Made by a program: the position numbers and the translations under genes. A stretch of DNA of 64,000 nt from contig CBDEFM010000002.1 in NCBI GenBank assembly GCA_965237415.1, positions 2,976,001 to 3,040,000 of the forward strand, written 5' to 3'. This document shows positions 1 to 64,000 of the stretch, in pieces. Source of the DNA: Alphaproteobacteria bacterium (lineage in GTDB: Bacteria; Pseudomonadota; Alphaproteobacteria; UBA828). How positions within the stretch are numbered: position 1 is the stretch's first letter; every line of letters begins with the position of its first letter. The notes under the pieces are model-generated. The model did no database searches. It had not been told where the DNA came from and saw only the letters and a list, made by a program, of their open reading frames with translations.

Positions 1-16
1 GCGTCTGGCAGGAGAC

Positions 17-685
17 GTGGCAGCGCTCGCAAGGGCCGGCGAGCCGCTGGAGCGTCGCCGCCGCCACCTCAATGCCGTAATCTTCGACGCGCATGGCTAC
101 GCCGGCGATGCCGAGACCTACGATGCGCCGGAGAATGCGAACCTGCTTCAGGTCATCGACCGCAGGGTGGGCCTGCCGGTCAGCCTCGGCATCCTCTATA
201 TCCAGGCTGCCCGGGCGCAGGGCTGGGTGGTGGACGGGCTTGCCTTCCCCGGTCATTTCCTGGTGCGTATGGACGAAGGCGACGGCCGGGTCATCGTCGA
301 TCCCTTCCATCGGGGCCAGTTGCTGGAAGCGGGTCACCTGCGCGGCCTGCTTAAGCAGTTCCGGGGTGCCGATGCGGAGCTGGAACCCGGCCACTACGCG
401 CCGGTCGGCAACAGGGCGATCCTGCTCAGGCTTCAGAACAACATCAAATCCCGCGCGCTCCAGGCCAGCGACGGCGCGCGTGCCGCCGCGATCCTGGAGC
501 GCATGCTGCTGATCGCACCCGAGGCCGGCGGCCTCTGGCACGAGCTCGGCATGGTGCGCGCGCGGCTCGGGACCATCAAGGGTGCGGTCGAAGCGCTGGA
601 GCGAAGCCTCGCCTGCCCGCTCCCCGAAGCCGCGCGATCGCGTGTCGAGGCCGCGCTTGCATCGCTGACGACCAGCCTCCATTGA
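17..685 (+). CDS. SirB1/transglutaminase-like protein with C-terminal TPR (probably 5'-partial at window edge)
   Basis: Motifs Y.GD.ETY..PEN..L..V..RR.GLPVSLGILY, FPGHFLVR, VDPF, LLRLQNNIK, followed by TPR-like helices. Confidence 0.8.
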   Translation: MAALARAGEPLERRRRHLNAVIFDAHGYAGDAETYDAPENANLLQVIDRRVGLPVSLGILYIQAARAQGWVVDGLAFPGHFLVRMDEGDGRVIVDPFHRGQLLEAGHLRGLLKQFRGADAELEPGHYAPVGNRAILLRLQNNIKSRALQASDGARAAAILERMLLIAPEAGGLWHELGMVRARLGTIKGAVEALERSLACPLPEAARSRVEAALASLTTSLH

Positions 686-694
686 GTTCGAAGG

Positions 695-1660
695 ATGCAG
701 GGGATCCATGACATGAGTCTCGCCGTGGCCATTCAGATGGATCCCATCGACGCCATCGACATCGAGGCCGACAGCACCTTCGTGCTCGCGCTCGAAGCCC
801 AGGCCCGCGGCCATCGGCTGTATCACTATCTGCCGCAACAGCTCTCGCTGACGGCGGCCGGTGCGGTGGCAACCGTGCGCCCCCTCGAGGTGCGCCGGAA
901 GAGCGGCGATCATTTCACCCTCGGCGCGCCAGAGTTCGTCGATCTGGCCACCATGGACGTCGTCCTGATGCGCCAGGACCCGCCCTTCGACATGGCCTAC
1001 ATCACGGCCACCCACATCCTGGAGCACATCCACCCCGAGACGCTCGTGGTCAACGACCCCGTCCATGTGCGGAACGCGCCCGAAAAGCTCTTCGTCACCC
1101 GGTTTCCGGAGCTGATGCCGCCGACGCTCATCACCGCCGAGCGCGACATGATCGTCGAGTTCCGCGCTCAGCATGGCGACATCATCCTCAAACCGCTCTT
1201 CGGCAACGGCGGCGCGGGCGTGTTCCACGTTGGGCCCGAGGACGAGAACCTCAACGCCTTGATCGAGATGTTCGGCACGTTCTTTCGCGAGCCGATCATC
1301 GCCCAGGCCTATCTGCCGGCGGTCCGGGCCGGCGACAAGCGCATCATCCTGGTGGAAGGCGAGCCGGTCGGCGCCGTGAACCGCGTGCCGGCCGCCGGTG
1401 AGGCGCGCGCCAACATGCATGTCGGCGCCCGTCCGGACAGGACCACGCTGAGCGATCGCGATCGCGAGATTTGCGCGGCCATCGGGCCTGCGCTCAGAGA
1501 GCGCGGCCTGATCTTCACCGGGATCGACGTGATCGGCGGTTACCTTACCGAGATCAACGTCACCTCGCCCACCGGCATCCAGGAGATCAACCGGCTGGAT
1601 GGCACTCGCCTCGAAGCCCTGATCTGGTACGCAATCGAGGTGCGGATAAAGCGCGTGTAA
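695..1660 (+). CDS. gshB: Glutathione synthetase
   Basis: [56 protein letters not shown]. The start may be the Met at 713. Confidence 0.95.
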
Positions 1661-2079
1661 GGCCACTCTCCCAACCGTCAGAAGCGACCCCTGGCCGGAG
1701 ACGGGCCGCGTCGCCTCCGTCCCGAGCCTTTCGTCCGACGGTCCGTTGGGACCCTTCTTCTATCGAACATATCGATTCGGGCTGGTGTAACGGGACCGCT
1801 GCTCCTTGACGGTGGGTATGGGCGCCCATACGATACTTGCGACGTGTCTAGGCGGCATGCCGTGAAGCACCCCGGTCTCTGCTTCGGGATCAAGAGTGAA
1901 ACCGGCAGTTCTGCGCAGACCGCCAGGGAGAAAGAGGTGGATCCACTTCGTTCAATTTTGTTTGTCTACCCCACCTTTTCGGCCGCGCTGAAAGCCGGCC
2001 AGATGCCAGCCATCAATCACACAAACGACAACCGTAGATCGCCCTTTGTGCTTGCACAAATCAGGGGGAGGAGGGAGCT

Positions 2080-3354
2080 ATGAAACGTCGCGACTTCTTG
2101 AAGAAATCGGGTATCGCACTCGGTGCCGCTGGGCTAACCACGTTCCCGCATGTCTGGGTGAAGGACTATCAGTACGCCTGGGCCGACGACGACGAGATCG
2201 AGGTCGGCGTTCTTTACTCGCTGACGGGTACGACGGCGATCGTTGAGAAACAGTTGAGTAAAGTTACCGAGATGGCCATCGACCAAATCAATGCGCGCGG
2301 TGGCGTACTCGGCAAGCAGGTGGTGCCGATCATCGAAGACCCGGCTTCCGACCCTCGCACGTTCAACGAGAAGGCCAACAAGCTCGTTGTGCGGGACCGG
2401 GTGCCGTCCGTCTTTGGTTCCTACACCTCGGCGAGCCGCAAGGCGGTATTGCCGGTGTTCGAGAAACGCAAGAATCTGTATTGGTATCCCACCTTCTACG
2501 AAGGGTTCGAGTGCTCGAAGAACGTCATATACACGGGCGCTGTTCCCAACCAGCAACAAGAGAACTTCGTTCCTTGGATTACAAACCAGGGCTACAACAA
2601 GTTCTTCATCGTCGGGTCGAACTACATCTACCCGCGTGAAATGGCGAAGGTGTGCAAGATCCTGGTGGAGAGAGAAGGCGGCTCCTGGGTGGCCGACGAG
2701 TACCTTGAACTCGGTCACAGCGAATGGGGCTCCATGGTCAACAAGATGAAGACCATGTGGGAAAGCGGCGAGTGCGACTGCGTCTACTCCAATGTCGTCG
2801 GCGACTCGATCGTCGCCTTCCGCCGCGAGTTCATCAATCAGGGTCTGAGCTACGACAAGTTCCCGATCTTTGCCACCGTATGCTCGGAAATCGAAGTGCA
2901 GGCGATGGGGCCCGATTACGCTGCTGGCAGTGTCACTTCCTTCCCCTATTTCCAGTCGGTGAGCAACCCGGAAAACGAGCAGTTCGTGGAAGACGTCAAG
3001 CGGACGATGGGCGCCGATACCGTCACCTATCACGCCATGGAATGCGCCTATTTCCAGGTATTCCTGTGGGCGCAGTCGGTGGAGAAGGCAGGCGAGGTCG
3101 ATCCTCTCTCGGTTCGCGAAGCGGCCAAGGGACAAGAGGTCGATGCACCGGAAGGGCGCGTGAGAATCGAGCCCGAGAACCTGCATTGCTGGCTGACACC
3201 GCGTATCGGGTTGTGGCGCTCCGACGGCCAGGCCGAGATTGTCGACGAGTACAAGGAGCCGCTGATTCCGCTCCCCTACTCGGCGTATGGGGAAGCGCCC
3301 GACAATCTCTTCTGCACGCAAGCGGGCCTGGATTCCAGCAAGCTGAAGACCTAA
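2080..3354 (+). CDS. urtA: Urea/short-chain amide ABC transporter substrate-binding protein (UrtA/FmdD/AmiC family), Tat-exported
   Basis: KRRDFLK twin-arginine signal; SLTGT, GSYTSASRKAVLP, YEGFE, GAVPNQQ, GSNYIYP; strong RBS. Confidence 0.85.
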   Translation: MKRRDFLKKSGIALGAAGLTTFPHVWVKDYQYAWADDDEIEVGVLYSLTGTTAIVEKQLSKVTEMAIDQINARGGVLGKQVVPIIEDPASDPRTFNEKANKLVVRDRVPSVFGSYTSASRKAVLPVFEKRKNLYWYPTFYEGFECSKNVIYTGAVPNQQQENFVPWITNQGYNKFFIVGSNYIYPREMAKVCKILVEREGGSWVADEYLELGHSEWGSMVNKMKTMWESGECDCVYSNVVGDSIVAFRREFINQGLSYDKFPIFATVCSEIEVQAMGPDYAAGSVTSFPYFQSVSNPENEQFVEDVKRTMGADTVTYHAMECAYFQVFLWAQSVEKAGEVDPLSVREAAKGQEVDAPEGRVRIEPENLHCWLTPRIGLWRSDGQAEIVDEYKEPLIPLPYSAYGEAPDNLFCTQAGLDSSKLKT

Positions 3355-3366
3355 CCGTTGACGGAG

Positions 3367-3396
3367 CGGGGGCCGGCGTCTTCACGCCGGCTCCCG
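3367..3396 (+). terminator. Intercistronic hairpin after the binding-protein gene (mRNA stabiliser/attenuator)
   Basis: cgggggccggcgt-cttc-acgccggctcccg, 13-bp stem, no U-tract. Confidence 0.5.
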
Positions 3397-3442
3397 TCAG
3401 GCTGGAGTCACGCATCGTCCGAACCGAAACGGCTCACATAGA

Positions 3443-4336
3443 ATGGCCGACGTAATTTTCATCGGACTTAGTCTTTCGTCCATTCTGCTGTTGGTCGCAC
3501 TCGGGCTCGCCATCACCTACGGCACCATGGGTGTCATCAATATGGCGCATGGCGAGCTCGTCATGATCGGCGCCTACGTCACCGTTCTCTGCCAAACCCA
3601 TTTCGGCCTGCATTTTCTCCTGTGCATCCCGGTCGCCTTCGTCGTTACCGGTGCATTCGGCTACGCCATCGAGCGCTTTGTGGTGCGAAGACTGTACGGC
3701 CGCCTGTTGGATACGTTGCTCGCGACATGGGCGCTTGCGATCATCATCCAGCAGGCCATTCGCCTCGAATTCGGCGCCGCGTTCGCGGGATTGCACATCG
3801 ATGGTCTGGGGCCGGGTCTGCAGAATGTCCCGGTCCCCTCGTTCTTCCGGGAAACATTCATGGTCGGCGATTTCTTGGTCCAGCCGTACCGGAGCTTCAT
3901 CATCGTCCTCACGATCGGACTCTTCATTCTGACCTGGTGGCTGATCTTCCATACCTCTTTTGGCATGCAGTTGCGCGCGGTGTCGCGCAATCGGGGCATC
4001 GCGTCCTGCTGCGGCATCGACGACAAGAAGATCAACGCGTGGACCTTCGCCTATGGCTCCGCCCTGGCCGGCGCGGCCGGCGTGATGCTGGCCGGCTTCA
4101 AGACGGTCTCGCCCAGCATGGGAACGCCGTTCGTGATCGACGGCTTCCTGGTCGTGGTCATGGGCGGCGTCGGCAGCCTCTTCGGCACGCTCGGCTCGGC
4201 CGTGATCCTGGGCGAGGTCCAGGGCTGGGTCGCGAGCCTGCTGAATGACGTCCTCGCGCGGGCAATCGTGTTCGGTGTCATCATCGTTGTCATCATCCTG
4301 CGGCCCCAGGGCTTGTTCTCCCGCCGGGGGCGTTGA
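3443..4336 (+). CDS. urtB: Urea/amide ABC permease (LivH/UrtB type)
   Basis: ALGLAITYGTMGVINMAHGELVMIGAY, RPQGLF; hydrophobic. Confidence 0.88.
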   Translation: MADVIFIGLSLSSILLLVALGLAITYGTMGVINMAHGELVMIGAYVTVLCQTHFGLHFLLCIPVAFVVTGAFGYAIERFVVRRLYGRLLDTLLATWALAIIIQQAIRLEFGAAFAGLHIDGLGPGLQNVPVPSFFRETFMVGDFLVQPYRSFIIVLTIGLFILTWWLIFHTSFGMQLRAVSRNRGIASCCGIDDKKINAWTFAYGSALAGAAGVMLAGFKTVSPSMGTPFVIDGFLVVVMGGVGSLFGTLGSAVILGEVQGWVASLLNDVLARAIVFGVIIVVIILRPQGLFSRRGR

Positions 4337-5469
4337 CGATGCAGCTCTTGACCCGGAACAACCTGCAGCTCGCCGCGTACGGTTTGTTCATTGTCGTCGT
4401 CATGCTTCTCCCGCTCTTCATGGACGTCTTCTGGCTCAACCGGATGTCCAAGTATCTGGTGTTCGGCATGCTCGGCATCGCCATCAGCATGTCCTGGGGC
4501 TACGCCGGAATCCTCAATCTCGGTCAGGGCCTCTTCTTCGGCTTCGGCGCCTACATGTTGGCGATGTCGTTGAAGCTCGCGAGCCCGACGAGCCTGCAAC
4601 AGGGATCGGCGGACGAGCCGGTTCCCGACTTCATGCTGTGGACGTCGGAACCGGGCGCGCCCATCGACCTCTGCTGCATCAACCAGGGTTCGTTCCTTTG
4701 GATTCCCTTCAAGGAACAGTGGTTCGGCGTGGCCATGGGGTTGGTCATGCCCACGCTCATTGCGTTCGTGCTGGGTTACGCGATGTTCCGCGCCCGGATT
4801 GCGGGCGTCTATGTCGCGATCCTGACGCTTGCCTTGTGCCTATTGGTGCGCCTCCTTGTTATCGACGCGCAGCCACTCATTAACGGCTTCAACGGACTGA
4901 CCGATCTCGGCTGGTTCACGGTCGGCGGCCTGGAGTTCGACCCCTATCTGGTGGAGACCTATTATCTGATCGCGGTCATCACCTGCCTGGTGCTGATCGG
5001 CGCACGCTGGCTGGTCAACACCAAGGTGGGCGTGGTGCTGCAGGCCATCCGTGACAACGAAGAGCGCGTGCGCTATCTCGGTTACGACGTCGCCATCTAC
5101 AAGGTGTTCTTCTTCTGCATCTCTGCGGCAATCGCGGGCTTGGCCGGCATGCTTTATGTGATCGCGGCCGAGTTTGCCTCGCCCACCTACATGAATATCG
5201 GCTTCAGTATTTCGATGGTGGTGTGGGCTGCCGTCGGCGGCCGCTGGTCACTGTTGGGCGCGTGCATCGGCGCGATCCTGTTGAACGTGGTCGAAGCCAC
5301 GGTCAGCGAAACGGGAATGCTGGTGGAGGCTTGGCAGCTCATCATCGGCGCGATCTTCCTGTTCGTCGTTCTGGTAATGCCGCGCGGGCTCGCCGGCTTC
5401 ATCCAAGCAGTGGCGGACTTGGCGCTGGAACGGCTCCACAAAGCGGTCAGGGAACGACGAGTCAGGTGA
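4333..5469 (+). CDS. urtC: Urea/amide ABC permease (LivM/UrtC type)
   Basis: WGYAGILNLGQGLFFGFGAY, AIRDNEERVRYLGY, VWAAVGGR. Confidence 0.88.
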   Translation: MTMQLLTRNNLQLAAYGLFIVVVMLLPLFMDVFWLNRMSKYLVFGMLGIAISMSWGYAGILNLGQGLFFGFGAYMLAMSLKLASPTSLQQGSADEPVPDFMLWTSEPGAPIDLCCINQGSFLWIPFKEQWFGVAMGLVMPTLIAFVLGYAMFRARIAGVYVAILTLALCLLVRLLVIDAQPLINGFNGLTDLGWFTVGGLEFDPYLVETYYLIAVITCLVLIGARWLVNTKVGVVLQAIRDNEERVRYLGYDVAIYKVFFFCISAAIAGLAGMLYVIAAEFASPTYMNIGFSISMVVWAAVGGRWSLLGACIGAILLNVVEATVSETGMLVEAWQLIIGAIFLFVVLVMPRGLAGFIQAVADLALERLHKAVRERRVR

Positions 5470-5536
5470 GGCGAAGGCCCGCAAGGCGAGAGCCGGTGCT
5501 GGAAGGTTCGGAGATCGAAGAGGGAAACGGTACGTC

Positions 5537-6292
5537 ATGCCGGCGATTCTAGAGATCGAGAACCTTGAGGTGAACTTCCGCGGCTTTCGCGCGGTGGATG
5601 GCTTCGATATGGCCGTTGAAGAAGGAGAGCTGCGTGTCCTGATCGGGGCTAACGGCGCCGGCAAGACGACGCTCATGGACCTCATCACCGGCCGCACCAA
5701 GTCGACCGGCGGGAAGGTGACCTTCTTGGGCGACAACATTACCAATGGGCAGGAACACAAGATTGCGCGGCGAGGGATCGGCCGGAAATTCCAGGTGCCG
5801 AGCGTATTCAAGGACCTGACGGTGCGCGAAAACTTCGAGGTGGCCCATACCCGCAGCCTGTCGGTATGGCGGAACCTCTCGGTGAGCGCGAAGCCGCACC
5901 AGCGCAACCTCCACATCGAACGCGCGATGGAGCTCACCAGCCTTGCGGATGAGAGCGGCACGTTGGCCGGCAGCCTGTCCCACGGGCAATCCCAATGGCT
6001 CGAACTCGGCATGGTATTGGTGCAATCGCCCAAACTGGTGCTGCTGGACGAGCCTACGGCGGGCATGACGGCCCTCGAGACGGAGAAGACCTCCGAGATC
6101 ATCAACGGCCTCAAGAGCGAACATTCCATCATTGTCGTCGAGCATGACATGACCTTCGTACGGTCCATTTGCGAGGTCATTACCGTCATGCATTTGGGAA
6201 AGAAACTCGCGGAGGGGACGGTCGAGCAAATCGAAAATGACCGGGCAGTGATCGATGCTTATCTAGGCAGCGGCGGCATCACCCATGCTTGA
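5537..6292 (+). CDS. urtD: ABC ATP-binding protein
   Basis: Walker A GANGAGKT, IGRKFQ, LSHGQ, LLDEPTAG, VVEHDM. Confidence 0.9.
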   Translation: MPAILEIENLEVNFRGFRAVDGFDMAVEEGELRVLIGANGAGKTTLMDLITGRTKSTGGKVTFLGDNITNGQEHKIARRGIGRKFQVPSVFKDLTVRENFEVAHTRSLSVWRNLSVSAKPHQRNLHIERAMELTSLADESGTLAGSLSHGQSQWLELGMVLVQSPKLVLLDEPTAGMTALETEKTSEIINGLKSEHSIIVVEHDMTFVRSICEVITVMHLGKKLAEGTVEQIENDRAVIDAYLGSGGITHA

Positions 6293-6980
6293 ACTTTCAC
6301 AAATGGATGCCTACTACGGCGCGAGCCACGTCTTGCGCGATATCGACTTTTCGGTTCAGGGTGGCGAAATCGTCAGTATTTTGGGGCGGAACGGCGTCGG
6401 CAAGACAACGCTGCTCAAGAGCATTCTGGGTCTTGAGGTTCGCACCCGCGGCACAATCACGTTGGACGGCAAGGATATCACCGGCAGGCCGACCTATCTT
6501 CGCGCCCGCGCCGGGATCGGTTACGTGCCCCAGGGACGGGAGCTCATTCCCGATTTTTCGATTCGCGACAACATTCTGATGGGATGTTACGCGCGCACCG
6601 ACCGCAGGCGGCTGGTGCCCGATCTGGTCAGGGACTTGTTCCCCTATTTGCGCGACAACCTCGGCCGCAGAGCGGGACTGTTATCGGGCGGTCAGCAACA
6701 GCAGTTGGCGATCGCACGGGCGCTGGCGTCCGAGCCCCGCATCCTGCTGCTCGATGAGCCCACGGAGGGCATTCAGCCCAACATTGTCGAGCAGATCGAG
6801 AACACGATTCAGCGGCTCAACAAACAGGTCGGACTGACGATCGTTCTTGTGGAGCAGAATGTGAAATTCGCGCGGGCGGCGTCCCAGCACTTCTGCGTTA
6901 TCGAGAAAGGCGAGGTCGCAGCGAGCGGCGAGATCGACGCGTTGACCGACGATATCGTGCGCAAGCACATGACGATTTAG
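6285..6980 (+). CDS. urtE: ABC ATP-binding protein
   Basis: GRNGVGKT, GYVPQGRE, LSGGQQQQ, LLDEPTEGIQPNIV. Confidence 0.9.
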   Translation: MLELSQMDAYYGASHVLRDIDFSVQGGEIVSILGRNGVGKTTLLKSILGLEVRTRGTITLDGKDITGRPTYLRARAGIGYVPQGRELIPDFSIRDNILMGCYARTDRRRLVPDLVRDLFPYLRDNLGRRAGLLSGGQQQQLAIARALASEPRILLLDEPTEGIQPNIVEQIENTIQRLNKQVGLTIVLVEQNVKFARAASQHFCVIEKGEVAASGEIDALTDDIVRKHMTI

Positions 6981-6998
6981 AGACGGCCCGCCCGCCGC

Positions 6999-7406
6999 TC
7001 ACGTCTCCGTTTGAGGGTACCTTCGCGGCACGGGGCCCGGGTCGTCGAGGTCCCAGCTGGCGCCATCCAACGCGACCACCGTCATGTCCGTCACGGTGCC
7101 CGGATCGAGGCAAAGTGCGTTGACGCTGTATGAATCCGGCGCTGAGCGCGGCGAGTAAAAGGACTTTACGCCGCAGACCGCACAGAAGAGATGCTCCGCC
7201 ACGCCTGTGCCGAAGCGGTAGCTGGTCAACGTGTCGGCGCCCGAGAGCAGGTTGAAGCGTGACTTCGGCACCACCAGATGACGGTAGACAGTCATCCGGC
7301 AGATGGAGCAGTTGCAGTGCTGCACCTCAATCTCGGCCGGCGCTTCGCAGCTGAAGCGCACAGCGCCGCAATGGCAGCCGCCCCGGTGGGTGACGAGCGC
7401 AGTCAC
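6999..7406 (-). CDS. GFA/CENP-V family Zn-binding protein
   Basis: GGCHCGAVRF, CNCSIC, HLFCAVCG; start taken at GTG 7406 (the longer ORF runs through the tRNA). Confidence 0.88.
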   Translation of the reverse strand: MTALVTHRGGCHCGAVRFSCEAPAEIEVQHCNCSICRMTVYRHLVVPKSRFNLLSGADTLTSYRFGTGVAEHLFCAVCGVKSFYSPRSAPDSYSVNALCLDPGTVTDMTVVALDGASWDLDDPGPVPRRYPQTET

Positions 7407-7522
7407 GGGCGGCGTCCCGTTGGGTGGATATGAGTTGCGGTCGATGTTGCGCGCATTTCGGATTTCTCCTCGGCGCGCCGCAGGCGTCTCTCGGCGAATG
7501 GCAAGACACGCGGGCCGGGCGC

Positions 7523-7597
7523 TGGAGCGGGCGATGGGATTCGAACCCACGACCCCAACCTTGGCAAGGTTGTGCTCTACCCCTGAGCTACGCCCGC
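7523..7597 (-). tRNA. tRNA-Gly (GCC)
   Basis: GCGGGCGTAGCTCAGGGGTAGAGCACAACCTTGCCAAGGTTGGGGTCGTGGGTTCGAATCCCATCGCCCGCTCCA: full cloverleaf with encoded CCA. Confidence 0.97.
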
Positions 7598-7621
7598 CTG
7601 CACCGTGCCCTGTGCGCCGCG

Positions 7622-7649
7622 ATAGTACGCCATCGGCGTGCCCGCACAA
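7622..7649 (-). promoter_or_regulatory. Putative sigma70 promoter of tRNA-Gly
   Basis: TTGTGC-N16-TACTAT followed by GC-rich discriminator, just upstream of the tRNA. Confidence 0.4.
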
Positions 7650-7978
7650 GTCGCAATCCCGTTGACACATTTCCGACCGAAAAGGGTGCGCGGGACGCGC
7701 GCATCCTTCCGTCCCGAGCAGATGGCGATTGACGCTGGCCCTTGGCAAGAGTACGAGGAACGCGGACCGAGGACGCCGCGTCGCACGCGCGTCCCGCTTA
7801 GGGTCCGACGGCGGGTTTTCCGCTGGCCGCTCTGCGGCCGCCCCGCCGGTGAAGGAGCAAATCCTGCGTCACGTCATTGGCCCGCGATATGCGGCTGGGT
7901 GCCATCCCGGCGCCTTGGCCTCGCTGTCGCACGAAGGCTCGCAGGGTGCGGCGTGAGCGCCGCGATGGAGGAAATCTA

Positions 7979-9475
<1,497 letters not shown>

Positions 9476-9830
9476 AAAAGGCTGACCGCCGGCGCCGGCA
9501 AGAGCCGACGCCGGCGGCGAAGGGGCGGGCGCGACGGACAGGGAGGGATCCGTACCCGCCCCGGCCCGGCCATAACCTCCGACACGGCGAGGCCGCGACG
9601 GGGCGGTCCGATTTCCCATAACGCCAGAGCGTGACGCTGACCGGTGGAAACCGATCGGGCACGGCCCGGGCCATACCCGACAGTGTATGACATGGCGCTG
9701 ACCATGCATAATTGCCAATACCGTTTTCGTAGCTCTTGAATAACGAGAGCTTATGGCTTGGCTTGAATCGCGACCGCCGTTCGCGAGGAGACAGGCCGTT
9801 CGCTCCTCGCGGTGCGCCGCCCGGGCGCGA

Positions 9831-10691
9831 TCAGGGAATACCTGAGGTCTGCAGTTTGGCGACGGCCAGCAAGTCGTAGCCGAGTGACGCGGGCGCGATA
9901 CTGCAGGCCATAGCGTCTAGCCAGCCGGTCAATGGATCGCTGACGACGGTCCTCTCCGACAGCAGGCTCTCGGCCCCAACGTTTGTGATCCGGAAGCCCG
10001 CCTCTGCAAGGTCTTCTCGCACCTCGGCAAGCGTATAGAGGTGATAGAACAGCTGGATTTCGCCATTGTCCTCGCCGCGCTTGTAGAGGATGTCGCGGGG
10101 CTCGAGTTTGCCCGCGTCAACCAGAGGGGCTGAGGTGCGCTGTTCTGCGCGAAACCGACGCCTCGCGTGGGGCACGCTGAGGATCAGGGTGCCGTCCGCC
10201 TTCAGCATCGAGCGGATGGCTCGCAGCAGGCGCAGCCTCTCCGCGCGCCCGGCGACGTGCGCGAGCACCCCAAAGGCCAGCAGCCCGAGGTCGAAGGCTT
10301 GCGGATGATCGGCAGCCAGCGCGTCCGCGTCCTCTCCCCGAATAACCAGCCTTTCGGCGCGCACGAACTCGCCGAGACGCTCCGCCAATGTCGTGCGGGC
10401 GACAGGACAGATGTCGAGGGCCACGCAGCTTGTCCCGGTCATTTGCAGGAGCGGCAGGGTGTAGCGCCCTGTGCCTGCGCCGACATCGAGAAACCGCCCA
10501 CCGGCGGGTAGGCACCGCTTCATTTTCCGCAGCGTGCGCCCGTTCGGGCGGGGGTAGCGCCGGTCGTAGAGACCCGAGGAGATATAGCGATCATAGCTGC
10601 CGGACATGTCCGGCAGCTCCGGCACATCCGGGCGTGCCGGAGGCGCGGAGTCGGCCGTGGTCTGCTCCGCGGGCTTTGTCGCCGCCGTCAT
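9831..10691 (-). CDS. Class I SAM-dependent methyltransferase
   Basis: FLDVGAGTGRY motif I, ALD motif II, LKADGTLILSVP. Confidence 0.85.
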   Translation of the reverse strand: MTAATKPAEQTTADSAPPARPDVPELPDMSGSYDRYISSGLYDRRYPRPNGRTLRKMKRCLPAGGRFLDVGAGTGRYTLPLLQMTGTSCVALDICPVARTTLAERLGEFVRAERLVIRGEDADALAADHPQAFDLGLLAFGVLAHVAGRAERLRLLRAIRSMLKADGTLILSVPHARRRFRAEQRTSAPLVDAGKLEPRDILYKRGEDNGEIQLFYHLYTLAEVREDLAEAGFRITNVGAESLLSERTVVSDPLTGWLDAMACSIAPASLGYDLLAVAKLQTSGIP

Positions 10692-10836
10692 CTTCCCGTC
10701 AAACGTCCTGCGTCCTCGTACAGGATGTACCGTCTGAGTCGCCTCATATATGCTGCCAGCATAAGGGGGCAACGGTCAATTCGCCGAGCATGACAAATTA
10801 GGCATTGCGAAATATCTCACTCGATATTTATTCGGC

Positions 10837-12270
10837 TTAACGCGTGCTGTTCCCTGCCCTCACGACGCTCCGCTCGCGAGGAAGCTGGATCATCAACCTC
10901 TGATCTTCGAGCAGCGCGCGCGCGCCGTTCTCGTCCACGGTGGAGAGCAGGCCGGCGGCTGCGAGCACATAGCGCCGGTCGAGGGCAAGCGCAGGCGCCC
11001 GCGGCGTCAGCGAGCCCGGTGCCCGGCGTTCGAGCGCGTCGCGAAGCACGGCTTCGCCATCCGCATGGCGGCCGAGCATGCCGCCGGTGCCGATCACGAG
11101 CGGGACGTCGCGAAGGTCGGCGCCCCGCTGCACGAAGTCCGTGCCCTGGCCGGGGAGATAGACGGTGCTGAGGAATCCGCAATGACGCCGGAGCGCGTGG
11201 GTCACGCAGGCGGTCGCCAGCGCCCGGTCGATGCGGTCCTCGTCAGGGCCGTCCGGCAAATAATCCGGCTGCCGCTGGCGCCGGGCGCAGGCGTGCCCAA
11301 GCTGCTCGGGCGTGTTTCCGGCAGCACGGCCTTCCGCCTCGAGCCAGTCTCCGTCCGCGTCCAGAACGCCGGGGGCGCTCCAGCGCATGCCGAGATCGCC
11401 CTCCACGGTGCGCCGGAGGGGGAGCGCCGGCAGGCCGGCCGTGCGTATCCCGACAGGTGCAGGCTTAGGCGCGATGGCGGCGTGAACGTCAGTGGTCGCC
11501 CCGCCGAGGTCGACCACGACGACATCGGCGGCCCTCGCCCCGTCGCCGCCCGTGGCCAGAAGCCGTGTCGCACGCAGCACCGCCTCGGGCGTCGGCATGA
11601 TAACGGCCTCGTGGAATTCTTGGGCGTGGCTCAGGCCCTTGCCGCGAATGACATGGCGGATGAATTCGTCGTGGATCGCGGCGCGCGCGGGCTCGATGTC
11701 GAGGCGGCCGATAGCCGGCAGCACGTTGGCGACGGTCCTGACGCGCTTGGTCGGTGCCAGCATGTCGGCGACGGCGGCGGCCACATCGCGGTTGCAGGCA
11801 ACGACGATGCGGCTCTCGATGCGAGCAGCGGATACAGCCTCCGCATTCTCCAGGACCTGCGCGCGCTGCCCGCCGTCGGTCCCGCCGGAGAACAGAACGA
11901 TCTCGGGCTGCGCCTCTTCGAGCGCAGTCACGGCGCGCTCGTCGAGCCGGCCTGGGAGCTGCAGCACGATGCGTGCGCCGGCGTTGAGCGCGGCCTGCCG
12001 CGCCGCCGCCTCGGTATATTCGGGCACGAGGCCGATCGCCGCGACCCGCAAGCCGCCGCCGGCGCTCGACGCCGCGAGCCGGCGGACGATCTTGGGCTTG
12101 CCGGGAACCTGGCCAAGGGCGCGGTCGAGGGCTTCGCGATAGCCCTCCATCACGTCTGTCTCGACGGTCGTCGGCGCTTGCGCCGCAGCCAGAAGGCGCC
12201 CCGTCCCGGCTTCGGTAATCGTCAGCTTTGTGAATGTGCTTCCGAAATCGACGAGCGCAATCGCATTCAC
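10837..12270 (-). CDS. glmL: Glutamate mutase L (GlmL/MutL-type) reactivating factor, actin-like ATPase fold
   Basis: LVDFGSTFTK, ASSAGGGL, AALNAGA, GGTDGG, IMPTP, DLGGATTDVH, RTVEGDLGMR; GTG start overlaps the upstream stop. Confidence 0.85.
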   Translation of the reverse strand: MNAIALVDFGSTFTKLTITEAGTGRLLAAAQAPTTVETDVMEGYREALDRALGQVPGKPKIVRRLAASSAGGGLRVAAIGLVPEYTEAAARQAALNAGARIVLQLPGRLDERAVTALEEAQPEIVLFSGGTDGGQRAQVLENAEAVSAARIESRIVVACNRDVAAAVADMLAPTKRVRTVANVLPAIGRLDIEPARAAIHDEFIRHVIRGKGLSHAQEFHEAVIMPTPEAVLRATRLLATGGDGARAADVVVVDLGGATTDVHAAIAPKPAPVGIRTAGLPALPLRRTVEGDLGMRWSAPGVLDADGDWLEAEGRAAGNTPEQLGHACARRQRQPDYLPDGPDEDRIDRALATACVTHALRRHCGFLSTVYLPGQGTDFVQRGADLRDVPLVIGTGGMLGRHADGEAVLRDALERRAPGSLTPRAPALALDRRYVLAAAGLLSTVDENGARALLEDQRLMIQLPRERSVVRAGNSTR

Positions 12271-14033
12271 GGTTTCGCGCCGCACTCGGCTTCCATCGTG
12301 GCGAGCAGGTCGTCGATCGAGCCCGGCGTGCGAATGCCGAGATTGCCGAGATCCTGGCGCACATCGACCGGAACGTCGGAGCCTTCGATATCCTCGTTCA
12401 GCACGCCGCCCATGAAGACGAGCGCATCCAGCCGCGCGGCTCGCATCTCGTCGATCAGCTTGGTTCCGTAGCTGCGGGCGACGCCGTTGTGCGTCGTTAT
12501 GACGACGGCGTCGGCGGCGGTCTCGACCGCGACCTTCACGATGTCTTCGGGATCGCGATTGATGCCGCAATCGATGACGTTGCTTCCGGCGGCATCGAGG
12601 GTGGAAGTGAGCAGGAACTTCGCGAACTCATGGACGTCGGTGGAGGCAACCACGACGGTCTTCGCCTTCAACCCATCGGCCGGGCCGCGCGCGGCGAGGC
12701 CGGCGAGAAGCGCCTCCCGCTGCTTCATGGTCTCGCGGACCAGATCGGTCTCCAGGATCGGGCTGCGGCCACGCAGATACGAGTCATCGCGCGCGCCGGC
12801 GCCGAACAGCGCCTCGCAGGTCTCAGGCCCGAGCCGCTTGAGCAGGAGCAGAACGGGCGCGGGATCCTGCACGTCGACGCCCATCTCCGCCATGGCATCC
12901 AGCGCGTTCCGGAAGAAGCGCTTTCCGCCTGCCACAAGCTGATCGCGGAGCGCCTCGATCTTGCCCCAGTCCACATAGGGCTCCATCATCGGCAGGTAGT
13001 CTTCGCACTTGCGGCTCACCGTCTGGACGGTGGCGACCTCCTGCCAGGTGGGAATGCGCTCGACCTCGGTCACCGGCACGGCGATGGGCGCGCCGCCCAG
13101 CCGGTAACGCAGGTCCGTCATCTTCATCATCAGGTCGTTGACGAGAACGGCCATGTTGCTGTCGAAATCGCGCGAATACCCGATCGTGTCGCCCTGAATG
13201 AACGAGGTCGGCACGCGGTTCGGGTTCACCGCGTCCAGCGCGAGCGTCACCGCCGACTTGATGATCGGGTTCTGCGTGAGACCGCCCCAGGAGCTCGAAT
13301 AGGCGGCGCCGATCAAATCTTCGGCGACGTAGCGCTCCAGCATCGCCCAGCCGACGTAGCTCGCGTAGTCGTGGAAGACGCCGGGATAGCCGTCCTCCAG
13401 ATAGGAATCGAACACGACCCCCTGGTCGCGGAGCGATGCCAGCACGCCGCCCGCCTTGAGCACCGCCATCAGTTGCGCCGTCTCGTCGTCCCAGTAGGGC
13501 CAGCGCCAGGAATACTGGCTGAGCACCCCGATGCAGGTGATGCCGACCTGGAGCACGTTCACCACATTGTCGACCGAGCCCGGCCCGCCGATCATGTTGT
13601 CGGCCGCCTCCGGCTGGATCGGCACGGTGTGGGTCATCTCCCACCAGTGCCGATCGGTCCAGAGAACGGGGCCCGTCTCCTGCGGGGCCTGGGCGCGAAG
13701 CTCCTTCGGCAACCCCATGCGCCGCTCGGCGAGCAGGTTGAAGCGGTCCGGCGGGCGCACGCCGCGCGAGAGCGCGTCTTCGTAAATAAGGCCCATGGCC
13801 TCTCGGGTGTCGTCCCACGTGGCGAGGCCGATATTCATGCAGGTGCACGGGATGCCCTCAGCCCGCGCCTTCTCGCGCCACTCGCGCTCTGAGCCCACGC
13901 CTTTCTCTTCGCAATAGAGCGAGGTCGAGCGCTCGATGGTCGGCCCCAACGCACGGCCTTCCGCGACCGCCTCGCGGCCGTCCGGCAGATCGGCGGGGAT
14001 CAATGCGGCAAGATCGATCGCTTCCAGTGACAC
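12267..14033 (-). CDS. Cobalamin-dependent mutase-like protein: N-terminal catalytic domain fused to C-terminal B12-binding domain
   Basis: C-terminal VVVASTDVHEFAK (DxH), VIDCG, PEDIV, VFMGG Rossmann B12-binding pattern; VPVTEVERIPTWQE resembles the GlmE C-terminal motif; coupled to glmL. Confidence 0.75.
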   Translation of the reverse strand: MSLEAIDLAALIPADLPDGREAVAEGRALGPTIERSTSLYCEEKGVGSEREWREKARAEGIPCTCMNIGLATWDDTREAMGLIYEDALSRGVRPPDRFNLLAERRMGLPKELRAQAPQETGPVLWTDRHWWEMTHTVPIQPEAADNMIGGPGSVDNVVNVLQVGITCIGVLSQYSWRWPYWDDETAQLMAVLKAGGVLASLRDQGVVFDSYLEDGYPGVFHDYASYVGWAMLERYVAEDLIGAAYSSSWGGLTQNPIIKSAVTLALDAVNPNRVPTSFIQGDTIGYSRDFDSNMAVLVNDLMMKMTDLRYRLGGAPIAVPVTEVERIPTWQEVATVQTVSRKCEDYLPMMEPYVDWGKIEALRDQLVAGGKRFFRNALDAMAEMGVDVQDPAPVLLLLKRLGPETCEALFGAGARDDSYLRGRSPILETDLVRETMKQREALLAGLAARGPADGLKAKTVVVASTDVHEFAKFLLTSTLDAAGSNVIDCGINRDPEDIVKVAVETAADAVVITTHNGVARSYGTKLIDEMRAARLDALVFMGGVLNEDIEGSDVPVDVRQDLGNLGIRTPGSIDDLLATMEAECGAKP

Positions 14034-14044
14034 TGCTGCTCTCC

Positions 14045-14848
14045 CTAACCCGCCAGTGTCCAGCCGCCGTCGGCGAGCACCATCTGGCCGGTGATGTAGC
14101 CGGCACCGTCCGAGGCGAGGAAGAGCACGGTCTCCGCGATCTCCTGCGGCATACCCATGCGCTTCAGCTGGGTCATGTTGACGGCTTCCTCGATATGCTC
14201 GGCTGGGATGCCCCAGTCGGCATCCCAGTTGGCCTGGATCGGCCCCGGCGAGACGGCGTTGACCCGGATGCGCGGTGCTAGGTCGCGCGCGAGCGAGGCG
14301 GTGAAGCCGCGCACCGCGCCCTTGGCCGCGCAGTAGGAGACGGCGACGGAGTTCACCATGTTCTCCTGGTTCACGCCGTTGCCGTACGAGCCCGCGAAAT
14401 TGACGATGGCGCCGCTGCCGCGCGCCTCCATGTGCGGCACGACGGCGCGGCACATGAGGAACGTGCCTTTCACATCCACCGCGAAGAGCGCATCCCAGGC
14501 CTCAGGCTCGGTGTCGGCAAAGCGGACGGCGTCCGCCGCGTCGATCCGGCCCGCCGCGTTGATCAGCACGTCGATGCCGCCGTAGCGCGCCACCGCGTCG
14601 TCGACGAAGGCCTGCACCGAGCGCTCATCGGTAATGTCGAGAGGGGCGGCGTAAGCCGTGCCGCCGCCGGCCGCGATCTCGTCGACGGCCTGGGCGGCCG
14701 CATCGGCGCCACTGCGATAGGCCAGCGCCACGCTCGCCCCCTCACGGGCCAGCGCGCGGGCAGAGGCGCCGCCCAGCGCTCCGCTCGCACCGGTCACGAT
14801 GGCGACCCGCCCTTCGAATCTGCGGCCGTCGTTCCAGCGACTAGCCAC
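14045..14848 (-). CDS. Short-chain dehydrogenase/reductase
   Basis: TGASGALG, NAAG, YCAAK, RVNAVSPG, YITGQ..ADGG. Confidence 0.9.
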   Translation of the reverse strand: MASRWNDGRRFEGRVAIVTGASGALGGASARALAREGASVALAYRSGADAAAQAVDEIAAGGGTAYAAPLDITDERSVQAFVDDAVARYGGIDVLINAAGRIDAADAVRFADTEPEAWDALFAVDVKGTFLMCRAVVPHMEARGSGAIVNFAGSYGNGVNQENMVNSVAVSYCAAKGAVRGFTASLARDLAPRIRVNAVSPGPIQANWDADWGIPAEHIEEAVNMTQLKRMGMPQEIAETVLFLASDGAGYITGQMVLADGGWTLAG

Positions 14849-14985
14849 GGAGCCTCCCCATGCCGGCTGCGTTTGGCGGAAGTGTAGAGGCCGCCGCCTG
14901 ACCCGTGAACGGCACCCCGGCCCGAATTCAGGCCGCGCCCGTTCTGGCGTATGCTCCGCCTGCCCACGAAACGATGCGGCGCGCG

Positions 14986-16698
14986 ATGGCTGCCATCCTC
15001 GAAATCCAAAACGTCACGAAGACGTTCCGCGGCGGCGTGCGCGCCGTGGACGATGTGACGCTCGCCGTCGAGGAAGGCGAGTTCCTGACCGTCCTCGGGC
15101 CCTCCGGCTGCGGCAAGACGACGACGCTCCGCATGGTGGGCGGCTTCGAGTTTCCCGATGCGGGCCGCATCGTGCTCGACGGGCGCGACGTGACCGACCT
15201 TCCGCCTTATCGGCGACCGGTCAACATGATGTTTCAGGACTTCGCGCTCTTCCCGCATCTCACGGTCGCGCAGAACATCGGCTACGGCCTCACCATCGCC
15301 GGCATGAAGCGGCGCGAGGCGGCGCGCGAGGTGGAGGACGCGCTCCACACGATCGAGCTGCTCGACAAGGCCGACCGCAGGCCGGCGGAGCTCTCCATCG
15401 GCCAGAAGCAGCGCGTGGCGCTCGCCCGTGCCCTAATCCGGCGACCGAAGATCCTGCTGCTCGACGAGCCGTTGTCGGCGCTCGACGCCAAGCTCCGTGA
15501 ATCGATGCAGCTGGAGTTGAAGCGCCTGCACGACCAGATCGGCCTTACTTTCATGATGGTCACCCACGACCAGACCGAGGCGCTGGTGATGTCCGACCGC
15601 ATCGTGGTGATGGATGCCGGCCGCATCGTGCAGGCGGGATCGCCGACCGACCTCTACGACCGGCCCGAGACGCCCTATGTCGCGAACTTTCTGGGCACCT
15701 CCAACATGGTCGCAGGCATCGTGACCGGGATGGCAGACGGCACCCTGCAGGTGAGCTGCGGCACAGCCGATATCCGCGTCGCGCTCCAGGGTGCCGCGCC
15801 GGCGGTGGGCGCCCGGGTCACGCTCTCGATCCGGCCCGAGAAGGTAGCGCTCGGCGACGGGCGCGCGCTTCCGGCCGGTTTCAACAGCCTCTCCGGCCAG
15901 CTTCGCGATGTCTTCTTCCACGGCGATTCGGTCAGGCTCGCCATCGATATCGGGGCCGAGCGGCTGCTCATCGTGCGCCGCCAGCTCGAGACCGGGCTGC
16001 ATCAGATGCCGCTGCCGCCGGTGCCCTTCGGCGATTGGACGCTGCAGTGGTACGTCAAGGCCTTCACCAACCCGCAGCTGCTGGCGGCGGTGGGGAACAG
16101 CCTGATCGTGGCGGTCTGCGCGCTCGCGATCTGCCTCGTGATCGGCATTCCGACGGCACTGGCGCTGAGCCGCTACGACTTCCCCGGCAAGACCGTGTTC
16201 CGCCGCCTCGTGATCCTTCCGATCACACTGCCGGGCATCATCACGGGCGTCTCGATGCTGAGCTTCTTCTCGCAGCTCGGCATCGAGCTGAGTCTCACCA
16301 CGGTGATCGTCGGCCACGGCACTGCCTTCGCCGCCATTGTCATCACCAGCGTCTATGCCAGGCTCGAACGCTTCGACCGGCGCATCATCGAGGCCTCGGC
16401 CGACCTCGGCGTGACCCCGCTCAGGACGTTCTGGAAGGTCACGCTGCCCAACATCCGGACCTCCATCATCGGCTCCTCGCTGCTGGTCTTCACGCTCTCC
16501 TTCGACGAGATACCGGTGACCTTCTTCCTCACCGGCCGCGACAACACGCTGCCGATGTACATCTGGTCCGCCATTCGCCGCGGTATCACACCGGAGATCA
16601 ACGCCATCGGCACGGTGATCATCGCCGTCTCGATCATCCTGATCGTGGTCTCGACCGTGATCCTGATCCAGCCGGCAGAGAGGCGGCGGGAGCGGTAG
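14986..16698 (+). CDS. In-frame fusion of a PotA-type ABC ATPase and an N-truncated PotC-type permease (PotB-type gene absent)
   Basis: GPSGCGKT, LLDEPLSALD and TOBE region run straight into WTLQWY...EASADLG...SFDE...TLPMYIW permease; junction near 16015-16025. Confidence 0.8.
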   Translation: MAAILEIQNVTKTFRGGVRAVDDVTLAVEEGEFLTVLGPSGCGKTTTLRMVGGFEFPDAGRIVLDGRDVTDLPPYRRPVNMMFQDFALFPHLTVAQNIGYGLTIAGMKRREAAREVEDALHTIELLDKADRRPAELSIGQKQRVALARALIRRPKILLLDEPLSALDAKLRESMQLELKRLHDQIGLTFMMVTHDQTEALVMSDRIVVMDAGRIVQAGSPTDLYDRPETPYVANFLGTSNMVAGIVTGMADGTLQVSCGTADIRVALQGAAPAVGARVTLSIRPEKVALGDGRALPAGFNSLSGQLRDVFFHGDSVRLAIDIGAERLLIVRRQLETGLHQMPLPPVPFGDWTLQWYVKAFTNPQLLAAVGNSLIVAVCALAICLVIGIPTALALSRYDFPGKTVFRRLVILPITLPGIITGVSMLSFFSQLGIELSLTTVIVGHGTAFAAIVITSVYARLERFDRRIIEASADLGVTPLRTFWKVTLPNIRTSIIGSSLLVFTLSFDEIPVTFFLTGRDNTLPMYIWSAIRRGITPEINAIGTVIIAVSIILIVVSTVILIQPAERRRER

Positions 16699-16712
16699 CG
16701 CCCCGCTCCCGC
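16686..16712. terminator. Hairpin between convergent genes
   Basis: gcgggagcgg-N7-ccgctcccgc, 10-bp stem. Confidence 0.5.
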
Positions 16713-16717
16713 AGCGT

Positions 16718-16972
16718 CTACGGCAAGCGGTCCTCGGGGTCCGGCGGCTCGCCGCCGTCCCTGCGCAGCAGGCAGCGGGCCGCCTCGATGTCGGCTTCGG
16801 CGCTTCGCGCGGCGAAGAATTCGGCCGTCCTCATGGCGGAAACCTTCTCGGCGACAGCCGTCGCCACGAACTGGTTGATGCTCGTGCCGTCTTCCCGGGC
16901 GATCTGCGCGGCGGCCTCCTTTAGCGACTTGGGCAGCCGCAGCGGATAGGTGCTGGTCTCCTTCTTCACCAT
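16718..16972 (-). CDS. RHH/HicB-like antitoxin
   Basis: YPLRLPKSLKEAA..IAREDGTSINQFVATAVAEK ribbon-helix-helix; overlaps the PIN gene. Confidence 0.8.
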   Translation of the reverse strand: MVKKETSTYPLRLPKSLKEAAAQIAREDGTSINQFVATAVAEKVSAMRTAEFFAARSAEADIEAARCLLRRDGGEPPDPEDRLP

Positions 16973-17388
16973 GCGAGCCTCCTCAATGCCTCCTGGGGCG
17001 ATTGCAGCGCCACCCCGAATTGCGCCGGTGCGTCCCCAAAATCCCGCCGGTTGAACGTCACCAGAGCGTCGGCCCTGCCGTTCACGGCGGCTTCGAGGAC
17101 CATCTCGTCGGCGGGGTCGCGGAGCTGGGGGCGCCACAAATACCGCGCATGAACCGGTTCGCACACCGCACAAAGCGCCGAGACGATGGTCGATACCTCC
17201 TCATCGCTCAATCCCGACACGATCCGCTGCGCAGGATCGCGGCAGATCGCCTCGTATTCCAACGCCAGGGCCACGGACAGCAGGAGCGTGAACCTTTCAC
17301 TCAAGGCATGGTCGATCAGCGCTGCGGAGGCGCCGCTCGGGCTGCGCAGACCGGCGACCACGACGTTGGTGTCCAACACAAATCGCAT
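16966..17388 (-). CDS. PIN-domain toxin (VapC-like)
   Basis: VLDTNVVV, LEYE, LRDPADEMVLEAA, LVTFNRRDF. Confidence 0.88.
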   Translation of the reverse strand: MRFVLDTNVVVAGLRSPSGASAALIDHALSERFTLLLSVALALEYEAICRDPAQRIVSGLSDEEVSTIVSALCAVCEPVHARYLWRPQLRDPADEMVLEAAVNGRADALVTFNRRDFGDAPAQFGVALQSPQEALRRLAW

Positions 17389-17420
17389 CGTATATGATAT
17401 GATATTGTATGCGATGTCAA
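17389..17420 (-). promoter_or_regulatory. AT-rich promoter for the PIN TA operon, probably leaderless
   Basis: TTGACA then tcgcatacaatatcatatcatatacg then ATG; no RBS; -10 spacing is not canonical. Confidence 0.45.
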
Positions 17421-17429
17421 CAAGTGATT

Positions 17430-18311
17430 TTAGGAGCGCTTGACCCGCTCTCCCTGTACCGCCGCAGCCTGCCCTTCCGGGATCAGGTCGCGCGCGCCGG
17501 CGCTCTGGTCCTCGTAGCCGCGCAGGAGCTCGATCGGGTCCTGCAGGTCGTGCCAGCCCAGGAAGGGCTCGTGCACGGCGTAGCCGATGAGCCGCTGCAG
17601 CGCCTCGGGCAGGGTTCGCGCGATGTCCGGCGGCACCGCGAGGTACTGGTTCTGCTCCTGCCGCAGCCAGCCGAGGCAGTAGCCGTAGAGGAGGCCGATG
17701 CGCACATCCTCGGCGCGGTTGGCCCCGCCCGCGTGATAGGCGGAGCCCAGGATGTAGACGGCCGAGCCACGCGGCATCGCGGCCGGCAAGGCCTCCGCCA
17801 GCGTCGGCTTGCGCTCGTCGTCCCAGCGATGGCTGCCCGGCACGACCAGCGTCGCCCCATTCGCCGCGGTGAAATCCGTAAGCGCCCAGATGACCGTGAC
17901 AACGCTCTGCCGCTCGCTCGGATGGGCGAGGGGATAGACCAGATCGTCCCGATGCAGCTCCTGCCGCGTCTCCTCCGGACCGATGGCGATGGCCGCAGCG
18001 GAAGAAAGCTGATAGCGGGCACAATAGGGTCCGAGCACCGCATCGTTGAGGGCTTCGATCGCCGGATGGAGGGCGAGCGCGCCCGCGGTGGGGGAATTGA
18101 CCAGGACCGTGTGCGTGCGCCTGGTCTTGTGGCCCACGAACTCGCCGGTCCCGGTGGGCGTGCGTGCGATGTCCGGTGCCAGGTCGGTGGCGACGGCGTC
18201 CACGGTCGCCGCGTCGGCGAGGTTCTCCAGGATCACGCACCCGTCCCGCGCGAGAACCTCCAGAATCTCGTCCGTCGGCGTCCTTCGGGGCAGCGAGACG
18301 AGGGCGCTCAT
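17430..18311 (-). CDS. Phytanoyl-CoA dioxygenase (PhyH) family Fe(II)/2OG dioxygenase
   Basis: QELHRDD (HxD), WALTDFTAANGATLVVPGSH, YHAGGAN, WLRQEQNQYL. Confidence 0.9.
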   Translation of the reverse strand: MSALVSLPRRTPTDEILEVLARDGCVILENLADAATVDAVATDLAPDIARTPTGTGEFVGHKTRRTHTVLVNSPTAGALALHPAIEALNDAVLGPYCARYQLSSAAAIAIGPEETRQELHRDDLVYPLAHPSERQSVVTVIWALTDFTAANGATLVVPGSHRWDDERKPTLAEALPAAMPRGSAVYILGSAYHAGGANRAEDVRIGLLYGYCLGWLRQEQNQYLAVPPDIARTLPEALQRLIGYAVHEPFLGWHDLQDPIELLRGYEDQSAGARDLIPEGQAAAVQGERVKRS

Positions 18312-18516
18312 CCGCGTTTGCTCAAAAGATACGGAGCACCGCGTCGCCCACAACCTGCGACACGGTGCTCCGGTCCATGCTTGCCGCCAATTTTGTCGCT
18401 CACGGCAGCCGGCCTGCGGCCGGCGCCTCCGCGAGGGCGCCGCGGAAGCGGCGGGCCGCGGTCGCGGCCTGTCGCGAGTCCGTCAAAGACGGACTCGCTC
18501 TAGGCGGCAGCGACAG

Positions 18517-19491
18517 CTATTCGGCTGCCAAAATCTCGTTCCAGGTCTCGACATACTTGCCGATGCGTGGCGGCAGCTTCCAGAAGTCGAGCCCCTCGGC
18601 GTAGTCGAGGTCGTCGAGGTGGAGGTCGCGCTTCACCTCGTCGGTCAGGCACTCCTGCACGGCGGCCGGGTTCGCGGCGGAGTAGCCGGCGACCCGCACC
18701 ATGCCGCACTGGCCGTCGGGACCTGAGATGAAGTTGATCCACTGATACGCGCAGTCGACGTTCTCGCTGCCCTTTACGATGTTCCAGACGTCCTGCCAGC
18801 CGTCGGCCTTCTCCACCGGCAGCAGCTCGGCGACGGGAATATCCATCTTCTTCAGCTCGCTCACCTGGTAGCCGCCCCAGGTTTCGGAGACCCAGATCTC
18901 GCCGTTGGCGTAGAGCTCGATCAGCTCGCCGGCCGAAGACCAGTACTTCCGCACCAGCGGCTTCTGCTCGATCATCTTCTGCTTGACCGCGTCGAGCTGC
19001 TCGTCGGTCATATCGTAGACGTCGAAGTCGGCGCCATACATGAGGCGGGCGGTCAGGTACATGCTGCTCTTGACGTTCTGGATGCCGATCTTGCCCTCGT
19101 ATTGCGGGTCGAACAGCACCGCAGCCGAGGTCGGCGGGGTATCGAACTTGTCGGTGCGGTACATGAGCGGGATCGAGCCCCAAGCCATCGGCATGGACCA
19201 GACTTGGCCGTCAGACTGCACACCCGGATGATCGCGGAAGGAGGCATAGATCTCGTCGAAGTGCTCGAGGCGGGCCGGGTCGAGGGGCTCGAGCACGCCC
19301 ATGCCGACCATCAGCTGGGCATTGTCGACCGCCGGCGAGATGAGGTCGTAGCCGCCGCCGCCCGCCGCCATCTTCGCGGTGATCTCGTCGTTGGAACCGA
19401 CGTAGGTGGGCACCAAGGTGCATCCCGTCTGCTCGGTGAAGACCTCGATCCCGCTCGGGTCGGTATAGCCCTCCCAGGTCAGCGCGCGCAG
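18517..19491 (-). pseudogene. PotD/PotF-type substrate-binding protein lacking start codon and signal peptide
   Basis: Frame reads stop-LRALTWEGYTDP...YDLISP...PMAWG; the mature-protein N-terminus abuts the racemase 3' end. Confidence 0.7.
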
Positions 19492-20147
19492 CTAGGTCCC
19501 CGGCTGCGGAGCATGGCGAGCGCCATGCCGACCGCGGCCTGCGAGGGGTCGATGACGGGGCAGCCGAGGTGCGCCTCGAGCGGCGCCCGGTAGCGCGCCA
19601 TGCCGGCGCAGCCGAGGACGATCACGTCCGCGCCGTCCTCGTCCTGCAGCCGCTCCGCCGCTTCGGTCATGCGGGCTGCGACGATGTGCTCCTCTGCAAG
19701 CTCCGTGACCCCGAGGCCGATGGCGCGCTCGCCGGCCATGCGGTCGCTCAAGCCGAGCGAGGCGACGTAACGCCGGTGACGCGGGATCGACGTTTCAAGG
19801 ATGGCGACGATGCCGAAGCGCTCGCCACGGGCGAGCGCCGCCAACATGCCGCATTGGGCGATGCCGAAGACCGGCGCGCGCGTCGCCTCCCGCGCCGCGT
19901 GAAGGCCGGGGTCGGAGAAGCAGGCGACGACGAAGGCATCCGCCTGCTCCCGCTCGATCGCACGGCAGAGCGGCGCCACCACCTCGTCCACATGGCGTTG
20001 GGTCTCGATGCCGGGCGGGCCCTCCTTGAGCGTCATGCAGTCGATGACGGGCCCGCCGTCGAAGCGAAAGCCCTTGAGCGCGCGGGCGATATCGTCCGTT
20101 ACCGTGCTGCTGCTGTTCGGGTTGATGACGAGAATGCGGGCGCTCAC
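19479..20147 (-). CDS. Asp/Glu/hydantoin racemase family protein
   Basis: ILVINPNSS, ACFSDPG, VIVLGCAGM (two catalytic Cys), PVIDP. Confidence 0.9.
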   Translation of the reverse strand: MSARILVINPNSSSTVTDDIARALKGFRFDGGPVIDCMTLKEGPPGIETQRHVDEVVAPLCRAIEREQADAFVVACFSDPGLHAAREATRAPVFGIAQCGMLAALARGERFGIVAILETSIPRHRRYVASLGLSDRMAGERAIGLGVTELAEEHIVAARMTEAAERLQDEDGADVIVLGCAGMARYRAPLEAHLGCPVIDPSQAAVGMALAMLRSRGPSCAR

Positions 20148-21088
20148 GGCGCCTTCCCGCGTGGCGGCACGAGGCCCGTGGTCTCGACGATCAGGCCGTA
20201 ATGCTCGGTGCGCCGGTGGGCCCCGAAGTCGAAGGTGCTCGACTTGAGGAAGGCGCCGTCGTCGAGGTCGCAGGCGGCGGCGACGACCTCGTCATCGACC
20301 GAGCGGGCCTGCGCCACGATCTCGCCGTTGGGCGAGACGATCGCGCTGCCGCCCAGCATGTCGACGCCTTCCTCCCGCCCGGCCTTGGCGACGCCGACCA
20401 CCCAGGTCCCGTTCTGATAGGCGCCGGCCTGCATGGAGAGGTGGTTGTGGAAGGCCCGCCGGTGCGGCGGCTCGAAGGCGAGGCCGTTGAGCGCGGGCGT
20501 GTTGTAGCCGATCAGCACCAGCTCCACGCCTTGCAGGCCGAGCACGCGGAAGGCCTCGGGCCAGCGCCGGTCGTTGCAGATCAGCATGCCGACGCGGCCG
20601 CCGAGCGCCTCCCACACCGGGAAGCCGAGGTTGCCCACCTCGAAATAGCGCTTCTCCAGGTGCTGGAACTCGCGCTCGGCCTCATGCTCGGCGTGGCCGG
20701 GCAGGTGGACCTTGCGATACTTGCCGACGATCGCACCCGCATTGTCGACCAGGATGGCCGTGTTGAAGCGGCGGGGTTTCCCGCCCTCCCGTGCAAGCTC
20801 CGCGTAGCCGAGGTGAAAGGCGATCCCGAGGGAGGCGGCCTCCTCGAAGAGCGACCGGGTCTCGGGGCCGGGCATCTCCGCCTCGAAGAACGCATCCACC
20901 TCGGCATCGCCCAGCAGCCAGCGCGGGAAGAACGTGGTCAGCGCGAGCTCCGGATAGACCACGAGGTCGGCGCCGCGCGCTGCCGCCTCGCGCATCAGGC
21001 GGGTCATGCGCTGGACCACATTCGCACGCGGCTCGTCGCGGGCGATGGGGCCGAGCTGGGCGGCTGCGACGGTGACGATCCGGCTCAT
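20144..21088 (-). CDS. N-carbamoyl-D-amino acid hydrolase (D-carbamoylase)
   Basis: AAAQLGPI, PELALTTFFPRW, KYRKVHLPGH, QHLEKRYF, ICNDRRWPE (E-K-C triad). Confidence 0.92.
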   Translation of the reverse strand: MSRIVTVAAAQLGPIARDEPRANVVQRMTRLMREAAARGADLVVYPELALTTFFPRWLLGDAEVDAFFEAEMPGPETRSLFEEAASLGIAFHLGYAELAREGGKPRRFNTAILVDNAGAIVGKYRKVHLPGHAEHEAEREFQHLEKRYFEVGNLGFPVWEALGGRVGMLICNDRRWPEAFRVLGLQGVELVLIGYNTPALNGLAFEPPHRRAFHNHLSMQAGAYQNGTWVVGVAKAGREEGVDMLGGSAIVSPNGEIVAQARSVDDEVVAAACDLDDGAFLKSSTFDFGAHRRTEHYGLIVETTGLVPPRGKAP

Positions 21089-22575
21089 TCCCTGTCCTCT
21101 CCCGACCATGGGGCGTCGTACTCGCCGCTCTCCGGCGCGAAGCCGTGGACCCGCCGGCCCAGAGGGTACGCCGCTTCCGGCAGGTCGCAGCGCAGGAACT
21201 GGCCGCGCCCCGGCTCGCCCAGCACCGCGCCGTCGTCCCACACCACCGTGCCGCGGGAGAGCGTGGTCACCGGCCAGCCCGTGACGACGCGGCCCTCGTA
21301 GGGTGTGTAGTCGAGATTGTCGTGCAGCATGTCCTGCGAGATCGTCACCGTGCGCTCCGGGTCCCAGATCGCGATATCGGCGTCGCCGCCGACCGCGATG
21401 CTGCCCTTGCGCGGGTAGAGGCCGTAGAGCTTCGCCGGGCGGGTGCAGCAGAGGTCGACGAAGCGATTGAGGCTAATCCGCCCGGCGCCCACGCCGGCGG
21501 AGAACAGCATCGGCATGCGGATTTCGAGCCCCGGCACGCCGTTCGCGATCCTGTTGAAGGGCGCGCCCTTGCCGTGCATCTGCTTGCCCTCAGGGTCGTC
21601 GTAGCGATAGGGCGCGTGGTCGGAGGAGAAGACGTCGAACACGCCGCCCTCCAGGCCGCGCCAGACGTACTCCTGGTTCGCGGCGTCGCGGGGCGGCGGG
21701 CTGCACACGTATTTCGCGCCCTCGAAGCCTTCGCGGTCGAGGTCGGCGGCGGTGAGGAAGAGATATTGCGGGCAGGTCTCGGCGTAGAGCCTGAGCCCCC
21801 GTGCCTTGGCGGCACGGATCTCCTCCATCGCCGCGCGCGCCGAGACATGCACGATCAGAATCGGCAAATCGACGATTTCGGCGAGCGCGATCGCCCGATG
21901 GGTCGCCTCGCGCTCGGCTTGGGCGGCGTGGGCGACGGCATGGAACTGCGGGGTGGTGCGGCCGGCGCCGATCAGGCGCTCCGTGAGCCAGGCGATGACG
22001 TCGTGGTTCTCGGCGTGGACCATCACCATCGCGCCCTCGCGCCGCGCCGCCGCGAGCACGTCGAGGATCTGGCGGTCGTCGAGCTTGAGCGCGTCGTAGG
22101 TCATGTAGATCTTGAACGAGGTGTAGCCGTCCGCGATCAGCGCCGGCAGCTCCTGGCCGAGCACCTGCTCGGTCGGGTCCGAGACGATCAGGTGGAAGGC
22201 GTAATCGATCACCGCCTTGCCCCGGGCGCGCGCGTGGTAGTCCTCGACAACGGCGCGGAGCGATTGGCCCCGGTGCTGCGCCGCGAAGGGGATGATGCAG
22301 GTGGTGCCGCCGCAGGCGGCCGAGATGGAGCCGGAGCGGAAATCGTCCGCCGTGGTGGCGCCCATCGAGGACGGCTGGTCGATGTGGCAGTGGCTGTCCA
22401 CCCCGCCCGGCAGCACGAGCTTGCCCGTCGCGTCGATCTCGTCTGCGCCGGGCCCAAGCCCTTCCGCCAGGGCGACGACGCGGCCGTCGCGGATTCCTAA
22501 GTCACAGGCGACCGTGTCGGCTGCCGTGGCCACGGTGCCGCCGCGGATGACGAGATCGTAGTTGGCCTGAGCCAT
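21085..22575 (-). CDS. hydA: Dihydropyrimidinase / D-hydantoinase
   Basis: PGGVDSHCH, SFKIYMTY, VHAEN, VHVS, ETCPQYL, CSPPPR, SSDHAP. Confidence 0.92.
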   Translation of the reverse strand: MAQANYDLVIRGGTVATAADTVACDLGIRDGRVVALAEGLGPGADEIDATGKLVLPGGVDSHCHIDQPSSMGATTADDFRSGSISAACGGTTCIIPFAAQHRGQSLRAVVEDYHARARGKAVIDYAFHLIVSDPTEQVLGQELPALIADGYTSFKIYMTYDALKLDDRQILDVLAAARREGAMVMVHAENHDVIAWLTERLIGAGRTTPQFHAVAHAAQAEREATHRAIALAEIVDLPILIVHVSARAAMEEIRAAKARGLRLYAETCPQYLFLTAADLDREGFEGAKYVCSPPPRDAANQEYVWRGLEGGVFDVFSSDHAPYRYDDPEGKQMHGKGAPFNRIANGVPGLEIRMPMLFSAGVGAGRISLNRFVDLCCTRPAKLYGLYPRKGSIAVGGDADIAIWDPERTVTISQDMLHDNLDYTPYEGRVVTGWPVTTLSRGTVVWDDGAVLGEPGRGQFLRCDLPEAAYPLGRRVHGFAPESGEYDAPWSGEDRE

Positions 22576-22587
22576 TGCGCGCTCCGG

Positions 22588-23661
22588 TTACAGGTGCGGG
22601 ACGACTTCGTCGGCGAGCAGGCGCATGGAGCGCCGCCAGCGAGCCTCGTCGTCCCAGTCGTGCGCGGTCGCGATCAGGGTGCCGAACTCGCCGACCTCTT
22701 CGCGAAAGGCCACGAGCTTCTCGGTCACGGTGCGGGGGCTGCCGGCGACGACCATTGCGTCCAGCATGTATTCGGTCGTGATCGCCTCGTCCGGCATGGC
22801 GGGGTCGTCCTTCAGCAGCGCGCCGAAGTCGGCATCCAGCAGCACCGTGCGCAGATAGTTGAAGTAGAAGGCGAGCGCGTTGTCGGGGTCGGCCAGATAG
22901 TCCTCGGCCTCGGCGTCGCTCTCGGTCACGAGGATGCTGCGGGCCGCACGCCAGATCGCGGGCTCGGGCCTGCGCCCGGCCGCTTCGCAGCCTTCGGCAT
23001 AGGCCTCCCAATGGGTCTTCACATGGCAGGCCGGGGTGAAATTCGCCGAGATCGGGATCCAGCCGTGCTCCCCGGCCGTCCGCGCGCTGCCCGACCGCGG
23101 GCTCATGATCGAGACCGCGATGGGCGGATGCGGCGTCTGGTACGGCCGGGCCATGACGCCGACGCCGAGGTCGCTGCGGTAGGCGTCCTGGATCTGAAAA
23201 TCCCAGTAGCCGCCGGGGAACGCGTAAGGCGGCTCCTGCGCCCAGATCTTCAGGATCGTCTCGATCGATTCCTGCATCATCTTCGGCCGGTCCGGCGGGT
23301 TGTTCAGCTTGAACATCTCGAAGTCGCTGGGCGAGCCGCCGGGCCCGATGCCGAAGATGAAGCGGCCCTGAGCAAGCTGATCGAACATCGCGGCATGGGC
23401 GGCGACGATCGCCGGGTGCTGCTGCGGCAGGTTGATCACGCCGGTGCCGAGCTTGATCCGCTTCGTGCGCTCGATCAGGGTCGCGAGGAAGATGAAGGGC
23501 GAGGTGATCTGCTCCGGCTTGTTGGAGTAGTGCTCGCCGACATAGACCTCCGCGAAGCCCAGCTCATCCGCCAGGACGATCGCGTCCTGATCCTCGCGCA
23601 GCACCGTGAGGAACGGCCTCTCCGGCCTGTGCAGCGGCATCATGAGCATGCCGAGTTCCAT
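22588..23661 (-). CDS. Luciferase-like (LLM) flavin-dependent monooxygenase
   Basis: ADELGF..VYVGEH, IKLGTGV, DQLAQGR..FGIGPG, PYQTPHPP. Confidence 0.88.
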   Translation of the reverse strand: MELGMLMMPLHRPERPFLTVLREDQDAIVLADELGFAEVYVGEHYSNKPEQITSPFIFLATLIERTKRIKLGTGVINLPQQHPAIVAAHAAMFDQLAQGRFIFGIGPGGSPSDFEMFKLNNPPDRPKMMQESIETILKIWAQEPPYAFPGGYWDFQIQDAYRSDLGVGVMARPYQTPHPPIAVSIMSPRSGSARTAGEHGWIPISANFTPACHVKTHWEAYAEGCEAAGRRPEPAIWRAARSILVTESDAEAEDYLADPDNALAFYFNYLRTVLLDADFGALLKDDPAMPDEAITTEYMLDAMVVAGSPRTVTEKLVAFREEVGEFGTLIATAHDWDDEARWRRSMRLLADEVVPHL

Positions 23662-23836
23662 GGCTCTGCCTCCCGAAGCCGCTATCCGCCTGCCGTCCCC
23701 GATGCTCGCGCCGCCTACTCTAAATGAGAACCCCGCGGGCGGCCATTGAGGCCAGCTGCGGGTCTCTCCTGCTGTGGCGTCTCTGTGCGGGGTGCCATAA
23801 TGCCGGCTCGCATTTGTGGCAGAGGAGGGAGAGACC

Positions 23837-25081
23837 ATGGCCCAGCGCAAGCCGCTGAAGACGCTGCGTATCGGGATGATCGGCGCGGGCTTCATCGCCC
23901 GCTTCCACCTCGAATCCTTCACCGGCGTGCGCAACTGCGCCATCACCGGGGTCTACAGCCCGACGAAAGAGAGCCGCAGCGCGCTGGCCAAGCGCGCCGA
24001 CGAGCTCGGCCTTGGCCCCTGCACCGCCCATGCCTCGCTCGACAAGCTGATCCAGGCGAAGGATGTGGATGCGCTCTGGATCCTCTCGCCCAACGACATC
24101 CGGGTTGCCACCATGCAGGCGATCCACAAGGCGGTGAAGGGCGGCAAGAGGCTGCGCGGCATTGCCTGCGAGAAGCCGCTCGCGCGCAACCTCGCCGAGG
24201 CCCGCGCCATGGTCTCGCTTGCCGACGACGCCAGGCTCGCCACCGGCTATCTGGAGAACCAGGTATTCTCGACGGCGGTCGAGCGCGGCAAGGAGATCAT
24301 CTGGCGCCGCGCCGTACCGCTCACCGGCCGGCCCTATCTCGCGCGCGCGGCCGAGGAGCATTCCGGCCCGCACATGCCCTGGTTCTGGCAGGGCGAGAAG
24401 CAGGGCGGCGGCGTGCTCTCCGACATGATGTGCCATTCGGTGGAGGTGGCGCGCCACATGCTGACCGCGCCGGACGAGGCGCGCGATGCGCTCACGGTGA
24501 AGAGCGTCAACGCCACCGTCGCCAATCTCAAGTGGACCCGGCCGGCCTATGTGCGGCGGCTCAAGCGAGAGATGGGGCGCGAGGTCGACTATGGCCGCCG
24601 GCCCGCCGAGGATTTCGCGCGCGGCACGCTGGTGCTGGAGGACCCGGACGGCAACGAGGCGATGATCGAAACCACCACGTCCTGGGCCTATGTGGGTGCG
24701 GGGCTCCGCATCCAGCTTGAGTTATTGGGGCCGGAGTATTCGATGGAGTTCTCCTCCCTCGGCACCGGGCTCAAGGTCTTCATCTCGCGTGCGGTCAAGG
24801 GCGCCGCCGGCGAAGACCTGGTGGAGAAGCAGAACGCGGAGCAGGGCCTGATGCCGGCGCTGGAGGACGAGGCCGGGGTCTACGGCTACACCAGCGAGAA
24901 CCGCCACATGGTGGAATGCTTCCGCACCGGCGTGACACCCGCCGAGACCTTCCGCGACGGGCTCGCGGTGACGGAGATCCTGATGGCGCTCTACCGCTCC
25001 GCCGAGCTGGAGCGCACCGTGCACTTCGGTGAGGAGGATTTGGGGGACTACATCCCGCCGGTGGCCAGGGCCGCTTCTTGA
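23837..25081 (+). CDS. Gfo/Idh/MocA family oxidoreductase
   Basis: IGMIGAGFIA, CEKPLA, GGGVLSDMMCH; GGAGG-type RBS. Confidence 0.88.
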   Translation: MAQRKPLKTLRIGMIGAGFIARFHLESFTGVRNCAITGVYSPTKESRSALAKRADELGLGPCTAHASLDKLIQAKDVDALWILSPNDIRVATMQAIHKAVKGGKRLRGIACEKPLARNLAEARAMVSLADDARLATGYLENQVFSTAVERGKEIIWRRAVPLTGRPYLARAAEEHSGPHMPWFWQGEKQGGGVLSDMMCHSVEVARHMLTAPDEARDALTVKSVNATVANLKWTRPAYVRRLKREMGREVDYGRRPAEDFARGTLVLEDPDGNEAMIETTTSWAYVGAGLRIQLELLGPEYSMEFSSLGTGLKVFISRAVKGAAGEDLVEKQNAEQGLMPALEDEAGVYGYTSENRHMVECFRTGVTPAETFRDGLAVTEILMALYRSAELERTVHFGEEDLGDYIPPVARAAS

Positions 25082-25500
25082 CTACGGCGTGACGTCGCCC
25101 TTGCGGAACTGGCGCAGGAACGCCCAGATCTCTTCCGCGCTCTCGATGTCGCGGTTGTGGGTGCCGGACCATCCGCGCCACGCGGCGGGGTGAGGCTCAA
25201 GGCTCGGCCAGTTGTGGCCGCCGCCTTCGACCCGGAGCAGCTTGACGGCGCTCGGGATCCCGCAGCCGGTCCAGACGACTTCGAGGACGCGGCCCCCATC
25301 TCCTGTGTTCCGGTCGTCTCGAAGTTTGGCCACCTGGCCCGTGCAGCCGTGGAGCAGGCGGAAATGCTCCATGGTCTCGGGGATCGAGATCTCCCGCGCG
25401 GTCGGGAACAGCCAACCGTCATAGGGCACGCTTCTGTCGTTCGTACCAGCGATGGCCAGGAGGGGGATCGGAACGGTCGCCGCGCAGGTGTCGCGGTGCA
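25082..25500 (-). pseudogene. C-terminal fragment of a LpqC/PHB-depolymerase-like esterase
   Basis: PIPLLAIAGTNDRSVPY, VEGGGHNWP, DIESAEEIWAF; the N-terminal half is replaced by an oppositely oriented ABC fragment. Confidence 0.65.
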
Positions 25501-25912
25501 CCTCGGTGTCTACGGCGACCTCACCATGCGCCACAACATGCAGCTGCCGCTCCAGCACAGCCTCTCGGGCGAGGCGATGGATGCGGAGATCGCGCGGCTG
25601 CTCGAGCGGCTCAACCTCGCCGGCACCGAGGATCGCCGCGAGGCTGAGCTTTCGCACGGTCAGCGGCAGTGGCTCGCCATCGGCATGGCGCTCGCCATGC
25701 GGCCGGTACTCCTTCTGCTCGACGAGCCGACCGCCGGCATGGGGCCTGAGGAAACCCGGGCCACCGGCGCGCTCGTCCACTCCGTCCATGAGGAAGGCGT
25801 CACGATTGTCGTCGTCGAGCACGACATGGCATTCGTGGGTGGTGGGTCAGTTTGAAAATGTCCGAGTCTCGCCATGCTGGCACGCGGACGGCAGGCGTGC
25901 CATATTCATGAC

Positions 25913-26128
25913 ATGGCTAGAGCCAAGCGCCCCCGCGACACCAACCAGCTCGCCAAGCTCATCGTGGACGTGACAACGGGTGAGGCGGATGGCAGCGCAT
26001 CAGATGTCAATGAGGCACAACAACGAGGCGGTCGCACAGGCGGAAAGTCGCGGGCCAAGAAACTCAGCCCCGAACAACGTAGCGAAATCGCACGCACTGC
26101 TGCAAGTGCGCGGTGGAAAAAGCACTAG
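25913..26128 (+). CDS. Small basic passenger protein (KRPRD.NQLAK...GG..RA..LSPEQRSEIA...RW)
   Basis: 71-aa basic ORF just inside the left IR, of the type recalled from ISMhu11-like elements. Confidence 0.7.
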   Translation: MARAKRPRDTNQLAKLIVDVTTGEADGSASDVNEAQQRGGRTGGKSRAKKLSPEQRSEIARTAASARWKKH

Positions 26129-26625
26129 GCCTTTCTGACAACACCACCCTCTGACTCTGACTTTTCGGCCAACCGTTGCTCAACCACATCGTCGGTGAAG
26201 TCAGCGAAGAAGTTCAACTGCGGATTATCTTTGTGCACTCGATTCATTCTGTCCACATCACACACTGCGCGGTATACATCGTTTGCGATTGCTTCGCGGC
26301 GTTGTCTAACCGACTTCTGACGGAGTGATGGGGAGCCGCCCGTGTCAGTATCGAAGTAGTGCTTAATTACCTCCCCACTCTCAAACAATGAGGCAGACTG
26401 AAAAGCGCGATAGGTAAAGCCGCCTTCGACATCACGCCGCCTGGCCTGCCTCAGCGATTGAGTAACCTGACGGCGAAGCATCTTCCTTACATCCTGCGGA
26501 CGCGGCACTAGCTTCCTATTTGCCACTGCCCAATCCACGAAATCGTCAGGATCGCCTGAACCCTGCCCAGTCTCGGCCTCCCATTCTTGCCAAAGTCGCA
26601 CAATTTGTTCATCGAAGCGCGCCAT
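26125..26625 (-). CDS. Hypothetical protein, third gene of the higBA operon
   Basis: 166-aa ORF with GGAG RBS, 11 bp downstream of higA. Confidence 0.7.
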   Translation of the reverse strand: MARFDEQIVRLWQEWEAETGQGSGDPDDFVDWAVANRKLVPRPQDVRKMLRRQVTQSLRQARRRDVEGGFTYRAFQSASLFESGEVIKHYFDTDTGGSPSLRQKSVRQRREAIANDVYRAVCDVDRMNRVHKDNPQLNFFADFTDDVVEQRLAEKSESEGGVVRKA

Positions 26626-26636
26626 TTCTAGTCTCC

Positions 26637-27776
26637 CTAGAGTTCAACGGGGGCTTCTTTACCCCATCCGTCTACGCTTTCCCATTCCATAAGGTACTTT
26701 CGGACTGCGAAGAGATGCTTTCTCAGCCAATTGTATTTTTTGGTCTGGTTTTGAATTTGGCCGACAACAACTGAGGGATTGATCTCGACCCTCGCTGCGA
26801 ATCGTAACATGTCTAGTTCTGAGATGAATGGGCTCTTCCGCAGGATGAACGATGACAATAGCCCCTGCGGGACGCAGAACTCCGCTGCCGCCGCGTTGGC
26901 AAGGCGCTCGCAATCCGGCAAATCGTCGTCTAAGCCGCCCTCCACGCTCTCGTCCACTGGTGCAAAAGTTTGCTCACGCCCATCGCCGCGCAGAACATGT
27001 TCGATTTCGTGCCGCAGCACAAAGCACAAATTATCCAGTCGATCCAGTCGGTTCGTTAGGCCGATGACGGGCTGTCCATCAAGCCAGAGGCAGACGCCAT
27101 CAATTTTGGAACGGGGCAGAGATTCAACGAGAACCACGCGTACACCGTGCCGCTTAAGGAACGAGGGAATATGACGCAAGTCATCCCGGTCAATGAAATG
27201 AGCCCGCAGAGCGGGGAGCGCCGCGCGCAGAGACGCTTCTGAATAGCTGGGGCAATCGACGGTCTCTGCAATTTGTTTGACGCGGTGTAGCCACACATAT
27301 TGAATTGGTGTTACATCGCTGTAGGAAGATTTTTTTGCCATGTGCGAGACTACGGGAGCATTGCTAACAAATGGCACATCATTTCTGTGATCCTTCCCGA
27401 AGAAACGAATCATTTGAAGCTCAAGGAGGTTAGTGTCGCAGTCGTCAATCCAGCCACGCTTGATCATCTCCCTCACCGGAAAAAACGCTGTCCATGATGC
27501 ACGGGTCTTGACGCCTGGATCTGCCTTCTGAGCTTTCCCGAGTTTGTACATTCCCTGGAGGTTCAAAAAAAACTCGGGAGGAACGTCGAAGGCATCCGCG
27601 AGCAGGACTGCGGACTCCGTGGTCACGTTGGTCTTACCCTTGATCAAGCGATTAAGGTGCGCTGTATCCCACCCGAGCACAAACGCTAGGTCAGCCTGCG
27701 CCCAGCCACGAGCTTCAATTTCCTCCGCGATGAACTCGCCAGGGTGTTCTGTGGGCAGCCTTTCAACGTTTGCCAT
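26637..27776 (-). CDS. higA: HigA-type XRE HTH antitoxin fused to ImmA/IrrE (M78) metallopeptidase
   Basis: HPGEFIAEEIEARGW.QADLA HTH; KIDGVC, RLDN..FVLRHEIEH (HExxH), ERLAN..A. Confidence 0.85.
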   Translation of the reverse strand: MANVERLPTEHPGEFIAEEIEARGWAQADLAFVLGWDTAHLNRLIKGKTNVTTESAVLLADAFDVPPEFFLNLQGMYKLGKAQKADPGVKTRASWTAFFPVREMIKRGWIDDCDTNLLELQMIRFFGKDHRNDVPFVSNAPVVSHMAKKSSYSDVTPIQYVWLHRVKQIAETVDCPSYSEASLRAALPALRAHFIDRDDLRHIPSFLKRHGVRVVLVESLPRSKIDGVCLWLDGQPVIGLTNRLDRLDNLCFVLRHEIEHVLRGDGREQTFAPVDESVEGGLDDDLPDCERLANAAAAEFCVPQGLLSSFILRKSPFISELDMLRFAARVEINPSVVVGQIQNQTKKYNWLRKHLFAVRKYLMEWESVDGWGKEAPVEL

Positions 27777-28072
27777 TAGTGGTAGTCCTCAATGCTCAAT
27801 ATCGTGATGGTCTGGGGATCAGCGTTCTCATCCAGAGAGAATACCATTCGGTATTTTTCGTTCAGTCGGATCGAACGTGTCCCCTCACGATTTCCCCTGA
27901 GTTTCTTGTAGTGCAGACTATTCCAGTTGAGCAGTGCCCGGTCATCTGGAGCCGCTCGCAAAACGGTCAGTTTCCGGCGCGCGGATTTGATGACACCAAC
28001 TGGCAGGCGAGTTTCCCCTGCCCTTTCGGTTTCGATCAGAGCAAGCATCTCGTCTGCGAACACCACATCCAT
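27776..28072 (-). CDS. higB: HigB/RelE-family toxin
   Basis: SLHYKKLRGNREGTRSIRLNEKYRMVF...IEDYH; toxin-first gene order. Confidence 0.88.
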   Translation of the reverse strand: MDVVFADEMLALIETERAGETRLPVGVIKSARRKLTVLRAAPDDRALLNWNSLHYKKLRGNREGTRSIRLNEKYRMVFSLDENADPQTITILSIEDYH

Positions 28073-28146
28073 GTGGACGCCTCTAACATACTGCAATCAA
28101 TAGTGCAAAGAGAAATTGATGAGGCGATACAATTGCGAGTATATGC

Positions 28147-28174
28147 TTGACATTGGTCAGAATGAAACTATGCT
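28147..28174 (+). promoter_or_regulatory. Sigma70 promoter for a leaderless transposase mRNA
   Basis: TTGACA-N16-TATGCT-N6-ATG, no RBS. Confidence 0.65.
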
Positions 28175-28180
28175 GAACGT

Positions 28181-29071
28181 ATGAGAAAGTTAAACACCAA
28201 GACACGCACTCTGATCCTCCGCTGCCTGGTGGAAGGCATGAGCATTCGGTCCACGGCCCGCACGGCGGACGTGAGCAAGAACACGGTCATGAAGCTGTTG
28301 GTCGACGCCGGCAAGACCTGCGCGGCATATCAAGATCGTGCGCTCCGCGATCTACCGTGCCGCCGCATCCAGGTAGATGAGATCTGGTCGTTCATCTACG
28401 CCAAGGACAAAAACGTGGAGCGCGCGAAGGCCGCGCCGGCTGAGGCTGGCGACGTGTGGACGTGGACGGCCATCGACGCGGAAACCAAGCTGGTGCCGTC
28501 CTGGCGGGTTGGGGATCGCTCAGGTGAGACCGCTATCGACTTCATGGACGATCTGCGCGAACGGTTGGCAGGGCGGGTGCAACTCACCAGCGACGGCCAC
28601 AAGGCATACTTGGAAGCCGTCGAAGGCACATTCGGCGGCGATGTGGACTACGCCATGTTGGTAAAGTTGTACGGCAGAGAAAGCGGCGTATCGTCTGAGA
28701 AGCGCTACAGCCCGGCGGTATGCACTGGCATTCGCAAGCGCCGGATCGAAGGCAGCCCGGACCCAGCGCACGTCTCGACCAGCTACGCTGAGCGCAACAA
28801 CCTCACTATGCGGACGTCGATGCGCCGGTTCACACGGCTGACCAACGCCTTTTCAAAGAATATCGAGAACCACGCGCACAGCGTCGCGTTGCACTTCATG
28901 TACTACAACTTCTGCCGTCAGCATAAGAGCCTTGACGGAATCAGCCCCGCGATGGCCGCTGGCGTTACGGATCGGCTGTGGGACATCGAAGACATCGTGC
29001 GGCTGGTAGACGACGCGGCACCCAAGCCGAAGCGTCCGGCCACCTATCGCAAGCGGACGATTTCAAAGTGA
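28181..29071 (+). CDS. IS1-family DDE transposase
   Basis: N-terminal HTH (EGMSIRSTAR..VSKNTV), QVDEIWSF, LTSDG, ERNNLTMR..RRFTRLT; stop lies inside the right IR. Confidence 0.9.
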   Translation: MRKLNTKTRTLILRCLVEGMSIRSTARTADVSKNTVMKLLVDAGKTCAAYQDRALRDLPCRRIQVDEIWSFIYAKDKNVERAKAAPAEAGDVWTWTAIDAETKLVPSWRVGDRSGETAIDFMDDLRERLAGRVQLTSDGHKAYLEAVEGTFGGDVDYAMLVKLYGRESGVSSEKRYSPAVCTGIRKRRIEGSPDPAHVSTSYAERNNLTMRTSMRRFTRLTNAFSKNIENHAHSVALHFMYYNFCRQHKSLDGISPAMAAGVTDRLWDIEDIVRLVDDAAPKPKRPATYRKRTISK

Positions 29072-29262
29072 CCCACTACCCATTCGTGCGCCAGCTTGGC
29101 GCACCGGTTACCGTGCTTCACTACGGGCGGGTGTTCGCCGAGGGATCGCTCGCGGCGATCGAGGGCAACGAGGACGTTCGCAACATCTATCTCGGCGCGT
29201 CACGGACGATGGCCGTACGTGGCCGCCACCACTGAGAACCGCAGACCAGGGGAGAAGAGGCG

Positions 29263-30252
29263 ATGCAGACGATCAAGCGGGGCGAGATTCCGAGCAAGTA
29301 CGCCTTCGACTGGGAGGACGAACCGGCGCTCAGGGTGGCGCAGGGGGAGGCGTTTCAGCTGGAGACCGACGATGCGCTCTCCGGCCTCATCGCCGACGAC
29401 GGCGACGACCCGCTGGTGCACAACTTCACCGGCGAGCATGTGGTGGCGCTGCAGAGCGTCTGGCCGCCCAAATACAACCCCGTGGTCGGCCCGATCTATG
29501 TCGAGGGCTGCGAGCGGGGGGATACGCTCGCCGTTCGTATCGACTCCATCGATCCCTGGCGCTACGGCTTCTCCGGCATCCTGCCTGGTATCGGGCCGTT
29601 GGGAGATTCGAAGCGCTGGGCGGAGTGCTCGGAACCGCACGTGCAGGTGATCGAGCATTTTCCCGGCCCGAGCGGCCACACGCGGGACGGCACCGGCCGC
29701 TATTCCGACAAGCTCACGTGGGACCTGATGCCCTTCTGCGGCACGCTTGCGTGTGCGCCGGAGCGCGAGGTGTTCACCTCGCTCCTCGGCCAGGGGCCCT
29801 TCGGCGGCAATATCGACTGCCGGGACGTCTGCGCCGGGCACACGATCTATCTGAACGCCTATCACGAGGGCGGCCTGCTCTACGTGGGCGACATGCACGG
29901 CGGGCAGGGCGACACCGAGTTCACGGGCATCGCCGACGAGACGCGGGCGACAATCCAGCTGAGCGCCACGGTGATCAAGAACAAGCACGCGCCCTGCGTG
30001 CGGATCGAGAAGCCGGACAGCATCGTGGCGGTGGGGATCAACCTGCCGATGGAGCACGCGGTCTACGACGCCTGCGACAACATGATGCAGTGGCTCAGGG
30101 ACGACTACGGCATCAGTGGAAAGGACATGTACATCCGCATGTCCTGCGACCCCGCGTTCCGTGTCCGCACCTATCAGATGGTGCGCGCGGTGACGATCCA
30201 GCACGTCGTCGGTGCCGAGTATCCCAAGGGGCGCCTTATCCCCGCATTCTGA
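29263..30252 (+). CDS. Acetamidase/formamidase family protein
   Basis: NPVVGPIYVEG..GDTL, GGNIDC, VGDMHGGQGDTE. Confidence 0.88.
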   Translation: MQTIKRGEIPSKYAFDWEDEPALRVAQGEAFQLETDDALSGLIADDGDDPLVHNFTGEHVVALQSVWPPKYNPVVGPIYVEGCERGDTLAVRIDSIDPWRYGFSGILPGIGPLGDSKRWAECSEPHVQVIEHFPGPSGHTRDGTGRYSDKLTWDLMPFCGTLACAPEREVFTSLLGQGPFGGNIDCRDVCAGHTIYLNAYHEGGLLYVGDMHGGQGDTEFTGIADETRATIQLSATVIKNKHAPCVRIEKPDSIVAVGINLPMEHAVYDACDNMMQWLRDDYGISGKDMYIRMSCDPAFRVRTYQMVRAVTIQHVVGAEYPKGRLIPAF

Positions 30253-30302
30253 GGTCTCTGGCTCGGCCCTCGGCAACGGCAAACGGAGAGGAGTTTGCGG
30301 AG

Positions 30303-31457
30303 TTGGAAACGACGGGTTTGAGCGGAAGCGCCGGGTGCTTCGTCGGGCGCGTGTGGGCGCCCGGCGAGGGGCCGCTGGTCGTGGCGCTCCGGGACGATGC
30401 GCTCTACGACATCACTTCGCGCGCAGCACCCACCATGACGGATGTGCTGGAGCAGGATGACCCGGCCGCGTTCGTGAAGGGGCAAGCCGGCCGCTCCCTC
30501 GGCACCCTGGGCGATCTGGAAGCCGAGAGCATGGCGGCAGGGTCCGATCCGGGCCGGCGACATTTTCTGGCACCCAACGACCTTCAGGCGGTCAAGGCCT
30601 GCGGCGTCACCTTCGCCGGCTCCATGCTGGAACGGGTGATCGAAGAGCGCGCCGAAGGCGACACGACCCGGGCGCGCGCTATTCGCGAGCGCATCGGCGC
30701 GATGATCGGCGACCGTCTCGGCAACGTCCGGCCGGGCTCGGAGGAAGCCGCTCAGGTGAAGTCCGCCCTGATCGCGGAGGGCATCTGGTCCCAGTATCTC
30801 GAAGTCGGCATCGGCCCCTACGCCGAGGTGTTCTCCAAGGCGCAGCCGATGTCTGCGGTGGGGTGGGGAGCGCCGGTGGGCCTGCATCCGGACTCGAACT
30901 GGAACAACCCGGAGCCCGAGATCGTTCTGGCGGTAGCCAGCGATGGGCGAATCAAGGGCGCTGCGCTCGGGAACGACGTCAACCTGCGCGATTTCGAAGG
31001 GCGGTCTGCGCTTCTCTTGAGCAAGGCCAAGGACAACAACGCGTCCGCCGCGATCGGGCCGTTCATCCGCCTGTTCGACGAGAGCTATTCGCTGGACGAT
31101 GTCCGCCGCGCCGAGCTGACGCTCAAGGTCGAGGGGCGGGACGGCTTCGTCCTCGGCGGGACCTCGTCCATGGTTGAGATCAGCCGCGACCCGGAGGACC
31201 TCGTGGTGCAGACCTGCGGTGCGCATCACCAGTATCCCGACGGCTTCATGCTCTATCTGGGCACCCTCTTCGCGCCGACGGAGGACAGGGACGTGCCGGG
31301 CGAAGGCTTCACCCACAAGGCGGGCGATGTGGTCGCCATCTCCACGCCGGAACTCGGAGCCCTGGTGAACACCGTGCAGCGTGCGCCCGATTGCCGGCCG
31401 TGGGTCTTCGGCGCGCGGGCGCTGATGCGCTCTCTCGCCGAGCGTCAGCTGGTATGA
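30303..31457 (+). CDS. Fumarylacetoacetate hydrolase family (XylX-like keto-deoxy sugar acid dehydratase)
   Basis: DLQAVKACGVTF, EVGIGP.AEVFSKAQP, WNNPEPE, GNDVNLRDFEGRSALLL.KAKDNNAS; start approximate. Confidence 0.85.
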   Translation: METTGLSGSAGCFVGRVWAPGEGPLVVALRDDALYDITSRAAPTMTDVLEQDDPAAFVKGQAGRSLGTLGDLEAESMAAGSDPGRRHFLAPNDLQAVKACGVTFAGSMLERVIEERAEGDTTRARAIRERIGAMIGDRLGNVRPGSEEAAQVKSALIAEGIWSQYLEVGIGPYAEVFSKAQPMSAVGWGAPVGLHPDSNWNNPEPEIVLAVASDGRIKGAALGNDVNLRDFEGRSALLLSKAKDNNASAAIGPFIRLFDESYSLDDVRRAELTLKVEGRDGFVLGGTSSMVEISRDPEDLVVQTCGAHHQYPDGFMLYLGTLFAPTEDRDVPGEGFTHKAGDVVAISTPELGALVNTVQRAPDCRPWVFGARALMRSLAERQLV

Positions 31458-31483
31458 CCGGGTGGGCCGGCGCGTCAGGCGGC
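31392..31483 (+). repeat. 92-bp imperfect direct repeat, copy 1 (FAH 3' end + AKR 3' tip); partner at 32507-32598
   Basis: tgccggccgtgg..gcgctgatgcgctctctcgccgagcgtca..ggccggcgcgtcaggcggc present in both copies. Confidence 0.88.
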
Positions 31484-31487
31484 GGGT

Positions 31488-31541
31488 GAGGAGGAAGCAG
31501 TCGACTTCGGCGTGGCCGAGCAGGGCCTCGCAGACCTGCCA
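31488..31541 (-). pseudogene. 54-bp diverged copy of an internal AKR segment (32998-33051)
   Basis: Encodes WQVCEALLGHAEVDCFLL versus WQACEALLGHADFDCFLL; 49/54 identical. Confidence 0.8.
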
Positions 31542-31632
31542 GCGAATGTCGCCGATTGTCGTTGTCTCAGGGGCGACGGCCCGATTCTCGGCTGTCCTTG
31601 CCAAATTTTGTCAATGCCGTTAGCGTCGCACC

Positions 31633-31872
31633 ATGAGCACGATGAACGTATCGCTGCCCGAAGCCCTAAAGGACTTCGTGGAGGATCAGGTCAGCGCGCG
31701 CGGTTACAGCACGTCAAGCGAGTACGTCCGCGAACTGATTCGCAAGGATCAGGATCGGCAGCGCTTGCGCGGCCTGCTTCTCGAAGGGGCGGCATCGTCG
31801 CAAGCGGCCACGGCCGATGCGGACTACTTTGACCGGCTCCGAGATCGGGTCCTCGAAGCCGGCCGGCGGTGA
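31633..31872 (+). CDS. parD: ParD-family RHH antitoxin
   Basis: MNVSLPEALKDFV..QV..RGYSTSSEYVRELIR. Confidence 0.9.
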   Translation: MSTMNVSLPEALKDFVEDQVSARGYSTSSEYVRELIRKDQDRQRLRGLLLEGAASSQAATADADYFDRLRDRVLEAGRR

Positions 31873-32174
31873 GGGGCAAGCCGGTCGTCCTTCGCGAGCG
31901 GGCGCGGCGCGATATCGATGAGGCGATCGAGCACTATCTGTCGGGGGCGGAACCGGCGGTTGCGCTCGACCTTGTCGACGCGCTGGAAGACGCCCTCCGG
32001 CAGATTGGCCAACGGCCGGCGAGCGGCTCGCCCCGCCATGCGCATGAGCTGGATATTCCCGGCCTGCGCTTCCAATCGGTCGGAAGGTTTCCGTACCTGG
32101 TCTTCTATGCGGAGAGGGAAGCGGACATCGATGTCTGGCGCGTCCTGCATGGCGCGCGAGAGATCCCGGTCTAG
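31869..32174 (+). CDS. parE: ParE/RelE-family toxin
   Basis: ARRDIDEAIEHY, PASGS, FPYLVFY, VWRVLHGAR; GTGA overlap with parD. Confidence 0.9.
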   Translation: MRGKPVVLRERARRDIDEAIEHYLSGAEPAVALDLVDALEDALRQIGQRPASGSPRHAHELDIPGLRFQSVGRFPYLVFYAEREADIDVWRVLHGAREIPV

Positions 32175-32506
32175 CCCGCACTTCTCACCAAGGTCACGGC
32201 CTGCGTCGCACCCAGGCGTTCGATCCGCCAGGAGCGGGCCGAAAAGCGTATCAGGAAATACGGTTGAGGCCCGCATCGTGCGCTCCGCGCGCGTGGACGC
32301 GCGACGCGGGCGGGCGCCTGGGCGCGACCCGACGGGCGGCGCTGTCCGGCCGACAGCGTGCGTCGAAGCGCTTGCCCGATGTCCCCGCATCGCGCTGCGC
32401 GCCTCTCCTACTCTGTCGGCCGGACAGCGCCGCGCAGACCATGAACTTGGTGAGAAATGCGGGCCAGATGCGGCAGCCGCACGAGGAGTGATCCGGGAGG
32501 CGCGGG

Positions 32507-32598
32507 TGCCGGCCGTGGATCTTCGGTGCGAGGGCGCTGATGCGCTCTCTCGCCGAGCGTCAATTGGTTTGAGCGAGGCGGCCGGCGCGTCAGGCGGC
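32507..32598 (+). repeat. 92-bp imperfect direct repeat, copy 2
   Basis: Matches 31392-31483. Confidence 0.88.
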
Positions 32599-33627
32599 CG
32601 GCACCGGCGCATCGTCACGCAACAGATGCGCCTCCTTCAGGCCCGCCCAGAGCGCAGGCGGGATGGTCTCTTCCAGCAAGGCCACGTTCTGGCGCACCTC
32701 GCGCTCTGCCATGGCGCCGGGAATGACGCTCTTGACGGCGGGGTGCGCGAGGACGAACTGCAGCGCCGCCGCCGGCAGCGTCACGCCGTGGTCCCGGCAC
32801 GCGCTCTCGATCCTGCGCACGCGCTCCATGATGTCCGGCGGCGCAGGCTTATAGTTGAAGCGTGCCCCCTCGACCGCCCCGGTCGCGAGAATGCCGGAAT
32901 TGTAAGGCCCGCCCAGGATGATCCCGACATCGCGCGCCACGCACGTGGGCAGGAATGAGGTGAGCGCCTCCTGCTCGATCAGGGTGTAGCGGCCGGCGAG
33001 GAGGAAGCAGTCGAAATCCGCGTGGCCGAGCAGCGCCTCGCAGGCCTGCCACTCATTCACGCCCGCGCCGAAGGCGGCGATGCGGCCCGCGGCCTTGAGC
33101 TCCTCGAGCGCGCGGTATCCGCCGCGATCGAAGAGCTCGCGCACCTTCTCGTCCGCGGCCGCCTGGCTGCCGTGCGTCCACACGTCGACATCGTGGATCA
33201 GGAGGATGTCGATGGCCTCGACCCCGAGCCGTTCGAGGCTCGCGTCGTGGCTGCGCATCACGCCTTCGTAGGTGTAGTCGAACACCACCTGCTTCTCGGG
33301 CGCGTCGACGAAGAGCCCCTTCGTCGTCTCGTCCACCGGGCCATCGACCAGGAGCCGGCCGATCTTGGTGGAGAGCACGATGGTCTCGCGGCCGAAACTC
33401 TCGATGGCGGTGCCGAAGCGCTCTTCGGAACGCCCGAGTCCGTAGTAGGGCGCGGTATCGAAGAGGCGGACGCCGCAGGCGTGAGCCGCGCGCAGCGTCG
33501 CTTGCGCGTCCTCCTCTGAAATCTTGCGGTAGAGATTGCCCAGAGGCGCGCCGCCGAAGCCGAGCCGGGTCACGTCGAGGGGGCGGGCCGTGCGCCCGCT
33601 CAGATTTGCCGTATCGGCTGCTCTCAC
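32590..33627 (-). CDS. Aldo/keto reductase (D-threo-aldose dehydrogenase-like)
   Basis: LGFGGAPLGNL, FDTAPYYG, LSTKIGR, LIHD, LAGRYTL, GPYNSGIL. Confidence 0.9.
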   Translation of the reverse strand: MRAADTANLSGRTARPLDVTRLGFGGAPLGNLYRKISEEDAQATLRAAHACGVRLFDTAPYYGLGRSEERFGTAIESFGRETIVLSTKIGRLLVDGPVDETTKGLFVDAPEKQVVFDYTYEGVMRSHDASLERLGVEAIDILLIHDVDVWTHGSQAAADEKVRELFDRGGYRALEELKAAGRIAAFGAGVNEWQACEALLGHADFDCFLLAGRYTLIEQEALTSFLPTCVARDVGIILGGPYNSGILATGAVEGARFNYKPAPPDIMERVRRIESACRDHGVTLPAAALQFVLAHPAVKSVIPGAMAEREVRQNVALLEETIPPALWAGLKEAHLLRDDAPVPAA

Positions 33628-34591
33628 CGGCGCATCCTCCTGCCGCTATCGCTGTTGCTGTCGAAGCGCCTGGCTCCGATGCCTTGCCACCCCATGGTCT
33701 GGACGAAGTCTACCCGATGGAACGGCAGACCATGAAGAATGCCGACCATGCGACGCACCCTCCCTGCGGTCCGAGGGCGGCGCGGGCATCCTCTGCCGCT
33801 GGCCCGGTCGGCTTCCGCCGTGTGCCTGAGACGTCTTTGGCTAATACGCAAGATCCGGGTGGAGTGGCGACCCTTGACTCATAATCTGCACCAAATAACC
33901 ATAACCAATTGGATATACTTACTCTCAGAGATGCAAGCGCATAACATGCATAAATCTATAAGATTTCAGTATGTATTATTTCCGAAAAGGCATTTTTTAT
34001 AGTGAACATGAGGTGGTATTCAATTCGCTTGGAAGTGAAGATATCGGACATCTTCAACCGAATGAGAGAGCGGAGAAGAGTTGTGCACGGGGCGCATCTC
34101 GCAAGGCGGAGGACGGCACCCGGGCTCGCCCTCTGCGCGAGCGACACCGCCCGCCCCGCCTGCCTTTCACGCATTCCGACGACGACCCGGTGAACACCGT
34201 CCAGCGCAGCACCCGTGCGCCACGGTGCTTTCAAGAACAACTTTTACGTTAATGAAGAGGCCTCGTGTCGGGAGGCCTCGTTTGTGGACTGCAGCGCCGA
34301 GTTTACCAAGATGACCCCAGCAGTGTCCATAGTCATCGTGTCACCTTAACAACATGCCCGAGGTGGCCCAGGCAACCGACGACGTTCCGAAACCTTTAGC
34401 GGCGATTTGCGCCGCCGTCAAGCCATGGATGCGGCATCCCGTAGCCGCCCGGCATCCGGCAGGCAAGCACGCCACGAGCCGGCAGCCGATGCAAGCGCGG
34501 AATCGCGCCCGGCATCAAGGCTTTCCGCAGGGTGAGCCCGCCGGCATCGAGGCGGCGCAGACCAGGCCGTCACCCTGGCGGGAAAGGCCGG

Positions 34592-35025
34592 CTAGGCCCG
34601 CGCGTCGGCGTTCGCTTCGGCCGTATGGTGCGTTTGGGGGGCGGTGTTTGCCGGGAAGATATCTCTTGCGATATCGTTTGCGACGCGCGTTGCGGCGTCT
34701 TTGACGGAGTCTCTGGTGAGGTGGGTGTAGCGGGCGGTTGTCTGGATCTGGGCGTGGCCGAGGAGTTTTGCGATCACCGGCAGGCTCTCGCCGAGCGCGA
34801 GGGCGCGTGAGGCATAGCTGTGGCGGAGGTCGTGGATGCGCACGTCGTCGAGGCAGGCGCGGGCGCGCACGCGGCTCCACGGCTCGAAGATGCTGGAGAG
34901 CCGCTGCCCTGGCCTGGTGCCGGGGATGACCCAGGGGTTGCCGGGGACCTTAGGGATGGCGGCCAGAACGTCCGCCGCCTCGACAGAGAGCGAGATCGTG
35001 CGGGGGCCGGTCTTGCTGTCGCTAA
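34592..35025 (-). pseudogene. C-terminal fragment of a phage-type tyrosine integrase
   Basis: DSKTG, RIHDLRHSYAS, LLGH, TTARYTH; N-terminus replaced by AT-rich DNA. Confidence 0.85.
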
Positions 35026-35396
35026 GATAGAAAAGCACCAGAACCTACTGTAAAATATCAGTTATCTGGTTTTCGTCTCCAATGTGTAATCAAAACGAAT
35101 GCGGATTTTCTCAATGTGGTGACCGTCTGTGTTCGCGATTGGCTCCTGTTGGCAAGTAATGGTTCCGCCAGGCCGTGGAATCGTCCGACCAGCGAGCGGG
35201 GCCGGCGCGTGAAACCGACCGATCTGCTGCCTCAGACGCCATGTTCTGCCCTCACCAGAGCGAACCTCCACGGCCTGGAGGTGCCATTACATTCCGGCCT
35301 CCCCTGAACGCAGGCCGTCGCCATCGAGGACCGGAAAGACATGCTTGGTCGTCACTTCTCCGTGACGCCAAGCGCCAACGAGGCCTCGTTGCCTCG

Positions 35397-37631
35397 TTAT
35401 TGGGGCGAGTGCGACGCGGTGGGCAGCACTCTAGCCCGATACTCCAGGATCGTGTCGATGAGATATCTGTCCAGTTCCACGGTCAGCTCGAGATCGTCCC
35501 GTTCCAGCGATCGGCGGGCAGACGGCGTCATCAGCACGGTTCGGCAAGGCTCAACAGCCAGGACAGCCATCTCGGCCGTATGATCTCCGAAGGCAGCCTC
35601 GGTTGCCAATACATCGCCGGGTCCGTACTCGTCCATTCGCGCCCCGGCGTCCTCCTCGCGCGCCATGGCCCGGCCCTGGGTCAGAAACTGCATCCCCTCC
35701 TGGCTCTCGCCCCGCGCCACGATGGTCTCGCCAGCCTCATACGCGCGACTCCGTAGCCAAGGCCTGAGCCGCTCCATCAACGCCTCGAAACCAGCCTGCC
35801 TCTCTACTTCACGCACCGCGTGGTCGATGGAAAGGCCGAACAAGGCGTCCCTCGCGTCGTCCGACCCGGCGCTCAGCCGATCCCACTCGGCGATGACGAG
35901 GTCCTCACACCGCTCCAGGCCGCGGTCGAGGTCCTCTTCCAGGATCAGACTGCGCCACTCGCCCTCGGGCAGGCCGCGCTGCAGGATCGAACGGACATGC
36001 TCCGCCACTGCGCTCAGGACAATGTGCGTGCCCTGGGCGCGCGCCGCCCGGACGGAGCGGAAAATGACGTTCGCGGCCGAAACATCGAAGCCGGAGACCG
36101 CGGCGAAATCCAGCAGTAGGCACAGCGGGGCCGGGTCGGCACCGAGGGCCTGCTTGAGGTGAGTCCCCATGGGTGAGGCGTTGCCGAAGATGATGTAGCC
36201 ACGCAGCCTGTAGGCGCGTACCCGTTCGCCGTGGTGCCGAAGAATCGCGCGGTGGGTGGCGGAGCGTGCTCTCTTGCTCTGACGATCGCGGGCCGTGAAC
36301 GAGGCGCCGATCACATCCACCCCGCTGAAACGCACCACGAAGAAGATCACCGCCGCCACCAGCCCCACAGCCACACCTTCCAGAAACCCGAAGACGCCGA
36401 TGACAATGGAGACGACAAGGACGATGCCGTAGTCCGTCCAAGGCAGTGTCTTGCGGCTTGCCACCAGCCAGTCGTTCAGCAGGCCGAGCCCGAGGAAGAG
36501 CACCAGACCGCCGAGCAGCGGCTTTGGCAGTATCACCAGCACGTCGCCGCCGAAAAACAGCACCACGCCCAACGCGAAAGCCATAACGACCCCGGTGAGG
36601 CGCGTTTCGGCGCCGGTCACATGGCTCACCAGAGACATGACGGCCGTGTTGCAGCCGGGGGCGCTTCCGCCCAGGCCGCCAACCAGGTTGGCAACGCCCT
36701 CGACCCGAAACTCCTTGTTCATGTCGAGCTCCGCGCCACTGCCCAGTTCCAGTGCGCCCGCGTTCAGCACGAAGCACATCAAGGCAATGAGGGTCACACC
36801 CAGGATGCCTGGGAACTGGGACGCCACGACACCCCAATTCACATGATCGAAGTCGCCAAGTTGAACGGGTGGCCAGGAGGCATCCGCCGGCAGGCCGACG
36901 AACAGAATGCCGGCCGCGCTGGCCTCTTCCACGGAAATTCCGAGCAAGATAAGCACCGCGTGACACAGTCCGACGGCGAGCACCACCGATGCCGGCAGGA
37001 CGAGATAGTGGGGCCTTAGCTTCGTGACCACCAGCAGCGCGAGGGCAAAGGCTAGGCTGGGTCCCCACCTCCAGACCGTGTCGGACTCGAGCAGTTCGGG
37101 AAGCGTCTCCCAATTCAGCGTGATTCCGCACGTGATGGAGACACTGCTCAGGACCAGGAACCAACCCAATCCCGCGAGAAATCCACCCATCAGGGGATAG
37201 GGAATGAAACGGGACAGGTTGGCCAAGCGGAACCACCCGACGAGCCCGAACAAGAGCGCGGTCGTCAGGGCCGAGAGTGCGATGATCACAACCATGGTCG
37301 CGAACACCGCCTCTTGCGGCGCTGCCGTCATGCTCGCCGCCACCCCGCCCCCCACCCCGAACAGCGCCGCCGCCGGCGCGAAGTGGGGTACGGATATGGT
37401 GCCCTTGTAGGTGCCCGATAGAGCGACGATCAGGCACATGGCGAATGCGCCGAAGAGTATCGCTCCCGTACCCTGGCTGACGAAGGGGGCCAAGGGGCCT
37501 GAGAATATGATGGCGGCGACAGAGGTCTGAACGACCACCATCAGCACGGCGATCACAAGGCCGGTGGAGAGCGCGGCCGGGAGCTTGGCCGACGCGGCGT
37601 CGGCGCGCAGCTCCGACGCGAGTCCAAGCAC
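35397..37631 (-). CDS. SulP-family anion transporter with STAS and cyclic-nucleotide-binding domains
   Basis: RFIPYPLMGGFLAG, multiple TM segments, LRGYIIFG..LDFAAVSGFDVSA (STAS), DLDRGLERCE, YEAGETIV..G / GPGDVL (cNMP). Confidence 0.88.
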   Translation of the reverse strand: MLGLASELRADAASAKLPAALSTGLVIAVLMVVVQTSVAAIIFSGPLAPFVSQGTGAILFGAFAMCLIVALSGTYKGTISVPHFAPAAALFGVGGGVAASMTAAPQEAVFATMVVIIALSALTTALLFGLVGWFRLANLSRFIPYPLMGGFLAGLGWFLVLSSVSITCGITLNWETLPELLESDTVWRWGPSLAFALALLVVTKLRPHYLVLPASVVLAVGLCHAVLILLGISVEEASAAGILFVGLPADASWPPVQLGDFDHVNWGVVASQFPGILGVTLIALMCFVLNAGALELGSGAELDMNKEFRVEGVANLVGGLGGSAPGCNTAVMSLVSHVTGAETRLTGVVMAFALGVVLFFGGDVLVILPKPLLGGLVLFLGLGLLNDWLVASRKTLPWTDYGIVLVVSIVIGVFGFLEGVAVGLVAAVIFFVVRFSGVDVIGASFTARDRQSKRARSATHRAILRHHGERVRAYRLRGYIIFGNASPMGTHLKQALGADPAPLCLLLDFAAVSGFDVSAANVIFRSVRAARAQGTHIVLSAVAEHVRSILQRGLPEGEWRSLILEEDLDRGLERCEDLVIAEWDRLSAGSDDARDALFGLSIDHAVREVERQAGFEALMERLRPWLRSRAYEAGETIVARGESQEGMQFLTQGRAMAREEDAGARMDEYGPGDVLATEAAFGDHTAEMAVLAVEPCRTVLMTPSARRSLERDDLELTVELDRYLIDTILEYRARVLPTASHSPQ

Positions 37632-37716
37632 TATGGACGCCGGCGTCTCCGCTATGCCGCCGAAGCGAATAACCGTCGCCCTCCAAACCTAAGGGCGGCG
37701 GTTGGTCCGTCTCCGG

Positions 37717-38091
37717 CTATTTCCGTTCGCCGATGATGCGTCCTGCGATACGAAACATCGCCGCTCCCGTCGGCGCGCCGCAATAGGCGCTGATATGAAT
37801 CAGTGTTTCCTTGAGCTCCTCAGCGGATACGCCGTTGTCGAGCGCATGCGTGAGGTGCAACTCGAACTCGCGATCCCGCTTGAGCGCCGCGAGCATGGAG
37901 AGACTGATGAGCACGCGCTGCTTCCGGCTCAAACCGGGGCGACCCCAGACCGCACCCCAGAAGTGCTCGTTGACGATATCATGGTATTCCCGGCTGAAGT
38001 CGTCGGCGCTCTGCTCGTCAACGTAGTCCGCGCCGATCACCTCGCGGCGGATCTGAAGTCCTTTTTCGTATGTTTCGTTCGACATCGTCAT
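37717..38091 (-). CDS. Carboxymuconolactone decarboxylase family protein
   Basis: GLQIRREVIGADYV, WGAVWGRPGL, ALDNGVS.EEL.E.LIH...YCGAP. Confidence 0.9.
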   Translation of the reverse strand: MTMSNETYEKGLQIRREVIGADYVDEQSADDFSREYHDIVNEHFWGAVWGRPGLSRKQRVLISLSMLAALKRDREFELHLTHALDNGVSAEELKETLIHISAYCGAPTGAAMFRIAGRIIGERK

Positions 38092-38579
38092 GATCCCCCT
38101 GTCCTTGTCCAGCGCTTCCTCGCTGCCACACGAAGTATGGAGACCGCTCGCTTCGAGGGCAACCATCGCACGTCACGATTGGCGGTGAGCGTGCTGCATG
38201 CGGCGACGATCTTGAGGGACAAAGACGGTGCACCTTCTGCGCAGCGGCAGACAGGTTGCACTCGGGGGTATCCTGCTGGCGAGCTTCGGCCGAGGCGGTA
38301 CTGCGGTCCCCTCCACCACGGCCCCACGGAACCTTTACGTTGGCAATGACCGCCAGAATCCGAATCGGTGCCCCTTCGCAACGATGCGGCGGCACCGGGA
38401 GGCCGTCTCCGGGTCCGGCGGACGCGTCCCCATGCCGCCCGCCGCGGCCGGGTCGGTGGCGTGCTGTTGTCGGTCCCATCCGGGCGCCACCGAACCGATG
38501 CCGTCGGGTCGCACGTCGAACGCTCGCGCGCCGACCGCGATTTCAGCCGGCGACCTGATGGTCACATCATGTCTGAATT

Positions 38580-39593
38580 TCACCAATCGAGCCGGCCTTC
38601 CGAATACAGCCAGGGCGAGGTCCTGCGGTCGTGCCGGTCGGTCCGGTCGGCGGTAATCGCGTTCGACAGCTCGTCGTCGATACATCCCTTCGCGGTTTGC
38701 ATGGCATCCAGAATGGAGCGGCGCCGGTCGATGTCGCGTTCCCAGAGAAGGGCCTCTTTCGATTTGAGCACAGCAGCGCGCTCGGCCATGACCTTCGGAT
38801 GCGTGTGTAGCCATCGCAGAAAGGCAATGGCATCGGGTGTGTCGCGCCACAGCTTGCCGCATTGCTCCGCGTACTCTTTCGCGAGTTCGGGCTCGGCAAA
38901 ATTCGAGCCATGCCAGATGCCGACCGGCATGGGGTCGGGATTTCCGCAGAGGATTTCCGGGACGTAGACATTCTCCACGAACCCGCGCCTGAGGCTGGTT
39001 GCCGCCGCCGCGTGCTGGCTCTGCCGGAACTGCAGCAGCGCCAACTCGTACCAGTAAGGCGGATACTCGGCCGCCTCCGTCTCGAACAAGGACCGGGCCC
39101 GCTCTTCCTGACCGGTGCGCAGGTATTCCGAGCCGATGATGTAGCGGATGCCCTGATTGTCATCGGGGTTCCATGCCAGCACCCTTTCCATGATCGCGAT
39201 TGCCTCCGGGGCGTTGCCCAGTCGCAGATGGCAAAGGGCTGCCCCGTGAGCGGCGCGAAGAAAGGGGCGGTTCTCCAGAAATTTCCATTCGATGAATTCC
39301 TGGAAGTCCGGCGGAAGGAGGCCCGTCCCCAGTGAATAGCCCCGCATGCAGGACTCCAGTGCGGGTTTGAACGTTCCCCGGTCGTACAGAGCGTTTCCAA
39401 GATGCGCATGGCCGTCGATGAACCAGGGATGGCGTTCGACCAGCTCTTCCAGCGCCCTGACATACCAGGGTGTGGAAGGCCGTCCGGCGCCGCGCCGGTC
39501 CAGGAGATCGTCGAGCTCCTCGACAATGGCGTCATACCCCGGTGGATATTGGAAGACGGCGACGTCTTCGTGCATTTCAAGGGTAATCTTCAT
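38580..39593 (-). CDS. TPR-repeat hypothetical protein
   Basis: DGHAHLG, ENRPFLRA, WNPDDNQGIRY helical repeats. Confidence 0.7.
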   Translation of the reverse strand: MKITLEMHEDVAVFQYPPGYDAIVEELDDLLDRRGAGRPSTPWYVRALEELVERHPWFIDGHAHLGNALYDRGTFKPALESCMRGYSLGTGLLPPDFQEFIEWKFLENRPFLRAAHGAALCHLRLGNAPEAIAIMERVLAWNPDDNQGIRYIIGSEYLRTGQEERARSLFETEAAEYPPYWYELALLQFRQSQHAAAATSLRRGFVENVYVPEILCGNPDPMPVGIWHGSNFAEPELAKEYAEQCGKLWRDTPDAIAFLRWLHTHPKVMAERAAVLKSKEALLWERDIDRRRSILDAMQTAKGCIDDELSNAITADRTDRHDRRTSPWLYSEGRLDW

Positions 39594-39844
39594 TCCCTGT
39601 CCTCGCCGGGTTCCGCCCGGAGTCTCGGCTCCGGCTCCAGCGGCCCGGTCGCCGGATTGGCGAGGTCCCTGCACAGTTTCACGAAGCGTCTTTCGGCATT
39701 CTCCATCATGCGAGTTGGATGGCGCAATCGGGAAAGGCCGTCAACGCAGGCAGGTCAGAAAAGCTGACGGGAACTTGTGTCGATGCAGCGAACGGGGTCA
39801 GCTTCCCGCCCGGCGTCCACGTATATCTGGCCGTGAACAGCGAA

Positions 39845-39903
39845 TGCGGACCTTCCGGCCAATAACCGGAGGTGCACAGGTCAAAGTCCTGCCTCCGCAC
39901 CCA
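39845..39903 (+). ncRNA. tRNA-like element lacking a D-arm (tRNA-Met-like 3' half, CCA end); pseudo-tRNA or att remnant
   Basis: tgcgga/tccgca acceptor stem, tccgg-ccaataa-ccgga anticodon arm, cagg-tcaaagt-cctg T-like arm, terminal CCA. Confidence 0.5.
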
Positions 39904-39909
39904 TATATT

Positions 39910-39941
39910 CCCCGTTATCCCAACAGGATAGCGGGGTTTTT
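39910..39941 (+). terminator. Rho-independent terminator
   Basis: ccccgttatcc-caaca-ggatagcgggg-ttttt. Confidence 0.8.
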
Positions 39942-40506
39942 CATTTTCCGTGCCCGATATCATTGCTTAGCCGTAAGGATACAGTAAGCGGAGTCAATGC
40001 AACGTGGGGCGGGGCTGTGACCGCGCGTGGCAACGTCGCCCGCGGAATATTCCAGCGTTCACACGCATGGCGCCGCATGGCCGGCCCAGCGCCAGATTCA
40101 CAGCCTGAGGGTGAGATGATGGATCGGGGCGGGTGGATGTGGACATGGCGAGGTTTTCTTGCAGCAGGCACGGGCAATAACTGGCGGGGGTAAGAGGGAC
40201 TCGAAGAGGCTTTGACGCGGACGTGGTGCTCGGCGAATCGAAACATTCTTGGCCGGTCCTGCGTGTGTGCGGTGCGCAGGTATGGCAACGTGGGGTGTCG
40301 AGCGGCGAAGCGGGGCGAGTGCGGCCAAGAGTGGGATCATCGGCAGCGTTTACTCTGCAATTGGGGCGAATGGGCGAATACGGGACTTTGGGGTCGCACC
40401 CTGAAGGTGTTAGTCGGAAACTGCGGCCTTGCGAATGTCCTCCACAAGGCCGGTTACACCGGATGCTTGCGTGTCGCCCACTCGCAGCGCCAGCCGGAGC
40501 CAGATC

Positions 40507-42252
40507 ATGAGTACCGCCAGCCCTGGCCAGCAAGAGAGCGTTCGCTACCAGCCCGACGAAAGCCCCCCGGTGCCGATCGCAGCCGGTTTGGGTCTTCAGT
40601 TCGCCATTCTCATCATCGCCAGGATCGTGGTCGTGCCCGTCGTCATCGTGCGTGCGGCCGGCGGCAGCGATGCCGACCTCTCCTGGATCCTGTTTGCCGC
40701 GATCGCGATCTGCGGCCTGACCACGATAGTGCAGGCGCTCCGTATCGGCCGCTTCGGCTCTGGATACGTCGCCGTGATGGGCACCTCGCTCGCAGTCGTC
40801 GGCGTGGGCGTCACGGCGGTAGCCGAAGGCGGCCTGTCGCTGCTCGCCACCCTGGTGCTCGTCGCGTCATTGGTTCCGCTGGCGCTCTCCTTCCGGCTCA
40901 CGCTGTTTCGAAAGATCCTGACGCCCACCGTCTCGGGCACGGTCATCATGCTGATCCCGGCCACGTTGATGCCGTCCGCCTTCGGGCTGTTGACCGACGT
41001 GCCGGCCGGCACGCCGGCGGCAGCCGCCCCGCTGTGCGCCATCGTGGCCCTCATCGTCATCATCGTCGCCACGCTGAAGGGAACCGCCGGGGTGCGTCTC
41101 TGGTCGCCGGTGATCGGCGTGGTCGCGGGTTGTCTGGTCGCGCTCTATTTCCGTCTCTACGACGTGGACGCCGTTATCGGGGCCTCGTGGATCGGCTTTC
41201 CAGCTACCGACTGGCCAGGCCTGAACCTCGACTTCGGGCCGGTGTTCTGGGCGCTTCTTCCCGCGTTCGTGCTCGTAGCCCTGATCGAGAGCGTGCAGAC
41301 GATCAGCAACGCGGTGGCAGTGCAGCGCGTCTCCTGGCGCCGCCCGCGGGCGGTGGACTTCAGGGCGGTGCAGGGTGCCGTAGCAACGGCCGGTATCGGC
41401 AACCTGCTGTGCGGTATCGCAGGCACGGTGCCGAACACGCTGTTGTCGACCAGCGTGGCGGTGACCGGCCTGACCGGCGCTGCCGCGCGCCGCGTGGGCA
41501 TCGCGGCAGGCGCGGTATTCATCGCCATGGCCTTCCTGCCCAAGGTTCTCGCCGCGGTCCTGGCGATACCGGGCCCGGTCGTCTCGGCCTATCTGGTCGT
41601 GTTGATGGCAACGCTTTTCGTGCTGGGCATGCAGATGGTCATCCAGGGCGGGATCGACTATCGCAAAGGCCTGATCGCAGGCGTGGCCTTCTGGGCAGGC
41701 GTCGGCTTCCAGTACGGCGCGATATTCCCCGAGTTCACGCACGACTTCGCCGGCGGCCTGCTGCGGAGCGGGGTCACGGCGGGCGGTCTTGTCGCGATCC
41801 TGCTGACCCTGTTCACGGAGGTGACGAAACCGCGGCCGCGTCGGATCGGGACGACGTGCGATGTTTCGGCACTGCCGGAGATCAGGGCGTTCCTGGCCGC
41901 GTTCGTATCCCGCAACGGCTGGGACGAGGCGATGGCGCATCGCCTCGACGCCGTCGCCGAGGAGACGGTACTGACCCTGATCGAGCGCGACGAGGAGGGT
42001 GCGGAGCGCGGGCGGCAGCGTCTGCTGCTCACGGCGCGCAAGGAGGCTGGCCGTGCGGTGCTGGAATTCGTTGCAGCGCCGGGTGACGGTAACCTCGAGG
42101 ACCGGATGGCCCTGCTCGGCGAAGACGCGGCCGAGATTCCGGCCGAGCGGGAGGTCTCGCTTCGGCTCCTGCGGCACCTCGCATCCTCGGTCCGACACGA
42201 GCAGTATCACGACACCGAATTCGTCACGGTCCGCGTGGATGTCCCAGACTGA
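40507..42252 (+). CDS. NCS2 (xanthine/uracil) permease with a C-terminal RsbW/HATPase-like domain
   Basis: RYQPDESPP..LGLQ, GLTTIVQ, TPTVSGTVIMLI; tail LPEIRAFL...RLDAVAEETVLTLIE...LRLLRHLASSV. Confidence 0.8.
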   Translation: MSTASPGQQESVRYQPDESPPVPIAAGLGLQFAILIIARIVVVPVVIVRAAGGSDADLSWILFAAIAICGLTTIVQALRIGRFGSGYVAVMGTSLAVVGVGVTAVAEGGLSLLATLVLVASLVPLALSFRLTLFRKILTPTVSGTVIMLIPATLMPSAFGLLTDVPAGTPAAAAPLCAIVALIVIIVATLKGTAGVRLWSPVIGVVAGCLVALYFRLYDVDAVIGASWIGFPATDWPGLNLDFGPVFWALLPAFVLVALIESVQTISNAVAVQRVSWRRPRAVDFRAVQGAVATAGIGNLLCGIAGTVPNTLLSTSVAVTGLTGAAARRVGIAAGAVFIAMAFLPKVLAAVLAIPGPVVSAYLVVLMATLFVLGMQMVIQGGIDYRKGLIAGVAFWAGVGFQYGAIFPEFTHDFAGGLLRSGVTAGGLVAILLTLFTEVTKPRPRRIGTTCDVSALPEIRAFLAAFVSRNGWDEAMAHRLDAVAEETVLTLIERDEEGAERGRQRLLLTARKEAGRAVLEFVAAPGDGNLEDRMALLGEDAAEIPAEREVSLRLLRHLASSVRHEQYHDTEFVTVRVDVPD

Positions 42253-42628
42253 CGTCACGAGAGGCCCTGCGGAGGGCGGCCTGTTGGGTTCCGGCCCGCT
42301 GCACCAAGTGTGAGGAGGTGGCGGAAGGGCTTGCGGTTGCCGCAAAGAGCCTGGCAAAATTTGACGACCGGAAGCTCAATACACATTGGGACCGAAGTTC
42401 CAGCGACAAGCCCTCAGACCAACATTGTCGGGTAAGAGAGGCGAGGCCGGGTGGCAACGCATCGAGCTTGATGGGTCAATGGTTTGGGAATTCGCAATCT
42501 CCCCGCTCGTCGAGATTGGTGCGATTCCATCGATCGGAAACCGTCAGGGATGCGATGGAACTCGATAACGGGGCACTCGCCAGGCATTGGTCGCTGAGAT
42601 CGTCTGCGAAGGGACGGCGCGTAGCCGC

Positions 42629-43669
42629 CTACCCTGTCGGCAGCCGGCCTGTTCGTGGCGGAGTTTCTCGTGCCTTTATGCTGACCTTGAAATCGAAACG
42701 ATGGTTTTCGGTGTTGCCGACAATGCGGACGTTGTCCTTGGTTTCCATATCGACGGCGGCGCCGAGTCCGACCATGACCGCTTCATCGAGGATTACTCGG
42801 GCGGCCTTTCCGAGGGCGTGGGCGTGCGGAACGTCGATCATTGCCCGCATCCCTGCTTCGCCCACGTTCACTTCGAAGTATCTCCACTGACCAAAAGTAT
42901 GTCTTGCGGCCTGCAGCGTTTCGGCGATCTCCGGACAATCTGCCGCTATCCGTCTCCTGCCGGGCTCCGGCAGGTCGTCATGGAGCTCGATGAGATCGTG
43001 GGTCTTTGCTGCTTCATCTCCGCAGGTAAGACAGATGGCTTTCATGGCAAGCTCGCAGGCGAAGGCCGCAGTCATCGCTTCGATCAACGTGCTACCCATC
43101 CGGTTTTTCAGCCTGTTGCCGGAATAGTTCGGGTCATCCCTGAATCCTTCGATGGACAAGGGGAAGGCCAGGAATCCGTCATCCTTCACCTGTACGTCTG
43201 GCATATGGGCGACGGACATCTCGTCGGGATAGGAGATCTCCGCCACGCCCGCCATCAGGACATGGGCTTGGATGAAAAGCAGACCAGGCGAGCCCAGAGG
43301 GAAGTCGTGCCGGTTCAAGCGGTTTCGCTTTTTCCCCTCCGACAGCTTCGTTTGAACACGTGCCGCGAGCTCTGCCTCCGAGAGGCTGTCCGGTTCCGGA
43401 AAGATCTTTTGGACAAAATTCGCGTCGCCGCATTCAGGCGCTCGTCCCGATTGCATGTTCATGAGGTTGAGCGCGGTTCGATCCTGCATCTCGTTGAATT
43501 CGTCTCGCGCCTTCTCTCCCTCAGTCTTGGTCCCGCATACGCGGCACCTGATTCCTGTCCAGCCGCCATTGTCTTCCCGTCGTGCAAGCAGGCTGCCCCA
43601 ACAACGCGTGCAGCGACCCTTGAGCTTGACCTTGGTTTCCTTGTCCAGGAACGAGAAGGTTGAGGACAT
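42629..43669 (-). CDS. HEPN-domain protein with N-terminal Zn ribbon
   Basis: CTRC..CRVC; AFACELAMKA...KTHDLIELHDDL...F.QWRY HEPN-like pattern; start uncertain. Confidence 0.65.
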   Translation of the reverse strand: MSSTFSFLDKETKVKLKGRCTRCWGSLLARREDNGGWTGIRCRVCGTKTEGEKARDEFNEMQDRTALNLMNMQSGRAPECGDANFVQKIFPEPDSLSEAELAARVQTKLSEGKKRNRLNRHDFPLGSPGLLFIQAHVLMAGVAEISYPDEMSVAHMPDVQVKDDGFLAFPLSIEGFRDDPNYSGNRLKNRMGSTLIEAMTAAFACELAMKAICLTCGDEAAKTHDLIELHDDLPEPGRRRIAADCPEIAETLQAARHTFGQWRYFEVNVGEAGMRAMIDVPHAHALGKAARVILDEAVMVGLGAAVDMETKDNVRIVGNTENHRFDFKVSIKARETPPRTGRLPTG

Positions 43670-44682
43670 GGTGTCCAAATCCACGCCCCATTCGATCGGG
43701 ACGTTCGCAATGGAGCCGTCCTTTGGCGGGGACGGAACAGTACGGCGAGGCCCGCTGAAGCGATGGAGAAGCGGGGCCAGACGCTGTGCGGTCGCACCGA
43801 CGACGTTGGAGAGCGTGGCAATGGGAGATGACCAGGTCAAAGGACAGGACTCGCGGTAGTCAAACGGTTGTTGGCCGGTTCACGACCTCAATATGGGGAC
43901 GGGCAACAGTGGCTCAATCGGCGCTCCGAACAAGAATCGTAGGGTTGGCCCAAACCCGCAGACCCGCAATCATCGAGAGCTTCGAGGCAAGCCGAGCCCA
44001 ACGGCAGCGCAGATGCTGGTGCAACCGCTGAGGCTTGACAGTTCGGCGATCGCCGGCCGGAGATAGGGGGCCGTCAGTGCCAGGCGCCTCGCCGTCTTTC
44101 TGCGGCGGTTATGGAGCCCGCCCCGTTCATTGAAATTCCGTATTCGATCCGGCGGCCGGGATGTGCCAATCGCGGCACCATGCTGGAACGGCGGAGCGAC
44201 CATGTGAAGTTCCTCCCGGCGGTCGCGGCCGGCGGTGTCGGCACGGCCACATGCGCCGCGGGCATGGATTCGCCCGGCAAAGGCATTTTTTTCCCGGACC
44301 TGGAACTGTTAATGGAGTCGGTCCAGCACTCGGCGGTCCGAGCGTCCGCCGCGGGAGGCAGGACCATGACGGGGCGCGCGCCGCACGAGACCTGGGCAGC
44401 CGGATCCTTCCGGGTCCGCCCGGGCCGGTCGGAGCGCGAACCGGCCGGATCTCGGCGGGCCGGAGCGGAGAGCTTCGGGAGCGGGTTTCCATGCGGGAAT
44501 CGCCCCGGCGACACCGGGCGTCGGCGACCGCAAGATCGCGCCCGAGGACCGCTCCGGGGCGGGGCCGGGAGCTTGGGCGCCGCCGGGCGCGTCCCCGGGG
44601 CCGGTCCGGCCCGGACAAAGCCTTGCGTGACAACGGTTTGCGCTGATTTTCGTGCGCTGCGGCACCGCTCTGCGCGGTGCTC

Positions 44683-44718
44683 GATTGCGCTCGATAACTG
44701 TCGTTATCAACCGTAATC
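44683..44718. other. lox-like recombination site L (14-8-14)
   Basis: gattgcgctcgata-actgtcgt-tatcaaccgtaatc; right arm has 3 mismatches. Confidence 0.85.
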
Positions 44719-44883
44719 TTGTCAACCCGGTTTCGCGCCCGCCGGCCTGCGGTGCCCTCCGCGAGATGCAGTCACCCGCCGCCGGCGGGCGCTACGTCGT
44801 TGTAATACAGGGTTTTTCCGGGGTCCGGCAAGGCTCGCGCCGGCCGCGCAGCCGGGACACCGGGCGCACCGGCGCCGCAAATT

Positions 44884-44901
44884 ATTGCGCTCGATAACTG
44901 T
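44884..44901. other. lox-like half site (accessory binding site?)
   Basis: attgcgctcgataactgt, identical to the left arm and first 5 spacer bases of site L. Confidence 0.75.
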
Positions 44902-45025
44902 TTTGTGAATCCGCGCCCGGCGGGGAGCGCGTGACCCGGGTCCGCCCGCCCGCCGGCCTTCGCCGGCACATGATCCTCTTATGGGATCATAAACATTCGA
45001 CCATGCCTGTACACCCCGGTGCGGG

Positions 45026-46009
45026 TCACTCGCGCCGCTGCAGCCGGGCGAGCTGCGCCGCCCCGCTGCGCCGCGCGAGCAGCCGCTCGCCGTAGCGGTT
45101 GACCATGGCGGTGGACTTCCAGCGCCCGGCCTGCAGGATCGCCGGCAGCTCGATGCCGGCGGCGATCATGTCCTGCGCCGCGCCCACGCGCGCGCTGTGT
45201 CCCGAGAGGCCCTGCACCACCGTTTCCGGCAGCCCGGCGCGGCGCGCCATGGCCTTGAGGATGCGCGGCACCTGGCCGGGCGGAAGTCCGCCGCCGACCC
45301 GCCCGCCCTTGCCGACCGAGCGGAACAGGGGCCCGCTCGAGACGCCGCCGCGGTCGAGCCACGCCCGCACCAGCCTCACACTGTCCGGCCCGACCCAGAC
45401 GATCTCGCCCATGCCCTCGCAATCGGTCTTGCTGCGGCGCACCAGGAGGCTGGCGTCGCCGCCCATTTCCTCAAGCAGGTCGGGCACTTGCAGGGATACG
45501 AGCTCGGCGCGGCGGAGCAGCGTGTCGTAGGCGACGGCGAGCAGGGCGCGGTTGCGGTCGTCGATCGGGCGGTCGCCCGCAGCCTCCACCAGGCGCTGGC
45601 GCAGCGGCCAGGTCAGCCCGTGCGCCTGGCCCTGGCGGCGCCCCCTGCAACGGTGCATGCGCTTGAGCGCGAGCCGCACGGCCGGGCTCTTGAGCGTCCC
45701 GGTGCATCCAAGCACCCGGTGGGCGACGGCGATGCTGGCGACGTAGCGGCGCACCGTTGCCGGCGCCCGGTGCTCGGCCATGGCGTCGACGAAGGCGGCG
45801 ACCGTCTCCGCCTTCGCCGGCAATGCCCTCTCCCCTCGCACGGCGCACCACCCGGCGTAGATCGCCAGATCGGACCTCACCGCCCGCTCGGTGTTGCTGC
45901 TGAACGCGTTGCGGGCCGCCCGGACAAAGGGTCCGAGCAGGTCCGCGAGCGCGGTCTCGCGTTCCGTTCCCGTCGCCTCCGAGACATCGAACGGGGGTTC
46001 GAAATACAT
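45026..46009 (-). CDS. Cre-like tyrosine site-specific recombinase
   Basis: RNRALLAVAYDTLLRRAEL, RRSKTD, SGHSARVGAAQDM, QAGRW..TAMVNRY parallel the Cre R/K/HxxR/W/Y residues; GGAGG RBS. Confidence 0.92.
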   Translation of the reverse strand: MYFEPPFDVSEATGTERETALADLLGPFVRAARNAFSSNTERAVRSDLAIYAGWCAVRGERALPAKAETVAAFVDAMAEHRAPATVRRYVASIAVAHRVLGCTGTLKSPAVRLALKRMHRCRGRRQGQAHGLTWPLRQRLVEAAGDRPIDDRNRALLAVAYDTLLRRAELVSLQVPDLLEEMGGDASLLVRRSKTDCEGMGEIVWVGPDSVRLVRAWLDRGGVSSGPLFRSVGKGGRVGGGLPPGQVPRILKAMARRAGLPETVVQGLSGHSARVGAAQDMIAAGIELPAILQAGRWKSTAMVNRYGERLLARRSGAAQLARLQRRE

Positions 46010-46045
46010 CAGCGCGCCTCCGGACCGTCCAAAACAGACCCCCCG

Positions 46046-46081
46046 GATTGCGCTCGATAACGACAGTTATCGAGCGCAATC
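46046..46081. other. lox-like recombination site R (perfect 14-8-14), inverted relative to site L
   Basis: gattgcgctcgata-acgacagt-tatcgagcgcaatc; spacer is the exact reverse complement of the site L spacer. Confidence 0.9.
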
Positions 46082-46316
46082 GGCGCGCGCGGCTCGTGCG
46101 GGCGCACTGGGGTCAGTTGGATTTCCGGCGCGTTGTCGCGGCCGGGCTTCTGCGGGGGAGTGAGCGATGACGGCGAGTTGGCGCAGGAACGGGATCGGAG
46201 CAGCAGCGCGGCGGGCGGGCGCACCGGCCAGACTGACTCTACCCCCCGCACACCGGGTGCACACCGGGTGCGCACCCTACGCAGCGCGCGTGCTCGACAG
46301 CCCGGGGAAACCTGAC

Positions 46317-49300
46317 GTGACCGGTGCGGGCGCGCCGGCCCGGGGCGTGAGGCCCGCGCCGGCGCCGGCGGGCGCGGCGCGGCGTGCCGGAGCGCGCCTG
46401 GCCTCCTTCCTCCTGCTACTGCTCGCCGCGGTCTGCGCCTTTTCCCCGCGGGCCGAAGCCCAGCCGGCGGCGATGGACAGCACGCCGATGGTGACGACCT
46501 TTGTCGACAACACGGCGGAGAGTCGCTTAGGCGCGTCCGATATCTTTACCGATGGTGAATCCGCTCAATCCTTCACCACGGGCATGAACGCCGGCGGCTA
46601 TGTTCTCTCCAGCATCGAGATCGTAAGCACTGCGCAGAACAAAGCGTTTTCCGTAGAGGTTCACACGACCGATGCCGACGGCGGGCCCGATACCCTGTTT
46701 GCCACTCTGACCGCGCCGAGCGACTTTTCGGTCGCGGACGTCGAATTCACCGCGACCGCGAACACGGTGCTCGCGGCGAATACGACCTACGCCGTTTTTC
46801 TACCGGAACCGTCGGGTCTGGACGCATTCCTTTCGGCCACGCTGTCGAACACCGACGGCGGGAGCGACGGCTGGGGCATCGGCGACGCTTACCACTTCTA
46901 CAACACAGGTACCAGTGCGTGGCAGCTCGCTGGTAGCGGCCGTTCGCTGCGCATGGCGGTGAAGGGCACCGCGGTGGCGTCGTCAGGCTCAAACCCGGCG
47001 ACGGGCTTGCCGGCGGTGACGGGGACGGCGCGGGTGGGTTCGACGGTGACGGCGTCGACGGCCTTGATCCGGGACGCCGACGGGCTGACGGGCCCGGCCT
47101 ACGAATACCAGTGGCTGCGGGTCGACGGGGGCTCGGACACGGAGATTTCCGGGGCGACCGGGCGGACCTACGAACTGACCGCGGACGACGCCGGCAAGCG
47201 GGTCAGGGTGCGGGTGAGCTTCACCGACGACGCGCTGAACGAGGAGACGCTCACCAGCTCCGCCTTCCCGAGGACCGGGACGATCGCCATGCCGGTGCCG
47301 GCGATGACGGACCCGAGCGACCTGCTCTCGGCGACGCTGACGGTGAAGGATGTCGCCTCCCAATATCTCGGCTGCAGCGGCGGCACCTCGGCCAGTCAGG
47401 TTTCCTGCAAGAACACCGACGTGCTGACCGCGCGCGGTTTCACGGTCCCCGGCACGACCACGACCCGCAACATCGACACGATCCAGCTCAGCACCGGCGG
47501 GGGGCTCATCGTGAGTTTCGACGGATCGTTCACCGACGAGCAGAAGGCGCGGCTCGCGATCGCGTTCGGCACCACCGAGCTGGATTTGAGCGACGCCACC
47601 TTCTCGGGCAACGAAGCCCGGTGGACCGGCACCGGCCTCAGCTGGACGGCCGACGACACGGTCGCGGTGAAGGTCAAGGACCGGGGCACCGGGGACGTCA
47701 CGCCGCCGGCGTTGAACTTGCAAGGGAGTTTCGTCAACAGTCATGGCCAAAATTTTTTCCTGCAATTCAATGAGGTACTGGACGGGGACAACCTTCCACC
47801 ACCGAGCGCCGTCACCGTCACGGTCGACAGCAGTCCGGTCGCGGTGACCGGAATTTCCCGACTTTCAGGGACCTTGATTGTCGACGTTTCGCCCGTCATC
47901 CTGGCGGCCCAGACGGTCGTCGTCACCTACACCGACCCGACCCCGGGCGACGACGCGCAGGCCATCCAGGACGCGGCCGGCAACGACGTCGCCACCTTCG
48001 AGAACGTGGCGGTGAGAAACGGATCCACCGTCACCGGCGTGCCGGGCGCGCCGACGGGTCTGACGGCGACGAAGGCCGCCGGCGCGAACCGCGGCACGCA
48101 GATCGACCTTGCCTGGGACGAGCCGTCGGACACCGGCCTTTCGCAAATCTCCGGCTACCGGATCGAGTGGTCGGCCGACGGCAACGCGCCCTGGGCCGAT
48201 CTGGTCCCGGACACCGGCTCGACGGACAGGACCTACCCGGACAGCGGTCTCCCCTCGCCGACCACCCGCCACTACCGGGTCTCGGCGATCAACCAACAGG
48301 GCACCGGCAGCCCGTCCGGCATTGCCGACGCCACCACCGACGATACCGTGGGGCCGGTGCTGGAGAGCCCGGAGGTCAGCGGGACCGGCACTCAACTCGA
48401 ATTGCGTTTCAATGAGGCATTTCCCAGCCCCGACGCGCCCCCGAAGACCGCTTTCACGGTGACAGCCGACGGCGCGCCTGTCGACATCGGACACACAGGC
48501 GTTACCGGAAACTCCGGTATTCTATTGAACGTACTCTCCCCCACCATCCGGCAGGGCCAGACGGTCGTCGTCACCTACACGGATCCCAATCCCGGCAGCA
48601 ACGACGCCACAGGGGTCATCCAGGACACGTCCGGCAACGACGCGGCGAGCTTCACCACCGGCGCGGGCGGCGTCCCCGCGGTCGTCAACAGCTCGACCCA
48701 AGCCCCCACCGCCCCCGGCAAGGTGCCGAACCTGGCGGCCGCGCCCGGCGGCGACACCAGCATCGTGCTGACCTGGGACCGGCCGGCCGACAACGGCGGC
48801 CGGGTCATCGAGAGCTACCGGATCGAGGTCTCCGAGGACGTCGACCCCCTCGTCTGGCAGGAGCTGGAGGACGAGCACGACGCGATGAAGGACGGCGCGA
48901 TCGAGCGGCGCTACGAGCATCCCGGGCTGGATCCGGCCACCACCCGCCACTACCGGGTCCGGGCGAAGAACGCGGTCGGCGACGGCGACTGGTCGGACGA
49001 GGACGGCGCCACCACCACCTCCGGCGCTCCGGACGCCCCGACCGGGCTGACGGCGACGCCGGGGCTGCCGTCGCCGCGCGACGGCACGACGCTGATCCGG
49101 CTCGGCTGGGACGCGCCTACGCTTGCGCAGGAGGGCGATTCGCGGATCACCGGCTACCGGATCGAGGTCTCCGAGGACGTCGACCCGCTGGTCTGGGAGG
49201 CGCTGGTGCCCGACACCGGGAACCGGAACCGGGTCTACCGGCACACCGGGCTTGGCTCGGAGGTGACGCGCCACTACCGGGTCTTTGCGATCAACGACGA

Positions 49301-52300
49301 CGGCACGAGCCTGGCCTCGGAGGTCGACAGCGCCACCACCCCCGACATTTTGGGGCCGGTGCCGGTCTCGGCGAGCGTGGCCGAGACGGGGACCAAGCTC
49401 ACGATCGTCTTCAACGAGATGCTCGACGGGACGGCGGCGAACCTGCCGGCGGCCGGGCGTTTCACGGTCCGGGCCGGTGACGGGGCGCGGTTCAGGATCG
49501 GCGGCGTCGCGGTGAGCGGCACGGACGCGACCCTGAGCCTGCACGCGGACTCCCCCGTCATCCGGACGGGGCAGGCGCTCACGGTCGTCTACACCGACCG
49601 CACGGCGAGCGATGACGCGGCCGGGGTGGTCCAGGACGACGACGGCAACGACGCGGCGGCGTTCACGCTCGGGCCGGGGCAGACGGTCACGGTGACCAAC
49701 GGCTCGAACGAGCCCGCCACCGCCCCCGGCAAGCCGCAGAACGTCGAGGCGGAGTCCGGCGGCGACGACCGGATCGTGCTGACCTGGGATGCGCCGGCGG
49801 ACAATGGCGGGCGGGCGATCGCGGACTACCGGGTCGAGGTCTCGACCGACGGCAACCCGCCCTGGACCGAGCTGGCCGCCAGCCACAACACGATGACGGG
49901 CGGCCGGTTCGAATACACCCACACGGGCCTCGGCACCGGCGACGTGCGCCACTACCGGGTCTCGGCGCGCAACGCGATCGGCCGCGGGTCGGCCTCGGAC
50001 ACCGAGATGGGGGTGGTCGACCTGAAGGGCCGGGTGGTCCTCTCGGCCGCCGCAGCGAGCGTCGCCGAGGGCGGCAGCGTCGCCTGGACGGTGACGGCGA
50101 CGACGGACGAGGACGCGCGGCCCGAGAGCGGCCTCCAGATGCAGGTGACGGTGGTCTCGGAGGACGGCACGGCGGCGGCGCCGGGCGACTACGCGGCGCT
50201 CGAGGCGGCCGCCGGGACGGTGACCTTCCGGCGCTCGGACTTCCATCGCCGGAGCGTTCAGGACGTCGGCTATCGCTGGGTGGCCGTGAAGAGGGGCCCG
50301 GTTGCGGTGGCGATCGCCGACGACGTCGAGGTCGAGGCGGAGGAGAGTTTCGCGCTCACGATGTCGATCGGCAGCGGCGGCACCAGCTGGGTGCGCGGCA
50401 CGGACCGCGTGGAGGTCGCGATCCCGGACACGGACGAATGGGGTATCGCGGTGGTGGCGGAGCCGGCCGGGATCGCCGAGGGCGAGACCCGCGAGGTCGC
50501 GCTGACGGCGCGCATCGTGCTCGGCGACGGGACCGTGCCGGCCGAGGATGCCTGCGTGGCGCGGTTCCCGGTGAGCGTGCGGCTCGAGACCGGGGGCACG
50601 GCGACGGCGGGCACCGACTACACGCTCGACGGGGCGCTCGACGGGCAGACGATCGCGGCCTGCGGGGCGGAGGCGAGCTGGCGGGTGACGCTGACGGCGG
50701 CGGTGGACCGGGTGGACGACCCCGGCGAGACGGTGGCGTTCGCGCCGGAGCTCGTCGAGGCGCCGGAGACCGCGCCGGCGTTGCAGGCGCCGGCGGCGGT
50801 GACGGTGGGCGAGTCCCGGGGCGTGGTGCTGAGCGCGTTCGCGCTGGACGTCGAGGAGGGCGGCGAGGAGAGCTACACGGCGGTGCTGACCTCGCGGCCG
50901 ACGGGGACGGTGAGGCTGACGCCGAGGGTGTCGGGCGACCCGGACGTGACGGTCGAGCAGCCGCGGCTGACCTTCACGCGGGACAACTGGAACCAGCCGC
51001 AGACGCTGACGGTGCTGGCGGACCAGGACCCGGACGACGAGGACGACGCGGCAACGATAAGCCACGGCGTGACGGGCGCGGACTACGGCGCCAACGGGGT
51101 GACGGCGGGCGAGGTGCGGGTCGCGGTTCTGGACGACGACAAGACCTTCGGCGTGATGACGGTGCGCCTGTCGGACGGGGCGGACGGTGCGGGCACGCAC
51201 GATCCGGCGCCGGCCGAGCATCACGGGGAAGCGTTCCACATCGCGCTCTGGTGGTCGGAGACGCGGACCCACGATTATGAGGCGCCGCGAAAGGCGATCG
51301 GTGCGGACCGGGCGATCCGGGTGACCGGGGCGGCGGTGGTCCCGGTCAGGGACGAGCACACCGGCAGTTGGACCCAGTCGCGGCTGCGCCTCAAGCTGAC
51401 CCCGGACGGGACGGACGACGTGACGCTGGTGCTGGAGCCGATGGACTGCAGCTACCCCGACTGGAGGCAGCCGCGGCCCGACCCGCACGCGCTCTGCGCG
51501 TGGCGCCGTGACGGCCTGGGGATCACGGGGCTCCCGGAGCGGGTGCGCTGGACGGTGCACGGCATCGGCGCCGCGCCGGCGGCGCCGCCGAACCTGACGC
51601 TGGGCACGGACGAGATCCTGACGGTGCAGGCGGACGTGGTGGATTCGCGGACGGTGCTGGTGGCGGGCTTCGACGCCGATCGGGACGCGTCGCACTGGCG
51701 GGTCGAGGCGCAGGCGCCGGGCGGCGACTGGAGCGGCGCGCGGGTCTGGCGGGGCGCGAAGCACGGGAGCCGGCACAACGTGCGGCTCGACGGGCTGGCG
51801 CCCGACGGCGCCTGGGCGGTGCGGGCGCGCTGGGAGAACCGCTACGGCGCAGGGCCGTGGGCGGAGGTACGGACGACCGACGGGGTGGCGCCGCCGGCGC
51901 CGCGGGGGCTCGCGGCCGCGCCGGGGCCGGACGGGCGCTCGGTGCGGCTTACCTGGAGGCCCGCGAGCGCGGCCTCGGCGGCGCGCTACCAGTACCGGCT
52001 GGGCCGGCTCGCGCAGACGATGGCCGGGGGCTGGCTCGACATCCCGGACAGCGGTCCGGGGGCGGCGCACCGCGCCTCGTTCACGGTCCACGGGCTGGAG
52101 CGGGTCTGGGAGATCAAGGCGCAGCTGCGCGCGGTGAGCGCGTCGGGCCGGGCCGGGGCGGCCTCGGCCGAGGCGCGGGTGCCGGCGGCGCGGCCGAGGG
52201 TGCTGGATGAGGGCGTCGCGCTGACGTCGGATCCCGGCGAGGACGGGCGCTACGGCATCGGCGACCGGATCGAGGTGGCGGTGACGATGAGCCGCCCGGT

Positions 52301-54269
52301 GCGCCACGAGGGAGCGGCGCCGGTGGTGAAGCTCCGGATCGGCAACGAGACGCGCGATGCGGCGCTGGTCCGCATCCGCCAGCCCGGCACGGCGGGGATC
52401 GGGGATTCGGGCTATGGCAGCGGCGACACGCTCGTCTTCGCCTACACGGTGCGGCAAGACGACGAGGACATGGACGGGATCGCGATCCCGGCGAACGGGC
52501 TGCGGCTCAACGGCGGGCGCCTCGTCGACGCGAGCCCCGGCGGCCGCGGCGACGCGGCGGCGGTCGGGCTCGGCCGGGCGCGGCACTTCCCGGGGCACCG
52601 GGTGCAGGGGGTGCTGCCGCGGGTCACGGGCATCGAGCGGCTCGACAACAAGGTGTGGGTGCATTACGAGCGCGACCTCCAGCCGTGGACGCTCGATCCG
52701 GTCCTCCGGACCGGCGCGCTCGGGGGGCAGTTCCACCCGGGCTACTCGTTGTCGAGGCCGGTCTCGCATGCGGTGATCGACGCCCGGATCGTGCGCGGGC
52801 GCGGCTGGTCGCGGAACTGCGGGCGGACGGAGACCGGCTGCCGGACGGTCCGGCTGACGCTCGGCAGGGTCCACCGCGACGCGACGGGCGGGCCGGGTCG
52901 GGAGGGGGGCTACGAGGCGCCCGAGCCGGGCGAGACGGTGCGGATCTCCTACGCGCCGAGCCCGCACCATGCGAAGTACCGGCTGCGCGACGCGGCGGGC
53001 AACGAGGTGCCGGGGTTTGCCCCGGAGGTGGCGGTGCATCTGGCGCCGGGCAGCGCCCCGGTGCTCGCGGTGGACGACGGCGCGGGCCGGGAAGGAGTGG
53101 CCCCGGTCCGGTTCACGGTGCGGCTGGTGCCGGCGGCGACGTCGGAGGTCACGGTGGACTACATGACCGCCGACATGCCGGCGACGGTGCGGGCGCCCGC
53201 CGGGCGGGCGACCGCGGGCGTCGACTACGAGGCGAAGTCGGGCACGCTGGTGTTCGCGCCGAAGGAGACGGTGAAGACGATCGAGGTGACGGTCCTCGAG
53301 GACACGGCGGACGACAGCGGCGAGGTCTTCCGGCTGTTGCTGGCCAACCCGTCGGGTGCGGCGCTCGGCGACGCCGTGGCGACGGGGACGATCCGGAACG
53401 ACGAGCTGCTGACGGCGGCCTTCGGGTCGCTGCCGCCGAGCCATGACGGGGAGACGGCGTTCACGCTCGGGCTCGCGTTCAGCGAGGAGGTGGCGGTGAG
53501 CGCGCAGATGCTGCGCGACGCGGCGCTGCGCGTGACCGGCGGGTCGGTGACCGGGGTGCGGCAGGTCGATGCCGCGAGCACCCGGCGCTGGGAGATCGCG
53601 GTCGCGCCGTCGTCGGACGCTGCGGTGACGGTGGCGCTCGCGCCGCAGGCGAGCTGCGATGCGGTCGGCGCGGTCTGCACCGAAGACGGTCTGGGGCTGG
53701 ACCGGGCGGCCGAGGCGGCGGTGCCGGGGCCGGCGGCGCTGGAGGCGCCGGCGGTGGCGGGCGTGGCGCAGGTGGGCTCGACGCTCGAGGCGTCGGTCGC
53801 CGGGACGCCGGGCGGCGCGGTGACCTGGCAGTGGCTGCGCGGCGTCGAGGAGATCGCGGGGGCGGACGCGTCCGCCTACACGCCGGTGGCGGCGGACGTG
53901 GGCGCGCGGCTCTCGGTGCGGGCCGGGCGCGGCGGCGCGGCGGCGACCAGCGCACCGACGGCGCCGGTGTGGCCGGCGCCGGTCAACCCGCCGCTCGCTT
54001 CGGGCGAGGAGGAGCTGCTGTCGGCGGTGCTGACGCTGGGATCGCTGCAATCCAGCGTCCCGCTCGGCGGCTATCCACGAGGCGCGCGGTTTCCTCACGG
54101 ATGCGGCTGCGCTCATGGACGCGGCAAGGGCCGCGCGGGTCTTCGTCGAGGTGTACGAGGAAATACCTGCCGCCCGCGTGCAGCGGATCGTCGAGCGCGA
54201 AGACATCGCCGACATGGTCGCCGTCCAGGCATATGCGGGATTCCTCCGGGGCGACGCGGCGGAAGCTGA
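46317..54269 (+). CDS. Giant secreted adhesin-like protein (FN3, SwmB-like, Calx-beta repeats), C-terminally truncated near 54075
   Basis: Signal peptide FLLLLLAAVCAFSPRAEA; repeated P.APTGL..L.W..P..GYRIE.S..TRHYRV.A.N (FN3), FNE.LD...V.YTD...QD..GND (SwmB), ATAGVDY..SGTLVF (Calx-beta); last ~65 aa are non-homologous; start approximate. Confidence 0.85.
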   Translation: MTGAGAPARGVRPAPAPAGAARRAGARLASFLLLLLAAVCAFSPRAEAQPAAMDSTPMVTTFVDNTAESRLGASDIFTDGESAQSFTTGMNAGGYVLSSIEIVSTAQNKAFSVEVHTTDADGGPDTLFATLTAPSDFSVADVEFTATANTVLAANTTYAVFLPEPSGLDAFLSATLSNTDGGSDGWGIGDAYHFYNTGTSAWQLAGSGRSLRMAVKGTAVASSGSNPATGLPAVTGTARVGSTVTASTALIRDADGLTGPAYEYQWLRVDGGSDTEISGATGRTYELTADDAGKRVRVRVSFTDDALNEETLTSSAFPRTGTIAMPVPAMTDPSDLLSATLTVKDVASQYLGCSGGTSASQVSCKNTDVLTARGFTVPGTTTTRNIDTIQLSTGGGLIVSFDGSFTDEQKARLAIAFGTTELDLSDATFSGNEARWTGTGLSWTADDTVAVKVKDRGTGDVTPPALNLQGSFVNSHGQNFFLQFNEVLDGDNLPPPSAVTVTVDSSPVAVTGISRLSGTLIVDVSPVILAAQTVVVTYTDPTPGDDAQAIQDAAGNDVATFENVAVRNGSTVTGVPGAPTGLTATKAAGANRGTQIDLAWDEPSDTGLSQISGYRIEWSADGNAPWADLVPDTGSTDRTYPDSGLPSPTTRHYRVSAINQQGTGSPSGIADATTDDTVGPVLESPEVSGTGTQLELRFNEAFPSPDAPPKTAFTVTADGAPVDIGHTGVTGNSGILLNVLSPTIRQGQTVVVTYTDPNPGSNDATGVIQDTSGNDAASFTTGAGGVPAVVNSSTQAPTAPGKVPNLAAAPGGDTSIVLTWDRPADNGGRVIESYRIEVSEDVDPLVWQELEDEHDAMKDGAIERRYEHPGLDPATTRHYRVRAKNAVGDGDWSDEDGATTTSGAPDAPTGLTATPGLPSPRDGTTLIRLGWDAPTLAQEGDSRITGYRIEVSEDVDPLVWEALVPDTGNRNRVYRHTGLGSEVTRHYRVFAINDDGTSLASEVDSATTPDILGPVPVSASVAETGTKLTIVFNEMLDGTAANLPAAGRFTVRAGDGARFRIGGVAVSGTDATLSLHADSPVIRTGQALTVVYTDRTASDDAAGVVQDDDGNDAAAFTLGPGQTVTVTNGSNEPATAPGKPQNVEAESGGDDRIVLTWDAPADNGGRAIADYRVEVSTDGNPPWTELAASHNTMTGGRFEYTHTGLGTGDVRHYRVSARNAIGRGSASDTEMGVVDLKGRVVLSAAAASVAEGGSVAWTVTATTDEDARPESGLQMQVTVVSEDGTAAAPGDYAALEAAAGTVTFRRSDFHRRSVQDVGYRWVAVKRGPVAVAIADDVEVEAEESFALTMSIGSGGTSWVRGTDRVEVAIPDTDEWGIAVVAEPAGIAEGETREVALTARIVLGDGTVPAEDACVARFPVSVRLETGGTATAGTDYTLDGALDGQTIAACGAEASWRVTLTAAVDRVDDPGETVAFAPELVEAPETAPALQAPAAVTVGESRGVVLSAFALDVEEGGEESYTAVLTSRPTGTVRLTPRVSGDPDVTVEQPRLTFTRDNWNQPQTLTVLADQDPDDEDDAATISHGVTGADYGANGVTAGEVRVAVLDDDKTFGVMTVRLSDGADGAGTHDPAPAEHHGEAFHIALWWSETRTHDYEAPRKAIGADRAIRVTGAAVVPVRDEHTGSWTQSRLRLKLTPDGTDDVTLVLEPMDCSYPDWRQPRPDPHALCAWRRDGLGITGLPERVRWTVHGIGAAPAAPPNLTLGTDEILTVQADVVDSRTVLVAGFDADRDASHWRVEAQAPGGDWSGARVWRGAKHGSRHNVRLDGLAPDGAWAVRARWENRYGAGPWAEVRTTDGVAPPAPRGLAAAPGPDGRSVRLTWRPASAASAARYQYRLGRLAQTMAGGWLDIPDSGPGAAHRASFTVHGLERVWEIKAQLRAVSASGRAGAASAEARVPAARPRVLDEGVALTSDPGEDGRYGIGDRIEVAVTMSRPVRHEGAAPVVKLRIGNETRDAALVRIRQPGTAGIGDSGYGSGDTLVFAYTVRQDDEDMDGIAIPANGLRLNGGRLVDASPGGRGDAAAVGLGRARHFPGHRVQGVLPRVTGIERLDNKVWVHYERDLQPWTLDPVLRTGALGGQFHPGYSLSRPVSHAVIDARIVRGRGWSRNCGRTETGCRTVRLTLGRVHRDATGGPGREGGYEAPEPGETVRISYAPSPHHAKYRLRDAAGNEVPGFAPEVAVHLAPGSAPVLAVDDGAGREGVAPVRFTVRLVPAATSEVTVDYMTADMPATVRAPAGRATAGVDYEAKSGTLVFAPKETVKTIEVTVLEDTADDSGEVFRLLLANPSGAALGDAVATGTIRNDELLTAAFGSLPPSHDGETAFTLGLAFSEEVAVSAQMLRDAALRVTGGSVTGVRQVDAASTRRWEIAVAPSSDAAVTVALAPQASCDAVGAVCTEDGLGLDRAAEAAVPGPAALEAPAVAGVAQVGSTLEASVAGTPGGAVTWQWLRGVEEIAGADASAYTPVAADVGARLSVRAGRGGAAATSAPTAPVWPAPVNPPLASGEEELLSAVLTLGSLQSSVPLGGYPRGARFPHGCGCAHGRGKGRAGLRRGVRGNTCRPRAADRRARRHRRHGRRPGICGIPPGRRGGS

Positions 54270-54279
54270 GGCCGCTCAT
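54075..54279 (-). pseudogene. Small hypothetical protein, 3'-truncated at the adhesin junction
   Basis: MSGLSFRRVAPEESRICLDGDHVGDV..; ATGA overlap with the DUF4326 gene. Confidence 0.5.
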
Positions 54280-54632
54280 GACGCGCTCCCGCCAGCTTGG
54301 GGCGCATCGCGTTCGGCGAGAATGCCAGCGGCCCAGGCCGCGGCGCGGGCCAGAACCTCGCCGTGGCAGGGCCGCGGAAGACACCAGCACGCGTACCAAC
54401 ATCCCGCGATTTCGGCGAGCTCTTCGAGCGCGATCTCGCCGGCGCGGACGCGGCGCCAGAGATCGACGCGGTAGCGCGCGATCACGTCTTCGCGCGATCC
54501 GTCTACGCCTACCCTGAACGGATTGCCCCATTTCGTGCGGCGATCGATCAGCACGGTGTTGTTGTGCACGTGAGCGTATTCGAACGCCTCGCGGAGCTTC
54601 GGTTCTTGCCTCAGATTGATGACGGCGCTCAT
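54276..54632 (-). CDS. DUF4326 family protein
   Basis: IDRRTKWGNPF, CWCLPRPCHGEVL. Confidence 0.88.
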   Translation of the reverse strand: MSAVINLRQEPKLREAFEYAHVHNNTVLIDRRTKWGNPFRVGVDGSREDVIARYRVDLWRRVRAGEIALEELAEIAGCWYACWCLPRPCHGEVLARAAAWAAGILAERDAPQAGGSAS

Positions 54633-54658
54633 GGACTCTCTCCTCTCTCCGGGTGGCC

Positions 54659-55696
54659 TTACCCGGCACTCCGCTCTCCTCTCCTCCCCGCGAAGCGGAC
54701 CAGCGGCGCGAGCCTGGCGCGGAGCGCCGGCGCACCGAGCGACGTGAGGTCGTCGTTGAAGTCGTTGCCCACGGGGACGACGATGGTGGCGGCGACGCCG
54801 GCCCGCGCAGAGCGCCGGGCGAGGCGCTCGGCCGCGAGCGCGCCGTCCGGATCGTTGTCCCGCGCGATGACGATGCGCGCGACGCCGGGCGGCGGCGCGA
54901 ACGCGCCGAGGCTGCCGGCCGACAGCGCCGCCGCGGCGCCGATCTCCGGCATGGCGGTGATGAGGGACAGCACCGTCTCGATCCCCTCGCCGACGACGAG
55001 CGAAGCGAGTCCGTCGGCGGGGACGGCGCCGAAGCGGACCGCATGACCGAAGATCCGCCCGAGCGCCTTGCGCGGGTTCGTGACGCTCGCCTTGGCCGGC
55101 CGGCGCGGGTCCAGCCAGGTGCGCTGGACGCCGAGGATGGCACCGTCACCCGAGCCTTCCCCGCCGTCGCCGGTGACGGCGGCGACCAGCGCCGGAAACC
55201 GGCGCACTGACGAGCCTTCGCGATAGCGAAGCTCGGGATGGAAGCGAAGCGCCGCGAAGCGGCAGCGCGACAGCCCGCGCGCGTGCAGATAGCGCTCGGC
55301 ATGGCTGCCGGCGATGGCGCGGCATTGCCGCCACAGGCGGCGTGCCGCCTCGGTGGCGTCGTAGTCGCCGCCGCTGTCTATCGCCGGCGCAGCCGGCAGG
55401 GCGAGGAAGGCGCGCGCCTCGTCGAGCGCCGCGCGCAGCGACGGCGCGCGGGTGCGGTGGCGGATGAGGTCGAGGAGATCGCCATGCTGCCCCGTCGCGG
55501 CATCGGTCCACTTGCCGGGCGTTCCCGAGCCGGAGAGGCGGACGAACAGCGAGCGGCCGCGGGCGCCGTCGAGATCTCCCGCCACCCAGTAGCGGCCGAG
55601 CTTGCGGCCGTGCGGGAGGTAGCGCCGGCAAACGGCTTCGGCCTGCAGGCCGAGCGCGGCGGCGATGCCGGCGGCGGGAGACGGTTCGTGCTGCAT
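54659..55696 (-). CDS. Toprim-domain primase-like protein (plasmid/ICE type)
   Basis: GKWTDAATGQHGDLLDLI, AERYL..RGL, GVQRTWLD, GEGIETVLS, ARDND.DG, DFNDDL. Confidence 0.85.
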   Translation of the reverse strand: MQHEPSPAAGIAAALGLQAEAVCRRYLPHGRKLGRYWVAGDLDGARGRSLFVRLSGSGTPGKWTDAATGQHGDLLDLIRHRTRAPSLRAALDEARAFLALPAAPAIDSGGDYDATEAARRLWRQCRAIAGSHAERYLHARGLSRCRFAALRFHPELRYREGSSVRRFPALVAAVTGDGGEGSGDGAILGVQRTWLDPRRPAKASVTNPRKALGRIFGHAVRFGAVPADGLASLVVGEGIETVLSLITAMPEIGAAAALSAGSLGAFAPPPGVARIVIARDNDPDGALAAERLARRSARAGVAATIVVPVGNDFNDDLTSLGAPALRARLAPLVRFAGRRGERSAG

Positions 55697-55882
55697 GCGG
55701 GACTCCTTCCGATCCGTGCGGGACGCCCGATACCGGCCGGCCTCCTCTCAGGCCGGCGCCGGAGGGCGAGCGGCCAGCGCGAGGCGCGGGCGCGCGGCCC
55801 GAACGGACCGGGCTCCCCATCGGCGGGATAGAAGAGGCCGGCGCGCGAAGCGCCGGCCGGGAAGGACGGGAGCGCGCGCCGG

Positions 55883-56386
55883 TCAGGCGCAGGGCGCGTC
55901 GGCAAGCCGGCCGACGCGTATCCGGCCGGTCCACGCGGCGGACCGCGCAGGGGCATCGCCGTCGCGCAGCTGCTGGCGCAGCTCCATCCAGAGCCGCCCC
56001 AGCACGTTCTCGCCGCGGTAGCTGTCGCCCGCCGGCTTCGCGCCCCACCAGGGGTCGCGGGTCGAGACCTCCACGATCGGGCGCTCGCCGGTGCGCGCCA
56101 GCGCGTCGTCGATCCCGGCCGCGTTGGCCTCGCGCTTCATGCGCAGCACCCAGCGCATCGCGTTCACGCGCTGCGCGTTCCAGCAGGGGTCCATGCCGAT
56201 GCCGGTGCCGCGCCCGATGCCGGCCGCCTCGCGCGCCGTCGGGGCGTTCACGATCCGACGCTGCACCTCCGGGGCGGCGCCGAACTTCGCCGCCTGGTAC
56301 AAGTGCTCCGACGTTGGAAACGACCACGGGCCGGCGAAGCGGCCCGCGCGCGCAGTGTTGGATCCCGGGCGGCAGGCCGCCCGGCG
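55883..56386 (-). CDS. NADAR (YbiA-like) domain; no start codon before the PTSEH motif, in frame with the macro-domain stop
   Basis: SN-x13-PTSEHLYQAAKF, MRWVLRMK, TGERPIVE..RDPWWG, GENVLGRLWMELR. Confidence 0.75.
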   Translation of the reverse strand, partial: RRAACRPGSNTARAGRFAGPWSFPTSEHLYQAAKFGAAPEVQRRIVNAPTAREAAGIGRGTGIGMDPCWNAQRVNAMRWVLRMKREANAAGIDDALARTGERPIVEVSTRDPWWGAKPAGDSYRGENVLGRLWMELRQQLRDGDAPARSAAWTGRIRVGRLADAPCA

Positions 56387-56842
56387 TTACCGTCGGGCAG
56401 GTTCGTGGATGACGATCGAGACGCGCTCGCATGGCGCGAGGCGGTCGACCAGCAGGGACCGGACCGGGGGCCAGGGCAATCCGCCCAGGCCGCATCCGAG
56501 CGGCGGGATCGCGACGGAGAGGATGGCGCGGCGGCGGAGGATGCCGGCGAGGTCGTCGAGGCCATCGGCGATGTCCTCGATGCGGCTGCGGTCGCGCCAG
56601 TGGCGCTTGGTCGGGAAGTTGACGACGAAACGCGGCCGCTCGGCGCCGGTGTCGAAGACGAAGCAGCGCCGGGGCCGGACCTCGCGGCGCGCGCAGGCGT
56701 TCCGGTAAGCCTCGAAATTGGCCGGGAAACGATGCCTGAACTGGAGGGCGAGTCCCTTGCCCATGACGCCGACGCAGTTGACGGGATTGACGAGGGCCTG
56801 GCAACCGGAGTCGAAGATGTTGCCCTGGGTGAAACGGATCAT
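56387..56842 (-). CDS. DarG-like macro domain (ADP-ribose glycohydrolase)
   Basis: GNIF..ALVNPVNCVGVMGKGLALQF, NFPTKRHW (DarG catalytic Lys context), PPLGCGLGGL.W. Confidence 0.9.
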   Translation of the reverse strand: MIRFTQGNIFDSGCQALVNPVNCVGVMGKGLALQFRHRFPANFEAYRNACARREVRPRRCFVFDTGAERPRFVVNFPTKRHWRDRSRIEDIADGLDDLAGILRRRAILSVAIPPLGCGLGGLPWPPVRSLLVDRLAPCERVSIVIHEPARR

Positions 56843-56891
56843 GGCGTAACTCCTGGCAGGGGAAGATTGAAGAAGACCGGCGGCGCCCGGC

Positions 56892-57476
56892 TCACGGACG
56901 ACCGGCGCCGGAAGCCAGCGTTCGGAAGGTGGCGGAGACGCGGGTCGAGCGGCGGCGCCCGCCGGCGGTCCGGTCGATGCCGTGCATCCATGCGGTGCGC
57001 GCGGGGCCCGCGAGCACCAGCACGGAGCGTCGGGGCAGCACCGCGACCTCGTCGCCGGGAAGTGCATCGCGGGCGTAGGGGCGCACGGCGCGGCGTCGGA
57101 ACTGCATCGGCCAGTCGTCGGCGAGCGAGAGCGACGCCACGACCGGGCCGAAATCGGCGTGGTCGGCGTGCATCCCGATGCCCTGGCCGGGGCGGTACTC
57201 GTTGACGATGCACTGCACCGGGAGCACGCCCCCGAAATGCTCGCGCAGCCGCTCGGCCATGATCTCCTCCCAGCGCGGGAACGGCGCGGCGGGGACCGGG
57301 CGGCTCGCGCCCCGGTAGTCGTAGCGGTAGCCGTAATGCTGCACCCGGCGGTTCAGCTCGGCGAGCCAGGGCGCCTCGCCGATGCGCTGGAGGATGCGGG
57401 CCTCCTCGGCCGGGGTGACGAAGTCGGGGACGATGACGGCCCCCTGGGCGAAGACGCTCGTGGTGTCGCGGGTCAT
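56892..57476 (-). CDS. AlkB-family Fe(II)/2OG dioxygenase
   Basis: RRVQHYGYRYDY, QCIVNEY.PGQGIGMHAD, WMHGI, RVSATFR. Confidence 0.9.
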   Translation of the reverse strand: MTRDTTSVFAQGAVIVPDFVTPAEEARILQRIGEAPWLAELNRRVQHYGYRYDYRGASRPVPAAPFPRWEEIMAERLREHFGGVLPVQCIVNEYRPGQGIGMHADHADFGPVVASLSLADDWPMQFRRRAVRPYARDALPGDEVAVLPRRSVLVLAGPARTAWMHGIDRTAGGRRRSTRVSATFRTLASGAGRP

Positions 57477-57652
57477 GCTCTCTCTCCCGATGCAAGCGAA
57501 CGCCTTAGACACGCTTCCCTCCTCCTCCGGCAGCGGAGACGCACCGGAGGGTCATCGCAGCGGGGGACTCCAGGCCGTTTGCAAAAGGGGGGCCGGCGCG
57601 GAGGCACCGGCCCCAGTCGGGAGGGAGGAAACGAAACGATGACGACCGATCG

Positions 57653-58105
57653 CTAGAACGGAATTTCGGACCCGTCGTCGATATCGGCCGGAGCGGCGGC
57701 GCCGGTGTCGCCCGCCATGGCGGGGTCGGCCTGCGCCGGGGCACCGTTGCCGTTCGGCTTGTCCAAGAACTGGACGCGTCCGCCGGGGACGAGCAGGATC
57801 TCGGTGGAGAACCGGTCGCCGTCCTCGTCCGTCTTCGACCAGCGCCGCGTCTGCAGCTTGCCGTCGATGTAGACCAGGCGGCCCTTGGTGGCGTGCTTGA
57901 CGAACATGTCAATCAGCCCGTCCTGGAAGGTGACGACCCTGTGCCACTCGGTCTTGTCGACCTTGTCGCCGGTCTGGCGATTTATGTAGCTCTCGTCGGT
58001 CGCGATGCTCAGATTGGCGACGCGGCCGCCGCTCATGAGCTGGTTGACGGTGACGTCGGCGCCGAGGCGGCCGATCAGCTCGACCCTGTTGAGTCCGAAT
58101 GCCAT
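57653..58105 (-). CDS. ssb: Single-stranded DNA-binding protein
   Basis: LNRVELIGRLGAD, TEWHRVV, GKLQTR.W, acidic tail ending EIPF. Confidence 0.95.
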   Translation of the reverse strand: MAFGLNRVELIGRLGADVTVNQLMSGGRVANLSIATDESYINRQTGDKVDKTEWHRVVTFQDGLIDMFVKHATKGRLVYIDGKLQTRRWSKTDEDGDRFSTEILLVPGGRVQFLDKPNGNGAPAQADPAMAGDTGAAAPADIDDGSEIPF

Positions 58106-58208
58106 GGGGTATCTCCTTCATGGACTGGATGATGACGATGGGTGATGAACGTCGGGGACCGGGATCACTCTCCCGAACCCCCTTCGTTCACTCTTCTCAA
58201 GCCCTCCT

Positions 58209-58409
58209 CTAACTCCAGGCTGCCGCGCGGGACGGCATGGCCGGGAAGAGGTCCGCGAACCGGCGTTCGGGAAACGACACGCCCCGGTCGGGACAGCGCA
58301 TGGCGCGATCGTCCTCGATGGTCTCGCGGATGGTCTGGGGATTGAGCCCGATCTCGGCCAGCAGTTGGTTGCCGGTCGGGACGTCGGAATGGAAGTCGGG
58401 AAGAAACAT
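58209..58409 (-). CDS. Small hypothetical protein
   Basis: 66 aa with AGGAG RBS, co-oriented in the cassette. Confidence 0.5.
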   Translation of the reverse strand: MFLPDFHSDVPTGNQLLAEIGLNPQTIRETIEDDRAMRCPDRGVSFPERRFADLFPAMPSRAAAWS

Positions 58410-58509
58410 GGGTTTGGTCTCCTGTCCGGAATGCCAGCCCGGCATCGGTTCGGGAGACCCTCTCTCACCGACCCTGCCGGGCTTGCCCGGCGCACGCTGT
58501 TCTCGAACT

Positions 58510-59049
58510 CTATGAGGCGGCGGCGGCCCGGCGGATCGCGGCAAGGTGTTCACAGGCCGTCCGCGGTGGGATCGCGCCGAGGTTCAGCACCGGGATGCCG
58601 TGGGCCCCGGCAATGCGGATGCCCATGCCCGTGCCGCCGGTGACGGCCCCGCCATCGCAGGTCCAGCAAACGACGGTGTCGACGGGCCGGTCCAGGCGGA
58701 CACCCAGCAGGATTCCGGCGTTCCTGGCGTGCAACTTGCGGACGGCCTGTGAGCAGCGGTCCCAGGCGGGATGATGGCGGGCGGCGAGATCGGTGCAGGC
58801 GTCAAGCTCGGACGGAGACAGAACGCGGCAGTCAGGTCCGGCATGGCCGTTATATCCGCGCCACGGCAGATACAGGGTTCTCCGGCCGGCCGGCGCGCCC
58901 CCGGCAAACGCAGTATCGGCACCGTGCGCGCCGCCGGAGTGCAAATGCCATCCGGTGCGGGCCAGCCACCCGGCCATCACGGTCATGTCGGCAAGGACCG
59001 ATGAAGGCGTCGCGCGGGCGCCGATCCCGGCATAGGTGAGTGTGGTCAT
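58510..59049 (-). CDS. SLOG-superfamily (DprA/SMF-like) protein of phage/plasmid type
   Basis: YAGIGARATP, SGGAHGADTAF, LPW.GYNG, LHARN, GGTGMGIRIA, IPVLNL. Confidence 0.8.
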   Translation of the reverse strand: MTTLTYAGIGARATPSSVLADMTVMAGWLARTGWHLHSGGAHGADTAFAGGAPAGRRTLYLPWRGYNGHAGPDCRVLSPSELDACTDLAARHHPAWDRCSQAVRKLHARNAGILLGVRLDRPVDTVVCWTCDGGAVTGGTGMGIRIAGAHGIPVLNLGAIPPRTACEHLAAIRRAAAAS

Positions 59050-59183
59050 GTTCGATCCCCCGGATGCAAATTCAGCCGCGTCACTCTCCCGGCGCGCGGC
59101 TTCGCCCTCGCCCGGCTGTCCTCTTCCTCCGGCGGCGGGCCGGGGCTACGCCCCCCGGGTTGATTCGCGCTTCGGCGCCGGGC

Positions 59184-59417
59184 ATGGATAGGCCATGGAC
59201 GATCGGGCGCCGCGGGTTCTGGCCGCTGGCGCTGCTTTGGCTGCCGGCCGGGCTTGCGGCGACGATGGCGGTGCGTTTCGGGTCGGAGCACGGGTTGCCG
59301 GAGGCTGGTGGCATGGTGCCGGCGATGCTGCTGATGACTGCCGGATCGCTGGTCTTCTTCGCTCCCTGCGGCCTGCCGCTGGCGCTCGGTTGCCGGCGCG
59401 TGTGGCGGCTCGGCTAG
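59184..59417 (+). pseudogene. Membrane protein N-terminal fragment cut at the IS1595 remnant
   Basis: Two hydrophobic helices ending abruptly at 59413. Confidence 0.45.
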
Positions 59418-60168
59418 CTCGCGCCACCGTCGGAGACCAGCAGGGCGTCCTTCGCGACCACCGGAGCGAGGGCAGCGGTGAGCGCCGCCGCATCAACCCT
59501 GGGCAGCACCGCGCTCACCGTCGTCCCGCTCCGATCCGCCGCCATGAGAACCGGCACCTGCTCGCGCGAGAGGCCGCGCTTCTTCGCCTTGCCGCCCCGC
59601 CGCCGTGCCTTGCGTCCCAGCCCGCGCGCACCCTTCCGGCTCTCCAGGACGTAGGTCTCGTCCGCTTCCACGATCCCCTTGAGCACCTCCGAATCGCTCC
59701 GCGCCGCCGCCAGAAACCGGTGACGCCAGCGGAACGCCGTGCTCACCGCCACGTCGCAGCGCGCCGCCGAGGCCTTCACCGTCTCCCCCTTCGCCAGCGA
59801 CGCCCCGAACGACAGCCAGCGTTCCTTGTGGTGCAAGCCCGACAGCGGCGTACCGCTCAGCGCGTTGAAGGTCCTGCCGCAGCCCTTGCACTGGTAGCGC
59901 CGCAGACCCCGCGCCATACCGCGCGAAACCGCCCCTTCGCTCGCGCAGTGCGGACAGCGCCGGGCCTCGTCCACACCAAGCTCGATCGCGGCCTTCGATG
60001 CCTCGCCCTCGCTCCGGCCCGAAAGCACCGCGAGCGCCTCGCGCCGCTGCGCGCGCGTCAGCCCGCGCGCCGCCGAAAGCCACACCTGGAAACCCTTGAT
60101 GTCCATGACCCAACCCCCTGCCGTTCCTCGCATTCTACCGCAAATGCATACAATTCAAGAATTGAGCC
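59414..60168 (-). mobile_element. Truncated IS1595-family element (transposase 59414-60106)
   Basis: CPHC..CKGC Zn ribbon, HTH, VEADETY, LVSDG then stop (third acidic residue missing); GGC-starting end ggctcaattcttgaattg at 60168. Confidence 0.85.
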
Positions 60169-60600
60169 AACGTGAAAGCCGAATGTGATGCATTTTAAAC
60201 CAGAAATAGAGATACACGACTTTCCGGTGCAACTGCGTCGCTTTATATCAATTACGGGATGGCAACCATGGCGTAAGCGCTTGGACTGGTTACAAGATCA
60301 GGTTCGTGGCAATACCGCAATGGCATACTACCTGGTAGATCGATTTGAATTTGAACTGGTATTTTCGGATATGAGGAAACGGAAGAGATTAACAGGAAAA
60401 TACCTTGGAAATAGGCAAACCGATGCGGAGCATAGATTTCTTTCTTTTGTTTGCATGGTGTCGCTAATTCATAAGAACTTGAATAGCCAAGGCCGTAAAC
60501 GTATGAAATGAATGTTGCTGGATGCGCTAAAGAATGACTACGGCTTGGGCCCAGTATCGTATGAAGTCAAGGTCGCAACACATCTGATGACATTAGGTTT

Positions 60601-60784
60601 CCTGCTTATCCATGAAAGTCCGCTCACCGATGCCTTGTTCCTGCTCGTGTCTAAGTCCGACGAGGTCACAACGACGTAGGCGGGAGTTGCACGGTGCGGA
60701 CTCGGATATGGCACAGCGACTGGAAACCGCGATGGCTCATACGTTGCGTCTCGGCAGCCTTGCTGAGCTTCATGGATAAGCAGG
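60601..60784. mobile_element. 184-bp MITE, copy 1
   Basis: 16-bp terminal IR cctgcttatccatgaa; 8-bp TSD ttaggttt. Confidence 0.92.
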
Positions 60785-61236
60785 TTAGGTTTTGATGTTG
60801 AATTCTCTGATTTGGAAGGTCGCACAAACTTTGATTATCTGGCAAGAAAAGGAAATGTTTGTCTGGAGATAGAATGTAAATTTTTTTCAGCGGATATCGG
60901 AAAGAAAATACATCGGAAAAGATTGTTTCAATTTGGAGGTGTTCTTGAACCCAAGTTGCGACGCTGTCTCAGCGGGAGAGAGCACGGCTTACTCGTAAGG
61001 CTGACTCTACCCGATAGATTGCATGGTGAAGAGAAGCAGCAAGAGGAACTTTCGAATCTTGTATGCAATGCTATTTCGGAGATGAGGGAATATGACCAGA
61101 GTGGAGAGTATCAAGTGTCGATCCAAAAGTTTGATATACTCGGAAGCCCGTTTGTAAAACATTCCATCAGACATATTGATCAGATTAAAATCTCTAGTTT
61201 CCTATCCGAGCGTTTTGGTTTTGACAATAAAAACGT

Positions 61237-62268
61237 ACCGCTTATGCACTTTGTTCCGGCGCAACCAACATGTTGTAGGTGACAGGTTTGGCGCGGATGG
61301 CGATGGCGAACAGGGAGCGGAAGGTGGCGTGCCGCGTTCTGCGTCGGTTGAAGCGGAAGACGAACTCGTCGAGATAGGTTTGCAGGTATTTCCTGCGCAG
61401 CCCGTGATAGACCCCACGGGCCCAGCCCTTGAGGTTGGAGAACATCTGATGGATCCAGGGCAAGACAAGATGTGCGGCCATGGCGCCGATGACGTGGGGA
61501 TCGTGCTGGTTGACGGGGACGCCGGCATATCCGGCCCATCCATCGGTCTTGGCGGTGCTGGCCGGGGCGATGTTACGGGCGATGAAGGCGTTGAGACTGC
61601 CGGCACCGTAGTCGGTGAGAGCGGCCAGGCGCAATCGGCCCGGCTTGTTGCCGTCGCCCACCTCGATGCCACCGACCACGAGCAACTTGCCGTCATGGCT
61701 TCGCCCGGGGCCGCCGCCGCCGGGGTCGTTCTTGGTCCGGAAAGGCAGGGAGGTTTCGTCGATCTCGACCAGCCCCGACAACGGATTGCGGTCTGGATCG
61801 ACCATCGCCCGGCGCAGTTTGGCGGCCAGCATCCAGGCCGTGCGATAGGACCCGAGAGCGAGCTGCTTCTGCAGCTGAAGGGCGGAGATGCCGTTCGAAT
61901 GGGTCGCCATCAGATAGGCCGCCCAGAACCAGACCGTCAGATCGAGCTTGCTGCCGTGGAGGATCGTCCCCGCGGTCACCGAGGTCTGGCGATGGCAGCT
62001 GGTGCATTCGAAGGTGTGCGCCTTGGCTCGAAGCGCCCAGCCATGATCGTGTCCGCAACCCGGGCATTGGAAGCCCTCGGGCCAGCGCATCGAGAACAGC
62101 CAGGCGGCACAAGCAGCCTCGTCGGGAAACATTCGTTGGAAGCTGATCAGGCTCTTGGGAAAGCGCTCCATGGGGCGTGCTCCTGTCTAGAACAAAACAA
62201 GAATATCGTACTCCGTCAACCCTTCCAACGCAACATCTGGGGTGACCGGATCGTCATGCATAAGCGGT
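61237..62268 (-). mobile_element. Complete IS1595-family element (transposase 61242-62171)
   Basis: IR accgcttatgca / tgcataagcggt; 8-bp TSD aaaaacgt; CPGC..CTSC, VEIDET, KTDGW, YLDEFVFRFNRR. Confidence 0.93.
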
Positions 62269-62278
62269 AAAAACGTTA

Positions 62279-62462
62279 CCTGCTTATCCATGACGCTCAG
62301 CAAGGCTGCCGAGACGCAACGTATGAGCCATCGCGGTTTCCAGTCGCTGTGCCATATCCGAGTCCGCACCGTGCAACTCCCGCCTACGTCGTTGTGACCT
62401 CGTCGGACTTAGACACGAGCAGGAACAAGGCATCGGTGAGCGGACTTTCATGGATAAGCAGG
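62279..62462. mobile_element. 184-bp MITE, copy 2 (inverted)
   Basis: Near-identical reverse complement of copy 1; TSD aaacgtta / aaacgttt. Confidence 0.92.
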
Positions 62463-62984
62463 AAACGTTTTGGCAGTATTTGGTGAAAACAATAGAGCCA
62501 TTATAGTGGTTATAGAGAGTAGCAAATCGGACAGGGTTTTGGAGGGAATTTTGCGGCAGTTAAAGGAGGCAGCAAAGAAATAGATTTCCGGATCGTCTCC
62601 TGCAGTTCTGTGTTGTCATTTGGCAGACGTTACGGAAGCGGAACTTCTTAGCCTGAGGAATAAGGGGGAGGATGGGGTTGGCCTAGACTACATGACTACC
62701 CGTCTTCTTCTAGATAGGCCGAAACTGTTATCAGTATCCTATACGACGTCGGGAAGTGTTGAGAAAAGTCGGGTCGTTAGTGGCATGTTGTCGCAAACGC
62801 ATCTTCGGGAGAGAGGGCCAGCGTATACACTCGAGAATCCGGAACACCCGCTGGCGGGAGATAATCGATATTCAATATTTGGTGGTTTCAGTTAACGGCG
62901 ATGTGTGGAATCCCGCGATACGCTATGCTGAGATGCGAGCAATTATAAGTTGCCAAAAATGGTCAACTTACGGCCGCCATCAAC

Positions 62985-63122
62985 ACCGGTTCGTGGCGAA
63001 GAGTTACTAGACCGGGGGTTAGGTGTCGGTCGTGGTGCGCCAGTATGACGTGAACGCGAACCATGTTTTCACGTGGTGTGGCCAATGTCGGGAACTGGCG
63101 CGGGCGGATGATGGCTTTGTTC
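62985..63122 (+). pseudogene. IS66 TnpA-like HTH remnant
   Basis: VSVVVRQYDVNANHVFTW...DGFV. Confidence 0.55.
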
Positions 63123-63226
63123 TGGTGATGCAGCAGGAAGGAGCGGATTTCCTGGCGCTTGCGGGTGCGATTCTTGACCGCCGCCTCGCGAGCGCGCACC
63201 GCGTCATGGGCGGTGTCCGGCGTCCA
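63123..63226 (-). pseudogene. IS110 transposase remnant
   Basis: WTPDTAHDAVRAREAAVKNRTRKRQEIRSFLLHH. Confidence 0.6.
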
Positions 63227-63436
63227 GTTCTTGGTCACGGGAAGGACGGCGCGGTGCTCCGCGCCGACCTCGACCTCTGGATGGCGGCCGCGGGCCTGCG
63301 CGGCACGTTGCTGGATGGGGGCGGCGACGATATCACGCTGGCGGGCATGGCCGACTCGATGATGGTGCAGACCTCGTCGGGGCGCGGTAGGGTGTGCGAG
63401 CCGGATGACCGCGTTCTTCGCTAGCCCGGATTTCTC

Positions 63437-63675
63437 GTGCGCCATTGTAAGGCGCTTTTCTCTGGCGGGTGCGAACCCCGCCCAACAACTGAGGCTCCGG
63501 TTGGTAGCAGCCAGGGCGGTTTACGGAGGTAACGAAGTGGACTGAAGCACTCTGGTGACAAAGGGCTGCATGAGCAGTTCAGCCACCATGCGGGCCGGGG
63601 CGCAAGCGAACACTGTGCAGGCCCCGAAACGGCAGTCGCGGGAGCCGACCCTCCGAGAAATAGGGGAAGGCCGAT
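63437..63675 (+). ncRNA. Group II intron 5' fragment (domain I), truncated
   Basis: GTGCG 5' consensus, ggcgggtgcgaaccccgcc hairpin, ggtagc..ggtaac..gaagc and ggagccgac..gaaggc domain I-like motifs; no RT or domain V follows. Confidence 0.7.
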
Positions 63676-63889
63676 GGTGGACCGGGAAGCGAGCCTCAGG
63701 AGCTGGTGGGCCAGAAGAAGGCGGTGGCCATCGCGGTACGCAACGCCTCGGGACGCCGGCGCTGGTCGAAGCTGGACGAATGGCTGGCCGGCGCGAAGGA
63801 CGGTGCGGGAGGAGGGATCGGCCCGGAAGCGGGGTCTGTACCGGGATCGCCGTTGACCGGCGCGATGCCGTACGGGTAACTGGCGGGCG

Positions 63890-64000
63890 ATGAGCGACAC
63901 TGATCGGAACCTCGACCGCCTGCAGGAACTGCTGGACGCCATCCCGGCCGATCGGGAGGGCATGGGCGTCGCGGAGTTGGACGGCTATGTCGCGGCCCTG
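63890..64000 (+). CDS. UPF0149/YecA family protein (partial at window end)
   Basis: LDRLQELL...MGVAELDGYVAAL. Confidence 0.7.
   Translation, partial: MSDTDRNLDRLQELLDAIPADREGMGVAELDGYVAAL

What the first reader, a model, noticed from the sequence alone, without database searches (positions are those of the whole stretch)
44683..46081. Cre-like recombinase enclosed by its own inverted lox-like sites: candidate self-inverting switch and new recombinase/site pair
Seen: two 36-bp 14-8-14 palindromic sites flank the recombinase gene. L (44683-44718) is gattgcgctcgata-actgtcgt-tatcaaccgtaatc and R (46046-46081) is gattgcgctcgata-acgacagt-tatcgagcgcaatc. The asymmetric spacers are exact reverse complements. 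The protein keeps Cre-type catalytic motifs (LLR, K, GHSARVGAA, W, Y). Known: Cre/loxP, Dre/rox and Vika/vox use arm-spacer-arm sites, and inverted sites with matched spacers give inversion, not excision. Inference: the ~1.36-kb segment carrying the recombinase flips. The arms match no lox, rox or vox sequence I recall, so this may be an orthogonal genome-engineering pair.
Basis: partly seen in the sequence, partly recalled or inferred. Interest (0 to 1): 0.9.

Follow-up and report, generated by a model that had tools for sequence, protein, structure and literature searches.

The report
Self-flanked Cre-type invertible recombinase cassette
A Cre-like recombinase gene sits between two inverted lox-like sites beside a giant surface-protein gene, and comparison with dozens of relatives suggests it is a flip-switch cassette of a widespread family that I did not find described.

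Summary
L (44683-44718) and R (46046-46081) are 36-bp lox-like sites with reverse-complementary cores. They enclose a 327-aa recombinase whose best solved relative is Cre (E 4e-27, all six catalytic residues present). A third element was missed: a conserved half-site, M (44884-44898).

The module is a family trait. Of 49 distinct full-length relatives, 35 have full sites on both sides of the gene. In 34 of those 35 the downstream core is the exact reverse complement of the upstream core. Seven core types occur, with at least 12 coordinated changes on the gene tree. That is hard to explain unless L and R recombine, which means inversion.

The cassette usually lies head-to-head with a giant surface-protein gene (17 of 22 loci; here the 2700-aa ORF at 46167-54269). 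A conserved TTGACA sits 17 nt from the L core in 28 of 35 loci and never at the matching R position (0 of 35). This suggests an outward promoter that inversion would re-aim at the giant gene.

Inversion was not seen directly. Public contigs show only the reference orientation, and all 17 relatives classifiable on both flanks share it. One relative (L003) carries the predicted recombinant joint.

The genome holds four such cassettes. Verdict: new variant of a known kind (tyrosine-recombinase inverton, Cre-type site pair).

The parts
43841..44682 (-). L-flank: about 840 nt outside L with no credible ORF. It is conserved with the L-flanks of relatives and would be transcribed from the cassette's outward promoter in the present orientation.
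   Evidence: No frame with high third-position GC. 65.8% identity over about 800 nt to the L-flank of L002, with weaker matches to others. In relatives the conserved stretch runs about 800 nt with indels that are not multiples of 3. No Rfam match.
44683..44718 (.). Site L: full lox-like site. Outer arm 44683-44698, core TGTC 44699-44702, inner arm 44703-44718 (3 mismatches).
   Evidence: A full site lies at +305 to +345 after the stop codon in relatives.
44697..44725 (-). Candidate split promoter reading outward through L. TTGACA at 44725-44720, a 17-nt spacer that is the inner arm, then GACAGT at 44702-44697 (core plus 2 nt).
   Evidence: TTGACA lies exactly 17 nt from the core in 28 of 35 loci and is shifted by 1 nt in 4 more. 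It is never at the mirror position inside R (0 of 35). Position 2 of the L-orientation core is A in 34 of those 35 loci and position 4 in all 35. The consensus scan did not call it because the second hexamer matches only 3 of 6. Function is inferred.
44881..44909 (-). Half-site M (arm 44884-44898 on +) inside a sigma-70-like promoter, TTCACA-17-AATAAT, that reads toward L.
   Evidence: The promoter scan gave 10 of 12 matches; 2 sites were found in the region against 0.0 expected. A half-site at about +96 to +145 after the stop codon, matching each locus's own arms, is present in nearly all relatives, including the distant paralogs L052 and L053.
45026..46009 (-). Cre-type tyrosine recombinase gene, 327 aa.
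46010..46045 (-). 36-nt conserved leader with a GGAGG ribosome-binding site, between R and the start codon. It leaves no room for a promoter of its own.
   Evidence: Upstream regions of 25 loci compared.
46046..46081 (.). Site R: perfect palindromic lox-like site. Arms 46046-46061 and 46066-46081, core GACA 46062-46065.
   Evidence: A full site lies at -72 to -37 from the start codon in relatives.
46167..54269 (+). Giant surface-protein gene (2700-aa frame) divergent from the recombinase; the proposed target of the switch.
   Evidence: fn3 (E 2.2e-37), SWM_repeat (7e-28) and Calx-beta (1.9e-17). Third-position GC is 0.91. An outward frame longer than 700 aa starts within 700 nt of R in 17 of 22 relatives examined. 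Paralog C in this genome faces a 3072-codon frame. The true start may lie downstream, because a signal-peptide-like stretch sits near residues 75-97 (read).

Best explanation
This is one copy of a self-contained invertible cassette. A Cre-type tyrosine recombinase gene is enclosed by two copies of its own lox-like site in inverted orientation (R upstream, L downstream), with one accessory half-site (M). The recombinase binds the arms, pairs L with R, and exchanges strands in the short matched core, as Cre does at loxP. This flips the roughly 1.36-kb segment.

The segment carries outward promoter elements at its L end only. These are TTGACA placed 17 nt from the core, so that the -10 would be the core itself, and a second promoter-like site overlapping M. 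In the orientation seen here, transcription would leave through L into a conserved roughly 0.8-kb leader. In relatives that leader is followed by a small gene resembling an outer-membrane beta-barrel protein. After inversion the same promoter would be rebuilt at R and aimed at the giant fn3/Calx-beta surface-protein gene. The cassette would then be a phase-variation toggle for giant adhesin-like genes.

Shown: the sites, the Cre-type enzyme, conservation of the layout, covariation of the cores, the link to giant genes, and the position of TTGACA. Inferred: that inversion happens on physiological time scales, promoter activity, and which genes respond.
For: (1) The enzyme is Cre-type with an intact catalytic set.
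(2) The layout R-gene-M-L recurs at fixed distances in relatives from several genomes and metagenomes. It also recurs in three further cassettes of this genome. One is B, 80% identical in protein. The others are C and D, 68-69% identical, with different arms.
(3) Cores covary. Of 49 distinct full-length loci, 35 have strict full sites on both sides and 34 of those have reverse-complement cores. Seven core types occur: TGTC 18, TGTT 6, TATT 5, TATC 2, TTTC 1, TTTT 1, TGTA 1. The tree needs at least 12 changes of core among loci with both sites. Paralogs in one genome differ in core (L013 versus L014).
(4) The M arm tracks each locus's own arm sequence.
(5) L003 has the joint predicted for L x R inversion. 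The inner R arm and leader are fused through the core to an L-type outer arm and L-flank.
(6) L041 and L078 have a second layout, with the recombinase outside a roughly 390-bp segment bounded by two full sites. Their cores are again matched and inverted (TGTG/CACA and TGTC/GACA), and TTGACA lies inside the segment.
(7) Giant outward frames flank R in 17 of 22 loci, and here at cassettes A and C.
(8) TTGACA lies 17 nt from the L core in 28 of 35 loci and at the mirror R position in 0 of 35.
(9) Tetranucleotide or heptanucleotide repeat tracts sit 75-92 nt outside R in L007, L008, L015 and L047, and 233 nt into the scanned stretch beyond the downstream site in L041. These are typical of phase-variable genes.
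Against: No inverted form was seen. In the four laid runs (Logan contigs only), the contigs that bridge L (X2 record 11) and R (X2 record 14, X3 record 22) have the reference arrangement, and no strand-changing joint was listed. Contigs drop rare variants, so this is weak evidence.

All 17 distinct relatives whose two flanks could both be classed have the same orientation, with the giant gene on the R side. If the cassette switches, one state dominates strongly.

One locus has mismatched cores (L080, TCTC versus GCCA).

The proposed -10 hexamer is weak (3 of 6), and the consensus scan did not call the TTGACA promoter.

L's inner arm in this window carries 3 mismatches, which could reduce activity.

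Cassettes B and D of this genome have no giant gene on their R side. No promoter for the recombinase itself was found.
Confidence: 0.6

Rival explanations
1. The cassette inverts, but the inversion does not regulate the flanking genes. It could be a selfish or self-regulating module. It could set the recombinase's own expression by changing what reads into the promoterless leader. Or it could mainly drive large rearrangements between the several cassettes of one genome.
For: The recombinase has only a 36-nt leader behind R, so its transcription must come from outside and would change on inversion. This genome has two cassettes with the same arms and core, 102.6 kb apart and inverted relative to each other. 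Recombination between them could invert or delete that segment. Some genomes carry 8 full copies, several sharing a core. Distribution is patchy: 4 of 20 same-genus genomes, none in the other 80 searched, and 3 of 81 around G101.
Against: The constant head-to-head position next to giant genes is not needed for a purely selfish module. Nor is TTGACA at one end only, or the conserved L-flank.
Confidence: 0.17
2. L, M and R are operator or resolution-type binding sites and the segment does not invert. R would be the ancestral lox-like site used for replicon dimer resolution or autoregulation, and L and M extra operators.
For: More distant plasmid homologs (up to 50% identity, Methylobacterium and others) exist. 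One of the two whose flanks I scanned, Methylorubrum extorquens DM4 p1METDI, has a single palindrome at -72 and none downstream; the scan of the other (Methylobacterium radiotolerans pMRAD01) found only a G+C-rich palindrome inside the gene. M overlaps a promoter-like site. Only one orientation was observed.
Against: A binding site has no need for its central 4 nt to stay the exact reverse complement of those in a partner 1.3 kb away, yet this holds in 34 of 35 loci through at least 12 changes. The L003 joint lies exactly at the core.
Confidence: 0.1
3. The 1.4-kb unit is an insertion-sequence-like mobile element with 36-bp terminal inverted repeats. Alternatively, the pair A and B marks the ends of a roughly 105-kb mobile island.
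For: Multi-copy, patchy distribution, also found in Pseudomonadales genomes. Many family members lie on short contigs. A truncated P4-type integrase lies next to R of cassette B. Multi-copy IS-like repeats follow the giant gene.
Against: Sequence outside both sites is conserved between loci: L-flank for about 0.8-2.3 kb, and R-flank with the giant gene. The repeats therefore do not mark the edge of the conserved unit. No target-site duplication is visible at the window's ends. Each end is a complete two-arm site. Integration of a circle through a single site would give direct cores, not inverted ones.
Confidence: 0.1

Closest known systems
Cre/loxP of phage P1 and mined Cre-type pairs (Dre/rox, Vika/vox, YR series; PMC10250229)
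   Same: A simple two-domain tyrosine recombinase with the Cre catalytic set. Cre is the best solved relative (E 4e-27 over nearly the full length). The target is an arm-spacer-arm palindrome within 100 nt of the gene. The expected reaction is strand exchange in a short asymmetric core, with the outcome set by core orientation.
   Different: Here two full sites in inverted orientation plus a half-site enclose the gene, and the context is chromosomal, next to a giant gene. As recalled, not tested here, Cre's natural sites serve P1 circularisation and dimer resolution. The arms are 16 nt with only 4 asymmetric central nt. Identity to Cre is low, and no NCBIfam model reaches its cut-off. Activity is untested.
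fimS / hyxS / ipuS invertible promoters of E. coli (FimB/FimE/IpuA family). ipuS controls the autotransporter adhesin UpaE (PMC6083910, passages read).
   Same: Inversion by a tyrosine recombinase of a short promoter-bearing segment next to an adhesin gene. The recombinase gene is adjacent; in ipuS one repeat even lies inside ipuA. The L041/L078 layout (recombinase outside a roughly 390-bp segment) has this architecture.
   Different: The Fim-type switches have 7-9-bp inverted repeats, and the recombinase gene lies outside the segment. Here the sites are 36-bp lox-like palindromes and the enzyme is Cre-type. In most loci the whole gene rides inside the segment. The proposed -10 coincides with the crossover core.
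Hin/hix H-segment of Salmonella (recalled, not searched)
   Same: The invertase gene and an outward promoter both lie inside the invertible segment, and the promoter drives a surface-protein gene in one orientation only.
   Different: Hin is a serine recombinase needing Fis and an enhancer. This protein is a tyrosine recombinase (PF00589). It works alike but is not a member.
TnpI/IRS of Tn4430 (recalled, not searched)
   Same: A tyrosine recombinase whose core site is accompanied by extra single binding motifs next to its gene, as M accompanies L here.
   Different: TnpI resolves cointegrates between direct sites in a Tn3-family transposon. No transposase or transposon ends are present here.

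Membership tests
Cre-type simple tyrosine site-specific recombinase | Catalytic R-K-H-R-W-Y set | tested here: met
   R166, K194, H271, R274, W297 and Y306 pair in the alignment with the Cre stretches that carry its catalytic residues; the Cre residue numbers are as listed in PMC10250229.
Cre-type simple tyrosine site-specific recombinase | Full-length similarity to Cre (both domains) | tested here: met
   phmmer E 4e-27, query 31-312 against Cre 32-330. The next solved family, XerD, scores only E 6e-4. No structure was predicted.
Cre-type simple tyrosine site-specific recombinase | Palindromic arm-spacer-arm target close to the gene | tested here: met
   R lies 36 nt upstream of the start codon and L about 310 nt after the stop codon. 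The arms change along with the protein lineage.
Cre-type simple tyrosine site-specific recombinase | Recombines its sites without host factors | not testable with these tools
   Needs an expression and reporter assay.
Invertible phase-variation switch (inverton) | Inverted repeats bounding a segment, with a dedicated recombinase nearby | tested here: met
Invertible phase-variation switch (inverton) | Both orientations present in a population or among strains | tested here: inconclusive
   Contigs of 4 runs show only the reference orientation. All 17 loci classed on both flanks share it. L003 carries one recombinant joint. No raw reads were available.
Invertible phase-variation switch (inverton) | Promoter (or gene part) inside the segment whose target changes on inversion | tested here: inconclusive
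   TTGACA 17 nt from the L core in 28 of 35 loci, against 0 of 35 at R. A promoter-like site at M. No transcript data.
Invertible phase-variation switch (inverton) | Flanking gene for a surface structure | tested here: met
   Giant fn3/SWM/Calx-beta ORF. Giant outward frames in 17 of 22 relatives.
Serine invertases (Hin/Gin/Cin) | Serine recombinase catalytic domain | tested here: not met
   Only PF00589 was found.
Insertion sequence or transposon with terminal inverted repeats | Homology between copies ends at the repeats; target-site duplication; varied insertion contexts | tested here: not met
   The flanks outside both sites are conserved between loci. No duplication at the ends.
XerC/XerD or integron integrase | Score above the family cut-off | tested here: not met
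   NCBIfam XerC 35 bits (cut-off 335), XerD 34 (cut-off 330), XerA/integron-type 27 (cut-off 220).

The most novel reading that the evidence does not exclude
A large natural family of Cre-type split-promoter invertons, not found in print by four full-text searches. The recombinase rides inside its own flip segment. The -10 of the outward promoter is the crossover core itself, so each inversion rebuilds the promoter at the other end and toggles expression between a giant adhesin-like gene and a gene on the other flank. The family has diversified into at least seven mutually mismatched cores and several arm variants. This would be a ready-made set of orthogonal recombinase/site pairs, and it lets several switches work independently in one cell.
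Probability: 0.4. Interest if true: 0.78.

Novelty: new variant of a known kind. Interest (0 to 1): 0.62.

Why it matters
If the cassette flips as inferred, it would extend promoter inversion by a Cre-type enzyme to environmental Alphaproteobacteria (MAGs labelled Defluviicoccus, Rhodospirillales and Alphaproteobacteria) and to control of giant surface proteins. Regulation of those proteins is largely unknown.

It would also show an unusual design. The recombinase is a passenger of its own switch, an accessory half-site overlaps a promoter, and the promoter is split across the crossover site.

For genome engineering, the family offers natural recombinase/site pairs whose cores have diversified in matched fashion. 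That is a natural experiment on spacer and arm specificity. The practical value is moderate, because hundreds of Cre-type pairs have already been predicted and several validated (PMC10250229).

Tried and rejected
Reads. The look-up of sequencing runs listed 8 runs, all Logan contigs, with no RNA holder listed. Laying X1-X4 gave short fragments from a mixed community and no strand-changing joint at L or R. A joint 44392>45026 (skips 633 nt, in X1 and X4) remains unexplained.

Rfam. No credible match in window 43700-46500 (two hits far below their gathering scores) and none in the L-flank of L013.

Coding test of the L-flank. No frame with high third-position GC and indels that are not multiples of three, so I treat it as non-coding. 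Pfam found nothing for its shadow ORFs.

IS-like element with terminal repeats. Rejected because the flanks are conserved beyond both sites.

Integration of a circle through one site. Rejected because that gives direct cores, not inverted ones.

Similarity between R-flank and L-flank. Only L003, plus artefacts from insertion sequences or simple repeats.

L041. I first read it as a fully inverted locus. The match to R-flanks turned out to rest on a (GCCT)n tract, and the locus is the second layout shared with L078.

A looser site pattern produced false mismatches (L045, L047, L071, L072). I replaced it with the strict census. Under strict rules L036, L041, L021 and L047 fall out, although looser inspection shows matched cores there too.

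Rows dropped. The tree left out L040, L050 and L066 (no sites); L020 and L078-L082 were added only later. The flank census used 9 reference loci, and many loci gave no flank match.

The metagenome scan gave only 12 loci.

Literature. Four full-text searches found no description of a Cre-type recombinase enclosed by inverted lox-like sites. Supplements are closed, so the roughly 500 predicted pairs of PMC10250229 could not be checked.

No structure prediction, complex prediction or Atlas search was run. I did not compare the arms with loxP, rox or vox, because those sequences would have had to come from memory.
Full report
**Observation**

The window holds the two sites as described. R (46046-46081) is a perfect palindrome of two 16-nt arms around GACA. 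L (44683-44718) has the same outer arm, the core TGTC, and an inner arm with three mismatches.

The 15-nt arm gives 8 matches at up to 3 mismatches, against 1.34 expected by chance; 0 of 100 shuffles reached 8. This is half-site M at 44884-44898 (arm plus TGT), 200 nt from L and in L's orientation.

The enclosed ORF (45026-46009, minus strand, 327 aa) matches PF00589. Its best solved relative is Cre (E 4e-27, residues 31-312 against Cre 32-330), with XerD far behind. R166, K194, H271, R274, W297 and Y306 pair with the Cre stretches that carry its catalytic residues; the Cre residue numbers are those listed in PMC10250229. No NCBIfam model reaches its cut-off.

**The genome holds four such cassettes**

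The window is C2:2976001-3040000 of a 4.75-Mb, two-contig genome.

- Cassette B lies at C2:3124707-3126103, inverted relative to A. It is 83% identical in DNA over the gene and R and 80% in protein. Between gene and L only the sites are recognisably conserved, and the order R-gene-M-L is the same. A and B face each other with their R sides across 102.6 kb.
- Cassette C (C1:297366-298280) and cassette D (C2:2142580-2143473) are 68-69% identical to A. They have their own arm variant and the core pair TGTT/AACA, again one full site on each side and a half-site carrying their own arm.
- Cassettes A and C each stand head-to-head with a giant frame (2701 and 3072 codons). B and D do not.

**A large, patchy family**

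The protein search gave 2689 hits among the 8000 candidates scored. The best 120 are 76-98% identical and almost all are 327 aa.

Related loci came from several sources:
- Genome contigs: 30 loci, mostly MAGs labelled Alphaproteobacteria, Rhodospirillales or Defluviicoccus, and four Pseudomonadales records (L020, L021 and the fragments L030, L031).
- metagenome contigs: 12 loci.
- whole-genome searches.

Distribution is patchy. The family is in 4 of 20 other genomes of the same genus and none of the other 80 searched, and in 3 of 81 around G101. One MAG (G101) has 8 full and 2 truncated copies.

Plasmid homologs in named isolates (Methylobacterium, Roseomonas, Azospirillum and others) are at most 50% identical. 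I scanned the flanks of two: the Methylorubrum extorquens DM4 one has only a single palindrome at -72, and the Methylobacterium radiotolerans pMRAD01 one gave no flanking palindrome. This looks like the ordinary Cre/lox-type arrangement, from which the enclosed form may derive.

**Conserved anatomy** (gene orientation)

- A full site at -72 to -37.
- A 36-nt leader with GGAGG.
- The gene, followed by a hairpin.
- Half-site M, about 96-145 nt after the stop codon.
- About 170 nt of poorly conserved sequence.
- TTGACA.
- A full site at about +305 to +345.

The arms differ between lineages, and M follows the arms of its own locus.

**Covariation of the cores**

I de-duplicated the loci to 49 distinct full-length genes and applied one strict rule for a full site.

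| Class | Loci |
|---|---|
| Site on both sides, downstream core the exact reverse complement of the upstream core | 34 |
| Site on both sides, cores mismatched (L080, TCTC versus GCCA) | 1 |
| Both sites downstream of the gene, cores matched (L078) | 1 |
| Only an upstream site | 5 |
| Only a downstream site | 2 |
| No site | 6 |

The seven matched core types are TGTC 18, TGTT 6, TATT 5, TATC 2, TTTC 1, TTTT 1 and TGTA 1. Looser inspection adds matched pairs in L021, L036, L041 and L047.

On a maximum-likelihood tree of 41 genes, the core changes at least 12 times among loci that have both sites. Paralogs in one genome carry different cores.

In WIN_B, L005 and L014 the bases next to the core are asymmetric and still match between the two sites. 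This fits a 6-8-nt exchange region.

A pure binding site has no need for this. Tyrosine recombinases require identical overlap regions, so the pattern says that L and R of one cassette recombine with each other. With inverted cores the product is inversion.

**Traces of recombination**

In L003, the closest relative of the window's gene (85% identity), the site upstream of the gene is a hybrid. The usual inner arm and leader are joined through the core to an L-type outer arm. This is followed directly by about 200 nt of L-flank in inverted orientation. That is the joint expected from L x R inversion. The other joint has been lost to a deletion.

L041 and L078 share a second layout that is 70% identical between them over 495 nt. 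The recombinase gene has no upstream site. Two full sites with matched inverted cores follow it at +113 and +470. They enclose about 320 nt that carry TTGACA at one end. At the other end lies the reverse complement of a leader plus the first codons of a recombinase gene. This is the classical layout with the recombinase beside the invertible segment.

**Context**

Outside R, 17 of 22 loci examined have an outward frame of more than 700 aa that starts within 700 nt. The frame lengths are cut by the locus ends. In the window this is the 2700-aa ORF with fn3, SWM_repeat and Calx-beta domains.

Outside L, the sequence stays conserved for about 0.8 kb without a credible ORF. In several relatives a roughly 285-aa gene follows, with a weak match to outer-membrane beta-barrel proteins (PF13505, E 1.1e-4, below the cut-off). 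In the window this part is replaced by a lower-GC stretch with a 403-aa ORF that has a weak HEPN match.

The conserved unit is therefore larger than the 1.4-kb cassette, which argues against an IS-like element.

Repeat tracts lie close outside the giant-side site in five loci: 75-92 nt outside R in four, and 233 nt into the scanned stretch beyond the downstream site in L041. They are (GCCT)5-17 in L007, L008, L015 and L041, and (GGAGCCG)6 in L047. Such tracts are a hallmark of phase-variable genes.

**Promoter elements**

TTGACA lies exactly 17 nt from the L core in 28 of 35 loci and one base off in 4 more. The mirror position inside R never has it (0 of 35).

The hexamer that follows the spacer is the core plus two bases (GACAGT here). 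In the L orientation, position 2 of the core is A in 34 of those 35 loci and position 4 in all 35. These correspond to positions 2 and 4 of a -10 box.

Because both sites carry the same core, inversion would rebuild this promoter at R, facing the giant gene. This is inference. The second hexamer is weak, and the consensus scan did not call the promoter.

The scan did call TTCACA-17-AATAAT at 44909-44881, with the M arm as its spacer (10 of 12 matches). Recombinase bound at M would then sit on a promoter that also reads toward L.

No promoter for the recombinase itself was found. Its leader leaves no room for one.

**What was not seen**

Public runs that hold the region are Logan contigs only. 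Contigs bridge L and R in the reference arrangement, and no strand-changing joint was listed.

Among relatives, all 17 distinct loci with both flanks classifiable have the giant gene on the R side.

If the cassette switches, one state dominates. This is common for phase switches but is not shown here.

**Comparison and verdict**

The enzyme and sites meet the sequence-level criteria of a Cre-type pair. Such pairs have been mined at scale by looking for palindromes within 1 kb of Cre-like genes (PMC10250229, passages read; supplements closed).

Functionally, the closest described systems are the fimS, hyxS and ipuS promoter inversions. ipuS controls the adhesin UpaE (PMC6083910, passages read). 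From memory, the Hin H-segment is also close, because there the invertase rides inside the segment.

Four full-text searches found no description of a Cre-type recombinase enclosed by its own inverted sites next to giant genes.

I rate it a new variant of a known kind:
- About 0.9 that the site pair is real.
- About 0.8 that L x R inversion occurs.
- About 0.55-0.6 that it works as an expression toggle for the flanking surface-protein genes.

Noticed in passing
G000 C2:3124707-3126103 (L001:6707-8103): A second cassette (B) with the same arms and core lies inverted relative to A, so the two R sites face each other across 102.6 kb. Recombination between cassettes could invert (R x R, L x L) or delete (L_A x R_B) about 100 kb. 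B's R side carries a truncated P4-type integrase (Arm-DNA-bind_3 plus SAM-like domains, L001:5073-6092) instead of a giant gene.
   Followed up: partly
G000 C1:297366-298280 and C2:2142580-2143473 (L052, L053): Two more diverged cassettes (68-69% identical in protein) have their own arm variant and the core pair TGTT/AACA. The one on C1 faces a 3072-codon giant frame (C1:298315-307530).
   Followed up: partly
L041:2141-2533 and L078 (gene end +113 to +505): A second layout: the recombinase gene sits outside a roughly 390-bp segment bounded by two full sites with matched inverted cores. The segment contains TTGACA and a reversed leader plus a 5' fragment of a recombinase gene. This looks like an evolutionary bridge between recombinase-inside and recombinase-outside switches.
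   Followed up: partly
L007, L008, L015, L041, L047: 75-92 nt outside the giant-side site in four; in L041, 233 nt into the scanned stretch beyond its downstream site: Simple repeat tracts, (GCCT)5-17 and (GGAGCCG)6, sit at the 5' side of the giant genes. They suggest slipped-strand phase variation on top of the inversion. The window has no such tract, but the laid contigs show small indels at 46242-46297.
   Followed up: partly
window 42629-43840 (-), GC about 0.60: A 403-aa ORF with a weak HEPN match (E 7.9e-4, below the cut-off) lies in a lower-GC stretch. It sits where relatives have the end of the L-flank and a gene resembling an outer-membrane beta-barrel protein. It is probably a later insertion.
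   Followed up: no
window 54000-57900: The sequence after the giant gene is multi-copy, with dozens of 70-93% identical copies in this genome and across the genus. It is probably made of insertion sequences.
   Followed up: no
window 44392 > 45026: Contigs of two runs (X1, X4) join 44392 to 45026, skipping 633 nt: part of the L-flank, L, M and everything up to the recombinase stop codon. It may come from a related strain or paralog. It is unexplained.
   Followed up: no
G000 C2:3839073-3839439: An 80% identical copy of window 44108-44473 (L-flank) lies elsewhere on the chromosome with no arm motif nearby. It may be the remnant of a lost cassette.
   Followed up: no
L024, L025, L027, L028, L048, L051, L067, L074, L075: Several relatives keep only the 3' part of the recombinase gene with intact M, L and L-flank. 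In L028 and L067 the truncation coincides with an inserted element that matches the duplicated 444-aa ORF of L016.
   Followed up: partly
window 46167-46450: The giant ORF's first ATG is preceded by GGGGGAG, but a signal-peptide-like stretch lies only around residues 75-97. The true start may be an internal GTG, which would leave a 5' untranslated region of about 265 nt after R.
   Followed up: no
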